The notes under the pieces: model-generated
The model's input: only the letters and a program-made list of their open reading frames with translations
The model's database searches: none
Told to the model about the DNA's origin: nothing
Origin: Macrostomum hystrix
Lineage: Eukaryota; Animalia; Platyhelminthes
Direction: 5' to 3'
NCBI GenBank assembly: GCA_950097015.1
Contig: CATNEN010000003.1
Span: 3,100,001 to 3,164,000 of the forward strand
Length of the DNA stretch: 64,000 bases
Shown here: positions 1 through 64,000 of the stretch, in pieces
How the letters are laid out: each line of letters opens with the position of its first letter
Numbering within the stretch: the first letter of the stretch is position 1
Program-made: the position numbers and the translations under genes

Positions 1-519
1 AATAACTTATTGTACTTGCAAAAAAGCCAATCCAAGGTGCATCAGATACAACTGTGGGCTGTACAAAATCAAGTAAAGACAGTATATTCAGACAGCCATT
101 AAACGAGGCCAATGATGCACATTTGTTCATTCTTTTTATAACTATTCATTTGAACATGATACATTCCACCAAAACCAATTCTTTGATGGCATTGTGAGCC
201 TATAGTCAACTTAGACTTAAGGGAGTCTAATCGGTAGGCCGATCTTGATGTGGACCTGCTTACAATCCGATCACGAGGCCTGCGTGTGTGAAACCTACAA
301 TTTACGGACGAGGCCTACCTTATAACGCCACGAAGGCACTGGTCTTCAGTGGGACGCAATGCCCCACAGAGAGCTGGCGCTACCTCGTATTGATCGCATG
401 GAGAGGCTGCCCCATGTACAAAGGACAGATGAGGAGGTGGACAACCCGGTTCAGGAGCCGGTTAGCGGATTAGCCGATTAGCGATTAGTTCAGGAACCGC
501 AGAGCACAGTTTTAGCCGC

Positions 520-1640
520 TGAAGACTCTTACCTCTCAGCCGATCAGTAGCGTGAGACGCGACGATCAAAAGGCTGCAGTAAAAAGCATCAAATCGAGGC
601 CACTGCGACGCCATTGTGCATCCATTCAGAGGTGGCTGGCACAGCTTTCCTGCTGCCTGTCGGCTACTACGGAACCAGTGGCAGTTGGCTCTGCCATCAG
701 AGACGACGCTTAAGAGGCCCTTCCGCCAGTTTTTTTCCTACTTCAGGGCCGTGTCGCCTTGCTCTTCAGTTGCCTGCTGCATGGTGTTGCACAGGACTGG
801 AAGCAGCCGATCGCTGTAACTGTGAGGATGACGGCTGCTCAGCGGCATGGAAAATTCTGCAACAAGAACAACAACAACAAGAGACGCTAGTCCCAAAAGT
901 CAGGGAGGCAGCGTCAGATGGCTCGCCGCAGAGCCAGCGCGCGAACATGGTCCGCGCCGGTGGCAGTGTCGGGCGCCCCGGCGTCGCTCAGCAAGCAGTC
1001 GACGTAGCGGCGGGTCCGAGCCTGGCCGCGCCTGAAGAGGCCCTGTAGGTTGAGCAGCAGCCAGCAGGACGTCCTGGGCGGTCAGGCAGCGCTGCGGACT
1101 GGAGGATGGCCCGGATCGAACGGTAGGCCGCCTAGGCGAGTCCTTTGCGCCGCCGGATGTCCTCTTTCACGTTGGGCACCTGAACGCCGAGGTAAGTGAA
1201 CCGCTGGCAGCGTTCGAGCGAGATGATCTGCCCGTCTGCGCCGCGGCACGTCAGGTCCGCTGGAATGTCGGCCAGCACGGTCAGCACTTCGGTCTTAAGC
1301 GTGTTGATCACTAGGCCGATCACTAGTTGATCACTAGTAGTCATCGATCAGTCACAGCAAAGCGGCAACTTGCACGACGGGCATCACGCTGCTGCACGAC
1401 CAGATAGAAGGCCTGGCTGCTGCTGATTTAGTACTGAACGAGGCCATCGAGTACTTGCTGGCTACGTGCTGAAAAGGAGTGGCGTGCTGAACTGCGACGA
1501 CTGCAGGAGGGAGCTGACAGCAGCAAGTGTTGCTGAATAAATGTCTGCCATACGCTGTCACCGGTCTCGAACATCCTTCGCCTGCGGCTTTGGGCGAGTT
1601 CTGCAAGATGGAGACTGCCTTCATTGCTCAGTCGCCCAGT
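520..1640 (+). mobile_element. Degenerate P-element/THAP9-like transposase fragment, split by a LINE insertion
   Basis: Frameshifted + strand translation gives transposase C-terminal motifs: PSASFF.SYFRAV and CNCEDDG (about 715-835), EY.AGYVLKRSGVLNCDDC (about 1448-1505), GLEHPS (about 1563-1580). Multiple frameshifts and stops. Confidence 0.55.
860..1335 (-). mobile_element. 5'-truncated, internally deleted non-LTR retrotransposon (RTE-like) fragment
   Basis: Minus strand encodes a late RT/thumb region (GLVINTLKTEVL...FTYLG...DIRRRKGLA*AAYRSI) with an in-frame stop, and ends in a (TTG)n-like tail at about 860-881. Confidence 0.7.
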
Positions 1641-3579
1641 TTCATTGTGCAGCCTTGGGTAGCTGAGCGATACCTTGGGTAACTGCTGTGTTCTTATAAC
1701 TTGTTCTTATAAAACTTTCTCAATTTTACATCACTTTCAAAATTAACATCCCAAAAAAGTTAAATTTTGAAAATAAAAAATACGTTAAAATGTTAATATT
1801 TCTACTGAACAGATAGATAGTAGTTCTGAAGACTTGCTACATACATTAGCCTGAGTGGCCATATCTAGTAAATATGGTATCTGTGCTCACAGTCTTCAGG
1901 GCTCTCCTGGACTGAATGATCACAACCTCAATCTCGAACAGAGAAGAGCGCTAACACTTTGAAACACAAATCCCTATATATTCTATCTATATAGGGATTG
2001 CTAATATTGAAATTTGTTCAAAATACAGTGATGGGGATGTCTGGTGGGATTATTTGGTGTGGGAGATGGGATGGCTGTTAGGGAGATGTGGATAGATTTT
2101 ACAAAAAATTTAAAACACTAATACTTTATTATAAAATAATACAATAATATTTTATGTAATTTAATTTATATTGTTGTGTTGCCACCATAGAGTCAATTAT
2201 TATTACCTATCACACTACTAATTTTAACTATTAGGAATTAGGAATAATTGAAGCTTCAATAAGACGTGTCAGTGAGTCAATATCTAGGATTTCTGCATTA
2301 GGTAAAAGGGGTGTTTTAGTTTCCCTTTACAAGCTTCTGCTGTGCGTGTTCTAACGTGTTTTAATTAGAATTCAGAATGACAGGTAGAAGGGTAGGGACT
2401 GGACTTTAGCTTATGACTAATGACTGATGCATCTACATTCTACATGCGATAGTGCAGACAGGCAGAAAGGAGCAGAGGACAGAATTGTCATGCGCAAATA
2501 TCATCTTTCAAGGAGCAGGCAAGGCCAAGCTAGACAAAAGCTCACTCAGCTAGTATATTACGAGTACGAGTATAAAGCACTAAAGTACATAGACAATTCT
2601 AGAATTTTCCGCTTCTGCTTGTTGTGTATTTAGTGGCTAGTGCCTTTTACTTTACTTCTGCACTGTCTTTCCTTATCATTTGCTGACCTTCCTGTGATCT
2701 ATTTCTGTTGTGTTGTCACTACTCATTACTCACTTGTTTACGCCTTGAAATTATTTTATACACAAAAAATGTTGGACTTTTGGACTACAAGGAAAAGATT
2801 AGACACGAGACAGAAAACACGGGAGTAGAGACGAGACAATTTAAACATAAGACAAGGTAGAGATGACAGGAAATTTTGGATGTCGGAAAGGGCCAGGATA
2901 GAATCTTAAAGCTAGTGAGCAGTGAAAGGATATGTGTGTAAGAAGGCAAACAAAATACTAGGCGGTAAAGCATAGTTTCATGGTTTAAATTTTGCAGTAG
3001 TGCTAAGCAATAAACACGTTCCTATTTTCTGTGAAAAAAATGCAACCCGTAACGTTGCTTATACGTTGATGCCTGTCGTTGCTCAATGAGACTTTGTGAG
3101 GCGGGTTTTGGGGGTGCGTCTCGTACGCATATGACCTGTGGGGTGGTTTGTCTTTCAAATCTTCCTATTGGTCTAGCCCCCTGTCCATTAGGGGTGGGTG
3201 CAGACTTGCCGGAATGAGATAGACAAGTTTTCCTAGCTGCACTTTTCTCAAACCGGTTTAAACCGAAACGCGCGTGTCGTCTGCGGGGCCCCGTGAAGGT
3301 GGGGGGGAGGTGTTGGGGCGGCGGGGAGGGGATGGGTGGAGGCCTTTGTGTCTGGATGAGAAGCGTAGCATAGAGTGTTGACTATAAAAGCACGAGCCGT
3401 CTTACCTTTCACGCCACCTTTCTGCACGACAGTCATCTGCTCAGCTTATTTGAATATCTGTAAGTGCTACTTCTCATTAATCACTTCATATTCGTTACAT
3501 TGTGTATTCAACATCTCGTACTGGTATTTTCATTCGATTTTCAGAACAAACAGCTTCTATTAACGGAACTCAATCAAGC

Positions 3580-4203
3580 ATGTCTGGCAACAAGTACGAA
3601 TTTATCTACTTCCCGGTGAAGGGCTACGGCAATATGGTTCGCGTCATCCTAGAGGACCAGGGCATTCCCTACGAGTACACGCCTGTTGGCGAGAACTGGC
3701 CCCAGATTAAGCCGACAACTCCATTCGGCCAGGTACCAGTGCTGGTTGTCAATGGTACCCACAAGATTGGTCAGTCGCACACGATCGCTCGCTACCTGGG
3801 CCGTGAGCACGGTCTTATGGGTAGCAACAACATCGAGCAGGCCACCATCGAGATGTGGATCGACCAGAGTGCCGATGTACGCAAAAAGTTTGCCAAGATG
3901 ATCTACACCGACTATGAGAACGGACTCAAGCCATTCCTGGAATCTCTACCTAGCGATCTGGCTGTGTTTGAGAAACAACTCACCGGTGACAGTGCTCACC
4001 TGCTGATGGGCAAGGTGACCCTGGCTGATTACATCGTGTTCGACCTACTCCACGTGCTGGTGGCTCTGAGCCCCAACTGTCTGGACAGCTCGCCACACGT
4101 GAAGGCCTTCTACACCAGCTTCGGAGCCCGCGAGAAGCTGCACGCCTTCCTGGAGCGCTCGGAGATCAAGTCGATGAAGTACACCGGCTCTGGTCACCTC
4201 TGA
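3580..4203 (+). CDS. Glutathione S-transferase, pi-like (copy 1), 207 aa, intronless CDS
   Basis: MSGNKYEFIYFPVKG, PFGQVP, QSHTIARYL, TLADY motifs. First ATG is at 3580. Probable 5' UTR intron 3460-3544 (GTAAGT...TTTTCAG). TATAAAA at about 3383. Confidence 0.95.
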   Translation: MSGNKYEFIYFPVKGYGNMVRVILEDQGIPYEYTPVGENWPQIKPTTPFGQVPVLVVNGTHKIGQSHTIARYLGREHGLMGSNNIEQATIEMWIDQSADVRKKFAKMIYTDYENGLKPFLESLPSDLAVFEKQLTGDSAHLLMGKVTLADYIVFDLLHVLVALSPNCLDSSPHVKAFYTSFGAREKLHAFLERSEIKSMKYTGSGHL

Positions 4204-4612
4204 GCAATCTTGGTTACTCGCCTTTCGATTGAAAACTCTAGGATTATCCTGACCTGAGCTTAGCTTGATGTTGTCTTAATCGCCTTGCTTAATCTTTTCC
4301 AGTGGTTAGTTCTCAATAGTAGGTTTTTTATGATCAAAGTTTGGCACAAGATTTCGCCATAATATTTTTGACTCATCGCCTATATCCAATATTAAGACAC
4401 GTTATTAACTTAGTAAGTAATTTCTTGCAATCAGTCTCAAATATTGAAGCAACATTTTCCGTTTACAAGCCTCGAAAACAAAAATACAGACCGAAGGTCA
4501 GAATCTAGTTGACGGTTTAATATTTCGTTAAGTTTCTACTTAAAAATCCTAACAGTAGCGTGTTTTTTGAGTTTTTTTGAGTTTTTTGTTTTGCTAGCGT
4601 CTCATTATGGTT

Positions 4613-4703
4613 AAAATTGCACGACAAGCCCCCAAGCCTTCTCTCCGAGGCTGCGCTGTAGGGACCTTGGTGCCAGAGTCAAACGCGTTAACCGCTTAGC
4701 CAT
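4613..4703 (-). mobile_element. tRNA-derived SINE family 2, 5' fragment
   Basis: Reverse complement TGGCTAAGCGGTTAACGCGTTTGACTCT...GGCTTGGGGGCTTGTCGTGCAATTT matches the copies at 9620 and 21290. Confidence 0.7.
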
Positions 4704-4725
4704 TATGACTAACAAAAACACTTAG

Positions 4726-4988
4726 TATTGGTTTTGTCAGCCTAACTGAGAATAAAGCCACCCAAAATGAGAATCCTGCCTACGCTGACTGCGAAGGGCC
4801 TGGCTGCGTGCAGCCTTCGTCTATGGGCCATAGATTCTCACATTGGATGGCTTTTTATCACTTTGCTTGTCCTTTATTGTTTATGGCCCATAGACGAAGG
4901 CTGCACGCAGCCAGGCCCTTCGCAGTCAGCGTAGGCAGGATTCTCATTTTGGGTGGCTTTATTCTCAGTTAGGCTGACAAAACCAATA
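4726..4988. repeat. Perfect 107-bp inverted repeat with 49-bp spacer (MITE/foldback-like)
   Basis: 4726-4832 is the reverse complement of 4882-4988. Both ends are TA. Confidence 0.9.
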
Positions 4989-5761
4989 TTATCAAGCAGA
5001 GACACACAGCCACACCCTAGACAAGACAAAAATAGACAAGACCACGTTTCTGGGTCATTCTGAAACGTATAAAAAGGCAAGAATATTCTAGAAAACTCTT
5101 ATCAAACGAAGTGCTTGTTTCTTAGGTTCAAGCAGGCGATTTTACTTGGCTATTGTAGATTTCTACAACACGGTTTTGGATTGAGATTGGACCATACTAT
5201 AATGTTAGTTCGCGAGTTGTTTTACTCAATGGGAAGTTAAAGCTTTATAGTACAAACGTACAAACTTCAGTTTGATCTCGCGAGTGTCTTGAGTGTGTGT
5301 CTGTCTATCAAATAGATTATTAGTGGGGTCTCTCTCTCTCTCTAGGAATGAATGAAGAATCCAGTTTAATCTAGTTTTTCATAAAAAAAATCTCCAGTGG
5401 AAGTAGGATCTCACTCACTCCTAGCCCACACACAGCAGCAGCTGCACGGCATGGAATGTCAACGTTTTCTCTCTATATTTTGCTGAAGAGGTTGGCTCAT
5501 TGGCCTGGATATTATCGATCGGCTTTATCCAGTCGCTAAGCTTGCCTTCGCACAGAAAATATCGCATAAATTCAGCTGTTCGCGCTTGTGACACACCTCA
5601 CTTCGCTACAGATCTGCCTCCCTACTGCTTCCTTTGCAAATATCTGAACTGTTGTGTGATCTTGTTAGCTTGTAAGTGTATTGTTTCTTAGCTATCTTTC
5701 ATGTGTTTGTTAAGCATTTTGTAGATTTTGTAAATTATCTCATCATTTTCAGCGGCATAGA

Positions 5762-6394
5762 ATGTCTGGAAACACCTACGAGCTCACCTATTTCCCAGTG
5801 AAGGGCCTTGGCAACATGATCCGTCTCATTCTGGAAGACCAGGGAGTCGAATACACCTTCACAACTGTCACTAAGGACACTTGGTCTGAGCACAAGCCCA
5901 ACACACCGTTTGGCCAGCTGCCAGTGCTCACAATCAATGGCGAGACAAAGTTGGCCCAGTCGCACACCATCGCTCGTTACCTGGGCCGTGAGCACAACCT
6001 CATGGGCGGTAGCAACATTGAGCAGGCCCAGGTAGAAATGTGGATCGATCAGACAATTGACATTCGCAACAAATTCGTCCAAATGATTTACGGCGACTTC
6101 GAAGCTGGCAAGCAGCCGTTTGTGGACTCGATTCCCAGCCTGCTGGAGCCATTTGAGAAGCAACTAGCTGCTCAGGAGGACAAGACCCACCTGTTGCTGG
6201 GCAAACTCACTGTAGCCGACTACATCTTCTTTGACTCGCTGTTGTACTTGGTAGCTCTCAGCTCGGACTGTCTGGAGTCTTCGCCGTCTGTCAAAGCATT
6301 CTTCGAGTCGTTTGGAGCTCGCGAGAAAATCGCCGCCTTTCTAAATCGCGACGATATTAAAGAGGCCAAGTTTACTGGCTCCGACCATCTCTGA
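5762..6394 (+). CDS. Glutathione S-transferase, pi-like (copy 2), 210 aa, intronless CDS
   Basis: YFPVKGLG, PFGQLP, QSHTIARYL, TVADY motifs. Probable 5' UTR intron 5672-5752. Confidence 0.95.
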   Translation: MSGNTYELTYFPVKGLGNMIRLILEDQGVEYTFTTVTKDTWSEHKPNTPFGQLPVLTINGETKLAQSHTIARYLGREHNLMGGSNIEQAQVEMWIDQTIDIRNKFVQMIYGDFEAGKQPFVDSIPSLLEPFEKQLAAQEDKTHLLLGKLTVADYIFFDSLLYLVALSSDCLESSPSVKAFFESFGAREKIAAFLNRDDIKEAKFTGSDHL

Positions 6395-6958
6395 AAGAGC
6401 GTTCGGGCTAAATCTATGGACTGTTGTTAGAAAACAATGCCCTCAATTGGTCATTACTATTTTTTGTATCTAATTCATCTTGAAATCGGTGACGGATTTG
6501 AAATCACTAGAAACTTTTGGAATAATTTATAATATTGAATTATTTACACTGCTTTGCTTTCATAGTTTTTAAAGCATATCTACTAGTTACCTTATCACTT
6601 TTTTTTATCGTAGAAGAATTTCCTCGATAAATTTGCCTTCTGAATCTCAATGTCTACTGGCAGTTTTTATAATAACCTTACGTACAAAGCACTTTTTTCT
6701 TAGCTTTATACTTTTATTAACTTTTTTTACCGCCTGCTTGTCGTATTCGCAGAGACATTGCTTCCGGTACAACTGTCGTGTTTTTCACTATTTTTAAAGG
6801 CTTGCTTTCCTAAAAAACAAAACGGTCTACTCGTTTTGATTCCCAATATACGCAACTCTTTGGTTTATTGATTTCTTGGGAAAATTTAGATTTTTAACAA
6901 AATATAATTCTTACTATAATTTATAAGTTCTTAGACCTGTCTTAGACCTTTATTTATA

Positions 6959-7282
6959 CCCTAGCAACCATAGACGTTGATGTATTTAAGCCCTAGCAAC
7001 CATAGACTTTGCTGTATTTGAGCCCTAGCAACCAAGACATAGCTGTCTCTGAGCCCTATCGACCATAGACCCTGCTGTATTTGAGCCCTAGCAACCATAG
7101 ACTTTGCTGTATTTGAGCCCTAGCAACCATAGACCTGACTGTCTCTGAGCCCTAGCGACCTTAGATCTGACTGTTTCTGAGCCCTAGCAACAAATGACCT
7201 GACTGTCTCTGAGCCCTAGCGACCTTAGATCTGACTGTCTCTGAGCCCTAGCAACAAATGACCTGACCGTCTCTGAGCCCTA
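6959..7282. repeat. Minisatellite, about 32-bp unit (GAGCCCTAGCAACCATAGAC...)
   Basis: About 10 tandem copies between GST2 and GST3. Confidence 0.9.
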
Positions 7283-7735
7283 CTATTTGTAATTGATAAA
7301 CCTAGTATTGAATCTCGCAAAACTTGAGAGACTTATTATCCAAATTGCTGAATATTTCTATATTACTTAGCTATAGTCCAAGGAACTATGAACCTCCAAG
7401 TAAGCTTTTCGATTGAAGATTAGCTGTGTTAATTTTATTAGCCAACGTGTTTTTATCTAGCAGTCTGCAGTTTGTTGTATAGCGCAGTTGAATGTGTTTA
7501 TCAAAGGTGAACTGCGCGCTAATAGTGAGTCAACAATCACCTGGCACAGGTGGCGCGATTTTAACGACCTTTCCAGAAAATGCAACATTCTCTAAGCAAT
7601 CAGTGAACCACCACCTCAAGGCCATTAATTTCGATATAGAAACTGCTCGTTAGCGAAGTGTAGCAAAAACCTACAGCAAAGTGTTGTTACTGTTTGAAAA
7701 ATTTGTTACAGAGAAATAAAAACTCGAAACGAACA

Positions 7736-8374
7736 ATGTCGTCGCCGAAGTATGAATTAACCTACTTTCCGGCCAAAGGCAAGGGCAACCTTATTCGCCT
7801 GTTGCTAGTTGACCAGGCCATACCATACAAGTACACGGAGTATACCACTGAGTCCTGGCCGGCCGTCAAGTCCAAGTATCCGTTCAGACAGCTGCCAGTG
7901 TTGACGGTTGATGGCGCCCATGAGATTGCTCAGTCGCACACTATCGCTCGCTACTTGGCTCGTGAGCACGGCCTACTTGGCAGCAACAGTCTCGAGCAGG
8001 CCCAGGTGGAGATGTGGGTTGATCAGACACTGGATCTCCGCAACAGGCTAATGAATGTGCTGCACATTGACTATGAAAAGTTGATTCAACCCTTCTTGGA
8101 CTCTCTGCCTGGCCAGTTTGAGATCTTTGAGACCCGTCTGGCTGCTCAGCCTGCCTCGGCCAAGCACCTGGCCCTGGGTCAGCTGACCCTGGCTGACTAC
8201 GCACTGTTCGATGTACTCTTCTACCTGCAGCTGCTCAGACCGGGGTCGCTAGACAACACGCCAGTTTTGAAGGCCTTCTACACGGAGTTCGCCGCTAGAC
8301 CGAATCTGCGAGCCTACATGGAGACTGACGAGTTTAAGAAGATGCGAACCACTGGCTCTAAGCACCTGCCTTAG
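7736..8374 (+). CDS. Glutathione S-transferase, pi-like (copy 3), 212 aa, intronless CDS
   Basis: MSSPKYELTYFPAKGKG, PFRQLP, QSHTIARYL, TLADY motifs. ATG at 7736. Confidence 0.95.
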   Translation: MSSPKYELTYFPAKGKGNLIRLLLVDQAIPYKYTEYTTESWPAVKSKYPFRQLPVLTVDGAHEIAQSHTIARYLAREHGLLGSNSLEQAQVEMWVDQTLDLRNRLMNVLHIDYEKLIQPFLDSLPGQFEIFETRLAAQPASAKHLALGQLTLADYALFDVLFYLQLLRPGSLDNTPVLKAFYTEFAARPNLRAYMETDEFKKMRTTGSKHLP

Positions 8375-8660
8375 CAATTAGTACTGTCGCGTGACTGTTG
8401 TAATGAGAAGAAATTCATCATTCGGACCTTTTAGCTTGATTGATAAACCTTTCGTGATTTTATTAAACAAATTTTTCCTTCTATTTTTATAAATTCTTAT
8501 TTAAAATATACGAGCAATTAAACTTTTTTATACAGGCTTTTCATTTTACATGGTTTATAATTAGTTTTTTAAAACTATAAATGATTCTTAAAAAGTTTCT
8601 CTTTCAGACATTCAGGTTCATTGGTAGTTTCACTTCCCTGAAGAAAACTATAATCACATG

Positions 8661-8912
8661 AGGGGAGCTGCAGCCTAGTGGTTAGAGCGTCGAACTCACC
8701 GATTGAAAGTAGACACTTAACTCTGCATTGCTTCAGTTCACCCAGCTGGTGAATGGGCACCAGCCTTTGCTGGGGTAATTGGGGGTGGGTGTGGCGTCCC
8801 TCCCCAGTCCATGGACTGAACAGCCGTACGCAGCCTTCAGATGCGTCGCCAAACAGCTATGACTGTGCTGTCGGCTGCACATCTTGCCCAATTGGGGCAG
8901 GTGTAATCAATT
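8661..8912 (+). mobile_element. tRNA-derived SINE family 1 (CORE-like body)
   Basis: A-box head GCAGCCTAGTGGTTAGAGCG, body GACACTTAACTCT...CAGTTCACCCAGCTG...AATGGG, and CAGTCCATGGACTGAACAGCCGTACGCAGCC shared with other copies in the window. Confidence 0.8.
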
Positions 8913-9097
8913 TTGTATGTTTTCGTCTTCCCTGAAGATCCGTCATTCGTTTTTTTCAGGACTTCATATCCTTAAGTAGCCTTATGCGCACTATTTTCAG
9001 ATACATAAGTCGCTAAAAGTACAAATTCTCAATCGATTTCATCTCATCGGCATCATATCAAAGACCCAGATCGAGGTTTTTGCATTAAAAATCTATA

Positions 9098-10904
9098 ATG
9101 AGCAACGCATTTCATGATGAAAAAGCGTCATTGTCGACTGCGCAGAAGACCGAACAGCAGACCAGGCTTCTGCCAAGCCACGCCGAGCTGGTCCGCGCCT
9201 ACCGCATGGACGAATTGTGGATTAGTCGCATCGCGGAACACCTGGACCGCCTGGCATTGGCCACCTGCGGCCTTGAACGCTACTCCGCCTGGCGCTCGGG
9301 CCTGTCCGCGCTGGGCCAGGCTGTCTCCAAGATGCTGTACTACGGCGCCACTACATCGCGGGCCCTACAAACTCTCGGCGAGGAGTACGTCAATGTTGTC
9401 CAGGTTGGTTCTTTAAGGGAAATCCCCGGTAATTAATCTTAAAATAACCGACTTTCAAGGTCAGTCAAAAATAGATATCCATCGAGGATTTCTTCTAGGG
9501 AATTGCACAAGGTCATTCAGGAAAATGTTTAACTTTTCCTCTAAGGAATATCTTCAAGGTCGCTTATGGAAAACGGCAAAGTTTTCCGTTCGGGAATTGC
9601 TTGAAGGTCGGGGAGGTGAGTGGCAGAGCAGTTTAACGCGTTTGCCTCTCGCACAAAGGTCCCTACCTAAGCTCGATTCCGCGGCGAGGCCACATAAGTT
9701 TGTGCTTGGGGGCTTGTCGTGCAATTTACGCCCTTGAGGGCCAACCTCCAAGGCACAGTGAAATGTACACTGCCTGAAGATGACGATAAGAAAGCACTCC
9801 TGCGTGTGTGCTCAGGAGTCAGCGAAACGGGCAGAGTTGCCTCCTCGCTGGCTGCTGGTTTAGTTTCGGCACCAAATGGTGTGCAATGGCCTGCAACCCT
9901 CCTGCAGTTATTATTATTATATTATACTCGTTTAAGGTTACTTCTAAGACCAATTTTTCCGCTATGCCGTAAAACTGCCGTAAATTTCCATTTTGAGACT
10001 CATTCAAGGTCACTTCTCAAAAAAGGCTAAAGTTTTCCGTTTGCGAACCCCTAGAATGTCAGTCAATAGAATGCCAATTTTCCTCTTCGGAATTGCTTCA
10101 AGTTCAGCAGTTATAGAGAGCGAAAGTTTTAATTCCGGGAATCCTTCCAATGTCACTCCAATGACCCACTCTCCGATCTCCCGGTTCCCCGCCGAACAAC
10201 CCCTCCAGGTGGATCGCAGCCGCCGTCGTCTTCCGGGCAATCGCGCCCGCCTCCTCCTGCTGCTGCTGCAGTGCCTATTCCCGGACCTCCTGCTGTGGCT
10301 TCTGCGACGCGCTGAGCGACGTTGTCGCGCCGACCCGACACTGTCGGAGCCGGTTAGGCATCGTCGATTAGCGTTGCTAAGCAACCTAAGCGCCCTAGCA
10401 ACCGTCGCTTATGAGCTAAATAGCGCCTTATTCTACATCAACGGCTCCTATTACCAGCTGAGTAAGCGGCTGCTCGGTATTAATTACCTGCGCACTCGTC
10501 CCGGTTTGGGTCACGTGACGGAGGCTCTCTACCGCCTGATTGGCTGGCTGAGCTTTGCTCGCATGGCAACTCGGGCTGTTGTCAAACTCCGCTCCGTGAC
10601 GGCCGCGATCTCGGCCATCGCCTCGGAGCCCGACACCTCGGAGAAGTCGACTGCGCTGCTGGACGGCGAAACGTTGCCAGCAGCGTCAGGCCGTGATGAC
10701 AATCTGGGTCGGTTGAATCGCACTTGTCCACTGTGCTGCGACCAAGTTCAAGAGGCCAGCGTCATTGCACTGTGCGGCCACGTCTTCTGCTGGGCCTGCA
10801 TTGTCCGCTGCCTGCAGCTCACTGGCCGTTGCCCCCTGTGCCGGCTGGAGTGCCAGCCGAACCGGGTGGTGCACCTGGCTGGTTATTCAGATGCGCCCTT
10901 TTAG
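9098..10904 (+). CDS. PEX10: Peroxin 10, RING E3 ligase (exons 9098-9403, 10209-10904)
   Basis: QTLGEEYV signature, FYINGSYYQLSKRLLGINY, C-terminal C3HC4 RING (CPLC...CGHVFCWAC...CPLC). Phase-0 GT-AG intron. Confidence 0.92.
9618..9925 (+). mobile_element. tRNA-derived SINE family 2, near full length with (TTA)n tail, in the PEX10 intron
   Basis: tRNA-like head GTGGCAGAGCAGTTTAACGCG...TCGATTCC. Body shared with 21290-21430 and 4613-4703. Ends in TTATTATTATTAT. Confidence 0.75.
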
Positions 10905-10984
10905 ACTTGCGAAACGTTTCAACAAAAAATTACACTTTGGATAGTTCCTTCGGGTTTAATCGACTACCGAAATAATTTCCTTAG

Positions 10985-11220
10985 GAAGATCCCAAACTAA
11001 CTTTATTAGGAGAATCCCAAAATAACCTTATTTGGAGAATCCCAAAATAACTTTATTTGGAGAATCCCAAAATAACTTTATTAGGAGAATCCCAAAATAA
11101 CTTTATTTGGAGAATCCCAAAATAACTTTATTAGGAGAATCCCAAAATAACTTTATTAGGAGAATCCCAAAATAACTTTATTTGGAGAATCCCAATGGAG
11201 TTTCCCTAGGAGAATCCAAA
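10985..11220. repeat. Minisatellite, about 25-bp unit (GGAGAATCCCAAAATAACTTTATTT), downstream of the PEX10 stop
   Basis: About 8 visible tandem copies. Confidence 0.9.
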
Positions 11221-11858
11221 AAAATTCCTTTGAAAAATCTCAAATTAACTTCTTTAGGAGAATTTCAAAGGAGTTTCCTTTGGGAAATACGAAACGGGGA
11301 ATCGCTGAATGGTAACTCATAAGGTGTTTTGGGGAATTATTTTGTGATTTTTAAGGAGTTTTTAGACTAATTTGCTACCTGTATATAGAACGAAAACCTT
11401 AGGACCTTAGCAACACCCAGGTGTTCGTAAATAATATCCCATTCGAGAACTCTCAAAACTGAGGGAGAATTCCCAGAGGGAGTCCCGTTTGCAAGCTAAG
11501 GGAAATCATTTATTGTTGTACTAAATAACTTGTTTAAGCTTACCAGGCATTTTTATGGAAATTAAAGTCTTTTTACATGGTTATTTTTATGTTCCTCCGC
11601 TTGCTGTTGATTTGCTGCATAATATTTCACTCATTGTCAAAAAAACTAATGATAATTACGAGTAGTTTTTTAAATAAAGTGGTGCTTTTTGTCGTAGATT
11701 TAGTGCTAGAATTTTATTGGCTCTTACTTAAGGTGATCGAGTTTTTCTTCATTTTTGTGGGGAACAATAAATTAAACGATAAGTTTTAAGCCCCAAGTGA
11801 CGTCAATGATGATCCTGTCTCAATGATTGATAGCGCCCAGCATCTTCAATGTGGCTAG

Positions 11859-12048
11859 TTCTAAAAATAGCTCTATGTACAGTTATGGGGTAGAGATTTG
11901 ATCTCGCATAAACATTCTCCCCATTCCTCTTGCGTGCGATGATTCTAAAAATAGCTCTATGTACAGTTATGGGGTAGAGATTTGATCTCGCATAAACAAT
12001 CTCCCCATTCCTCTTGCGTGCGATGATTCTAAAAATAGCCTCTATGTA
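11859..12048. repeat. 84-bp tandem duplication upstream of the SLC36 gene
   Basis: TTCTAAAAATAGC recurs at 11859, 11943 and 12027. Confidence 0.9.
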
Positions 12049-12242
12049 CGCAGATGCGGTGATAGGGGAGAGGTTTTATCTAGCACAAGAAAGCCCACCA
12101 GTCGAAAGGCGCTTTAAAAAATAGCCTGAATTTAGTGACATTTTGTGTAAAACTTTGTCGAATGATTTTCAATAACCAACCCATTGCAGTACTAATCGAG
12201 ACAAAGATTTCCCTCCAAATTAAGCGATAGAAAAACGGTTAA

Positions 12243-15200
12243 ATGTCAGCCGAGCGGTCCGCCCTGTTGCGCAGCGAGCAACAACCACCTGACGGACCGG
12301 AATGGGCCTATCAGGACGACACACCCGAAGCTATGAGTCAGTCAGTCAATCACGACAGTCTGGAAGTGTCAGATCCGCACAACCTGGACACATCGCGTAA
12401 CTCGTAAGATATGCATTGATTTATTCTTCAATTTAGCTTCATGTTTGCACATTTTTCTAAACAATTTCTTCATCGCAGCAATCTTTCAAGTCTGATGAAC
12501 GTACTGAAGGGTAATCTGGGAACTGGAATCTTGGCTATGCCTGTTGCAGTGAAAAATCTCGGATTTCTTGTAAGTCTTCTCATTTCCCTGCTTTATCAGA
12601 AATCATATATCCTTAGCCTTACAATAGCCTCATTACCACTGAACCTGTGTTCAGTTATTTGAGCACCTTTACACTGAACCTATGTACAACGACACTTTTA
12701 ACCTCTGTACAACGACACTTTTAACCTATGTACAATGACACTTTTAACTTATGTACAATGACACTTTTAACCTATGTACAAGGACACTTTTAACATATGT
12801 ACAATGACACTTTTGTACAATCACGCGAGCAACCTACCCTACCCTTCGTTCAAGATTATCACTAAGTCTGCTTACAATGACCCGAAAATTCAATCTTACA
12901 ACGTTAAATTCTCATTAATTAATTTTTTTCAGCTAGGTCCGCTCACAATCTTCTTCATTGGATGCATCGCCACTCACTGCATGCACCTGCTAGTCCGATC
13001 AGCAAAACGCCTGAGAAAAATGTAATTATTAAATATTCATTCTACTTATACGAGTTACGACTTATACTCGTAGTAGTTTAAAGAAGCGTGAATTCAGAGT
13101 CGGTTGCTTTTGCTCCTGCCAGAAAATCACACACGCGTTTCCAGTAATTTGAGTTCGCTCATACTTACTCATAACAAGTTCATAAGCTGAAGATAAGTTC
13201 TCGCCTGTATTTATTATTTTCCTTAAACAGCAAGCGCGTGTCCTATCTAGACTACTCACTAGTAATGTACGAAGCAACTTTGCAAAGATTTCCGGGACGC
13301 GAGAAACTGGCGAATTTGCTCATGTGAGTAGTTTGCTAAGTTGTTTTTAATTAACATTTTTCCAAATTTACACTAATTTCATTTTGCAATGATTGATTGA
13401 TTAATTTTCATTGATCCTAAAATCTAAAATCCTTATTCAAAAAAATCCCAATCACTAGAATCCCAATTCATTAGAACCCCAATTCATTAGAATCCCAATT
13501 CTCTAGAATCCCAATTCATTAGAATCCCATAGCACTAGAATCCCAATTGACTAGAATCCCATAGCACTAGAATCCCAATTCATTAGAATCCCATAGCACT
13601 AGAATCCCAATTCACTAGAATCCCAATTCACTAGAATCCCAATTCATTAGAATCTCATAGCACTAGAATCCTAATTCACAAGAATCTCATAGCACTAGAA
13701 TCCCAATTCACAAGAATCTCATAGCACTAGAATCCTAATTCACAAGAATCCTGATTCATTAGAATTCATTAGTCATTAGAATCTATAACACTAGAATCCC
13801 AATTCACTAAAATCCCAATTCATTATAATCCCATAGCACTAGAATCCCAATTCACTAAAATCCCAATTCATTAGTATCCCATAGCACTAGAATCCCAATT
13901 CATTAGAATCCCATAGCACTAGAATCCCAATTCACTAGAATCCCAACTCATTAGAATCCCATAGCACTAGAATCCCAATTCATTAGAATCCCATAGCACT
14001 AGAATCACATAGCACTAGAATCCCAATTCATTAGAATCCCATAGCACTAGAATCCCAATTCATTAGAATCCCATAGCACCAGAATCCCAATTAAACAGAA
14101 TCCTATTTCCTATAAATCTAGTTCAATACAATTTCTGTATCGATTTAGCTACTAGCCCAAATCCCATATCCAATCATCAGGCTATTTGTAAGCGCATCTC
14201 TGTTGATAACACAAATCGGGTTCTGTTGTGTTTACATCCTGTTCGTGTCGGACAATTTGCACCAGCTAATAGACTGCAATCTGCAGCAAGGAGCCCAGAA
14301 TTGGAACGTGAATGCCTACAAAGCGCTGGTGATGCTGTTTCTGCTGCCCTACGTGTTTGTTAGAAACCTGCGCTTGTTAAGCTATTTCTCTTTGCTGGCT
14401 AACATTTTAACAGCTATCGGCTTGGTGATCGTGTTTGCCTACTGTGTCCAGGTATGTGGAATTTGAATTTTAATTGGAGTTCACGGAAAGAATCATTGTA
14501 ATCGAAAACTTTTTCAAGTCTGCATTTTATCAATTGTCGGTGAATTTTACAAAGAAACTATTTTAGCAGTTTAAACGATCAGCGATTAACCTGTCAACGG
14601 CTCTGTGGGAATTGGGGTCGCTTTCTCATTGGCTGGCGCCACCTCTGCCTTCTACCCTCTGCCTTCTACCCTCTGCCTTCTACCCTCTGCCTTCTACCCT
14701 CTGCCTTCTACCCTCTGCCACCTACCCTCTGCATTCTACTCTCTGCCTTCTACCCTTTCTTCATAGCCCTCTACCCCCGTGTCCCATAGCCTTCTACCCT
14801 AGTATTCTATATCCTTCTCCCTAGCCTTCTTCTATAGCCTTCTACCCCCTGAATCTCACCCACCCCTCCCTGAAGGGTTCATTAGAAGGGTTCTTGAAAG
14901 CTGAGATTAAGGGGAGGTGAGATTTAGGGGTAGAACGCTAGTGAGTATGAATAGAAGGCTAGTGAGAAGGTGGGTAGAAGGCTATTGAGAAGAGGGTACA
15001 AGGCTATTGAGAAGGTGGGTAGACGGCTAGTGAGAAGAGGGTACAAGGCTAGTGAGAAGAGGGTACAAGGCTAGTGAGAAGAGGGTACAAGGCTATTGAG
15101 AAGAGGGTACAAGGCTAGTAAGAAAGGCCTAGAAGGCTAGTGAGAAGAGGGTACAAGGCTAGTGAGAAGAGGGTACAAGGCTAGTGAGAAAGGGGTAGAA

Positions 15201-16686
15201 GGCTATGTGAGAAGAGGGTACAAGGCTAGTGAGAAATGGCTAGAAGGCTAGTAAGAAGGGGTAGAAGGCGGTGGCGCCAGCCAATAGGAAAGCGACCCCT
15301 CGCGACACCCACAGCCTCCATAAAGGGCCAGAACCTGCCCGATCCGCAGTCAGACGTTGTCAACGACTAGCAATGCTCACCACTGGCACTGAGTATTAGC
15401 CAGTGTTCTCAATCCATTCCCAATGCCACCGCCAGGACCTGCCAGACTACAGAAACTACCCGCTGATCAAGCCGCCAAGCTTGTGGCCAATTGCCTTCGG
15501 CCTGATCATCTTCGCCTTCGAAGGCATCTCGCTAGTGCTACCAATCGAGTCTCGCATGCAGCAGCCCGCCGACTTCGCTGGCCTGACTGGAGTCCTGCAG
15601 CTCGGCATGACCGTTGTGATGAGCTCCTACACAGCCGTGGGCTTCTATGGCTATTTGAAATTCAACGAACACGTCGACGCTTCCATCACCTATTCGATCA
15701 ACGATCACCTGTGGATCTACCAGCTAGTTCGCCCACTGTTCGCCGTTTCGCTGTACATCTCCTACGGCCTGCAGTTTTATGTGCCCGCTGTCATCATTGT
15801 CGGCTGGGCCAACGCCAGGGTTGACGGAGTCTGGCGCAGGCGCCTAGCTGAGGCCGGCATCCGCATCGGTCTGGTCCTCTTCACCTTCACCGCCGCCGTC
15901 GTGGTGCCTCACCTGGATCTCATGATCGCCCTAATTGGCGCCTTCAGCAGCTCCTGTTTGGCTTTGATCTTTCCGCCAATTATTGATTATCTGGTGTTTA
16001 GCGGCGACTCGACGGGTCAGTTTTCCTTCTAATATATATCGGTTTTTTAAGTAAAAAGTTGAATTTTAATTCTTTGTGTATTACTGAGTCTTTTTGGTAA
16101 GTAGGGTAAAGTTGTATGCACATTTTTGCAATGCAAAGTTTTTAATCGTTTTTGCGCAATTTAGGATATTGGAAGATCATAACTTTTTGGTCCTCCATTT
16201 GGTTTAATATTCCACGGAACCAGTTGCCCATTGGCACAAAGGTCGGAAGTTCGAAGCCCAACCAGAGGTGTGCAATTCTTGTCGTTAAGCTCAGCTCACC
16301 TAGTTGAAAAATTGGATACCAACATTAGCTGGGGTAGATATTGATCGGTGGGTGTGGCCCCCAGTCCATGGACTGAACAGCTGTACACATGAGAAAGAAT
16401 GCTCTATTCTTTATTTTTTTGTTCTCCAACAGAATCGGAGGAAACGGACTTGGCTTCGCCGTCTGAATCATCGGCTAGGCGATCCACCTGCTGGATTCAC
16501 GTCAAGAACCTACTGATTGTGTCCTTCGGCTTCCTGGGATTCGCCATTGGCACAATCACTACTTTGATTAGCATAGTGGACACTTTTCAGCATCCGGACA
16601 GTGGCCCCAATCGATTTAATTGCACTCAGCCAGCTCACCTGAACCAGCAACAACCGCTGAACAGTGTGTGGCGTTTGGAAAACTAA
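12243..16686 (+). CDS. Proton-coupled amino acid transporter, SLC36/AAAP family (exons 12243-12403, 12479-12569, 12933-13021, 13231-13323, 14181-14451, 15436-16015, 16433-16686)
   Basis: KGNLGTGILAMP, HCMHLLV, LDY, TQIGFCCVY, FAFEGISLVLPIE, GFYGYL, SYGLQFYVP motifs. All junctions are phase-compatible GT-AG. Confidence 0.9.
12675..12820. repeat. Intronic minisatellite, 23-bp unit (AACCTATGTACAATGACACTTTT)
   Basis: About 6 tandem copies. Confidence 0.85.
13445..14105. repeat. Intronic minisatellite, 16-bp units (AGAATCCCAATTCATT / AGAATCCCATAGCACT)
   Basis: About 40 copies of two alternating variants. Confidence 0.92.
14614..15299. mobile_element. Foldback/MITE-like element with terminal inverted repeats and minisatellite-expanded arms
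   Basis: Left end GGGGTCGCTTTCTCATTGGCTGGCGCCACC and right end GGTGGCGCCAGCCAATAGGAAAGCGACCCC are inverted. Left arm has CTCTGCCTTCTACC repeats, right arm GAGAAGAGGGTACAAGGCTAGT repeats. Inner inverted pair at about 14840-14860 and 14910-14935. Confidence 0.75.
16240..16385 (+). mobile_element. SINE family 1, degenerate copy
   Basis: GGTCGGAAGTTCGAAGCCC B-box-like head and GGGTGTGGC..CCCCAGTCCATGGACTGAACAGC body. Confidence 0.7.
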
Positions 16687-18303
16687 AGCTTAATCTTATC
16701 GATTTTACAACAATATGACAGACATTTTTATTTCTGAATGTCTAAATGAAATTCTTACCTGTGAGATTTAAATTTTTAACTTTGAGTCTACAGGACGCTT
16801 CAATTTAAGATCCAAAGTCTTACCTTGAAGTTACTGCCCGAAGAACTCGAATGATTAAAAACCGCAAGTCACTCGTACCTATTTAGATCCAAAAAGACGC
16901 ACCTTTAGATTAAAAAGCGTATTAGATCTCAATTACCTACCTGTGAGGGTAATACAAAATAAATATCAATTTTCTTAAGTCGGCAATACAGTCAGTCTTC
17001 AATATTGTCTGATCATCACACTCCAGCTGTCTTGTGTTATCCAATATTGATCAATTTTAGAGTCATGCTTGCATACTCAGCTTGCATATATCTTAATTTT
17101 ATTTTTAATTGGTGATTGGTATACTACCTATATAATTGGTAATTTTTTCTTCTGTCTTGCCAAACGTATTGTTTGACTAGCTTGTTAAAAATCATTTTTT
17201 TACAGGAAGATTTTTATGCGAAAATAGTTCTGGTGCTTCTCTCATCACATGTACCAGATAAAAAACAGTTCTTTCAGCTTGATCACTGGATTTACGTTTC
17301 GTGTAAAATTAATTTGATTTGAAATACTTTTTCTAAATTGTGTTTTTTCGTCCTAATTTTTTTCGCATATGTAACATTTTGTCTGAATTTTGCTACTCCT
17401 TCAGATTTTGTAAGTAGTGTGATGCGATCATGCAATAAACTGCTGTTTGTTGGGTTTTTAATTATTTTCCTTTTATCTTTTCCTCGGCTGGTATATGTAT
17501 GAGGCAAGAATGAAATTTAAATGTTATAACTTCTATTGTACTGAGTGGATTGATTGCACATACTGTGTATACTTCTTACTCGTATTGAAATTTTAACATT
17601 TTAAAACAGTTTTTTGTGTGAGGTCAACGTCATACAAAAGGCTGGTAATTTTTCCCGGTGTAACAGCGTTAGATCAGGTGTTTAAATTTTTAGATTGGTT
17701 ATATAAAGCACTTATCTATAGAATTGTAGGAACCTATGTAGAAACTAGACGTGGCTGGGTTAAAATTCGATATGAGAATTTGTCTGTTCTTTATAGCGTA
17801 CCGTGATCATTGATGACATAAGTGAATTTCTAAATATCAAATTTCAGTTTTTTACTGTCACTACAATTACTTGATTCATCAAGATTTTGAAATCTCAAAA
17901 ATTTAAAAATGATTTTTTAACATAAAAAATATAATTATAAACTTAATTTTTTGGGAATAGCCCAATAGATCTATGCTATTTCCTGAATGCAATTCTTCTT
18001 TCAAATTAACCAGTTTGTGTGGTACTTATTTATTTTTTAGCAAAAATGATCCAAACTGCAGAACTCAGGCTGCAGACCTACTAATTTATATTTAGCCTTA
18101 GCATGACGACATCCCAATGGTCAACTGCAAACGCTTTGACAGTTACCGTTTTTTGGTTTCGGTGTTCATATGTACACCTGTGTTCAGGTGCCCCTTATCA
18201 GGCACAGATATGCACCCCACACAGAATATAATCAAGCTGCTTAATTTAGACATTTAGTCAGCTAAGAAATTATATTTGCTCCTGCGGGAATTTGCACGTC
18301 ATA

Positions 18304-19674
18304 ATGTCAGAAATTGGAGTTCAATTATTAATTGTGGCTATTTTATTATCATCTGCCGAGTTCGCCTCAACATCAAAGGCGCCGCCCCCATTGCCAGCTG
18401 TGTCTGCTGGTCCGATTTGCGCAGAAAAGTTAAGCAGCTGTTCGTGTCGGTTAACAGATGGACAAATGATCGATTTGTCACCTCTGCAGGCCACACCTGG
18501 GCCGGCGTTTAATTACAAAGCAGCGGATGGCTTCACATATCAGTATAATCCTTGTTTACCATTCCAATGCGGTTCAGATCAATCAGATGCCGCCGTGTGC
18601 CAGGAGATGCTGAGAATTATCTATGTAAGCGCGCTAAATTCTTTACAAAAAATCATTAGCTCTCTGCCATTTATCAGAACCTTTCATAAAGCTAGTCATT
18701 TATCCATTCGGAACCTAAATTTAGCGCCACTGTCGCCCATTGCAAATTCTCCTAAAAACCAACAAAAACTCGCAGATTTACAAAGATTTCGGCTCGCAGA
18801 CATCAGCACAGTTTGGTAGCAATCCGACCAATGGACAACTGTACATTCGCTACTTGAGTCGCGACATAACACTAACAACCACTGTCAACTTGGTTTGCGA
18901 TCCAGGTGAGGTCTACAGCCTGAGCTTGTCTAACAGGTTAGCAGTACAGTCTAATAGGTTAACAATCCAGTCTAACAGGTTAGCAATCCGGTCTAACAGG
19001 TTAGCAATCCAGTCTAACAGGTTAGCAGTACAGTCTAACAGGTTAGCAATCCAGTCTAACAGGTTAGCAGTACAGTGCATCAGGTCAGCAATCCAGTCTA
19101 ACAGGTTAGTAGTACAGTCTAACAGGTTAGCAGTCCAGTCTAACAGGTTAGCAATCCAGTCTAACAGGTCAGCAATCCAGTCTAACAGGTTAGCAATCCA
19201 GTCTAACAGGTCAGTAGTACAGTCTAACAGGTTGGCAGTACAGTCTAACAGGTTAGCAGTACAGTCTAACAGTTTGGTGGCCTTGAAACAAGCACCGTGC
19301 TATCTACACAACAAATCACAGAAGCCGCAGACTCTGCGATCAGCACTGGGGGTTCCATTGGCACAGAGCTGGTCCTGGACCTGAAGAGCCGCTTCGCCTG
19401 CCCCAGCACACATGGCATCGGCGGTGGAGGCATGAGCGGCGGTGACATTATACTCATAATCTTCTTCTGCTTGGCTATTGTCTACCTTGTTGCTGGTGTA
19501 CTTTTAAATCGGTTTCTTCGAAATCGTAGCGGAGTTCAGATGCTGCCGAATGTGGAGTTCTGGACCGCAGTTCCCGGCCTGGCGATGGACGGCGCAATGT
19601 TCGCATTTGCCGAGGCAAAACGATTCGCCTGCCGCGGTCGATTGGGTGGCGACCAATACGAATCAGTTAAATAG
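18304..19674 (+). CDS. Cation-dependent mannose-6-phosphate receptor / ATG27-like type I membrane protein (exons 18304-18624, 18776-18905, 19322-19674)
   Basis: Signal peptide, MRH-type Cys pattern (IDLSPL, YQYNPC, AVCQ, LVCDP, SRFACP), TM helix, G.QMLPNVEFW cytosolic motif, C-terminal YESV (YxxPhi). Confidence 0.85.
18928..19272. repeat. Intronic minisatellite, 21-bp unit (GTCTAACAGGTTAGCAATCCA)
   Basis: About 16 copies. Explains the spurious (QSNRLAI)n translation. Confidence 0.92.
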
Positions 19675-19683
19675 TTAGATCTA

Positions 19684-19993
19684 TGCCCCATACACCCCAG
19701 TGTGATGTTCTAGCTGACCAATGCCCATACACCCCAGTGTGATGTTCTAGCTGACCAATGCCCCATCCTACACCCCAGTGTGATGTTCTGGCTGACCAAT
19801 GCCCCATCCTACACCCCAGTGTGATGTTCTGGCTGACAAATGCCCCATCCTACACCCCAGTGTGATGTTCCAGCTGATCACTGCCCCATCCTACACCCAA
19901 GTGTGATGTTCTGGCTGACCAATGCCCCATCCTACACCCCAGTGTGATGTTCTGGCTGACAAATGCCCCATCCTACACCCCAGTGTGATGTTC
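19684..19993. repeat. Minisatellite, 41-bp unit, starting 10 nt after the M6PR-like stop codon
   Basis: TGCCCCATCCTACACCCCAGTGTGATGTTCTGGCTGACCAA, about 7.5 copies. Confidence 0.92.
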
Positions 19994-20957
19994 TATTAGA
20001 CTTTGAACAGCAATTTGAATAAATCTTAAAACCTCAGTTGGATCTGGATTATAAATATTGTCAAGTCAAGGCAGTTAATAGTCTTTGTTGTATAAAGCTA
20101 AAGCTTAACACAGCACTATTGCTTTGATTAGCGGTCAAAGCTTGCAGTAACCCGCATTCTTCAGCCTTTTACTAATTACATTCACAATGCTTAAGTCCAT
20201 GGAGACACAGAAACAAACAAACGACAAAGACAAAACAATTAATAGTGATAAAACGCTACCTAATGTGAAAATAATGGCACGCTTATTTGTTAGAATGTAA
20301 GAATAAATAGGGTTAATATGTTAATATTAATCTACATTTTAATGCTTAATAAAGGACTGTTATTGTGTGTATTAATGATCCCAAAAACTTATGCCGTGTG
20401 CGCTTTATACACGAATATTGTTATAATTAATTAGGGAATTGTATTTAGTTATTTCTTATTGTACCTGATTTCTCCCGTTAATCTACTGAACTTGCTGCTA
20501 CAATTAATTAATTATAAGCCAAAGATTTATTCGAATTTTTTCATGCTGCTGCTAACTGCTCTGCTCATAGTAGTCAAGTAGGCAATTGAATTTTAGATTA
20601 GATAAGTCTGAAGTGAGCACACAGTACTTAACAAATATAAGGATCGTCGTTCTAATTAATTAAATATATTAAATTTACTAAAACTAAGTTTACTGACTTT
20701 TAAATTATTAAGTACTTCCATCAAAAAGACAAACGAAAAGATAATGCAACCCAAGACACCAGGATTTGAGTTAGTGAACGAGTTCAAGAAAGCATTAATG
20801 AAAAAAGCAACACCAACAAAAACACCAAAAAAGAATTCAACAATATCGTTTAGAAGCAAGATGAAGTTAAATGTCACTAGATGTCATTCAGGGCAGATTG
20901 GGAAGGTCCTAGGTTCGATTCCCGGAGAATCAAGCTGGCACAGCAATGCGTGTAGGA

Positions 20958-23900
20958 TCACAGATCCACCTTGGCCTCGCTGCCGTGAGTTTTGCGGAAG
21001 TATTCTTCCTTCTTCTCGGGATCCGGGATGATGGTGGCAGCGCCCGGGTGCCAGCCAGCGGGGCAGACCTCGCCGTGCTTGTCCGTGTACTGGAAGGCCT
21101 GCACAAGGCGAAGAGTTTCATCAACGGACCGACCAACTGGCAGGTCGTTCATGGTGATCTGGCGTAGTACGCCTTTGTCATCGATGATGAAGAGGCCGCG
21201 AAGACTGTGACCGGCCGACTCCAGATAAACGCCATAGTCTTTAGAGATCTGTAAATTTATAATTAAAAAAAATTTAAAATTTAAATTTCTCGCACCAAGT
21301 TCCATTAGCTCGATTCCACGGCGAGACCACATTTATTTGGGGCGCAGCCGCGGAGAGAAGGCTTGGGGGCTTGTTGCGCAATTTACGCCCTTGAGGGCCA
21401 ACCTCCAAGGCCCAGTGAGAGTGTACCAGCATTAAGCAAGGGTAAAAATTAGGGTAGCTATTTACGAAGAGCTTCTGAGGGCGTGTTGAAATAAACTAAC
21501 ACGTCTACTGATAGTAGTGGTTTAGAATGATTTAGATTAAAAATTGCAGTGTGGTGTTAGAGAAAAAAGTACCAACCTGGTGTGTCAAATCGGACAACAG
21601 CGGGATCTGCAGATCGCCAAGTCCGCCTTTGTTACGCGGGGTCTTCAGCCAAGCCAAATGGGTGAACGGGCTGTCCACTGAGGCGGCAACCACTTCGGTG
21701 TTGATCTTTCGGAAATCACCGATTCGATCGCTGAATGCAATGATTTCAGTCGGGCAGACAAAGGTGAAATCCAACGGATAGAAGAAAAAGACCAGATATT
21801 TGCCTTTGTAGTCGGACAATTTGATCTCCTTCATCTGGCGATTGATGACAGCTGTGCCACTGAAGGCTGGCGCTGGTTTGGAGACTACAAATATGAGGTG
21901 CCATTTTAATGTTTGAAAATGCCTGTCAAAATATAAAACTGCTCAAAAATATTTCTGCTTGGAACAAAAAAATAAATATTTCAATACAATCTAGGCCCCG
22001 AAGACTGACCTTGTCCTTTGTACACCATGCTGTGAATGAGTTCTAACTATAATTTATCAACAGTCAAAACTGACACCCCTCAAGTAATGTGGGTTACTGT
22101 CTGTTGCTGAGTATACCTATCTAAAAAATACAAATTAAAATAATGCTGATGAAAATTACTGATTGCTGATTAAACCTGTTGTACAACAATACCAGATTGG
22201 CATTAGACATACAGCTAGAGAGATTGAGCTAAAAGTATTTTTTTACATTCATGTTTCACAAACTGTTAGTACTTTTTTCAAAAAAAGAAAATACTTTCAA
22301 GGTAAAAAGAATTAGGTAATGAAGCTAACTATGCCCCTGTTCCAGATCTATAGATGTAGGAATTAAGAAAAATGTCTTTTAAATTAATATACAATTGTAT
22401 CTTTCCTATAGTGTAACAATTTAAATTGCATTGAAATATGAAAATTAGATAACGAACAACAATAACCATAAACAATTTTTAAATACACACATTAAGATGT
22501 CTGGGCTAGGCAAAGATAAGTAAAACTCAAACTCAGACTGTCCCTTGGTATCTAACACAAGCACACAAGGTGAAAGATACAGATACAATCAACTAAATTA
22601 GACAGCACTAGCCTTCTTTAAAAGATGAGAAAGTTTGACCTCTAAAAATAGCAGAGAAAATCAACACAAACTCATAATTTTTTTAATCAAATGTAGTAAG
22701 TGGCTCAGGCAACAGTCAGAAATACTAGAGGGACAGAAATATTTTAAGGTTTTGTATAATGTCATAAGTAGCAGAGCAGTGGATTTGAGCATCATAATTC
22801 TAAGCCACTGAGCTACTGAAAAACGGATCCTAGACACTTCGACATCTTACAACTTCGTCATCCACTTGGAAGGTAGGACACTTCGTCATCCAGCCAATTG
22901 GCATGCTTTAAAGTTTGGTCAGTTTGTCATCTACTAATAACAAGCAATCAAATTCATCATCAATAAAGTGAGGGTGGGGTGGTGGGGCAGAGGTGTGAAC
23001 ACACTTCACACTCTAAATTGTCAAAAAGAGGTGTCAAAACTGATTTCATTATAAGAGTTGAAAGATTGGTGCCAACACGAGGTGAGGAGGTGAGGAGGGG
23101 TGGTTCTATTCTAACTTTGAAAACTTTTGTTTTATAGATGACGAAGTGTCCACAAGTCTAAGTCTCTTCATCATCAACCCTCTGAGATATTGGACAGATC
23201 GTCATCTGGATGACGAAGTTCAGGGATGACCCTGAAAAACATCTAAATACTATTAAACTGGCCATTTATTGTAGAACAATATGTCAATAGGCAATTACAG
23301 AACAGAGTGTCCTCAAATTTGATAGCCAACCAACTAGATATTATGTTGCTATACATGCGCAACACCCGGCCAAACTGGCCAGGTGAAATGAGGGCCAAGC
23401 AAGGTAAGTAGCAAAAACCAATCAACCAAGTGCAAAAAATCAAAGGGGGGACCAAGGGACAAAAAAGGAAGGCGTGAAGAAGAGGAAAAAGGGGAGAGAA
23501 AAATAGAGCAAATGAGAGCAAACTAAGTCGTAAATAGAGCAAAAACTAAGTCACACGGCCAGCTAAGATTTGGGAGGTTGTACATGTATGTACATTGCTA
23601 TGTGTTTATAATATCTATCTAATGTATCCACTATCAATATAATATACCATTTTGTTCATAGTGGTAGTAGTAGTAGACTTGGCTCAGGCAAGAAGCCTGT
23701 TTTGGCAATATTGAGCAATGTTTAATAGGATGATTAAGATAAGTATTCAATAGTATATGCAATTATTGCAGTTCAAATTTCAAGTAATAAAAATGAAAAA
23801 AATTGAACATAGGCCTAAACATTAGAGTTAAAATGGAATGAATAATTCGATATTGTGAGTAAATAAAAATAAAGTCAATGGAATACAAGTTCACTGCTGG

Positions 23901-24358
23901 CAAGAACTTTGGGATTGAGGCAAGAGAGAGTGAATATATAGGGGAAGCTAGAAAAAAACACAAGGACAACAAATTGTATTAAAGAATACAATAATTGATT
24001 TATAGAAGTCTCATCAAGAATAAATATAGAGAGAAGTCGAATCATGTTGTATCTGTTAAAAATACCTATTTTAATTTAAAAGTATAAGTTTATTTATTTA
24101 TATTTACCTAATACATTTTTATCTGGCTAACAAAACTAAATAATACAATCCATATAGTAATAGCCAAAACAAAATAATTTAATAAAAACTACATTTCTAT
24201 CCAAACGTACTTTGCGCTTTGCTGATGTGCAGCGAATGAGTCCAAGTTGGACTAGACTCCTGGGGATAAACTTGACCATCACCATAGTTCTGGCATTTCT
24301 CAGCAGCAACAATCATGATCATTCCAATTAAATGTGACAAAACAATTTTTGCTGCCAT
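20958..24358 (-). CDS. PRDX4: Peroxiredoxin-4, typical 2-Cys secretory-pathway type (exons 24358-24211, 21884-21577, 21248-20958)
   Basis: N-terminal signal peptide and extension ([15 protein letters not shown]), [35 protein letters not shown]. Confidence 0.93.
21288..21430 (+). mobile_element. SINE family 2 fragment in a PRDX4 intron
   Basis: AGCTCGATTCC...GCTTGGGGGCTTG...TTTACGCCCTTGAGGGCCAACCTCCAAGGC, shared with 9670-9760. Confidence 0.75.
22822..23232. mobile_element. Degenerate MITE-like element with repeated ACTTCGTCATC / GATGACGAAGT subterminal motifs
   Basis: Motif runs in direct orientation at the left (22834-22895) and inverted at the right (23137-23225). Confidence 0.45.
23351..23590 (+). 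mobile_element. Non-autonomous DNA transposon, older copy of the 63301-63581 element
   Basis: Near-collinear with 63301-63581. TIRs ATACATGCGCAAC / GTTGTACATGTATG. Decayed 9-bp TSD TATGTTGCT / TACATTGCT. Confidence 0.85.
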
Positions 24359-25774
24359 TGTTAATTATTTAACAGTTTAGCTTCTAATAAAAAATAGCTT
24401 TGAAAAATATATTATGAATTACAGTGAGATAATTCCACTTAGACAAACATTCGGACCTTGTGTCTTGTAAAGTAAGTTTCTTGTAAACGAAGTTTTTATA
24501 AGCCACTAAACATTATTTATGTAAAACAAATGTTTGCTATGTTTTATTAATAATGTCTACTAAAATCATTTTTTTGCACTCATTAACTTGAAACTTAATA
24601 ATTTTTGTTTTTTTGATTTATGAATTTTCTTAATTTCATATACAGGGGTGTGTATAATCTATGGGTCTGGGCATTTTATATTTATATTTCAGCACGTATT
24701 TATATATAGCAGCACGTTCGACGTTTGCCCCACATAAAAGCGTTGTATTGGCTTTGAAAGCTATAAGCTGCGCGTATCAATACGCCGCTGCGCGCAGAGT
24801 ACCGCTTTGTAGGCTCGTGTTGTAACGCAGATTTGGCTTTACGGAGTGTAACACGGGTGCATGCATGATGTTCACATCAATAATTATCGTTACTAAAAAC
24901 CTAGGCCTACCAGGATTTGAAGTTTTTTGTAGCTTTTTCTAACTTTCTTTTGTGAATTAATTAAATAGTAAAATTTCTTTCAGCAAGTTTCTTTTATTCG
25001 CAATATGTTGTGCTTACTTTAGATTTTTCTTCATACTTTTTTCTTAGTTTATATTGAGTTTACACTAAAATAGTTGTTCATAAATAGGAATGCATATGCA
25101 TCCTAAGTTATTTTTTTGCCTTATTTATGATCAGTCATGTTTTTTTACTTATTAGTTTTTGGCAACAGCAATATGTAATATAAATAAAAAAACCCTCATA
25201 GTTATACATATCTAGAATAGTGGCTAGAGCTAATTCCACTCGCTATACTGATCCATATACATCAATTGTTATTGATGTTGAACTCGTGTTCCTATTGGCC
25301 TAATGATCTCTATGTTTTAGGTGTCCAAAGTTTTATTTAAATGGAATCAAGTTTACCATTTTAATTCTAATTATATGTTTTATAGTATTAGGATTAACAA
25401 AAAATCTGTTGGCTTTGCAAATGTAAAGAGCTATAATTACTGTCAAAACGAACAAATATTTAAATCATTTTCTTACCCAAAAGTTATTTTCTTTTTTGCT
25501 GTCTCTACTCTTCCAATATTTCTTATGGAATTTTTAAATAATATTAATTGTAAATGGTTAGCCCCAGCCATCACATTATATTCAGGCAATATAGACAAGA
25601 GACATAACTAATGTTGTTTTGCTTCTTTTATTTTATATAATTTACCCTTGCTTTTAAGTTTCAAATTTTATTTATGCTGCAACACAAATAATTTTTTTAA
25701 TTTCAGATGTTTGTGAATGCTTAAAGTAGAAGCATTTATATTAATTTCAAAAGGTTTTAAGCCTCTAAAACAAC

Positions 25775-28700
25775 ATGGATGGGTAAGCAGCATAGAGGAT
25801 GAAATTTAGCATATTTGCTATGTTTTTTAAGCCAAACATTTTATTTTTATCCTGATTCAATATTATAAATTCATTTTAGAAGCAAAATAAAAACATACTT
25901 CGAAAGTCTGATAAAGTACCATAGAAATTCTGCGCAGACTGCTAGTAGGAGTGGCAGACAAGAGGATGTGGCAAATATTCGCACACTGATCTCAAGGCTT
26001 ATGCAAGCCTTACAGAATCAAGGTATGTTTAGGGTTAGCTAAATTAAAACATGCCTTTTAAAGAGCATATTGTCACACTTAGTTAAGTAAAAAACTTTGT
26101 TCCAACATCAAACAGATAAGCTGAATCGTGATTGGCTATTGCGCCAGCCCAACTATGCTCAATGTCTGGTTCTCACAATGCAGACAGTGCCAGATCGTTC
26201 TGTTCAGCTATGCTCAGCACATTGTATTGCTGAATTATTGGGCCACTCCAACACTGCCAGGCGGGCTCAGGTCTTTGTTAAACAGGGAGCGACACTAGCT
26301 CTTTGCCAGTCTATGGCACAGGAGTGGCGCGAACCTGCACCCAACGAAACTATGCTCATGCTGCTGCATCAGGTGAGCATCTTATCAGCTGACTGGCATC
26401 TTAAGGAATGAATCGTTTAGATCCCACCTGAATTATTCAGATCCCAACTGAATCATTCAGATCCCAACTGAATCATTCAGATCCCACCTGAATCATTTAG
26501 ATCCCACCTGAATCATTTAGATCCCACTTGAATCATTCAGATCCCACCTGAATCATTCAGATCCAACCTGAATCATTCAGATCCCACATGAATTATTGAG
26601 ATCCCACCTGAATCATTCAGATCCCACCTGAATCGTTTAGTTCCCACCTGAATCATTCAGATCCAACCTGAATCATTCAGATCCCACATGAATTATTGAG
26701 ATCCCACCTGAATCATTCAGATCCCACCTGAATCATTCAGATCCCACCTGAATCATTCAGATCCCACCTGAATCATTCAGATCCAACCTGAATCATTCAG
26801 ATCCCACCTGAATCATTTAGATCCCACCTGAATCATTCAGTTCCAACCTGAATCATTCAGATCCCACCTGAATCATTCAGATCCCACATGAATTATTGAG
26901 ATCCCACCTGAATCATTCAGATCCCACCTGAATCGTTTAGTTCCCACCTGAATCATTCAGATCCAACCTGAATCATTCAGATCCCACATGAATTATTGAG
27001 ATCCCACCTGAATCATTCAGATCCCACCTGAATCATTCAGATCCCACCTGAATCATTCAGATCCCACCTGAATCATTCAGATCCAACCTGAATCATTCAG
27101 ATCCCACCTGAATCATTTAGATCCCACCTGAATCATTCAGTTCCAACCTGAATCATTCAGATCCCACCTGAATCATTCAGATCCTACCTGAATCATTCAG
27201 ATCTTAACGAAGCTCGCAGCCAAGGACAAGCGATTGCCAGCTCGACTTCGCCAACACCAGTGCCTGCCAATCACTCTGAGCCTGTTGCGCCAGTGCTCAA
27301 TTGCCAGTCCTGGCTCTGGTCGGCCTGCTCACGTACCGCTGGCCCTATTAAAAGCTGCCTGCGTTTCTAGCCAAAGAAATTCGGCAACCGCCGGACGCGC
27401 AGGTGCCGTTCAACAGTTGTTGAAACTAACAGAACAATGCGGCAGGCGTCAATTGACCCTACTCAAACTGTCCCTGGACACCCTGATCTGTCTGACCAGG
27501 CTGAAGTCTAACGCTGCTAGAGCTCTAGGCCAAGGCGGCCTAGGCTTAGCTCTGGCTCAGTTCGAAGATTGGCAGAGGCGAGACACGCGGAATAGAAATG
27601 TTCCGATTCGGCGGGCTTTGCTGCTGCTCCTGAGGCAGCTAACTGCTGTCAGGTTTGTGGATTCCATGCAGTTTTCTGAGAATAGTTTAGGTCTTAAAAG
27701 TTGTGAATGGGATTCGTTTTTTTATTTTGAATGGGGGTATTTTACTTTTTCAGAATTTTCGGGATCGGGTAAATGAGGGATTTTTATTGGATTCTTAAGA
27801 GCTGGAACTTACTGGGATTTTTCCTTTTTTGGAATCTGGGATTCCTTTTTAGGATTCCGAGGATCAGGGATATTTAGGATTTATTTTAGGATTCCGAGGA
27901 TCTGAGATATTTGGGATTTATTTTAGGATTCCGAGGATCAGAGATATTTGGGCTTTATTTTAGGATTCCGAGGATCAGGGATATTTGGGATTTATTTTAG
28001 GATTCCGAGGATCAGGGATATTTGGGATTTATTTTAGAATTCCGAGGATCTGGGATATTTGGGATTTATTTTAGAATTCCGAGGATCTGGGATATTTGGT
28101 ATTTATTTTAGGATTCCGAGGATCAGGGATATTTGGGATATATTTATGATTCCGAGGATCTGGGATATTTGGTATTTATTTTAGGATTTAGAGGATTCCG
28201 AGATACTTTCGGATTCCTTTTAAAATATTCATGGAAACTGGGATATTTTAGATTCCTTTATGGTTTCTGGCAATCTAGGATACATTAGGAGTCCTTTTAT
28301 AATTCTGGGATCTGGGACATATTGGATTTTTTAAATAGGGAAATCTGTGAAATTTAGATAACGTTTTAGGATTCGGAAGATCTGGGATGTTTTCGATTTA
28401 ATGTCATTTGCTGAAGATTTGCGATTACAATTTAGGATTTGATTTAAAGATTTTCAGAGATTCTCAGGACTTTTGAATGCGTTTTAGTTAAGAATATTTC
28501 GGTTTTCTAGAAATTGTACTTAAAACAAAGCGACAACTCTCGCCCTCTCGCCTTAGATCAGGGCGCCGGGCTTTCGCCCAGCTTGGCGGCCCGGTTGCTC
28601 TTTACCAGCTGTGCCGCGGCGCATTGAACAATGCCGAACTCGAACCCCTGACCGCAGCTGCCACCCTGATCCTGCGCCAGTGCGCACCCCGCACCCAGCT

Positions 28701-31700
28701 GCCTGTGCCGTCGGCTTTATCGCCGCACAGCGCCTTCATCAGCGCTAGCCTCCGACAGCAGCTCCAGCTCGATTCTGTCTCCGTCGATAATGCTGTTCGA
28801 CTGGGTGCCGACAGCAGCGACGAAGATGACGATATCGACGATGACGAAGATGACGACGAGGCGGCGGACGATGATGACGGCGAAGATGAAGCTGACAGCC
28901 GCGACGGACACGCTGATAACAATGAGCCGGACAATGGCTACTCGTTTACCAATAGCGGCGCCGCCTCACTCAAATATGGTGAATCTTGTTTTGGAGATCT
29001 TTGTTCTATATTCAAGTCAAAACCTTGTCATCCCGAAGCCCTATATCTTTTCTGAGGCCTAATATTCCCCAATTGCCCTCAATCCCTTCAGGCCCGTCAT
29101 CTCAATCCCTTCAGGCCTATCACATCAACTCCTTCAGGCCCATCACCTCAATTCCTTCATGCCCATCACATCAATTCCTTCAGGCCCATCACATCAATTC
29201 CTTCAGGCCCATCACTTTGATTCCTTCAAGCGCACATTAACTCAATTCCTTCAGGACCATTACCTCAATTTCTTCAGTCCTATCACCTCGATTCCTACAT
29301 TGCGTTTTGCCAAAACAATTCGTCTTCCAAAACTATCAGGCGACGTCAGCAGCTACGACGGCCGCAATCTAGCCGAACTGGAAGCCGCCTATGGTCACGT
29401 GATTGAGTTGGAAAGTGCTGGTGCTGCTGCTGCTGCTGCTTCGCTGAATTGCGGTTTGCCCTCGTTATCTCGCCAGACTGTATCATCGTCAACCTTCGGA
29501 CCAATCGCATCTTGGTCGTCGACTTCAGCATCTATGGGTCATTTGTCATTGAACTCATCGTATTCTACATCGTCAATTGAGCAGACAATGAAATCTGTGC
29601 GTCTATCTGCTACAGAAATATCCCTATTGTCTGTTTCTGCCAAGCCGTTGACTTCTAGAAGAAGATCTGGCAATAATTCCGCACAACAATTGTCAGATTA
29701 TTCTTCAGCTGACGCTGGCCAATCAGCACTGACCGAACGATACGTGCGTCTGAGCTCTCGCACAAAATCGGTGGCCAAATTTCACATTCTTGGCTATCCG
29801 GATCTAATAGGAGCCTGTTCACCGCCCTATAGGGAGGCTTTGACAGAGCGGAAGTCTGTCTGTACACAGGCACTGGTGCTGGACGATGCTAGAAGGTTAG
29901 TTTTCTTGTAAGGTTAAGAAAAAAACGAGAATTCTAGAGTTCTGGCCACCAGCCTAAAGGGGTAAAAAATTTGGTGGGTGTGGCGACACCTCCAGTCCAT
30001 GGACTGAACATGCTGATGCACGCACAGCTTTTGGCTTGTGAAAAAATTCTGTACACTGCTATGTTGCCAAAATATTATTGATCAATTCAAGATTCAAGGA
30101 AAAATTTTTGTTTGATTACACCTGCCCCAATTGGGCCAGACGTGCAGCCGACAGCACAGCCGCAGCTACGAGTATTGCGTGGCGCATCTGAAGGCTGCGT
30201 ACGGCTGTTCAGTCCATGGACTGCGGAGCGCGACAGCCACCCTTAATTAGCCCAGCAAATTCTGGCACCCATTTGAAATCTGGGTGAACTGAAGCAATGC
30301 AGAGTTAAGTGTCTTGCTAATGGACACGGAACTGTATCAGGGGAGTCGGGAATCGAACCCCCGACCTTCCAGTCGTGAGTACGAAGCTCTAGCCACTAGG
30401 CTACAACCCCATTTAGCTCAGAAAGTTTCAAGCTCAATTTATAATTGCATAACTGTCCATAAAAATTCCAAATCTAATGTACATCAAACCCTCTACCTTC
30501 TTCAGATGGATTGATCCTTCGGACATTATCGATCGTGTCGTTTACGATCTGGACGAACTAGTTTCCCGATCTCGTTCGCACGGTCGCATGGACGCCGCCA
30601 ATAGATTAGTGAACGACGATGAACTAGAATTGCAGCAACAGCAGCAACAACAGCAGCAGCAGCACTTGACTTTCGAATCTCGCTTTGAATCTGGCAATCT
30701 TCGTCGAGCTATTCAAGTGCGTCGACGAGAATACGATCTTCTCCTTAGTCCGGACATTGGGCATCGAGGTCACCTGCAGTGGTTCTACTTTCGCGTTGCC
30801 AACTGTGAATCCGGTGTGCCCTACAGGTTTAACATTGTCAACTGTGAAAAAGCTGGCTCCCAATTTAGCTGCGGTATGAGACCGCTACTATTCAGTGTTA
30901 AAGAGGCCATGCTAGGAAGGCCGTATTGGCTAAGAGCCGGCAAGGATGTCTGCTATTATCGCAATCAATATTTGCGTCCAAAGATATCTGGTCCTAGAAT
31001 GCCTTATTATACGGCTAGTTTTACTATTACATTTAAACACTCTGGTGACGTGTGCTATCTGGCCTACTATGTGCCGTACACCTACACTAGGCTATTAGCC
31101 GACTTGGAGGATTGGCAATCAGTTGCAGCCGCCAATACCAATGATTCTTCTGGTATAATATTCTCTCGTCATAGTTTGGGAGCGTCACTAGGCGGCAATC
31201 AGTTGCACGCTTTGACTGTCACAGCTGAGCCAATGGATTCTGCGCGACCAATTGTGCTAATTACTGGGCGAGTACACCCGGGCGAATCCAATGCCAGTTG
31301 GACTGTACGCGGTCTGGTCAATTATCTGCTCAGTCCGGCTGCCAGGTTGGTTTGACTGTTGGTTTGAAAATAGATGGATTGCCCATCTAACCACTAGGTG
31401 GGTTGTAGCCTAGTGGTTAGAGCGTTGGACTAACGACTTAAAGGTCGAGGGTTCGACTCCCGACTCCAACGGAACAATTTGTGTCCTTTAGCAAGACACT
31501 TAACTCTGGATTGATTCGGTTCACCAAACTGTTAAATGGGTATCAGCATCTGCTGGGGTATTTAAGTGTGGGTGTGGCGTCCCCCCCAGTCCATGGACTG
31601 AACAGCCGTACGCAGCCTTCAGATGCGCCTTAAAAATTATTAATAAGAATTTGTAATTTAACATTAACATGACTCACTCCATTAATATTGTCACAGACAA

Positions 31701-33212
31701 CTTCGTCGCGAATTCATATTCAAATTGGTGCCAATGCTAAACCCGGACGGCGTGATCAACGGCAATCATCGCTGCTCGCTATCAGCCGAGGATCTTAACA
31801 GGGCTTGGCTGTGTCCTACGGTTGCTAAGCAACCAGAGATCTATCATACGAAGGTGAGAATCGTTTGTTGAATTATCTAGAATGGCGAATATCGTTTATC
31901 ATTGCAGTGCAATTACTACGGGATATTTTTCAACTGCTCATCCTCCAGGGCCTGCTCAGCCTGCTCTGCCTCACTGGCCGTAGGCCGGCTCTCTACATCG
32001 ATTGTCACGGTCACTCGAGGCGCAACAATGTCTTCATGTTCGGCTGCAGTCCGAGCCAGAGCTGGATGCAACAGCCAGTAGATCGAGACAATCCCGGCTG
32101 GCTGTTGAATGGCGGCGTCGGCGGGCCGCCAACTGAGGATCTGGGTTATCGGGCTCTGCCCAGACTCTTAGCTCAACTTGCTCCCGCCTTCTCCTGGTCG
32201 AATTGTTGCTTCACTGTTGAAAAGGTGCGTGTTGCTTGCATTGGGTTCTGTTTTATGTGTACTTTTAAAGCTGCTGGGAATGAGAAATTAACGATTCAAA
32301 AACTGTTTTTATGAATATACTTGGCACTCATGTCACTCTAGATTGTCACTCTCATTGTCACTCTAGATCGTCACTCTCATTGTCACTCTAGATCGTCATT
32401 CTGATTAGAACTCTAGATTCATATTTTTGTCACTCTGAATTTTCAATCTCATCGTCCCTCTGATCTAGCCTCTTTTGTTGCCCTACTTTGTCACTCTCGT
32501 TTATTCGTGCGGGTCTCACTCCCTCCTCACGCAAATTGAGTTTGCCAATCTACTATCGCTAACCCAGAACCCACCCCGTCACTAGGCCAAGGAGTCTACC
32601 GCTCGCGTTGTAGCCTGGCGACAGATGCGCATTCTTTGCGCCTACACCCTGGAGGCCAGCTACAGCTGCTGCGATCAGGGTCCCTACAGAGGCTTCCACA
32701 TCGGAGTGCGCGAACTGGAAGAGATGGGCGCCAAATTGGCCGAGTGTCTAGTTCGATGGCGCGCCTTTCGGCAGATTCCTGTTACTGCTACTGCTGCTGC
32801 TGCTGCTGCATGCGCCTCAGCCGCTGCATCAACAGCTTCGATGGAGTCGAGGTAATTAAAACGCGATACGAGGCACATTAATCTCCAAGTCTTATCTCCT
32901 TATGTAAATGTCGTTTGGCCGCGGATTCGAACCCAGGACCATTAGTGCAAGAGTCAGACGCTCTACCGCTCCGCCACTTTGAACCACACTTGCTTTACCT
33001 TATTCTTCAGCACTTATAGTTTTTTCTCTCTATTTACCAAATCCAGAAACGCCACATTTCTCGTGGGCAGCGATACTGACGATCGAGAAGAAAATCAGTG
33101 TCTAATGTTGGACGATGATGAAATCAGTGGTAGCGTTGATGATGCTGGATATCGAGACGATCGACTCTCTGAAGAGTTTATCACGGAATCCGACAATGAG
33201 TTGTACGCTTGA
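25775..33212 (+). CDS. AGTPBP1: Cytosolic carboxypeptidase 1 / Nna1 tubulin deglutamylase (exons about 25775-25782, 25880-26022, 26116-26372, 27201-27652, 28557-28978, 29340-29895, 30506-31345, 31697-31853, 31949-32224, 32586-32851, 33047-33212)
   Basis: N-terminal ARM-like region, [57 protein letters not shown]. The first two exons are less certain. Confidence 0.9.
26409..27200. repeat. Intronic minisatellite, 20-bp unit (ATCCCACCTGAATCATTCAG); last unit is the splice acceptor
   Basis: About 40 copies ending exactly at CAG|ATC, 27200/27201. Confidence 0.95.
27847..28190. repeat. Intronic minisatellite, 37-bp unit (TTTTAGGATTCCGAGGATCAGGGATATTTGGGATTTA)
   Basis: About 9 copies. Confidence 0.9.
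29078..29290. repeat. Intronic minisatellite, 23-bp unit (TCAATTCCTTCAGGCCCATCACA)
   Basis: About 9 degenerate copies. Confidence 0.85.
30112..30410 (-). mobile_element. SINE family 1, full-length copy
   Basis: Reverse complement starts GGGGTTGTAGCCTAGTGGCTAGAGC...GGTCGGGGGTTCGATTCCC (A and B boxes), followed by the shared body and tail. A further fragment lies at about 29960-30010. Confidence 0.85.
31400..31630 (+). mobile_element. SINE family 1 copy
   Basis: GGGTTGTAGCCTAGTGGTTAGAGCG...GGGTTCGACTCCC head, then GTGTCCTTTAGCAAGACACTTAACTCT body. Confidence 0.85.
32331..32420. repeat. Short intronic repeat TGTCACTCT(AG/C)AT, related to 37800-38075
   Basis: 12-13-bp tandem units. Confidence 0.7.
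32913..32977 (-). mobile_element. tRNA-like SINE head (family 2-like)
   Basis: Reverse complement GTGGCGGAGCGGTAGAGCGTCTGACTCTTGCACTAATGGTCCTGGGTTCGAATCC. No proper acceptor stem. Confidence 0.6.
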
Positions 33213-33435
33213 TGGCGCTCGCATGTTAACTTCATTCGTAGCTGTTAAAAATAATATTGCCCTACGCTTGCTTCGACGATTAATAGCTGTAGGTCATTGA
33301 GTGTTGTCTGATCAACTACGAGCTAGTAATGTATTCTGAATTAGCTCTAGATCTCTAATTTTTTCGTTGATTTCTTGAGACTTTCGTGGTGTTTTCTCGT
33401 AGGGTTAAAGCAAATATAAGAAGCTTCACTAAAGA

Positions 33436-33832
33436 CCCACCTTACTCCCACCCACCTCACTCCACACCCACCTCACTCCGCTACCAACCTCACTCCACTA
33501 CCCACCTCACTGCACTACCCACCTCACTCCACTAACCACCTCACTTCACTACCCATTTCACTCCACTACCCACCTCACTCCACTACCCATTTCACTCCAC
33601 TATCCGCCTCACTCCACTACCCACCTCACTCCACTACCCACCTCACTCCACTACCCACCTCACTCCACTACCCACCTCACTTCACTACCCATTTCACTCC
33701 ACTATCCGCCTCACTCCACTACCCACCTCACTCCACTACCCACCTCACTCCACTACCCACCTCACTCAACTACCCACCTCACTCCACTACCCATGATTTC
33801 ACTCCACACCCACCTCACTCCGCTAACCCCCT
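33436..33832. repeat. Minisatellite, 17-bp unit (CCCACCTCACTCCACTA), downstream of the AGTPBP1 stop
   Basis: About 23 copies. Confidence 0.92.
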
Positions 33833-35228
33833 CAAAAATTATTTTTACCGACTAGCCAAATCATAGCTTGATGTTTGATTTTTAAAGTTCATGTCTTTTT
33901 TCAGTTTTTCTTCCCTTTTTCTCAATATGCGTTGTTACTGGTTGTGCAACTTGCATTTAGTTGCCATAACTCTGAGATTTTTGTTGTGCTGTTTTTCTCC
34001 TCTCTGGAATTTAAACTATTTTTCTGTCGTTCGTCCTGTTTTTTTTAGTGAGCTAGGTACAATTTTTATTGAGCTCTACTCATTTTTAGTTTGTTGTCTT
34101 TAGTGTGTATTTAGTACATAACTATAAGTATTTTTATATAAATAACATTGCCCTGTCCCTTTTATCAGCAAATCAGGTTACTTCTTTATAGATTTTTGTA
34201 CTTTGTGTTGTACTTTGCGTTGCTTGAAGCTCGCCTATATTATTAGCTGTTGTGTCCGCTTACTTGTGAATCTACAAGGACAAATTTGTTTTATTTCATG
34301 CTTTCATATTTTTATGCTGTCGAATTTTTGCTGTGTATATCAAGTGCTTCTCTATATTGTTCAATCATTTTATTAGACTTGAAATTATTTGTGCTGGCCT
34401 ACATGTATCGAAATTTTTTTTAATCCGCAGGAGTCAAACTAGCTAGACGATATGTATCGAAAAAGTGATATTTTTCTAAAATATAAAATTGATAAATTTC
34501 AAAATACACATTTTTGATACCGAAATTTCTTTATTTGTTAAAATGAAATATGAAACATACGGAAATAAGTTTTAAAGTGACTTTAAAAGTGATAATCTTG
34601 CAGTGAATTAAAATGTTAGGAATGAAAAAATTAAGTTTTTATGCCACAAAGTGCTACATTTTAATATAGATTTCATTACTGCATTTATTTTCTTTTATGT
34701 TGTGCCATTGTTGGGTCAAAATTTGTGTTTTAGGAGGCTATTTCTGTCGCTGGTTATTTCTTAAGGCCCAAGAAAATAATTGTATACTCCAACAATCTGC
34801 ATCACCACAATTTTCAAGCAGTTTAACAATAAATTGTATGCAATCAAGTTTTTACTTTTAGTACTTTATCTAGCTTTAAATTGCCTGTCACATACTAAAC
34901 TCTAACGTACTTGTATTAATAATTAAAATCGTTCTCTAATTACACTTAAGAAACATAGAATTTTTTATTTGACGTAGAAGATAGTTTGTACTATTCTGAA
35001 GAAGAAATTTTAATTCAATTTGATGTTTGTGTTCGGTCTAAATAAATACGTGCCTACAGGATAGAGCAAAAAGTATAAAAAATACTATCGTAATTAAAAC
35101 ACTAATTGGCATTCTGTTAATCGCCGCTTTTGGTGCGAAAAACGCATTATTTCTACTGTAAGTAGACGCACGTTTTTATCTAAAATTTAAATGTTTCGAA
35201 TATGTGCAAGCCAGCTAAATCAGCATAT

Positions 35229-35388
35229 AAAAGGTGGGATAGCGCTAAACGGTGTTTAGGACCTCCTGTTAAGGCGGTTTTGTTTTTTGTGCCAGAAACT
35301 GTCAACAATGACAGATTCCAGCAGTTTTTGTATTTTTTTGAAAAAATCCAGTATTTATCAAAGTAGCCGTTGTAAGCAGAGCCCACCC
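35229..35388 (-). ncRNA. Vault RNA-like gene A (160 nt; internal T6 run, possibly a pseudogene)
   Basis: 5' GGGTGGGCTCTGCTTACAACGGCTACTTTGA ... ACCGTTTAGCGCTATCCCACCTTTT 3'. GGTGGG/CCCACC stem. TATAAAT about 30 nt upstream with GTTTCGCA further up. Confidence 0.6.
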
Positions 35389-35944
35389 AGAGTCACGGTG
35401 TGGACAATCTCACATTTATAGCCTAATTCCGACAGTTGCGAAACTTTTATTTTAATTTTTTATAAAATTTAAGCAAAAAATATCGTGCACTACTTTTAGT
35501 AAAATACATGCGCCTAAATATTTTTAATACTGAGACAGATACACAAAAGTATTCTATAATAATATCTGTGACTTGCAATGCGAAGAACGTTGCTAAAATA
35601 AAAAATAAAAAAGAAATCTGAATTTGGTACAATTAGATAGAATTCGCCTGTACCAGTTGTATTGTCCGATATGTATCGAAAAGTTCAACTTAACCTCTAT
35701 TTTTTAAAGATTTTTTGTGTCCTTGCAGGACTAATAATAGTGCTAATTAGTTCATAACTTTCATTTGCCTACTTAAATTTCCAGAAATAACTTCTAGTAT
35801 TTATAAAATGCTTTAACCTGGTTATACGAAAAAGCTTGCATAAATGCGTTATGCTTACTGTAAGTAATGTGCTTGGTTGAAAAAGAGGTTTCGCATTCAG
35901 TACAGTCCTAAGTATAAATAAGAATTATTGCCTGCATATAATTT

Positions 35945-36049
35945 GGGCAGGCCAATGCATTTCGGATACTTTGAAGAAATCCTCTGACCGTCACTCAGAA
36001 AATGATACTTAATTGCATTATTTGACCGTAGGCGCAATCCTGCCTTTTT
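35945..36049 (+). ncRNA. Vault RNA-like gene B (105 nt)
   Basis: GGGCAGGCCAATGCATTTCGGATACTTTGA ... GACCGTAGGCGCAATCCTGCCTTTTT. TATAAATA at 35913-35920, GTTTCGCA at 35888-35895. Confidence 0.7.
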
Positions 36050-36439
36050 CGGTACAGTTTATTATGTCTCTGTTTTTACCTTATACAATACAATTTGTAA
36101 GCTTTTTAATCTGAATGATCTGAATTATAGCATCTGTGCCTTTAAACAAAGCTTGTATAGCCTATTTTTAAAAGCATATCATTATTTAGGCAATAGTTTT
36201 GAGTTTTGACCGATGGATTGCCTATTAGGCACCTTGAGCTAAAACCCGACATGTATCGAAAAAGTTTCAAACCAAGAGCGCTTTATAAACAGAAACAAAG
36301 CACGAAATAAATTACGAATATTTAAACTACTTTAAGTAGAAACAAAAGAGATATAGCTAGCTTTTCAGGCGAGTAGGTAAATAATTTCGCTATTTCTGGC
36401 CGCAAGTTTTAAAAATACATTTTATAGCTGCTTTTACCT

Positions 36440-36540
36440 GGGCAGGCTAAATGCTGCACGGTTACTTCGAAGAAATCGCCTGAGTTCCGTTCAGATAATG
36501 ATGCTTATCACTTTGACCGTTAGCGCAACCCTGCCTTTTT
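36440..36540 (+). ncRNA. Vault RNA-like gene C (101 nt)
   Basis: GGGCAGGCTAAATGCTGCACGGTTACTTCGA ... GACCGTTAGCGCAACCCTGCCTTTTT. CGGTTACTTCGA is identical to human vtRNA1-1 as recalled. TTTAAAAA about 30 nt upstream, TTTCGC at 36385-36390. Confidence 0.75.
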
Positions 36541-36707
36541 GTTGATTTTTAACATATTTTTTCGAAGTTACAGCACTCTGGAAAATTATATCAGTAAAAT
36601 ACATTTTTTCCTTTAAATGATGACAGCTTCTATAAACTTTATTCTTGCCGATATGTATAGAAAAACGTGTCAGCGGCAGATCAGACAGACACGGACAGAT
36701 CAGCCAG

Positions 36708-38506
36708 TCAGGCCAGCAGGCAGCGGTCCTGGAGCATCCGGAACTCCGACATCGTCAGTTCCCTGGCGCTGAGGCCATAGCAGCGCATTGTGCCATTCAG
36801 ACTATTGTTTGGAATTGTTGAGGAGCCGATGAACAGGCAATTAAAGTTATCAACTTTGGTGAATCCAGGATTATCCAAAATCTGATAACCGACGCCGACA
36901 ATTGTGCCATTGAGATAGAACGACTTCACGGAGCTGCCGCTGAAGATCAGTCCGACGTGCAGCCAGGCGTCAGCAGTGCCAACTGTTGGCAGAATATTTC
37001 TGCTCTCTGTGTACCTCTCATGAGCTGGAGCAGTCGGCACGCCGGAGGTCCATCTGGCAAAGTGATAGAACAGACTTGACGCTTTGGCCAGCGTGTTGCT
37101 GGTGGCGTTCGCGTTGAAGCAGCTGGCGAATTTGTGGTAGAATTGACAGCTAAATGGTTTGCGAGGAGGTCGGGGGTTCGATTCTTTTCGATAGAATAGA
37201 AATTTTACCTAACTAACTGTGAAGGAGAGTCTGTGGTAGACAGTGAAGGAGAGTCTGTGGTAGACAGTGAAGGAGAGTCTGTGGTAGACAGTGAAGGAGA
37301 GTCTTTAGTAGACAGTGATGTGGAGTCTGTAGTAGACAGTGATGGAGAGTCTGTGGTAGACAGTGATGGAGAGTCTGTAGTAGACAGTGATGTGGAGTCT
37401 GTGGTAGACAGTGATGGAGAGTCTGTGGTAGACAGTGATGAAGAGTCTGTGGCAGACTGACGGCAGACATCACTTGCCGTTTATCAAGTGAGTGTCGCAC
37501 AATGAGAAAGGCCGAGTATGATCGACCGTAATCCAAGCGTTTCTCAAAGCCAGGTGTCTCCGCCACCAGTTGAGAAGCTGTGAAGCCGCTAAATTTGGCT
37601 CCGTCGGATCCGATGTTAACCAGAATTCCATTGTTGACTAGGCAGGACCTTCTTGGCCCAGCTTCGTTGATTAGGCCGCTTTTGGCGAAGCGATAAAATA
37701 GCAGCATGTTCATCTGTGACAGCTGGCTATCCGGGCTGTCTGATGGAGTTAACAATTGTTTATTTGCGGGTACTTTTTGCCATTAAACACATGGGTTAGT
37801 TTGTCACTCTCGATATTAAGTTTTCACTCTATGCTGGACTTAGGTACGAGTACTGTAAATGTTACTTTGTCTTTCTAGGTGTTACTTTTTCAATCTAGGC
37901 GTTTCTCTGTCGCACTTACGGTTAATTTTTCACAATAAACGTAATTTTTCACTCAAAAAGTTACTTCGTCATTCATTCTAAAAGTTACTTTTCACAACAT
38001 ACGTTACCTTGTCACTCTAGATGTTTACCTAGTCACTCTAGACGGTACCTTGTCACTCTATTCTAATTTCACTCTACTCAAATTGTCACTCCGAGTTTAG
38101 CACTCCGCTCACCCGCTGAGTCATCAGCCGCACTGTACAGGTAGGCGTTGCAGTCCCATCCAGGCCAGGCCTTCGGGTCCTTCGCGCTGCACGAATCACC
38201 CAGAGAACAAAGACCTCCTGCTCCACCAGCTGCTCCAGAATTCTTCGCAATGTCCGTCCGCACATTGTTGGCAGAAAACCGGAAACCATTGCATCGAGCT
38301 CGTCTAGCACAGAGATCAGCGCAAGCTAGCTTATTTCTGACCGACACTAAATTGACACTTCCGGCTGACGTCGCAGGACAAATCCGCTGCTGAATAAACG
38401 TCGGATTAGTGAACAATGGGTTAGCAATTTGACAATGACCTAGCAGCCAGTACTGACAGAGAAGGTCAAGAATTACTGCAGAGACTACAGAGGAATTTAT
38501 TAACAT
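36708..38506 (-). CDS. Secreted protein with PAN/apple domain plus ConA-like/LamG (pentraxin-like) domain (exons about 38506-38113, 37739-37478, 37149-36708)
   Basis: Signal peptide, CADLCARRARCNGFRF...CSL (PAN), WLHVGLIF...FYLNG...LFIGS...LNGTM...REL (LamG_3-like). The second intron boundary is uncertain. Confidence 0.7.
37216..37458. repeat. Intronic minisatellite, 24-bp unit (GAGAGTCTGTGGTAGACAGTGATG)
   Basis: About 10 copies. Confidence 0.92.
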
Positions 38507-38896
38507 TTTAGCTATTGAAATACTTCGTATTTTCTATATGTCAGGATTTTAACACGTTTATATACACGCCTATAACAGATACTTCTAAAATCTTGACTGA
38601 AAAATCGTGATTCCTGATTTCTCTTGTTTTAAAATCGATTTGCGCTGTTTAAATTTGGACAATTAGCCAAAAAAGATGCCAATCAGTGTGATTTTAATTG
38701 CAAGTCGCTTAAATGATAGTTAATTGTTCACAGAGTGTTTACGTTAGACTAACAAAAGTTACAGCTTTTATGTTTCCCCATCAATCACTTTTGCCACAAT
38801 GGGAAGAGAAACAGATGCGAAACAAATATTAAGTCGAATAAACCATAGCTGACCAGAAGATGGTTCAGGAAACAGCAGCGTGATAGGATTGACAAG

Positions 38897-39618
38897 AGAG
38901 ATGCGACATAGGAGAGATGAGACACGGGAGGGATGAGACATGGGAGAGATGAGACACGGGAAAGACACGGGAGAGATGAGACACGGGAGAGATGAGACAC
39001 GGGAGAGATGAGACACGGGAGAGATGAGACACGGGAGAGATGAGACACGAGAGAGATGAGACACGAGAGAGATGAGACAGAGAATAGATAACAGGGGGAG
39101 ATGAGACACGGGAGAATTGAGACACGGAAGAATTGAGACATGAGAGAGATGAGAGACGAGAAAGATGAGACACGAGAGAGATAAGACAAGAGAGAGATGA
39201 GACAAAGAATAGATTACAGGGGGAGATGAGACACGGGAGAATTGAGACACGGAAGAATTGAGACATGAGAGAGATGAGAGACGAGAGAGATGAGACACGA
39301 GAGAGATGAGACAAGAGAGAGATGAGACAGAGAATAGATTACAGGGGGAGATGAGACACGGGAGAATTGAGACACGGAAGAATTGAGACATGAGAGAGAT
39401 GAGACACGAGAGAGATGAGACAAGAGAGAGATGAGACAGAGAATAGATTACAGGGGGAGATAAGACACGGAAGAATTGAGACAGAGAATAGATAACAGGG
39501 GGAGATGAGACACGGGAGAGATGAGACACGGGAGAGATGAGACACGGGAGAGATGAGACACGGGAGAGATGAGACACGAGAGAGATGAGACACGAGAGAG
39601 ATGAGATACTTGAGAGAT
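38897..39618. repeat. Minisatellite, 18-bp unit (GAGATGAGACACGGGAGA), same family as 55217-56040
   Basis: About 38 copies with higher-order blocks. Source of several spurious ORFs. Confidence 0.93.
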
Positions 39619-39817
39619 GAGTGCGTTAGGATGGCAATTCGCAATAAAACTTTGTTAAATTTCAATCGCCATTTTTCTAAATGTCTACTCTAAGTAGGTG
39701 AACTAGATAGTTCACTGTTTTATTTTTAATTTCTGCCGCAAAACTTTCACAATAGGCGCATGGGGCTGTATATTCAGCACTATCTTTATAAAGCCATTTA
39801 GCCATGCCATTAACACT

Positions 39818-39924
39818 GGGCAGGCAAAGCCAAGCGGTTACATCGATAATTAAATCATTGATTTCCAGACAAACATTCTGACAGAATCTGCCACACAGGT
39901 ACTGCTGGCGCAATCCTGTCTTTT
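39818..39924 (+). ncRNA. Vault RNA-like gene D (107 nt)
   Basis: GGGCAGGCAAAGCCAAGCGGTTACATCGA ... ACTGCTGGCGCAATCCTGTCTTTT. TATAAA at 39787-39792. Confidence 0.75.
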
Positions 39925-40656
39925 GTGATAGCAACTCAGTAGGTGCAATAATCAATACCAGATTTTATTTAGTGTTTCAAAGAATAAGACAAAATTGCAC
40001 GATCTAGTCGATATTTTAGTCTGCAGTCAAAGGGAATATTGCTTTTAGAGCAACTTTTTCGTCGTAGATTGACAGATTGACAGATATTAACATGAAAGAA
40101 TTGTTTTCTGCTATTGCACAGCTTTGAAACTTATCTAACGATTTCCTATACAAAAGTGGATTCATTTAGATATGTGTATCTTTATATAGAGCCGAGAGTT
40201 TAACAGTAGGAAGACCAACTAACATTTTCCGATTCTTGTCGAAGTGTCTGGTGTCAAAAGCCACCAATATTTCAGCATGAAAAATGTCGATTCATATTGT
40301 TATAATGTATTGATTATTTTGTTAATAGAACTTGTATTTATCTAATGAAACCAATATGGATTCGTCATACTAAGTTAGTTCATCGTAAAGGGCGGAAAAC
40401 TTTGATCAGATGGTGGAATTTCACGAAAATCGGTCATTCCGTTCGGGAGCTATCGTGAAGTAGGCAGGGAAATACCCACGTGGTTTTTCCCAGGTGAAAA
40501 AATAGCGTGATGTTTCTACTCTTATAAGTCCATCTAGTGCATTGTGAGGAATATTATAAGGTAAGTGGCCTTAACGCCAAAAAATGTCTATCAAATTTGA
40601 TTGACTAAAGCCATTGTGAGTCGTATTAATATAGAGTTGGTGTGGAGTTATCTGAT

Positions 40657-43287
40657 CTAGTTGATGGTCTCGCCAGTTCGGGTCGTACTGGACGTCTCCA
40701 CCAATGTCGTTCGGACAGTGGAAACGTTGTAGTTCTTGACCAGTTCGGCCCGGTCGAATACAACGGCGTAGACCTTGGGCAGGAACAGGATGCTCACTGC
40801 GAACAGGTTGGTGAAGAGCAGAACAAAGACCAGCAGAGCGGCGGCTGAGGTGAGCGAGGCCAGCGTGACGAGGCTGGGGATGAAGGCGATCCACACGAAG
40901 GTGGCGCAGGCGCTGAAGGCCAGGATGCACTTGCTGTCGTGGAAGTTGTCCGGCAGGCTGCGGATTCGCACTGCCAGCGAGCACGTGACCAGCATGAGCA
41001 GCAGGTTGAGCGCGTAGGGAATCCACTGGCTGCTGGAGAAGTAGTCGCACTGGAACTCCACGACTGGCCGGGTGTCGGAGCGGAGGCCGTTGAGCACGAG
41101 CTTCACGGGCCGGATCGGACGGACGATGAGGACGCTCGACAGCAGCACCACCTGAGGGAAGAAATCACAGGTCATTTATAGCGATTGCTCAAAATCCATT
41201 GATCAAAATCAGCGTGACGAACCTGCAGCAGACAGAGCGTCACCGTCATGACGACCACGGCTCGGCGACCCGTGAACTTGAGCGACGATGCGCCTCGCAT
41301 CGATCCGGAGAACACGCGGTAGATGCGAGCGCTCTTTGTGAGCAGAGCCGCGTACACCATGGTCAGGCTGAAGTGGTACAGGAATGCCTGCACGTTGCAC
41401 ACGGTGAGGGAGGGCTCACCGAAGAACAGCGCCACATCGACCAGTCCGAGCTGGATGCCCACCTGCTGGAAGAGGCTCAGCTCGAGCGAGGACGCCTTCA
41501 GCAGCGGCACGCTCGACCTGGCGAGAAAGAACACGCCCGTCGCAATGGTGATGGCGGAGCCGAGCGACGCGACGCTGATGAACACGATGCCGCTCGTGTC
41601 GCTTGGTCGGAGAACGGTCAGGTCGAGCGGTGAGCAGCGCGAATAGTTTGAGCTCGGCCAGGTGAGTGAGGCGCACTTCTCGCACTGGGTGCCGTTCGAC
41701 CCGACGATCTCGTCCGAGCTGCAAGGCCTGCACACCCAGCAGCACTTGCTCACCTGAACTCGGTACTCGTGACTGCCGCACGGCAGAGAGCACACACTCA
41801 TTGGCACCTGCTGCTGGTCGCTCGCCACACTTCCCGGCCACGAGATCAGACTGCGGTTCAAGCTGAGACCGAGCTCAGAGCTCCACACTCCGACAGTGAG
41901 GCTCGAGCTCACCTGCTGACTGCTCTGGTACAGCACCACATACGAGGCCGGACCGTTTCCGCCGCTGTCCAGCTTCACCTGTCCAGTGTAGCCGGTGAAG
42001 TTCGTCCTGTACAGCTGCTTCAGCAGCAGCGGTCCGGTCACGCACTGGAGCAGCGACGACTTGTTGAGCTCGGGCTCCAGACGAGCCGCACTCGGACCTG
42101 GCCACCGCGTCGATGGCGTGAGCGAACGCGAGAAACGCGTCCAGCATCCGTGCCACCGGAGCCACGATGCTGGCCGGCCTGAAGCTGGTCGACTCGGACA
42201 GCCGACGGGTCGAGTTCGCGAAGCAGCAGGCGCAGGCCGAGCAGTTCATCAGCTGGTCGAACATGAGCGCTCCGTTGTACATCGGCGAGAGGTCGGCGTA
42301 GGTGAGGTTCCGGTACCATTCGATCAGGTCTTGCGTAGGGAACAGCTTGAAGTAAATCGTGAAGGTGGAGTTGGTAAAAACATTTTTATTGTAGTTTCCG
42401 TCACTCGTCACAATCGTCACTCCCGTTCTTCCGACCGCCTCTAGCAGGCGAGTTGTTTGCAACTGACCATCGATGTCCTTCAGCCAGATAAGAGCTCTCA
42501 TATTGGGCTGCTGGTTGATTGCGTCTATGACATCGGCTTGTTCTGTCGCGCTGGTGTGCGGAATGATGAAGGCCAGGCAAGCCTGCGGAAATCTAGAAGG
42601 CAGACTGGACGTCAGCTGCAGAGCAATGTTCGTGTTGTACGCACTTCCAGGGTTGTACAGGAGGCCAATGTAGGTCCAGTTGAACTCTTTGAGCAGATCG
42701 ATCATGACCATAGCCTGGTATGAGTCCGGACTCACAAGCCGTACAAAGTTTGGATACCGAACTCGATTACTGAGGGCGTCGCTGCTGCACTCGGTTCCGA
42801 TCGAAGGCAGCTGATCGTTCTGCAGTATGGACATCATGACTTGGGTCACGGTGCTAGACCAGCCGCCCACTACGCCGTGAACCATGTAGACAGGTTCGGT
42901 GTCAATGCCGTTTAGGTAGTTGCACCTGCGGTCAGGTGGTAGCAGGGCAGGGCGACTCCAAGCAGCTCGAACCCTACTGGCACCATCTGCGCCCAGCGCC
43001 TCCAGGTAGCAGGTCTCATGAAACACGACGCCAATTGTGACATTCGCCCGGCTAAATATCGTTCCTGGCAAGCGGGCGTTGATCGTCTGTCGGATGTAGT
43101 ACGGCACGATACGACGCAAAAACTGCGTCTCTTCTAGAGCGGTGTTGCAGTATCGCGTGTCGTGCAGCAGTGCCAGCATGAAGTCGCCAGACAGGCAGAA
43201 GCCATCTGTCTCGGAGCTGCCTGACGGAGTTGTCGCCAGGAGGATGGAAACCAACGATACTAGAGTCCTGCTGGTAGCTCGAAGCAT
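40657..43287 (-). CDS. Class C GPCR, metabotropic glutamate receptor-like (exons 43287-41223 and 41151-40657), with an apparent one-base frameshift near 42081
   Basis: Signal peptide, Venus flytrap (GVVGGWSS, LSNRVRYPNFVRLVSPDSYQA, FNWTY), nine-Cys domain (SVCSLPC...CCWVC..C), 7TM (LLTKSARIYRVF, PDNFHDSK, FLPKVY). 71-bp intron 41152-41222. Confidence 0.88.
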
Positions 43288-44754
43288 TCTGAAGTGCCAA
43301 TTCCAGTTGAATGTTTTTAAACCATCGGGTTTTATAAGCGAAACAACTCATTTAAGACCTTCTTTGTAATCTTCAACAATGCATGTTAGTGTCAGACTCA
43401 ATCAAAAGACATTTCAAAGCCTCAATTGCTATTTTCTAGTTATTTTCCGGTCATAAATTTTGCAGCCAAAATCCATGCTTCAGTAATAGGCCAACACAGA
43501 ACTTCGCTGAGGCACCGCTATAAGTTGCCACTGCTAAGGGCCTTGAAGCAGTGTCTCATATTTCAAGCATGTCATATTTCTCTTGACTGTCTTTTATAAC
43601 AGACACTCAACTTAAGCCAACCCAATCGGTGGGCTTAATAATGGGCGTGGCAAGAATTGAACATAAAAAATTGCTTTGACTGACAACCTAAACCTGTTTC
43701 AAAGCAGGAAACTTAACTGTGTGCCCCACACTCAGTCAAGATCAGAAAGTTTAATCTCAGTTGATACCAATTTAGCAAGTTTTGAGCTACTAAAACTTTT
43801 AGTCTCTCATGATAATAAGTAATGAAATGCTTCCTAGTTTAATTCTGCTTACCGGTACATGTAGAACAGTGCAGCAGAACAATGATTTCTGCTTTAGTTT
43901 GTTTTGTCTTTACATTGAGGTTTTTTTGGTGGCAGTTTGAAGACTATGCAGATTTGTTAGCTCAGTCATCTGGCTGCAGAGCCTATACGTCTTGGCAAAT
44001 CTGTGATTGGTTAAGAAGCAAGAATTCCAATATTTGATCGCCAATGCAAAGTGTATTGTCTTTCTTTAGGCTCCTGAATTAGGAACGAATTGGAAATGGA
44101 ATAAAATTACTCTCTGTAACGGTATGCACTTTTAGAACCACTGTACAGAAACACTTTTAGGAAAACATTGTCTTCGTTTTCATTTATTCAACAATAATTA
44201 CCGTTTAATCACAAACACATAGACTAACAAGATGACGAGTCAATTGACTTCACTAATAAATACATAGCTACTCGTGCCGTTTACCGATTGTGCAATCATT
44301 AATAAGCAGTCACTGTTCTAAATCTGTTGTCGGCTAGAATAGATAAAAAACGACTATTAAGTATTTTTCGGCAGACAATTGTTGGCTTTTAAAAGAAGAT
44401 GAAACATATCTGTTCTTATAAAGCATGCACCCTGTCTCGAGCTGCAGGAGTGTGAATTTGAGTGCAAACAGTGAACGCTCAAATTGTTCTTCAAACGCTG
44501 AGTGGTCCAACAAGTTTAGCACATCATAGACTGCATTTTAGAATTGAGTGTATCTTAAATACACAACTCGGACTCACACAGTTTATAATATTAGCATTAC
44601 AATCATTGCTTCACTAACTTTTTACATCGTCAACGATTACTTTTCTTTTCTACTTTAAGTAGACTATAAAAACATGCGAATTAAAATTAAATAAAACACC
44701 CTACATGTTGCAGCTGCGCGAAATTAAATAGGCGCTTCAGCAGCTCTGCTGGCC

Positions 44755-44862
44755 GAGTAGGCAAATGCTAAGCGGATACTTCGCAATCTCAAACCGATTA
44801 CCAGACTGTCCTTCTGTTCAAATCGAACTCTTCGAAAGCCGCCGGCGCTATCCTACTCTTTT
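44755..44862 (+). ncRNA. Vault RNA-like gene E (108 nt)
   Basis: GAGTAGGCAAATGCTAAGCGGATACTTCGC ... TTCGAAAGCCGCCGGCGCTATCCTACTCTTTT. GAGTAGG/CCTACTC stem. B-box-like TTCGAAAGCC. ATTAAATA about 30 nt upstream. Confidence 0.78.
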
Positions 44863-45190
44863 CTGAGTTGGTGGCAACTCAGTTTATTTCGGGTTAATGT
44901 TGAGTAATTACTTTATTATCGTTGAATTATGATCGTCAAATTTATATTAACCGTTTTGAATTTTAACTAATTAAAATCATCATGCTGATTTTCCGTGCTA
45001 GAATCGAGACAACGAAGCCTTAAGTGCTTACCCGACATGTTGCGAAAAATATAAAGTGCCAACTCATTTTTCACTCTAAAGACAAATCATGAAATTATAA
45101 ATTTTCATCAATCTGAAAGTACTGCGCTATTTTTGTTATGTAAAAACCCTTTGAAAGTTTCGTTTTGTATAAAATGTTTGTTTTCTTTTG

Positions 45191-45226
45191 AACTCTTTCA
45201 ACCCGCTGGCGCTATACTATTCTTTT
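45191..45226 (+). pseudogene. 3' half of a vault RNA-like gene inside a roughly 360-bp tandem duplication of the gene E locus
   Basis: ACTCTTTCAACCCGCTGGCGCTATACTATTCTTTT plus downstream flank similar to 44827-45150. No 5' half. Confidence 0.6.
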
Positions 45227-46767
45227 CTGAGTCGGTGGGAACAGTCAAAATATTATTTTGGCTCGTGTTGTGTAACTATTTTTTTGTTGTAGTTTTATAC
45301 TTTTCGACTTCAGGTTTTGAATTTTGCTTTTTTATTTAAAGCGTGCTAATTTCCTATTTTAATATCATGATAAATATGCATTACATGTTTAACCCGATAT
45401 GTTGCGAAAAATATAAAACATAAGTATACAAAGGTTTTAGTAGTATAATACGAAGAAGCAAACTATCTTTCACGAAAAAGACACAAATAGTGAAATTATA
45501 AATACACGTCATTCTAAAAGTACTTCTGATGTGCTATTTTTCAGATGTAAAAAACTTTTGCGTTAAAATCTAACTTTTTGTTTTTGTTTTATGTAAAAAA
45601 ACTTCAATTTTCAATTTCAATAAGTAGTATGTAAGGGATCTATCGATCAAAGAAAAAAAGCGAAAAATACAAACATTTAGTTGAAATCCGATATTTTTTA
45701 TTCTACTAACGTGTCAACCAAAAATCAAATTGCATTACTGAGGCCGACAACGAGTTTAGTTTTATATGTATATTTTATTGCATTGTGGCCAATTGAAAAA
45801 ATAAATATGCTAGAGATTGAATAGTTAGTTTCGTTTTGCACTTGATTTGTTATACTAGCTTGTTGCACAGTTGAACAGATAAAAATATAAAAAATGTTGA
45901 GATAGAAAATCAGACGATAATAAATATTCGAGAGCGAATAGGCTAGAGAAGCATTTTCAATACAAACGCAAAAAATCAAGTGAACAATGGAAACTGCATA
46001 TATTGATTGATTGATTGATTGATCGAAGGCATGGAGGAGTTGGTTGTTTGGAGTTGTTATCTCGAGTCAAAATTGAAATTTTCAAATCGAGCCAATTACC
46101 ACACTACCCGAATGACTAGTAGAATTAAATGACAGAAAAAACACTGGTTGCTAGGGGTGCCTTAATTTAAATCGTTACTTTAGGTTTCTTTAGTGAGTGA
46201 GCAACGAAAACAGGCCAATAGAAGCTATAGCAGAGAGTTAGCAAAAAGCAAAAGCAGTGTGGGGCATGCAGTAGATATCTTTCTTAATAAAAATGAGATT
46301 TTCAGTTTGTTCCACGCCAAATGTTAAACAGCATATTACTATTAGTAATAAATATTATGCGAACTATTACTACTATTAGTATATATACACATCCACATGA
46401 TAAAAAACACGAATCGTGCAATTCTACAATAATATTTGGTAGAGAAAATCAACAACAAACAGAAAGAGATATATATATGCATGTGCTACTGTGAAACTAC
46501 CAATATATACTTTATGAATAGTATATACGGTGCGTGTGTAACAACATAGAAACTAGAGAGGTGAACAGATATAAAAACTGACTATTTTATTTGTTAAAAT
46601 ATGACATGCGTTAAAAGACTTGTGAATTGTTACCGTATTTTAATAACAATGATTGAGATCGAATCAGGGATTCTGTACACACGACACACACTAGCACGGG
46701 TTTCACATGCTAAAACCGTTTTTAATACAGATGCCTGCTTAAAACTGGTATTGAAATTTCTATATAT

Positions 46768-47415
46768 TATTGAGCTGTGCTCAAATGTGGCATTGAACTG
46801 TGCTCAAATATGTGGCATTGAACTGTGCTCAAATATGTGGCATTGAACTGTGCTCAAATATGTGGCATTGAACTATGCTCAAATATGTGGCATTGAACTG
46901 TGCTCAAATATGGCATTGAGCTGTGCTCAAATATGTGGCATTGGGCTGTGCTCAAATATGTGGCATTGAGCTGTGCTCAAATATGTGGCATTGAACTGTG
47001 CTCAAATATGTGGCATTGACCTGTGCTCAAATATGTGGCATTGAGCTGTGCTCAAATATGTGGCATTGAGCTGTGCTCAAATATGGCATTGACCTGTGCT
47101 CAAATATGTGGCATTGAGCTGTGCTCAAATATGTGGCATTGAGCTGTGCTCAAATATGGCATTGACCTGTGCTCAAATATGGCATTGAGCTGTGCTCAAA
47201 TATGTGGCATTGAGCTGTGCTCAAATATGTGGCATTGAGCTGTGCTCAAATATGGCATTGGGATGTGCTCAAATGTAGCATTGAGTTGAGCTCAAATACG
47301 GCATTGAGCTGTTCTCAAATGTGGCATTGAGTTGAGCTCAAATACGGTATTGAGCTGTTCTCAAATGTGGCATTGAGTTGAGCTCAAATATGGTATTGAG
47401 CTGTGCTCAAATATG
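46768..47415. repeat. Minisatellite, 25-bp unit with internal palindrome (GGCATTGAGCTGTGCTCAAATATGT)
   Basis: About 26 copies. TTGAGC/GCTCAA hairpin in most units. Confidence 0.92.
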
Positions 47416-47977
47416 ACACTGGGTCAGAGCTACTAGATGAGCACATGATAATGAGCACACTAGTGAAGTTTTCAAGCAAGCATCCCATTTTAAAATAGAA
47501 TCTTGGCTATCGGTTTTTTGTTCTTTTACAATAGATAGGAAATCAAAAATGATAAAACAACATCAACAACAACAACAACAACAAGAATAGTACAACAAGA
47601 GATCAACGGGTTGCGAAATTGATTCATCTGAGCACATAATTACAAACGCAGCTTATAACGCATATAGATATATGGCAAAAATACTGTTACTAAATAACTA
47701 ACTACAGATATGAGTTAAATAACAACAACAATTATGTACTTTTAATTTTAATAACTAGAGCAACGTGATAATAACAATAATACCGAAGGCGAAAATAATG
47801 AGGGGCCGTAGTAGATTAGGCCACAGACAAATTGGCTATCCAAATGATGCAGAAAAATTGTAATCGTTTGCCATTAGGTATATTAATAATCACATGTGTA
47901 TCAGCAGCATCAGCAGCAGCAGCAGCAGTGAAAATACAGTTCCAATCTTGACAGCATTTTAGACTGAGTTAGATAAG

Positions 47978-48822
47978 TGACTTGTCTATAACAGATTAGT
48001 GATCGATCTAACAGATTAATGACCTGTCTAAGATATTAATGATTTGTCTAACAGATTAATGACCTGTCTAACAGATTCGTGATTTGTCTAACAGATTCGT
48101 GATTTGTCTAACATATTCGTGATTTGTCTAACATATTCGTGATTTTTCTAACAGATTAATGGTTTGTCTAACAGATTAATGATTTGTCTAACAGATTAAT
48201 GACCTGTCTAACAGATTCGTGATTTTTCTAACAGATTCGTGATTTTTCTAACAGATTAATGGTTTGTCTAACAGATTAATGATTTGTCTAACAGATTAAT
48301 GACCTGTCTAACAGATTCGTGATTTGTCTAACAGATTCGTGATTTGTCTAACAGATTCGTGATTTGTCTAACATATTCGTGATTTGTCTAACATATTCGT
48401 GATTTTTCTAACAGATTCGTGATTTGTCTAACAGATTAGTGATTTGTCTAACAGATTCGTGATTTGTCTAACATATTCGTGATTTGTCTAACATATTCGT
48501 GATTTGTCTAACAGGTGAGTGATTTGTCTTACAGATTAGTGATTTGTCTAACAGGTGAGTGATTTGTCTTACAGATTAGTGATTTGTCTAACATATTCGT
48601 GATTTTTCTAACAGATTCGTGATTTGTCCAACAGATTAGTGATTTGTCTAACAGATTCGTGATTTGTCTAACATATTCGTGATTTGTCTAACATATTCGT
48701 GATTTGTCTAACAGGTGAGTGATTTGTCTTACAGATTAGTGATTTGTCTAACAGGTGAGTGATTTGTCTTACAGATTAGTGATTTGTCTAACATATTCGT
48801 GATTTGCCTAACAGGTGAGTGA
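47978..48822. repeat. Minisatellite, 20-bp unit (GATTTGTCTAACAGATTCGT), downstream of the AGAP stop
   Basis: About 42 copies. Confidence 0.93.
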
Positions 48823-49124
48823 CATACTAAGATCTGTCTTTTCAGACTTTGATGGCAAATTTATGCCAAATAAATGATCGCTTGCTGAACATTGATATCT
48901 AACATATTCCTATCAAACACGAGCATCTAACACTTTTCAGTCTAACAGATTCAAGTTTAAAGCACAACCATATGGACACCGGAAAAGCACCTTCTAAGAA
49001 TTTGTTTTGTAAAAAGTCAATTTTGGAAGCAAAAAAAGCAAAGCAAAACATATTTACTAGACATGCTAATTGTTCTTTCTGCTTGATAAAATGACAAGTA
49101 CTTATAGCCGAAGAAGCTGACCAA

Positions 49125-52100
49125 TCACAGCCCGATCTCGGCTGTAGTCTGGGTGGGCGCGCTGCCAGACGACGCAGATTGTTGAACTCCGCCACCCGGC
49201 AGCAGCGACTGCATTGGCGTTGTCTTCGACCTTCTGCGCGGCAGAGTGGATGCCGCGGCGGCGGCTGCCGCCGCTGCCGACGATGCAGAAATCGCCGAAG
49301 CAGCCGACGCGGTCGCCGAAGCGGTCGACGAGGAAGCCGCGACGCCAACTGGACAGCCGGCGGCCCGGAGGAACTCGGCGCAATCGGGCTTGCCAGCGGC
49401 GGAGGCGTAGAAATGAGCGTTTCGACCTTCGGCATCTCGGATGCTGACATCGGCGCCGTGCCACAGCAGCAGCTGAAGGTACACCAGCTGGCCCAGGGTG
49501 GCTGCGATGTGAATGGCTGCTCGAGGATCCTGCTTGGAATAGGGCTCGTTGACAGCCGAACCGGCAACGGCTAGACAGAGGATTACCTGTGTTATGGGAT
49601 TTGGGAGAATGGGATAATAATTCAGATGATAAAGTTAGGATTTAGATTAGGGATCAGAAGAAATTTAATTAAATTACTAATTAAAAACCTCCAAATGGTT
49701 TTTTACGAATCCCAAAATAAGGAAGTGACTTATTCAACTCAAAATTGTCAACTAAAAATTATTATACTCGTAGTTTGATATTCCAAAATGAGGAATTAAA
49801 CAGTATTTTTTTTAATTATTCTACTCGGGAGTCGGAAATCGAAGCCCCGACCTTTAAGTCGCGACGAAGTCTTACCTGTCTAGTATCAGACCGGGCAATG
49901 GCATCGATCAGCTGCTGCTGAACTGGACTGTCTCGGAACGGCAGGTCGGGCAGAAATTCTCGCCTCTCATATTTGGCCCGAATGAAAATCTCTTTAGCTT
50001 CGCGATCGGACTCGGGGCCAGGCTTGCGAAACGTGGCGTGGCAGGGCAGCCGGGCCTCCCAAACAGAATTGGCCAGCTTGTTGCCAATGGCTCGCATCAC
50101 CTGCAGATTATTCGAAGGCCAGTCGTCCAGCGTTAGGGATCGAATCCGGCTGAGGTGGGTGCCAAGCTGACGATGCACTCCGCTGCATTCGATGCAAACC
50201 AGAGCCCCGAGATTCAGACTGGCCCAGTCCGGCCCGGGCCTGCCGCAGTCGGCGCATTCCAAGTTGCCGAACACACCGCGAATCGAATTGCTGCCGCCGC
50301 CTCCGCCGCTGCCGGAGCTGCCGAGGCAGTTCAATGAGCCGCCGCCGGCGCCGTAGCCGCCGTAGGCTGATGGACCTTGGAGACTGCGCAGGATCGAGTG
50401 CTCGATGGCGCGGACCTGCGGTGTGTAAATGATTGTTACGAGTATAACCCAAGACTGTGAGTAGTGTATAAGACTCTGAGTAGTGTGGGACTGTGAGTAG
50501 CATGTGAGACTGTGAGTTGCGTGTGAGACTGCGAGTAGCATGTGAGACTGTGAGTAGTGTGTGAGACTGTGAGTAGAGTGAGACTGTGAATAGAGTGTGA
50601 CAACTGAGTAGCATGTGAGACTGTAAGTAGTGTGTGAGACTGTGAGTAGCATGTGAGACTGTGAGTAGTGTGTGAGACTGTGAGTAGAGCGAGACTGTGA
50701 ATAGAGTGTGACAACTGAGTAGTGTGTGAGACTGTGAGTAGAGTGAGAGACTGAGTAGTGTGTGAGACTGTGATTAGAGTGTGAGACTGAGTAGTGTGTG
50801 AGACTGTGAGTAGTGTGTGAGACTGTGAGTAGTGTGTGAGACTGTGAGTAGTGTGTGAGACTGTGATTAGAGTGTGAGACTGAGTAGTGTGTGAGACTGT
50901 GAGTAGTGTGTGAGACTGTGAGTAGTGTGTGAGACTGTGAGTAGTGTGTGAGACTGAGTAGTGTGTGAGACTGTGAGTAGTGTGTGAGACTGTGAGTAGT
51001 GTGTGAGACTGAGTAGTGTGTGAGACTGAGTAGTGTGTGAGACTGTGAGTAGTGTGTGAGACTGTGAGTAGTGTGCGAGTCTGTCTGTAAGTAGAGAATT
51101 AAACAGTGAAAAAAGGATAGTAGAGCAGGGAAGCATGAAATCGCTGCACAGCGCTTACCCATTCGTCTCGATCCTCCTGACTCGGTGCCTCAAAGTGCCA
51201 GGTTCTATTCTCAAGCGAGACAATCATAAACTCGTAGCCGTCCGATTCTTCAACATCTTGATCGACGCCACCGCCACCGCCGCCTCCTCCTCCTCCTCGA
51301 TTGCCGGATTTGGCGCGCCTATGACGACGCTTCTTGCTTCCGTCCTCTTGCTGTTGCTGCTGCTGCTGCTGATGATGATGCTGAGATTTGAGTAGGCCGT
51401 TAGAAGTCGGGCGCAGTTGACCGGGTATTTTCACGGTAGTCCTACTGAGATCAATGTCCTTGCCGTGGCTATTCTCCATGTAGTCGTGCAGATTGGGATG
51501 GTAAGTCAACTTGCCATCCTCAGACAAGGTGACATATTTTTTCTTCCACTCTCTGTTGAGCGCATTGACGGCCTTCTTATAGAGCGTGCCCTGTTTGACT
51601 GGGATGGCCCTGCCTGAGCCCAGTGTTGGCCCTGATGCGCCGCCGACACCTCGACTGCCGGATGGAAAGAATTTGCCAACAACACCAGCCTGAAGCATTG
51701 ACAACTGCTGGTTCTGCTGCTGTTGTTGCTGCTGCTGCTGCTGCTGTTGCAACGCCAGGGACGAGGCAGTTGGCGGAGGCGTATCCTCAGCTGGGGCCGA
51801 AGAGTCCTTTCTATTGAACAGATTAGATCTGCGCTTATTCTTACGATTCTGCGTAGGCGTAGCGTTCGGCGTGGCCTCCTTATCTGACTTCTCCTGTGGG
51901 CAAATTATAATAGGATGAATTAATTGTTCTACCGACAAAGCTTGGCCATTGTTATTGAAGGGTAAATATCTAAGAAATGACAACATTGATGGTGCATTGG
52001 GTTGGCTACTTCTACTAATAAATAAACGAGCACCGATTTGACGTTATACTCACTGAAGCCTGAGCAAAACTGCTCCGATCTTTTGCAGCCCGCTGTCCCA

Positions 52101-55100
52101 ACTGCTGCTGCTGCTGCTGCTGCATTGTTTGCATCGGTGGTGGCTGCGGCGGCGGCGGCAGCGGCAACTGTGGCGGGCTAAATGTTGGCACAGCAGCCGA
52201 TGCGTAATAAGCCGAAGAATATTCAGCCTGCTGCTGCTGCTGCTGCTGCTCGTCTGTCTTGTCCTTGATTAGGGGATTGCACAAAAAAACGAACAGATAA
52301 AAACTGATGTGCAATACTACTTAGAACTAGTAGCCTAGAATGCAAGCTACGCTCGTATATAGTGTGAACAATTAACGACAACAGACGGATTGGATAAACA
52401 ATAAGAAATAGGAAATTTATTGTCAATTTTCAAACGTGCCTACTGCTCACGCTGATAAGTAGTGAAGTGTGGATCGAAAAAATCGTTTTAAATGCTGAAA
52501 ACGAGTCAGTATTTTAATATTGCCCATTCGAGCTTTCGGAGCGCGTAGACACAGCTTTATAGGCAATAGGCTTTTAATTTGCCAATCTGACCACCTTGCT
52601 ATTGGAGAATAAGCTGTCTCGAATATAGCGCAATAACGGGGCCCGCTTTCTTGGATTAGGGAGCTGAGGCGGCGACGGCAGCGGCAGCAACTGTTGCTGG
52701 GTTCGCTTAGCAACCATTGTCAAGCAATCATAAACCTGATAAGTGTGCTCGACTGGTTCGTCAAGCGAGGCCACACCGTGAGGCAGAGAGCGCTGAGTTG
52801 ATAGCCGGTTGATAAGTGCAGGCACAGACACAGAGAAGCTGTTCGAAAACTGGTCACAAATTTGCGCAGAAGCATCAAAAAACATTTTTTACAACAATCA
52901 TAAAAATCTAATAAATGTGTAAGTGCAAAGCTAGACGTTAAAAATGTGCCAGATATCAAATTAGTTTCTAAGAAACTGAAGCTAGTTTTTTTGTTAAGAA
53001 TTAATCGTCCAAATTCTCGACTCACTCTTAGAAGACTGTCCGATTTTTTTACAGGCTTGCCAACGGGTAGCTGCTGCTGCTGCTGCTGCTGCATCAGATG
53101 CGGCGGAGTCATCATTGACTGATAAGCGACCGAAGTTGGCATTGAATTAGAAGGCATTGGCGGCTCGTAGTATTGACCGATGGGCTGTTAAAAGGGTTTT
53201 TATAAATAGCTGTTTGTTATAATTTTGTGAAGCATTTAACTAAAAAAATAAAGAAATTTAAATTCATACCAAACGTAAGCTGCTAAAAAATTACAATATA
53301 AATTGCATGCTTAAAAAATCACCTAATGATAAGTAGGAGTTTAGGTACAAACACTTCAGGGCGTCACACTGTATTAGATTCTCAATTAATTAGTCTACTA
53401 GAATTGATAATTTGCCAACAACCAGTCTACTAGAGAATCTACTTTACAGTCTACTAGAGAATCTACTTTACAGTCTACTAGAGAATCTACCCAACAGTCT
53501 ACTAGAGAGTCTACCCAACAGTCTACTAGAAAATCTACCCAACAGTCTACTAGAGAATCTACCCAACAGTCTACTAGAAAATCTACCCAACAGTCTACTA
53601 GAAAATCTACCCAACAGTCTACTCAAGAATCTACCCAACAGTCTACTCGAGAATGTCCCAAATATTCACTTCAATTAAAAAACGACATGTCAGCAATAAA
53701 ATGTCTAGTAGCTATAGCAGGCAACAAGTATGCAAGCCGGGCTTGTGTATATCAAATTGAAACTTTACAAAACAAATATATAGGCAAAGGCAAATTCTAT
53801 TACAGAAGCACTGTGTTGACGAATCGGTCTGCCTGTGCCGCAACCGCTGGCACTGTTGATACTATTCAAAGTGCCCGAGCTGGGCTTGCGTGACACTAGC
53901 GCAGGCTGCAGGCTGTGATGACTGCTGGTATCATCGCTTGGAGCCTTCGGTTGGCATTGTTTTATTGTCTTATTTGTTGTGCATATATGATTCGATGTGT
54001 CACAACAGGAATTTAAGGACGGGAGACTTTAAGAAAGGCTACGAAAAGTACCTTTATATGAGGGTGAAAAACTTAGAGGAGGTTGAAAGAATTCAGTTAC
54101 AGACTTCGCGGGGAGGTTTTAAGACTTCAGGGGAGGGTTAGAGACTTCAGAGGAGGGTTAGCGACTTCAGGGGAGGGTTACAGACTTCAGGGGAGGGTTA
54201 CAGACTTCAGGGGAGGGTTACAGACTTCTGGGGAGGGTTGGAGACTTCAGGGGAGGGTTAAAGACTTCAGGGGAGGGTTGGAGACTTTAGGGGAGGGTTA
54301 AAGACTTCAGGGGAGGGTTGGAGACTTCAGGGGAGGGTTGGAGACTTCAGGGGAGGGTTATAGACTTCAGGGGAGGGTTGGAGACTTCAGGGGAGGGTTA
54401 CAGACTTCAGGGGAGGGTTGGAGACTTCAGGGGAGGGTTACAGACTTCAGGAGAGAATTGGAGACTTCAGGAGAGAATTGGAGACTTCAGGGGAGGGTTA
54501 TAGACTTCAGGGGAGGGTTGGATACTTCAGGGAGGGATTGAGACTTCAGGGAATGGTTTAAGGCTTTAGTGGAAGTTTGAAGATTTCAGGTGAGGGCTGG
54601 AGACTTCAGGGGAGGGTTGGACTTTAGGGGATGGTTACAGGCTTCAACAGGGTGTTAAAAACAATTTAAGTGTAAACAGCAAAGTAAATATCTTTCAGTA
54701 GCGCAAGGAAAAAATAAAACAAAACTAAACTTAAATTATCTTGATGAAAAAGAGAATCTCACCTCAACACCACCACTTCCACCGCTGTAGTCGGCATATC
54801 CTAACGCTGTAGTCTGCTGCTGTTGCTGGTGATACTGCAGCTGCTGTGTAGGACTAGGGGCGTGGCCAACGGCGCCACCGCCAGAGAATCGACCGGAGGA
54901 CTTGCTTATCTAATTGGGGGGCGGGCGGGTAAAATTATTAACTGATTAGTGGATTTTTGCCTCATTAGATATACACTATCGAATAGCAAACTAGATTCTC
55001 TAGATTACACAATAGGGTCATAATGATATACAGAATGAATCGAGAACACTTCAAGTAATAACAACTCTAAGTATGCAGTCTTAATTGATTTGAAATTTAC

Positions 55101-56167
55101 TCGATCATGGCCTAGACAACGGGTGGGCAAACTTATGTGCCTCGTGCGTCAAGTGGGGAATCCAAGAGGACTAAAAAGTGGATCAGAAATTGACAAGGAA
55201 GAGAGAAGAAAGTGAAAGATGAGACTCGGGAGAGATGAGACACGGGAGAGATGAGACACGGGAGATGAGACTCGGGAGAGATGAGACACGGGAGAGATGA
55301 GACACGGGAGAGATGAGACTCGGGAGAGATGAGATAGCGAAGAGATGAGACACGGGAGAGATGAGACACGGGAGATGAGACTCGGGAGAGATGAGACACT
55401 GGAGAGATGAGACACGGGAGAGATGAGACACGGGAGAGATGAGACTCGGGAGAGAGGAGATAGCGAAGAGATGAGACACGGGAGAGATGAGACACTGGAG
55501 AGATGAGACACTGGAGAGATGAGACACTGGAGAGATGAGACACTGGAGAGATGAGACACTGGAGAGATGAGACACTGGAGAGATGAGACACTGGAGAGAT
55601 GAGACACAGCAGAGATGAGATCCTGGAGAGATGAGACACTGGAGAGATGAGACACGGGAGAGATGAGACACTGGAGAGATGAGACACTGGAGAGATGAGA
55701 TCCTGGAGAGATGAGACACAGCAGAGATGAGACACAGCAGAGATGAGACACAGCAGAGATGAGACCCTGGAGAGATGAGATCCTGGAGAGATGAGACACA
55801 GCAGAGATGAGACCCTGGAGAGATGAGATCCTGGAGAGATGAGACACGGCAGAGATGAGACACGGAAGAGATGAGACACGGAAGAGATGAGACACAGCAG
55901 AGATGAGACCCTGGAGAGATGAGACCCTGGAGAGATGAGACACTGGAGAGATGAGACACTGGAGAGATGAGACACAGCAGTGATGAGACCCTGGAGAGAT
56001 GAGACACTGGAGAGAACAGACAGGAGGATAGACACGGGAGAAAGATTTGAAGGTAACAGGGTTCGTTGTTTATCTACTTAAACGAATTGATATAAAAACT
56101 AAGTTTGGCTTACCTCTTTGCCAGGCGGCGGAACATTGTATAATCCGCCGCGCATCGCTAAAGACCC

Positions 56168-56198
<31 letters not shown>

Positions 56199-59100
56199 GA
56201 ACCGATTGGCTTCCTCATAGCCATTTGATTGGTAAAAATTCGATGACATGCTGCAGATGAAATCGATGGACTCAAAGTTAGCGACAATGGACTGAGAATG
56301 ATTTTTCTCTTCTTTCTGTCTAAACAGCTGCGCAAACTGACAGGTAACGTTTGACGAACACTATTAACGCGTCGTGGTCGACGAAGAAAATTGGTTAAAG
56401 TCCGCTTGCTAGTACTAGAAATACTTCGACAGCAACTGCTACTGCTGCTACTGCTGAAGCTATTAACAAAGGATTTCTTCGAGCAAGCAGATTTCGATAT
56501 TAACAAAGGAGGCGTGCATAACACCGGAGATAACAATTGCCTATTTACAATGCTATTATTTTTGTTATTATTACTAATACTATTGTGTACATTTTGTCGA
56601 TAGCACAGACGGGAAACAGTTGATGATCGAATTATAGATGGCAATCGTCGACACGAGGAACGATAATGCGATTCAAATTTAGTGTAGATCTGCGGATGCC
56701 GTTTCGGAGTATCTAACACTGTTAGATCTGTGACAACCATGGCGCTATTTGCTCTGTTTGGTTGCTTAAAGCTTTCAAGGTTTGTCCAACGATGTTAGCG
56801 AAGGTAAGGCAAGACTAGTTTCGTATTTATTAGGAACGTGAATGGACTGAAACTCAATTGGACGATGCGCAGACACCCACCCCAACTCCGCGTCACTAAC
56901 TCTTCTCTCATTGGCTGGCGTAAAACTGACTAGAGCTAAGTGTATAGTCAATCGTTTTTACTGACCTTAACCAATAAACCAATGACTTTGATGATAAGAA
57001 AATCTGAGCGATGTACATTAAACTCAATGAATGAATGCAAAGTTTGTAGTTAATGTACTTTAACCAAGTTGTACACATAAATTACCAATGTTTTTATTAC
57101 GAACTTATTTAAAGTCACACCCATACTGATAACCAATAATCATCAATTACACCTAATTAACTGCAGTTAGACTTCATGCCTTAGCAGGTAGACACCCTAT
57201 CTAACAGGTAGACACCCTTGTCTAACAGGTAGACACCCTGTCTAATAGATGAACACCCTGTCTAACAGATAACACCCTGTCTAGCAGGTAGACACCCTGT
57301 CTAACAGGTAGACACCCTGTCTAGCAGGTAGACACCCTGTCTAATAGATGAACACCCTGTCTAACAGATGAACACCCTGTCTAACAGATGAACACCCTAT
57401 CTAAAAGGTAGACACCCTGTCTAACAGATAGACACCCTGTCTTACAGGTAGACACCCTATCTAACAGGTAGACACCCTATCTAACAGGTAGACACCCTAT
57501 CTAACAGGTAGACACCCTATCTAACAGGTAGACACCCTATCTAACAGGTAGACACCCTATCTAACAGGTAGACACCCTATCTAACAGGTAGACACCCTCT
57601 CTAACAGGTAGACACCCTATCTAACAGGTAGACACCTTGTCTAACATGCCTAAACAGACAGACAGGAGTTTTACTGGACAAAGTTTGTTTCAGAATGTTC
57701 TGGATTAACAAAATATTATCATATACATACATTTTCAAACTATTATAGGTTGCATAAATAGGACAAGCCACAGGAGTCCAGTAAAACAGACAAGACTATT
57801 TGTTTTAGTTGCATTTAGTCTTAGAAAATGAATTATGCAATAACTCTACGAAACATTACAACAAATTTCTCAGTTCAAAGCCGACAAGTCTGTGACTTTA
57901 ACACCCCGTTTTAGTTGAGAATAATTAATAAATAAACAAGTAATTCCCTGCTATTTAAAATACTTCACACTATGTCACGTTGTTGTTTCTAAGCCACGTA
58001 AGCTCGAAAATAAGAGACACTGTAACTAATTCTCTTTGGTTAGTAACTAAGTTTATAGAGGTGACAATTATTTTATTATCGCTTCTCTCTTCCATTCAAA
58101 TTTATCCAGACACCTTCATCATAACTAATGTTTCTATACTTTACAACACCTAAAGATCATGCTTTATTGGGCTCTGTCGAACATGTAGTACCAACTTGTA
58201 TTAAATATACTGTAATTATTCCCTTTCCTAACTTTTTCTACCATTTGTACATCTATCAACTATCTGTAATTGTACAGCCCCAATTAAATCAGATGTAAAG
58301 CTATTGCGCGACGCATCTGAAGGCCGCTTACGGCTGTTCAGTCCGTGGACTGGGGGACGCCACACCTACCCTTAATTGCACCAGCTAATGCTGGCACCCA
58401 TTTAACAACCGAGTGAACTGAGTAAAATGGGGGATCATGGTCAACTGGGAGATCATTGTCAACTGGGGGATCATCATCAACTGGGGGATCATTGTCAACT
58501 GGGGGATCATTGTCAACTGGGGGTTCATTGTCAACTGGGGGTTCATTGTCAACTGGGGGATCATTGTCAACTGGGGGATCATTGTCACCTGGGTGATCAT
58601 CATCAACTGGGGGATCATTGTCAACTGGGGGTTCATTGTCAACTGGGGGATCATCATCAACTGGGGGATCATCATCAACTGGGGGATCATTGTCAACTGG
58701 GGGATCATCATCAACTGGGGGATCATTGTCAACTGGGGGATCATTGTCAACTGGGGGTTCATTGTCAACTGGGGGTTCATTGTCAACTGGGGGATCATTG
58801 TCAACTGGGGGATCATTGTCACCTGGGTGATCATCATCAATTGGGGGATCATTGTCAACTGGGGGATCATTGTCAACTGGGTGATCATTGTAGCTTAAAA
58901 AAGCTGAAAATACAGCTGCTAAAAAGTATATACAAGACGAATTAAATATATTTCTGCTCCCCGAAGGGGGGCAAAACATGCTAGTTGAACTGACTAAAAA
59001 TATACAATTAAAATACCGAAATACCATATGTAAAAAACATCGATTTTCCATTTTTCCATAAATCTGAAAACTAATTTTGCATTTGCTCGTACAATACCAC

Positions 59101-62100
59101 CAACACAATAACAAGCCGCTATAGCTCACCCTCCTGAAAGACTCTATCCACATTGTGACCATAGGTGGCGCAGGTCTCAAAATAGGCGCAACGCCGCAAA
59201 TCTTGAGCACATTTTCGCGTTCTAGGCTCGTCAATAACGCGTGGCCGCGATTCGCTGATTGAATCTACAAAGTAAGTTAAATTATAATGGTAAGAAACGT
59301 ATTTGCCTGCCTGCCTACTAAGAGTAGACTAGTAAGTAGACTAGGAGGATTTTTTGTAAAAAACGGAAAAGCTAACAAAAAATGAATAGGAATCAATCTC
59401 AGAGACGTACCCTGCGTGCCAACTAGCAGAAGGGGCACGTCGGCCAGATTTCTGTACTGAGACATTCTACCATAGAACTGGTAGACGGCGTCGAAGCTTT
59501 CAGCATTGTCCAACGCGAATACAAACAGGCAGGCGTCGCACCAGGCAGTAAACTGCTGATCTGGCGGGCGACCTTCGTCACGAATCAATAGTAGACTGCT
59601 GGCGCCGTCTACCAAGACTTCTTTTTTAAAGCGGCCACCTTTGGTGTTTGTTAAAATGTTTGTTTAGTCTTATATATTTTAAGCATTAAAAGCAATTAAT
59701 TAAAAACGTTATATTGTGACCTATAGTGACGTTATTAAAGTTGACATTTTCCTAGATAAGAAATTAATGATGACAGATAGATGAAAATGACAATTACTTC
59801 TAAACTTAGAATTAAGAACTAAGTCGGTGGTCCGGGGTTCGATTCCCGATTTATGTTCAATCAACTTATTTTTAGTTCAGTTTACCCAGCTCTTAAATGG
59901 GTACCAGCATTAGCTGGGGATAACTGAGGGTGGGTGTGGCGTCCCCCGTCACAGTCCATGGACTGAACAGCCGTACGCAGCCTTCCGATGCGCCGCGCAA
60001 TAGCTGCGGCTGTGCTGTCGGCTACACATCTGGCCCAGATGTTAATATTACAAAGTAGATAAATCTTTGGCAGTTAAAAAGCGAAAAGGTATTAAAAAAT
60101 AATAGGGCTACTGTTTTTTTGTAATTTGCATTTAGAAGTGGCTTACAATACAAGCTACATTTTTTGCCAGCGAAGAATAGACTAGAAGAATACTTTTTCG
60201 TGAAAGCAAAAATTGAAAATCAGAAACTCAAAAACCGTAATAGAATAGTTTTGTTGCTTCAAAGAGAGAAATTCTAGACAGATTTTAAAGCCATTAGAAA
60301 GCAGAAGGCAGGTACTAGTAGTAACAGGAGAGAGTAGAGATAGAAAGGCAGAAAACACGATGTTGCAAATAGTTTTCAAAGAATCCAAAATTCGTATACA
60401 CGATGCCATTTAAATGTACGCCAAAAATCTTATTCATGTTTATTTATAGAGCAGATAAAGTACTAGCAAATTAGGCACAAGAACAGATCGCTAACTATAG
60501 CCTTTCATAGCAAAACCACATTGCTAATTTAAGAGCCAATGATGAAACGCAACATATTTATTAGAATAAATTTAGTCCTACCACAAAATAAAATACAGTT
60601 TAGTCAAAATTCTAGATTTTGTTGCCTAATTTGCACAAGTCTAGGTGAAGCAACGTTGTACGTCGTACTCGTATAAACTTTAATAACCAACCAACCGCAA
60701 TAAACCTTAGATGCAAGCAAATAACTAGTTAGGTAATTGACATTTTTTAATTTCATATCCTGTGTTAGCTTTAGAATGACAGTTCAAACACAACAGTCTG
60801 TATGAGCGGATTCCTTGGCAGATTCTGTATTCACAGGAAACTGACTTCATTCTTAAGCGGTTTCCTTGGTAGATTCTGTATTTACAGGAAACTGACTTCA
60901 TTCTTAAGCGGATTCCTTGGCAGATTCTGTATTCACAGGAAACTGACTTCATTCTTAAGCGGTTTCCTTGGTAGATTCTGTATTTACAGGAAACTGACTT
61001 CATTCTTAAACGGATTCCTAGGTAGATTCTGTATTCACAGGAAACTGACTTCATTCTTAAGCGGATTCCTTGGTAGATTCTGTATTCACAGGAAACTGAC
61101 TTCATTCTTAAGCGGATTCCTTGGCAGATTCTGTATTCACAGGAAACTGACTTCATTCTTAAGCGGTTTCCTTGGTAGATTCTGTATTTACAGGAAACTG
61201 ACTTCATTCTTAAGCGGTTTCCTTGGTAGATTCTGTATTTACAGGAAACTGACTTCATTCTTAAGCGGATTCCTTGGTAGATTCTGTATTCACAGGAAAC
61301 TGACTTCATTCTTAAGCGGATTCTTTGGTAGATTCTGTATTTACTGGAAACTGACTTCATTCTTAAGCGGATTCCTTGGTAGATTCTGTATTTGATGAAA
61401 ACTGACTTGATACTTCCTGCACATTTTACGTCAGAAATTTTTCCTTTCAAAATTACGCACACAGTTTAAGGTAAATCTCAGTTTTATCAGTCACCAAATG
61501 CAAAAAACTATAAAAGAGTTTTACATAAAATTGTTACCAACGTGAGGCACATTTTATCACATACATTTTTATAATAGCTGAAGTGCATTTTACAATCGGT
61601 GTAGGAGAGTTTGAACGTCTGATTCAAGGTCAGGAGTTCGATTCTAGGCAGGATCTAGCCAGGCAGGATGATGAGAAATGAATGTGAAAGAGGAATGTGA
61701 AAAATGTAGGATAAGAATTATAGCCATGATTGGAATAACTATCCTAGTTATTGAGATAAATAATAAACAGACCTTCAGGTGACTCGTCCTGCATATAGGA
61801 TCCAGTCAGGTAGCGATGTACCAGAGCAGATTTGCCCGAATGAATCGAACCAACGACACCCTGTGATGAAGGGTGACAGATAAATCAAGCAAAAAGTTAG
61901 GATAATTTTAATCTGTTTAGTCAGAAATATGATTAAAGACAAGACAATAAAGTAAAGTAACAAAATCTTACCAGCTTTAGTTCAGGAACATTTCGACTCA
62001 GAGTCCATTCCTGGCTGTTAACGAATGAGTCTAAAATTTCAAGGTCAGCAATGTGAAACTTTAAATAGATTATCTAGAAAAAAGCAGTTCCCATATATTT

Positions 62101-63832
62101 TCTGCAAATAGACATTAGTATAACCTATATACAGAGATTGCTTGTGATGTAAGTGATTGATAATTAAGTTTTTTCAACTTTAGTCATAACAGTAAACAAT
62201 AAAACATAAAGAATTTGATTGACAAATATTTTTTAAATACTTTTTAATTATACAAGCCTGTCTGTAAATGCAATTTATACAACTATACAAAAAAATACAA
62301 CAATTTTAAATATAAAAAACATATTGTGAAGGTATTTATTTTAGGCCAGTTGATGAGTTTGGTCAACTTTATTAACCAAATTTTAAATACTAGAATGTTA
62401 AGCTGAACTAAATCGCAAAGGACATTTCATGATACATTTATTGACTCAATATTTCATAATTTTTAAGGATTGAGAGAACAAAACACTTGACTTCTCAGCT
62501 ACAAGGCTAAACTATAAACATTTGTGCATATGCTACTACATTTTAGGCTCTTTCTCGCAAGTAATTGCAAGTAGATGCATATTTACATATCATAGCAATG
62601 CCAGAATTGAATTAAGTTATCAGAAATACATGAGAATAGTATACATAAATACACAAGAATAGAATAGGACATGAGATTTATAATACATTATGTTACATAA
62701 TAATACAATATTAGCAGTATGTCTGTCCTTTTGTTTTGACTTTTTTAGTTGTAAATGCTTGTAGCTTACAACTATTGTAATTCCAATTTTACTACTAAGG
62801 CAGATATATATTATTTGAATCATAATTTATTTGTGACACAAAAATTAAAAGCAAACAAAAAATTAGTGAATGAAATGAAAAATACATTGCATAAAAAACT
62901 AAGTAAGTAAAGCTGGAAGTTACATACAATTATGACATATGAATGTTTGGCTAAAACTATAGGTGTATAGCTTAGGCCTACAATTGTTTAATAGCCTACA
63001 AACTGGGTGCAGATGACGAGAGTCTGAGTTGCAGTCATCATACCATATACAAACTGCTACCTTAGCATTATACATATTTGTCTAAATTGTCTAAATAAAG
63101 TCCAGGCACAAAAAGCATAGGCACAAACCCTCTAGGGATTCATCTGTTTAGGAGTTCACTTTGATGCCAAATTTTTCCTAAACTTATTTTCTAGATCAGT
63201 CACTAAACTAAACTTTTTCTTTTTGTTTATTTCTGACTGTTCTGTATGAATTTGAGCACAGTTTTATATATTAGGCCCTACTTGGTATGGAAAGATCACA
63301 CATACATGCGCAACACCCGGCCGACCCGGCCGAACCGGCCGGGTGAAACGAGGGCCAAGCAAGGTAAGTCGCAAAAACCAATTGACCAAGCGCAAAAAAA
63401 TCAAAGGGGGGACCAAGGGACAAAAAAGTAAGGCGTGAAGAAAAGGAAAAAGGGGAGAGAAAAAGATAGCAAATGAGAGCAAACTAAGTCGTAAATAGAG
63501 CAATGAAATGAACTAAGTCGCAAATGAGAGCAAAAACTAAGTCGCACGGCCGGCTAAGATTTGGGAGGTTGCGCATGTATGAAGATCACATGACATCACC
63601 AAACATTTTACTATGGTGAAAATGTAAACTAGATTTTAAAGACATTTAATGCCAAAGTAGGCTTACCTTCAATACACACAACATGGTCTCGAATACTGTC
63701 TTGGAGTTCACGGTCCTCAATGGCATCAATTAAGTCATAAATAGCATATATGCTTGGATGAACACTTTCAAAGCGTTGAATCTCTTGTTTTATGGCAAGG
63801 GACACACTGTATACAGGGGACGTGTTCGCCAT
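49125..63832 (-). CDS. AGAP1: ArfGAP with GTPase-like, PH, ArfGAP and ankyrin domains, centaurin-gamma (core exons 63832-63667, 62030-61972, 61860-61773, 59638-59411, 59264-59130, 56250-56114, 54909-54763, 53184-53026, 52263-52054, 51893-51159, 50415-49876, 49586-49125; possible extra exons near 52850-52595 and 53940-53810)
   Basis: [70 protein letters not shown]...[12 protein letters not shown]...WASLNLG..CIEC..HR, ankyrin repeats. Confidence 0.92.
50452..51078. repeat. Intronic minisatellite, about 18-20-bp unit (GAGACTGTGAGTAGTGTGT)
   Basis: About 32 copies filling the intron between the PH and ArfGAP exons. Confidence 0.92.
53392..53655. repeat. Intronic minisatellite, 24-bp unit (AGTCTACTAGAGAATCTACCCAAC)
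   Basis: About 10 copies. Confidence 0.9.
54098..54642. repeat. Intronic G-rich minisatellite, 20-bp unit (GAGACTTCAGGGGAGGGTTG)
   Basis: About 26 copies. Confidence 0.92.
55217..56040. repeat. Intronic minisatellite, 18-bp unit (GAGATGAGACACTGGAGA)
   Basis: About 45 copies. Same family as 38897-39618. Confidence 0.93.
57183..57645. repeat. Intronic minisatellite, 20-bp unit (GACACCCTATCTAACAGGTA)
   Basis: About 23 copies. Confidence 0.93.
58272..58425 (-). mobile_element. SINE family 1, 3' part
   Basis: GCATCTGAAGGC...CGGCTGTTCAGTCCGTGGACTGGGG...GCTGGCACCCATTTAAC is the reverse complement of the family body. Confidence 0.8.
58428..58890. repeat. Intronic minisatellite, 18-bp unit (GGGGGATCATTGTCAACT), abutting the truncated SINE
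   Basis: About 26 copies. Confidence 0.93.
59825..60040 (+). mobile_element. SINE family 1 copy
   Basis: GGGGTTCGATTCCC B box, CAGTTTACCCAGCTCTTAAATGGGTACCAGC, CAGTCCATGGACTGAACAGCCGTACGCAGCC. Confidence 0.82.
60805..61408. repeat. Intronic minisatellite, 51-bp unit
   Basis: GCGGATTCCTTGGTAGATTCTGTATTCACAGGAAACTGACTTCATTCTTAA, about 11.5 copies. Confidence 0.93.
63301..63581 (+). mobile_element. Non-autonomous DNA transposon (MITE) with 14-bp TIRs and a perfect 9-bp TSD
   Basis: CATACATGCGCAAC...GTTGCGCATGTATG, flanked by AAGATCACA at 63292-63300 and 63582-63590. Confidence 0.9.
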
Positions 63833-64000
63833 TAGTGTGTCCCTATCAGTGATTTTATTTCTAAAAATAAGCCAGACGAATGCTTGAAAATGCCGAGACC
63901 TAGGCCTAATAAAAAACCTAGAGTAAGAGTACTAGGCAGCTAAGAAATATGATCAGGCACTGGCTTTGCACATTCAACAAAGAAAAAAATTGCAACTTCA

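Follow-up and report, generated by a model that had tools for sequence, protein, structure and literature searches.

Vault RNAs (vtRNAs) are short RNAs carried in the vault particles of the cell, and the rat vault RNA gene is reportedly transcribed from a hybrid promoter that combines external and internal elements. Homologues in two lophotrochozoan lineages were cited by Copeland et al. 2009 (PMC2770079). Fontenla et al. 2022 (PMC8824774) indicated that vtRNAs of Macrostomum lignano are already in Rfam and described five expressed vtRNAs of Fasciola hepatica, four of them clustered. The window considered here, a stretch of 64,000 nucleotides from Macrostomum hystrix, carries what is in all likelihood a locally duplicated vtRNA gene cluster with four apparently intact genes, one decayed copy and one 3′ fragment; judging from the sequence, we put the probability of this reading at about 0.85. 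The original prediction had taken the units for a previously unannotated flatworm family, a claim that both papers contradict. They are not the first vtRNAs for flatworms or for protostomes; they are new members of a known family. The cluster is real but expected, because vtRNA genes have been catalogued in Macrostomum and described in another flatworm.

The M. lignano vtRNAs in Rfam (PMC8824774) come from the same genus and belong, by covariance model, to the same RF00006 family as the units of the window, which show the general features of vault RNA genes: they measure ~100 nt, their conserved 5′ and 3′ blocks form a panhandle around a variable centre, and they finish with a T-run terminator. 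M. lignano is nonetheless another Macrostomum species, with MVP only 90–95% identical. Fasciola hepatica vtRNA1-5 (PMC8824774) are likewise flatworm genes that are multi-copy and clustered, four of the five within 133 kb as compared with six units within ~77 kb in Macrostomum. The blocks GGTTACTTCG and GGCAATCC..TTT are common to the units of both animals, and the B-box is weak in both, but the 5′ terminal sequences are unlike (GTCGGGCC versus GGGCAGGC). While expression and enrichment in extracellular vesicles have been documented for the Fasciola vtRNAs, the Macrostomum units are known from sequence alone. The vtRNA genes of vertebrates (human VTRNA1-1/2/3 and VTRNA2-1, the rat vault RNA gene) also form small local clusters by lineage-specific duplication, and they resemble the Macrostomum units in the panhandle fold and in the hybrid logic of the Pol III promoter predicted for the latter, with internal A and B boxes and an upstream TATA-like box. 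The differences are that most units of the window have a degenerate B-box next to the 3′ strand, that CTACT..AGTAG, the palindrome found upstream, is a motif of the Macrostomum genome, and that the protocadherin linkage, a lineage-specific rather than family-defining trait, is missing. The prediction had anticipated the last point, and a scan of 27 long ORFs of the window revealed no cadherin domain.

Units in the window

All five predicted units are present at the expected positions and on the expected strands (Table 1). Each starts with G and ends in a run of four or five T residues (five in unit B), and the strings quoted for individual copies were found (CGGTTACTTCGA in unit C; GCTAAGCGGATACTTCG and TTCGAAAGCCGCCGGCGCTATCC in unit E). 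The proposal that common ends surround unrelated middles agrees with an alignment of eight units (A2), in which the mean pairwise identity was 71% for the 5′ block and 75% for the 3′ block versus 33% for the variable centre. Units B to E (101–108 nt) and paralogues F to I (111–130 nt) are within the vault RNA range of ~80–150 nt; unit A (160 nt) and a copy on contig C37 (156 nt) are longer.

Table 1. vtRNA units and upstream palindromes in the window (positions counted from its first nucleotide; E-values are for a search of the whole window)
Feature	Position	Strand	Remarks
Unit A, diverged vtRNA paralogue, 160 nt, probable pseudogene	35229..35388	-	internal T6 at +43..+48
Unit B, vtRNA-like gene, 105 nt, under Rfam threshold	35945..36049	+	RF00006 27.9 bits
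Unit C, vtRNA gene, 101 nt	36440..36540	+	RF00006 36.9 bits, E 1.8e-4
Unit D, vtRNA gene, 108 nt	39818..39925	+	RF00006 44.1 bits, E 1.6e-6; T4 end
Unit E, vtRNA gene, 108 nt, top Rfam match of the window	44755..44862	+	RF00006 51.4 bits, E 1.3e-8
3′ fragment of duplicated unit E, without 5′ half	45200..45242	+	86% identical to 44836-44878 (3′ end of E with flank)
Upstream palindrome of A	35490..35502	-	TTACTAAAAGTAG, -114
Upstream palindrome of B	35855..35867	+	TTACTGTAAGTAA, -90
Upstream palindrome of C	36327..36339	+	CTACTTTAAGTAG, -113
Upstream palindrome of D	39685..39697	+	CTACTCTAAGTAG, -133
Upstream palindrome of E	44650..44662	+	CTACTTTAAGTAG, -105
Orphan upstream palindrome, no unit downstream	35153..35165	+	repeat family D8, homologous to the upstream region of B

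The gathering score of the Rfam Vault model (RF00006) is 34 bits, and units C, D and E exceed it with full coverage of the model (1–99) and with E-values far outside what chance would give. The comparison with RF00006 that the original prediction had proposed was thus favorable for these three units; it was unfavorable for unit B, which is under the gathering score (E 0.02 in a 20-kb search), and for unit A, which had no match at E≤10 in the Rfam scan. A second covariance model, R1, was derived from the copies of this genome. Unit B reached 83.7 bits with it but is a member of the R1 training set; unit A, which was left out of that set, scored 38 bits with R1 (E 1e-6). Three units above the Rfam gathering score and a covarying panhandle argue that these are, as had been suggested, genes of the vault RNA family, putatively of the Pol III type.

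The count of at least five genes was correct only in part. Units B to E are good and are apparently intact genes that were locally duplicated: B and C form a tandem pair, 495 bp apart and 72% identical, and D is 73% identical to paralogue F. The internal T6 of unit A should stop Pol III, which makes A, from its sequence, probably a pseudogene. The end coordinate given in the prediction, 45226, falls inside the 3′ fragment of unit E, around which the duplicated flank continues at 45030/45392 and 45082/45483; no covariance model matched this fragment with the filters off. Since A is decayed and the fragment lacks a 5′ half, we count only four good units in the window, next to a single decayed one and a single fragment.

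RNA fold and promoter layout

The panhandle was recovered unprompted by RNAalifold, with double changes at 8 of the 17 pairs, and it is the minimum-free-energy structure of all eight good units, unit C included. In the alignment, 89.5% of the panhandle cells pair, compared with 33–51% when the partners are slid, and none of 500 shuffles reached the observed covariation score, all of these data coming from paralogues of one genome only. With values between -0.5 (unit B, which has mismatches in the inner helix) and -2.5, the z-scores of the folds are modest. In unit E the terminal stem GAGUAGG/CCUACUC shows compensatory changes relative to GGGCAGG/CCUGCC. The maintenance of the panhandle of C, D and E through compensatory changes implies that the RNA has been under selection since the duplications.

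The upstream regions have a conserved layout in units from four contigs: the palindrome lies between about -90 and -133, the TTTCGC-type element follows between about -55 and -73, and nine of ten units have a TATA-like box near -30. Unit A retains the three elements (palindrome at -114, TTTCGC at -55, TATAAA at -32). Inside the units, the A-box matches 7–10 of 11 positions; the B-box matches 7–8 of 11 in the window versus 11 of 11 in the long paralogues G, H and I. Each unit would then be transcribed by Pol III from a hybrid promoter, with an internal A-box inside the conserved GC..AGCGGTTAC block. As the B-box is weak, the units of the window probably rely on the external TATA-like box and the upstream elements. 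Transcription would end at the T run, and the resulting RNA of ~100 nt would fold into the panhandle. The TROVE module of TEP1 may bind this predicted vtRNA, which would then reside in vault particles built of MVP, and the variable centre would allow the paralogues to diverge.

The palindrome motif occurs at six sites in the window, where 0.04 would be expected. One of them is the orphan site, after which no model match was found on the + strand. CTACT..AGTAG was considered as a general distal element of type-3 Pol III promoters and rejected, being absent upstream of four U6 genes. The genome contains 428 sites (8 for a control), and 15 sampled sites had no common flanks and only one had a tRNA within 1.5 kb. 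The number of sites, the unshared flanks and the single nearby tRNA identify it as a widespread discrete motif that vtRNA genes carry too; it is specific neither to vtRNA nor to Pol III.

The weak B-boxes, in comparison with the perfect ones of G, H and I, could also mean that the copies in the window are decaying relics and that only those long paralogues are expressed. The internal T6 of A and the broken inner-helix pairs of B fit such a history, as do the fragment of E and the orphan palindrome, which would be signs of ongoing decay at the locus. However, the panhandle is still complete in C, D and E by way of compensatory changes, these units retain the TATA-like box at about -30 together with the upstream elements, and the RF00006 scores of E and D are as good as those of the long copies. 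We consider the relic history very improbable.

Family size and vault proteins in the genome

Two independent searches indicate a family of about ten copies in 220 Mb. The scan of the genome with R1 matched only the eight training copies, one more copy on contig C37 and unit A, with scores of 38–96 bits for the family members and below 14 bits for the background, a much better separation than that of RF00006. An exact two-block pattern had 15 matches, nine of them vtRNA units, and its reversed control had 12. A sixth unit, F, is located on the same contig ~48 kb past the end of the window and ~72 kb from D, and four further paralogues are found on three other contigs.

These numbers are relevant to the proposal that the units represent a SINE or MITE of tRNA or vault origin and would be mobile DNA instead of genes. 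The dispersal over four contigs, the internal sequences resembling A and B boxes and the tRNA-like core of three paralogues are compatible with it, and the genome does have tRNA-like dispersed elements (L007, L008). Nevertheless, hundreds of copies had been named as the sign of such an element and about ten were found, whereas the same type of search returned at least 40 copies at 92–96% identity for a true repeat of 126 nt used as positive control (21300-21426 of the window). The pairwise identity among the units is 39–73%, far from near-identity, they end in T runs without an A-rich tail, and their local expansion occurred by tandem DNA duplication in which the flanks were included. The TATA-like, TTTCGC-type and palindromic elements hold their positions upstream, where retroposition would not have taken them with the units, and with a copy number of about ten they show that the family is no SINE. 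On copy number, divergence, ends and promoters we reject the mobile-element reading, which is largely refuted and to which we grant a minimal probability.

The proteins expected to accompany vtRNAs are encoded in the genome, as the prediction required. MVP is found at two loci, its repeats being located on C37 (4.18 Mb) and C38 (2.82 Mb), and an MVP exon matches full-length MVPs at E 1e-253. The inferred flatworm host was right because this MVP is 90–95% identical to that of M. lignano. There is also a TEP1-like gene (C33:3.756 Mb), with a TROVE match of 173 bits, weak DUF5920 and DUF4062 matches and a P-loop exon; the TEP1_N repeat of vertebrates was searched for and not found, which carries no weight against the assignment. 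The neighbours of the cluster are CCP1, a class-C GPCR and an AGAP-type ArfGAP. The ArfGAP exon matches the M. lignano orthologues P0121 and P0122, and the GPCR exon had no homologue at E≤1e-20 in a length-limited search that says little.

Ro60 is encoded separately, with a TROVE domain and the Ro60 vWA domain, and TROVE is the RNA-binding module that Ro60 and TEP1 have in common. The units might then be genes of the Y RNA type, whose panhandle Pol III transcripts are bound by Ro60 and not by TEP1 or vaults. Y RNAs look similar in their size of ~100 nt, Pol III-type T-run ends, paired termini and variable central loop, and they too have a TROVE-domain partner. What separates them is that the scan of the interval from 30 to 50 kb with all Rfam families at E≤10 gave Vault for four units and Y RNA for none, and that the conserved blocks (GGTTACTTCG; GGCGC.ATCC) are those of the Vault consensus, found also in the published Fasciola vtRNAs. 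We consider Y RNA genes very improbable, and the units are best described as vtRNA genes.

tRNA-like cores in the long paralogues

Paralogues G, H and I, on other contigs, have a complete tRNA-like cloverleaf nested in the vault panhandle. The gathering score of the tRNA model RF00005 (29 bits) was exceeded only by the inner parts of H (47.8 bits) and I (40.3 bits); none of the units in the window reached 29 bits. It is conceivable, although we consider it doubtful, that these genes form a graded series from G, H and I, with nested cloverleaf and perfect B-box, to the short units of the window, whose centres would retain hairpin remnants only, and that the series reflects either the descent of vtRNAs from a tRNA gene set inside an extended stem or a nested tRNA-like module that works in some vtRNAs.

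Macrostomum is a model genus for regeneration and ageing, and we know of no study of vault biology in it. The cluster adds to this free-living flatworm genus a well-resolved vtRNA family of about ten members with a promoter layout and covariation support. Its practical value lies in annotation and in a seed for better models of lophotrochozoan vtRNAs. The three paralogues with a tRNA-like core are relevant to the origin of vault RNAs: if the series were an ancestry, the sequences would directly document the descent of vault RNA from a tRNA gene in an extended stem, and if the alternative were true, the nested module would be a working part, for example a Pol III promoter or a handle for enzymes of the RNase P/Z type.

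Vault RNA-like units in the window and across the assembly

Comparison of the whole window with all 4227 Rfam families produced three matches above the gathering score, all of them Vault RNA (RF00006; threshold, 34 bits) and corresponding to units E, D and C (Table). The original prediction placed at least five vault RNA (vtRNA) genes here. Reading of the sequence confirmed that all five vtRNA-like units, A to E, are present where it located them, that each has G as its first base and T4-5 at its end, and that the strings it quoted are found. The RF00006 search upheld C, D and E, while B fell below the threshold and A was not matched. Y RNA had no match in the permissive Rfam scan of 30-50 kb. 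Units B and C form a tandem pair, 495 bp apart. Unit A carries a T6 run at +43 to +48 that should terminate Pol III transcription early; we therefore read it as a putative pseudogene, although its upstream elements look intact. As vault RNA genes of a flatworm host, C, D and E are supported, B is probable and A is doubtful. The end of the predicted cluster falls within an E-derived fragment located by repeat search, which lacks a 5′ half and alongside which more flank is duplicated.

Features of the vtRNA family and its surroundings. Positions are those of the window unless a contig of the same assembly is named (C3 is the contig containing the window, which spans C3:3100001-3164000); units F to I and the C37 copy are paralogues outside the window, and R1 is the covariance model built from this genome.
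Feature	Position	Strand	Match or remark
Unit A	35229-35388	-	Sequence read; no RF00006 match (permissive scan, 30-50 kb)
Unit B	35945-36049		RF00006 27.9 bits, E 0.02 (permissive scan, 30-50 kb)
Unit C	36440-36540		RF00006 36.9 bits, model positions 1-99
Unit D	39818-39925		RF00006 44.1 bits, model positions 1-99
Unit E	44755-44862		RF00006 51.4 bits, E 1.3e-8, model positions 1-99
E-derived fragment	45200-45242		86% identity to E 3′ end and downstream flank
Unit F	C3:3212080-3212190		RF00006 55.9 bits; ~48 kb past window end
Unit G	C39:6896976-6897102	-	RF00006 50.0 bits
Unit H	C33:3636923		RF00006 49.3 bits
H tRNA-like core	C33:3636950-3637017	+	Rfam tRNA 47.8 bits
Unit I	C33:3637598		RF00006 46.2 bits
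I tRNA-like core	C33:3637625-3637693	+	Rfam tRNA 40.3 bits
C37 copy	C37:2935688		156 nt; R1 52.6 bits, RF00006 30.8 bits
CCP1-like carboxypeptidase	27-32 kb		
Class-C GPCR	40.6-43.3 kb	-	Between D and E
AGAP-type ArfGAP	49.8-52 kb		
CTACTNWNAGTAG sites	21505-21517, 35153-35165, 36327-36339, 39685-39697, 44650-44662, 59315-59327		
CGAYATGTATCGAAA sites	34399-34413, 34448-34462, 35667-35681, 36247-36261, 36649-36663, 45033-45047, 45395-45409	+	
Tandem arrays	33500-33856, 37168-37503, 38844-39717, about 46900-48700		

A scan of the genome with a model made from the copies, as the original prediction had suggested, was carried out on the 220-Mb assembly (42 contigs). R1 was built on the panhandle, the pairing of the 5′ and 3′ blocks around the variable centre, from an alignment of eight good units (A2), and recovered its eight training copies and the C37 copy. 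Since this whole-genome scan scores the best candidates only, an independent pattern was used as a cross-check. The exact pattern CGGNTACWTYG..GCGCNAYCY had 15 matches, nine of them known units and six in GC-rich coding-like sequence; its reversed control had 12. In the window, with filters off, R1 scored unit A, which was outside the training set, at 38 bits (E 1e-6), and the next match reached 13.5 bits. The vtRNA family therefore has about 10 members genome-wide. The same type of search detects high-copy families, such as a 126-nt element with at least 40 copies of 92-96% identity among 791 candidates.

Panhandle fold, tRNA-like cores and predicted promoter layout

RNAalifold, unprompted, linked the 5′ and 3′ blocks of the nine-unit alignment (A1) by two helices, a terminal one of 7 bp and an inner one of 10 bp. 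Both partners have changed with pairing kept in 8 of the 17 pairs of A1, as in the doubly changed terminal stems GGGCAGG/CCUGCC, GAGUAGG/CCUACUC, GGGUGGG/CCCACC and GGGCUAG/CUAGCC. Standard pairs occupy 89.5% of cells versus 33-51% with the 3′ partner slid by 1-3 columns, and none of 500 column shuffles matched the observed covariation score or the doubly changed pair count. The panhandle is the minimum-free-energy fold of all eight good units, with modest z-scores (-0.5 to -2.5). The 5′ and 3′ blocks average 71% and 75% pairwise identity and the centre 33%, in agreement with the predicted conserved ends around unrelated middles; identity within subgroups is 72% (B/C), 57-73% (D/E/F) and 57-69% (G/H/I). 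Since all compared copies are paralogues within one genome, these patterns are evidence of selection on the fold once copies had duplicated, not of conservation between species.

The inner parts of the long paralogues H and I pass the Rfam tRNA threshold (29 bits). Each is a complete cloverleaf within the vault panhandle, with a 5-bp acceptor stem, D arm, anticodon arm and T arm and no non-standard pairs flagged; the H anticodon loop is CUUUUAA. Independently, ARAGORN in relaxed mode called G, H and I tRNA-like from unit position 26 onwards, with differing anticodon-like triplets (Pro-cgg, Lys-ttt and Leu-caa, respectively); units A-F and the C37 copy gave no call. The centres of the window units keep hairpins only, and the permissive Rfam scan of 30-50 kb detected no tRNA similarity in them. 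The minimum-free-energy fold of F has three central hairpins, one with a 7-nt UUUGCAU loop. A 2026 preprint (PMC13692180) describes human vtRNAs with a 'tRNA-like acceptor stem fold' that are cleaved by ELAC1. A limited full-text search found no account of a vtRNA enclosing an entire cloverleaf, which does not in itself prove novelty.

Counting upstream from the first G of each unit, a TATA-like hexamer lies at -29 to -33 in nine of ten units (at -19 in C), TTTCGC, TTTCAC or TGTCGC at -55 to -73 in eight, and the palindrome CTACT(N3-6)AGTAG, exact or one position off, between -90 and -133 in nine. Outside these elements, the flanks are unrelated across four contigs. In the conserved GC..AGCGGTTAC block, 7-10 of 11 positions agree with the A-box consensus. 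B-boxes are perfect in G, H and I (11/11), those of the window units weak (7-8/11). Every unit has a T run at its 3′ end. This arrangement fits a hybrid Pol III promoter with external and internal elements, and we infer that the units are probably Pol III dependent. The rat vault RNA gene reportedly has such a hybrid promoter (Vilalta et al. 1994).

Genomic surroundings and vault proteins

The vtRNA units of the window lie in AT-rich intergenic DNA (GC 0.31-0.33), bordered by the carboxypeptidase, GPCR and ArfGAP genes of the Table. Further left are genes for a Pex2/12 RING protein and an amino-acid transporter, together with three glutathione S-transferase (GST) genes in tandem (3502-8374, +), each apparently single-exon. 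No cadherin domain was found in the 27 long ORFs scanned in the window, consistent with the predicted lack of protocadherin linkage.

The palindrome CTACTNWNAGTAG has six window sites versus 0.04 expected. The 428 genome sites of TCTACTNWNAGTAGA, versus 8 for its reversed control, rule out the palindrome as a vtRNA-specific motif. Sampled TCTACTNWNAGTAGA sites showed no common flanks and no adjoining known RNA genes, and the CTACT..AGTAG palindrome is absent upstream of four U6 genes, whose upstream motif is different. It is a discrete, widespread cis-motif. A second motif, CGAYATGTATCGAAA, a near-palindrome (CGATA..TATCG), has seven sites versus 0.23 expected, all on the same strand and within the vtRNA cluster; it also occurs ~180 nt 3′ of the C37 paralogue (locus L030, about 1310-1330, -). 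Short-period tandem arrays (periods of 17, 24 and 16 nt, ~100 nt) are interleaved with the units, and the array at about 46900-48700 was the source of spurious weak microRNA-family matches. A dispersed element of ~126 nt (21300-21426, -), has copies on many contigs and no Rfam match at E<=1. In the window, a CTACT..AGTAG palindrome together with a TATA-like box precedes it by ~95 nt. This element is perhaps a SINE, or else a small-RNA gene present in many copies. Elements with a common ACGACTT anticodon-loop region (window 31399-31468, +, tRNA model 23.6 bits; loci L007:1501-1594, +, and L008:1501-1594, -, both with weak Vault matches of ~23 bits) have the appearance of a repeat family that derives from tRNA and has no relation to the vtRNAs.

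The search for vault protein genes proposed in the original prediction located MVP and a candidate for TEP1. Two loci, C37:4.18 Mb and C38:2.82 Mb, carry major vault protein (MVP) repeats, and a long MVP exon matches full-length MVPs at E 1e-253. The closest named MVPs are those of Macrostomum lignano (90% and 95% identity), followed by those of molluscs, nemerteans and others (up to 78%). Because of these values and the 86-92% identity of the window ArfGAP exon to M. lignano proteins, the host, predicted as flatworm-like, is a Macrostomum other than M. lignano. Two TROVE loci were found. The one at C38:33.57 Mb, with a Ro60-type vWA domain (210 bits), is Ro60. The other, at C33:3.756 Mb (C33:3750000-3759999), combines a TROVE match of 173 bits with weak DUF5920 and DUF4062 matches and an exon with a P-loop, as would be expected of TEP1; this TEP1-like gene shares its contig with H and I and lies ~119 kb from them. 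A genome-wide search for the vertebrate TEP1_N repeat gave no match.

Flatworm vault RNAs already on record

The vtRNA-like units are confirmed as an observation; the claim of novelty is not supported. The belief that flatworm vtRNAs were unknown is out of date in view of two reports. Copeland et al. 2009 (PMC2770079) cite vtRNA homologues from two lophotrochozoan lineages and found none in Schistosoma. Fontenla et al. 2022 (PMC8824774) note that M. lignano vtRNAs are listed in Rfam, and their comparison takes in M. lignano, Lottia and Helobdella sequences. In Fasciola hepatica the latter authors report expression of five vtRNAs; a 133-kb stretch holds four of these, and one is enriched in extracellular vesicles. 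The F. hepatica vtRNAs (their Table S9) have the GGTTACTTCG and GGCAATCC..TTT blocks in common with the units described here. A clustered multi-gene vtRNA family in Macrostomum is what one would now expect, and the window units add members to a known vtRNA family whose presence in flatworms is already on record (PMC8824774).
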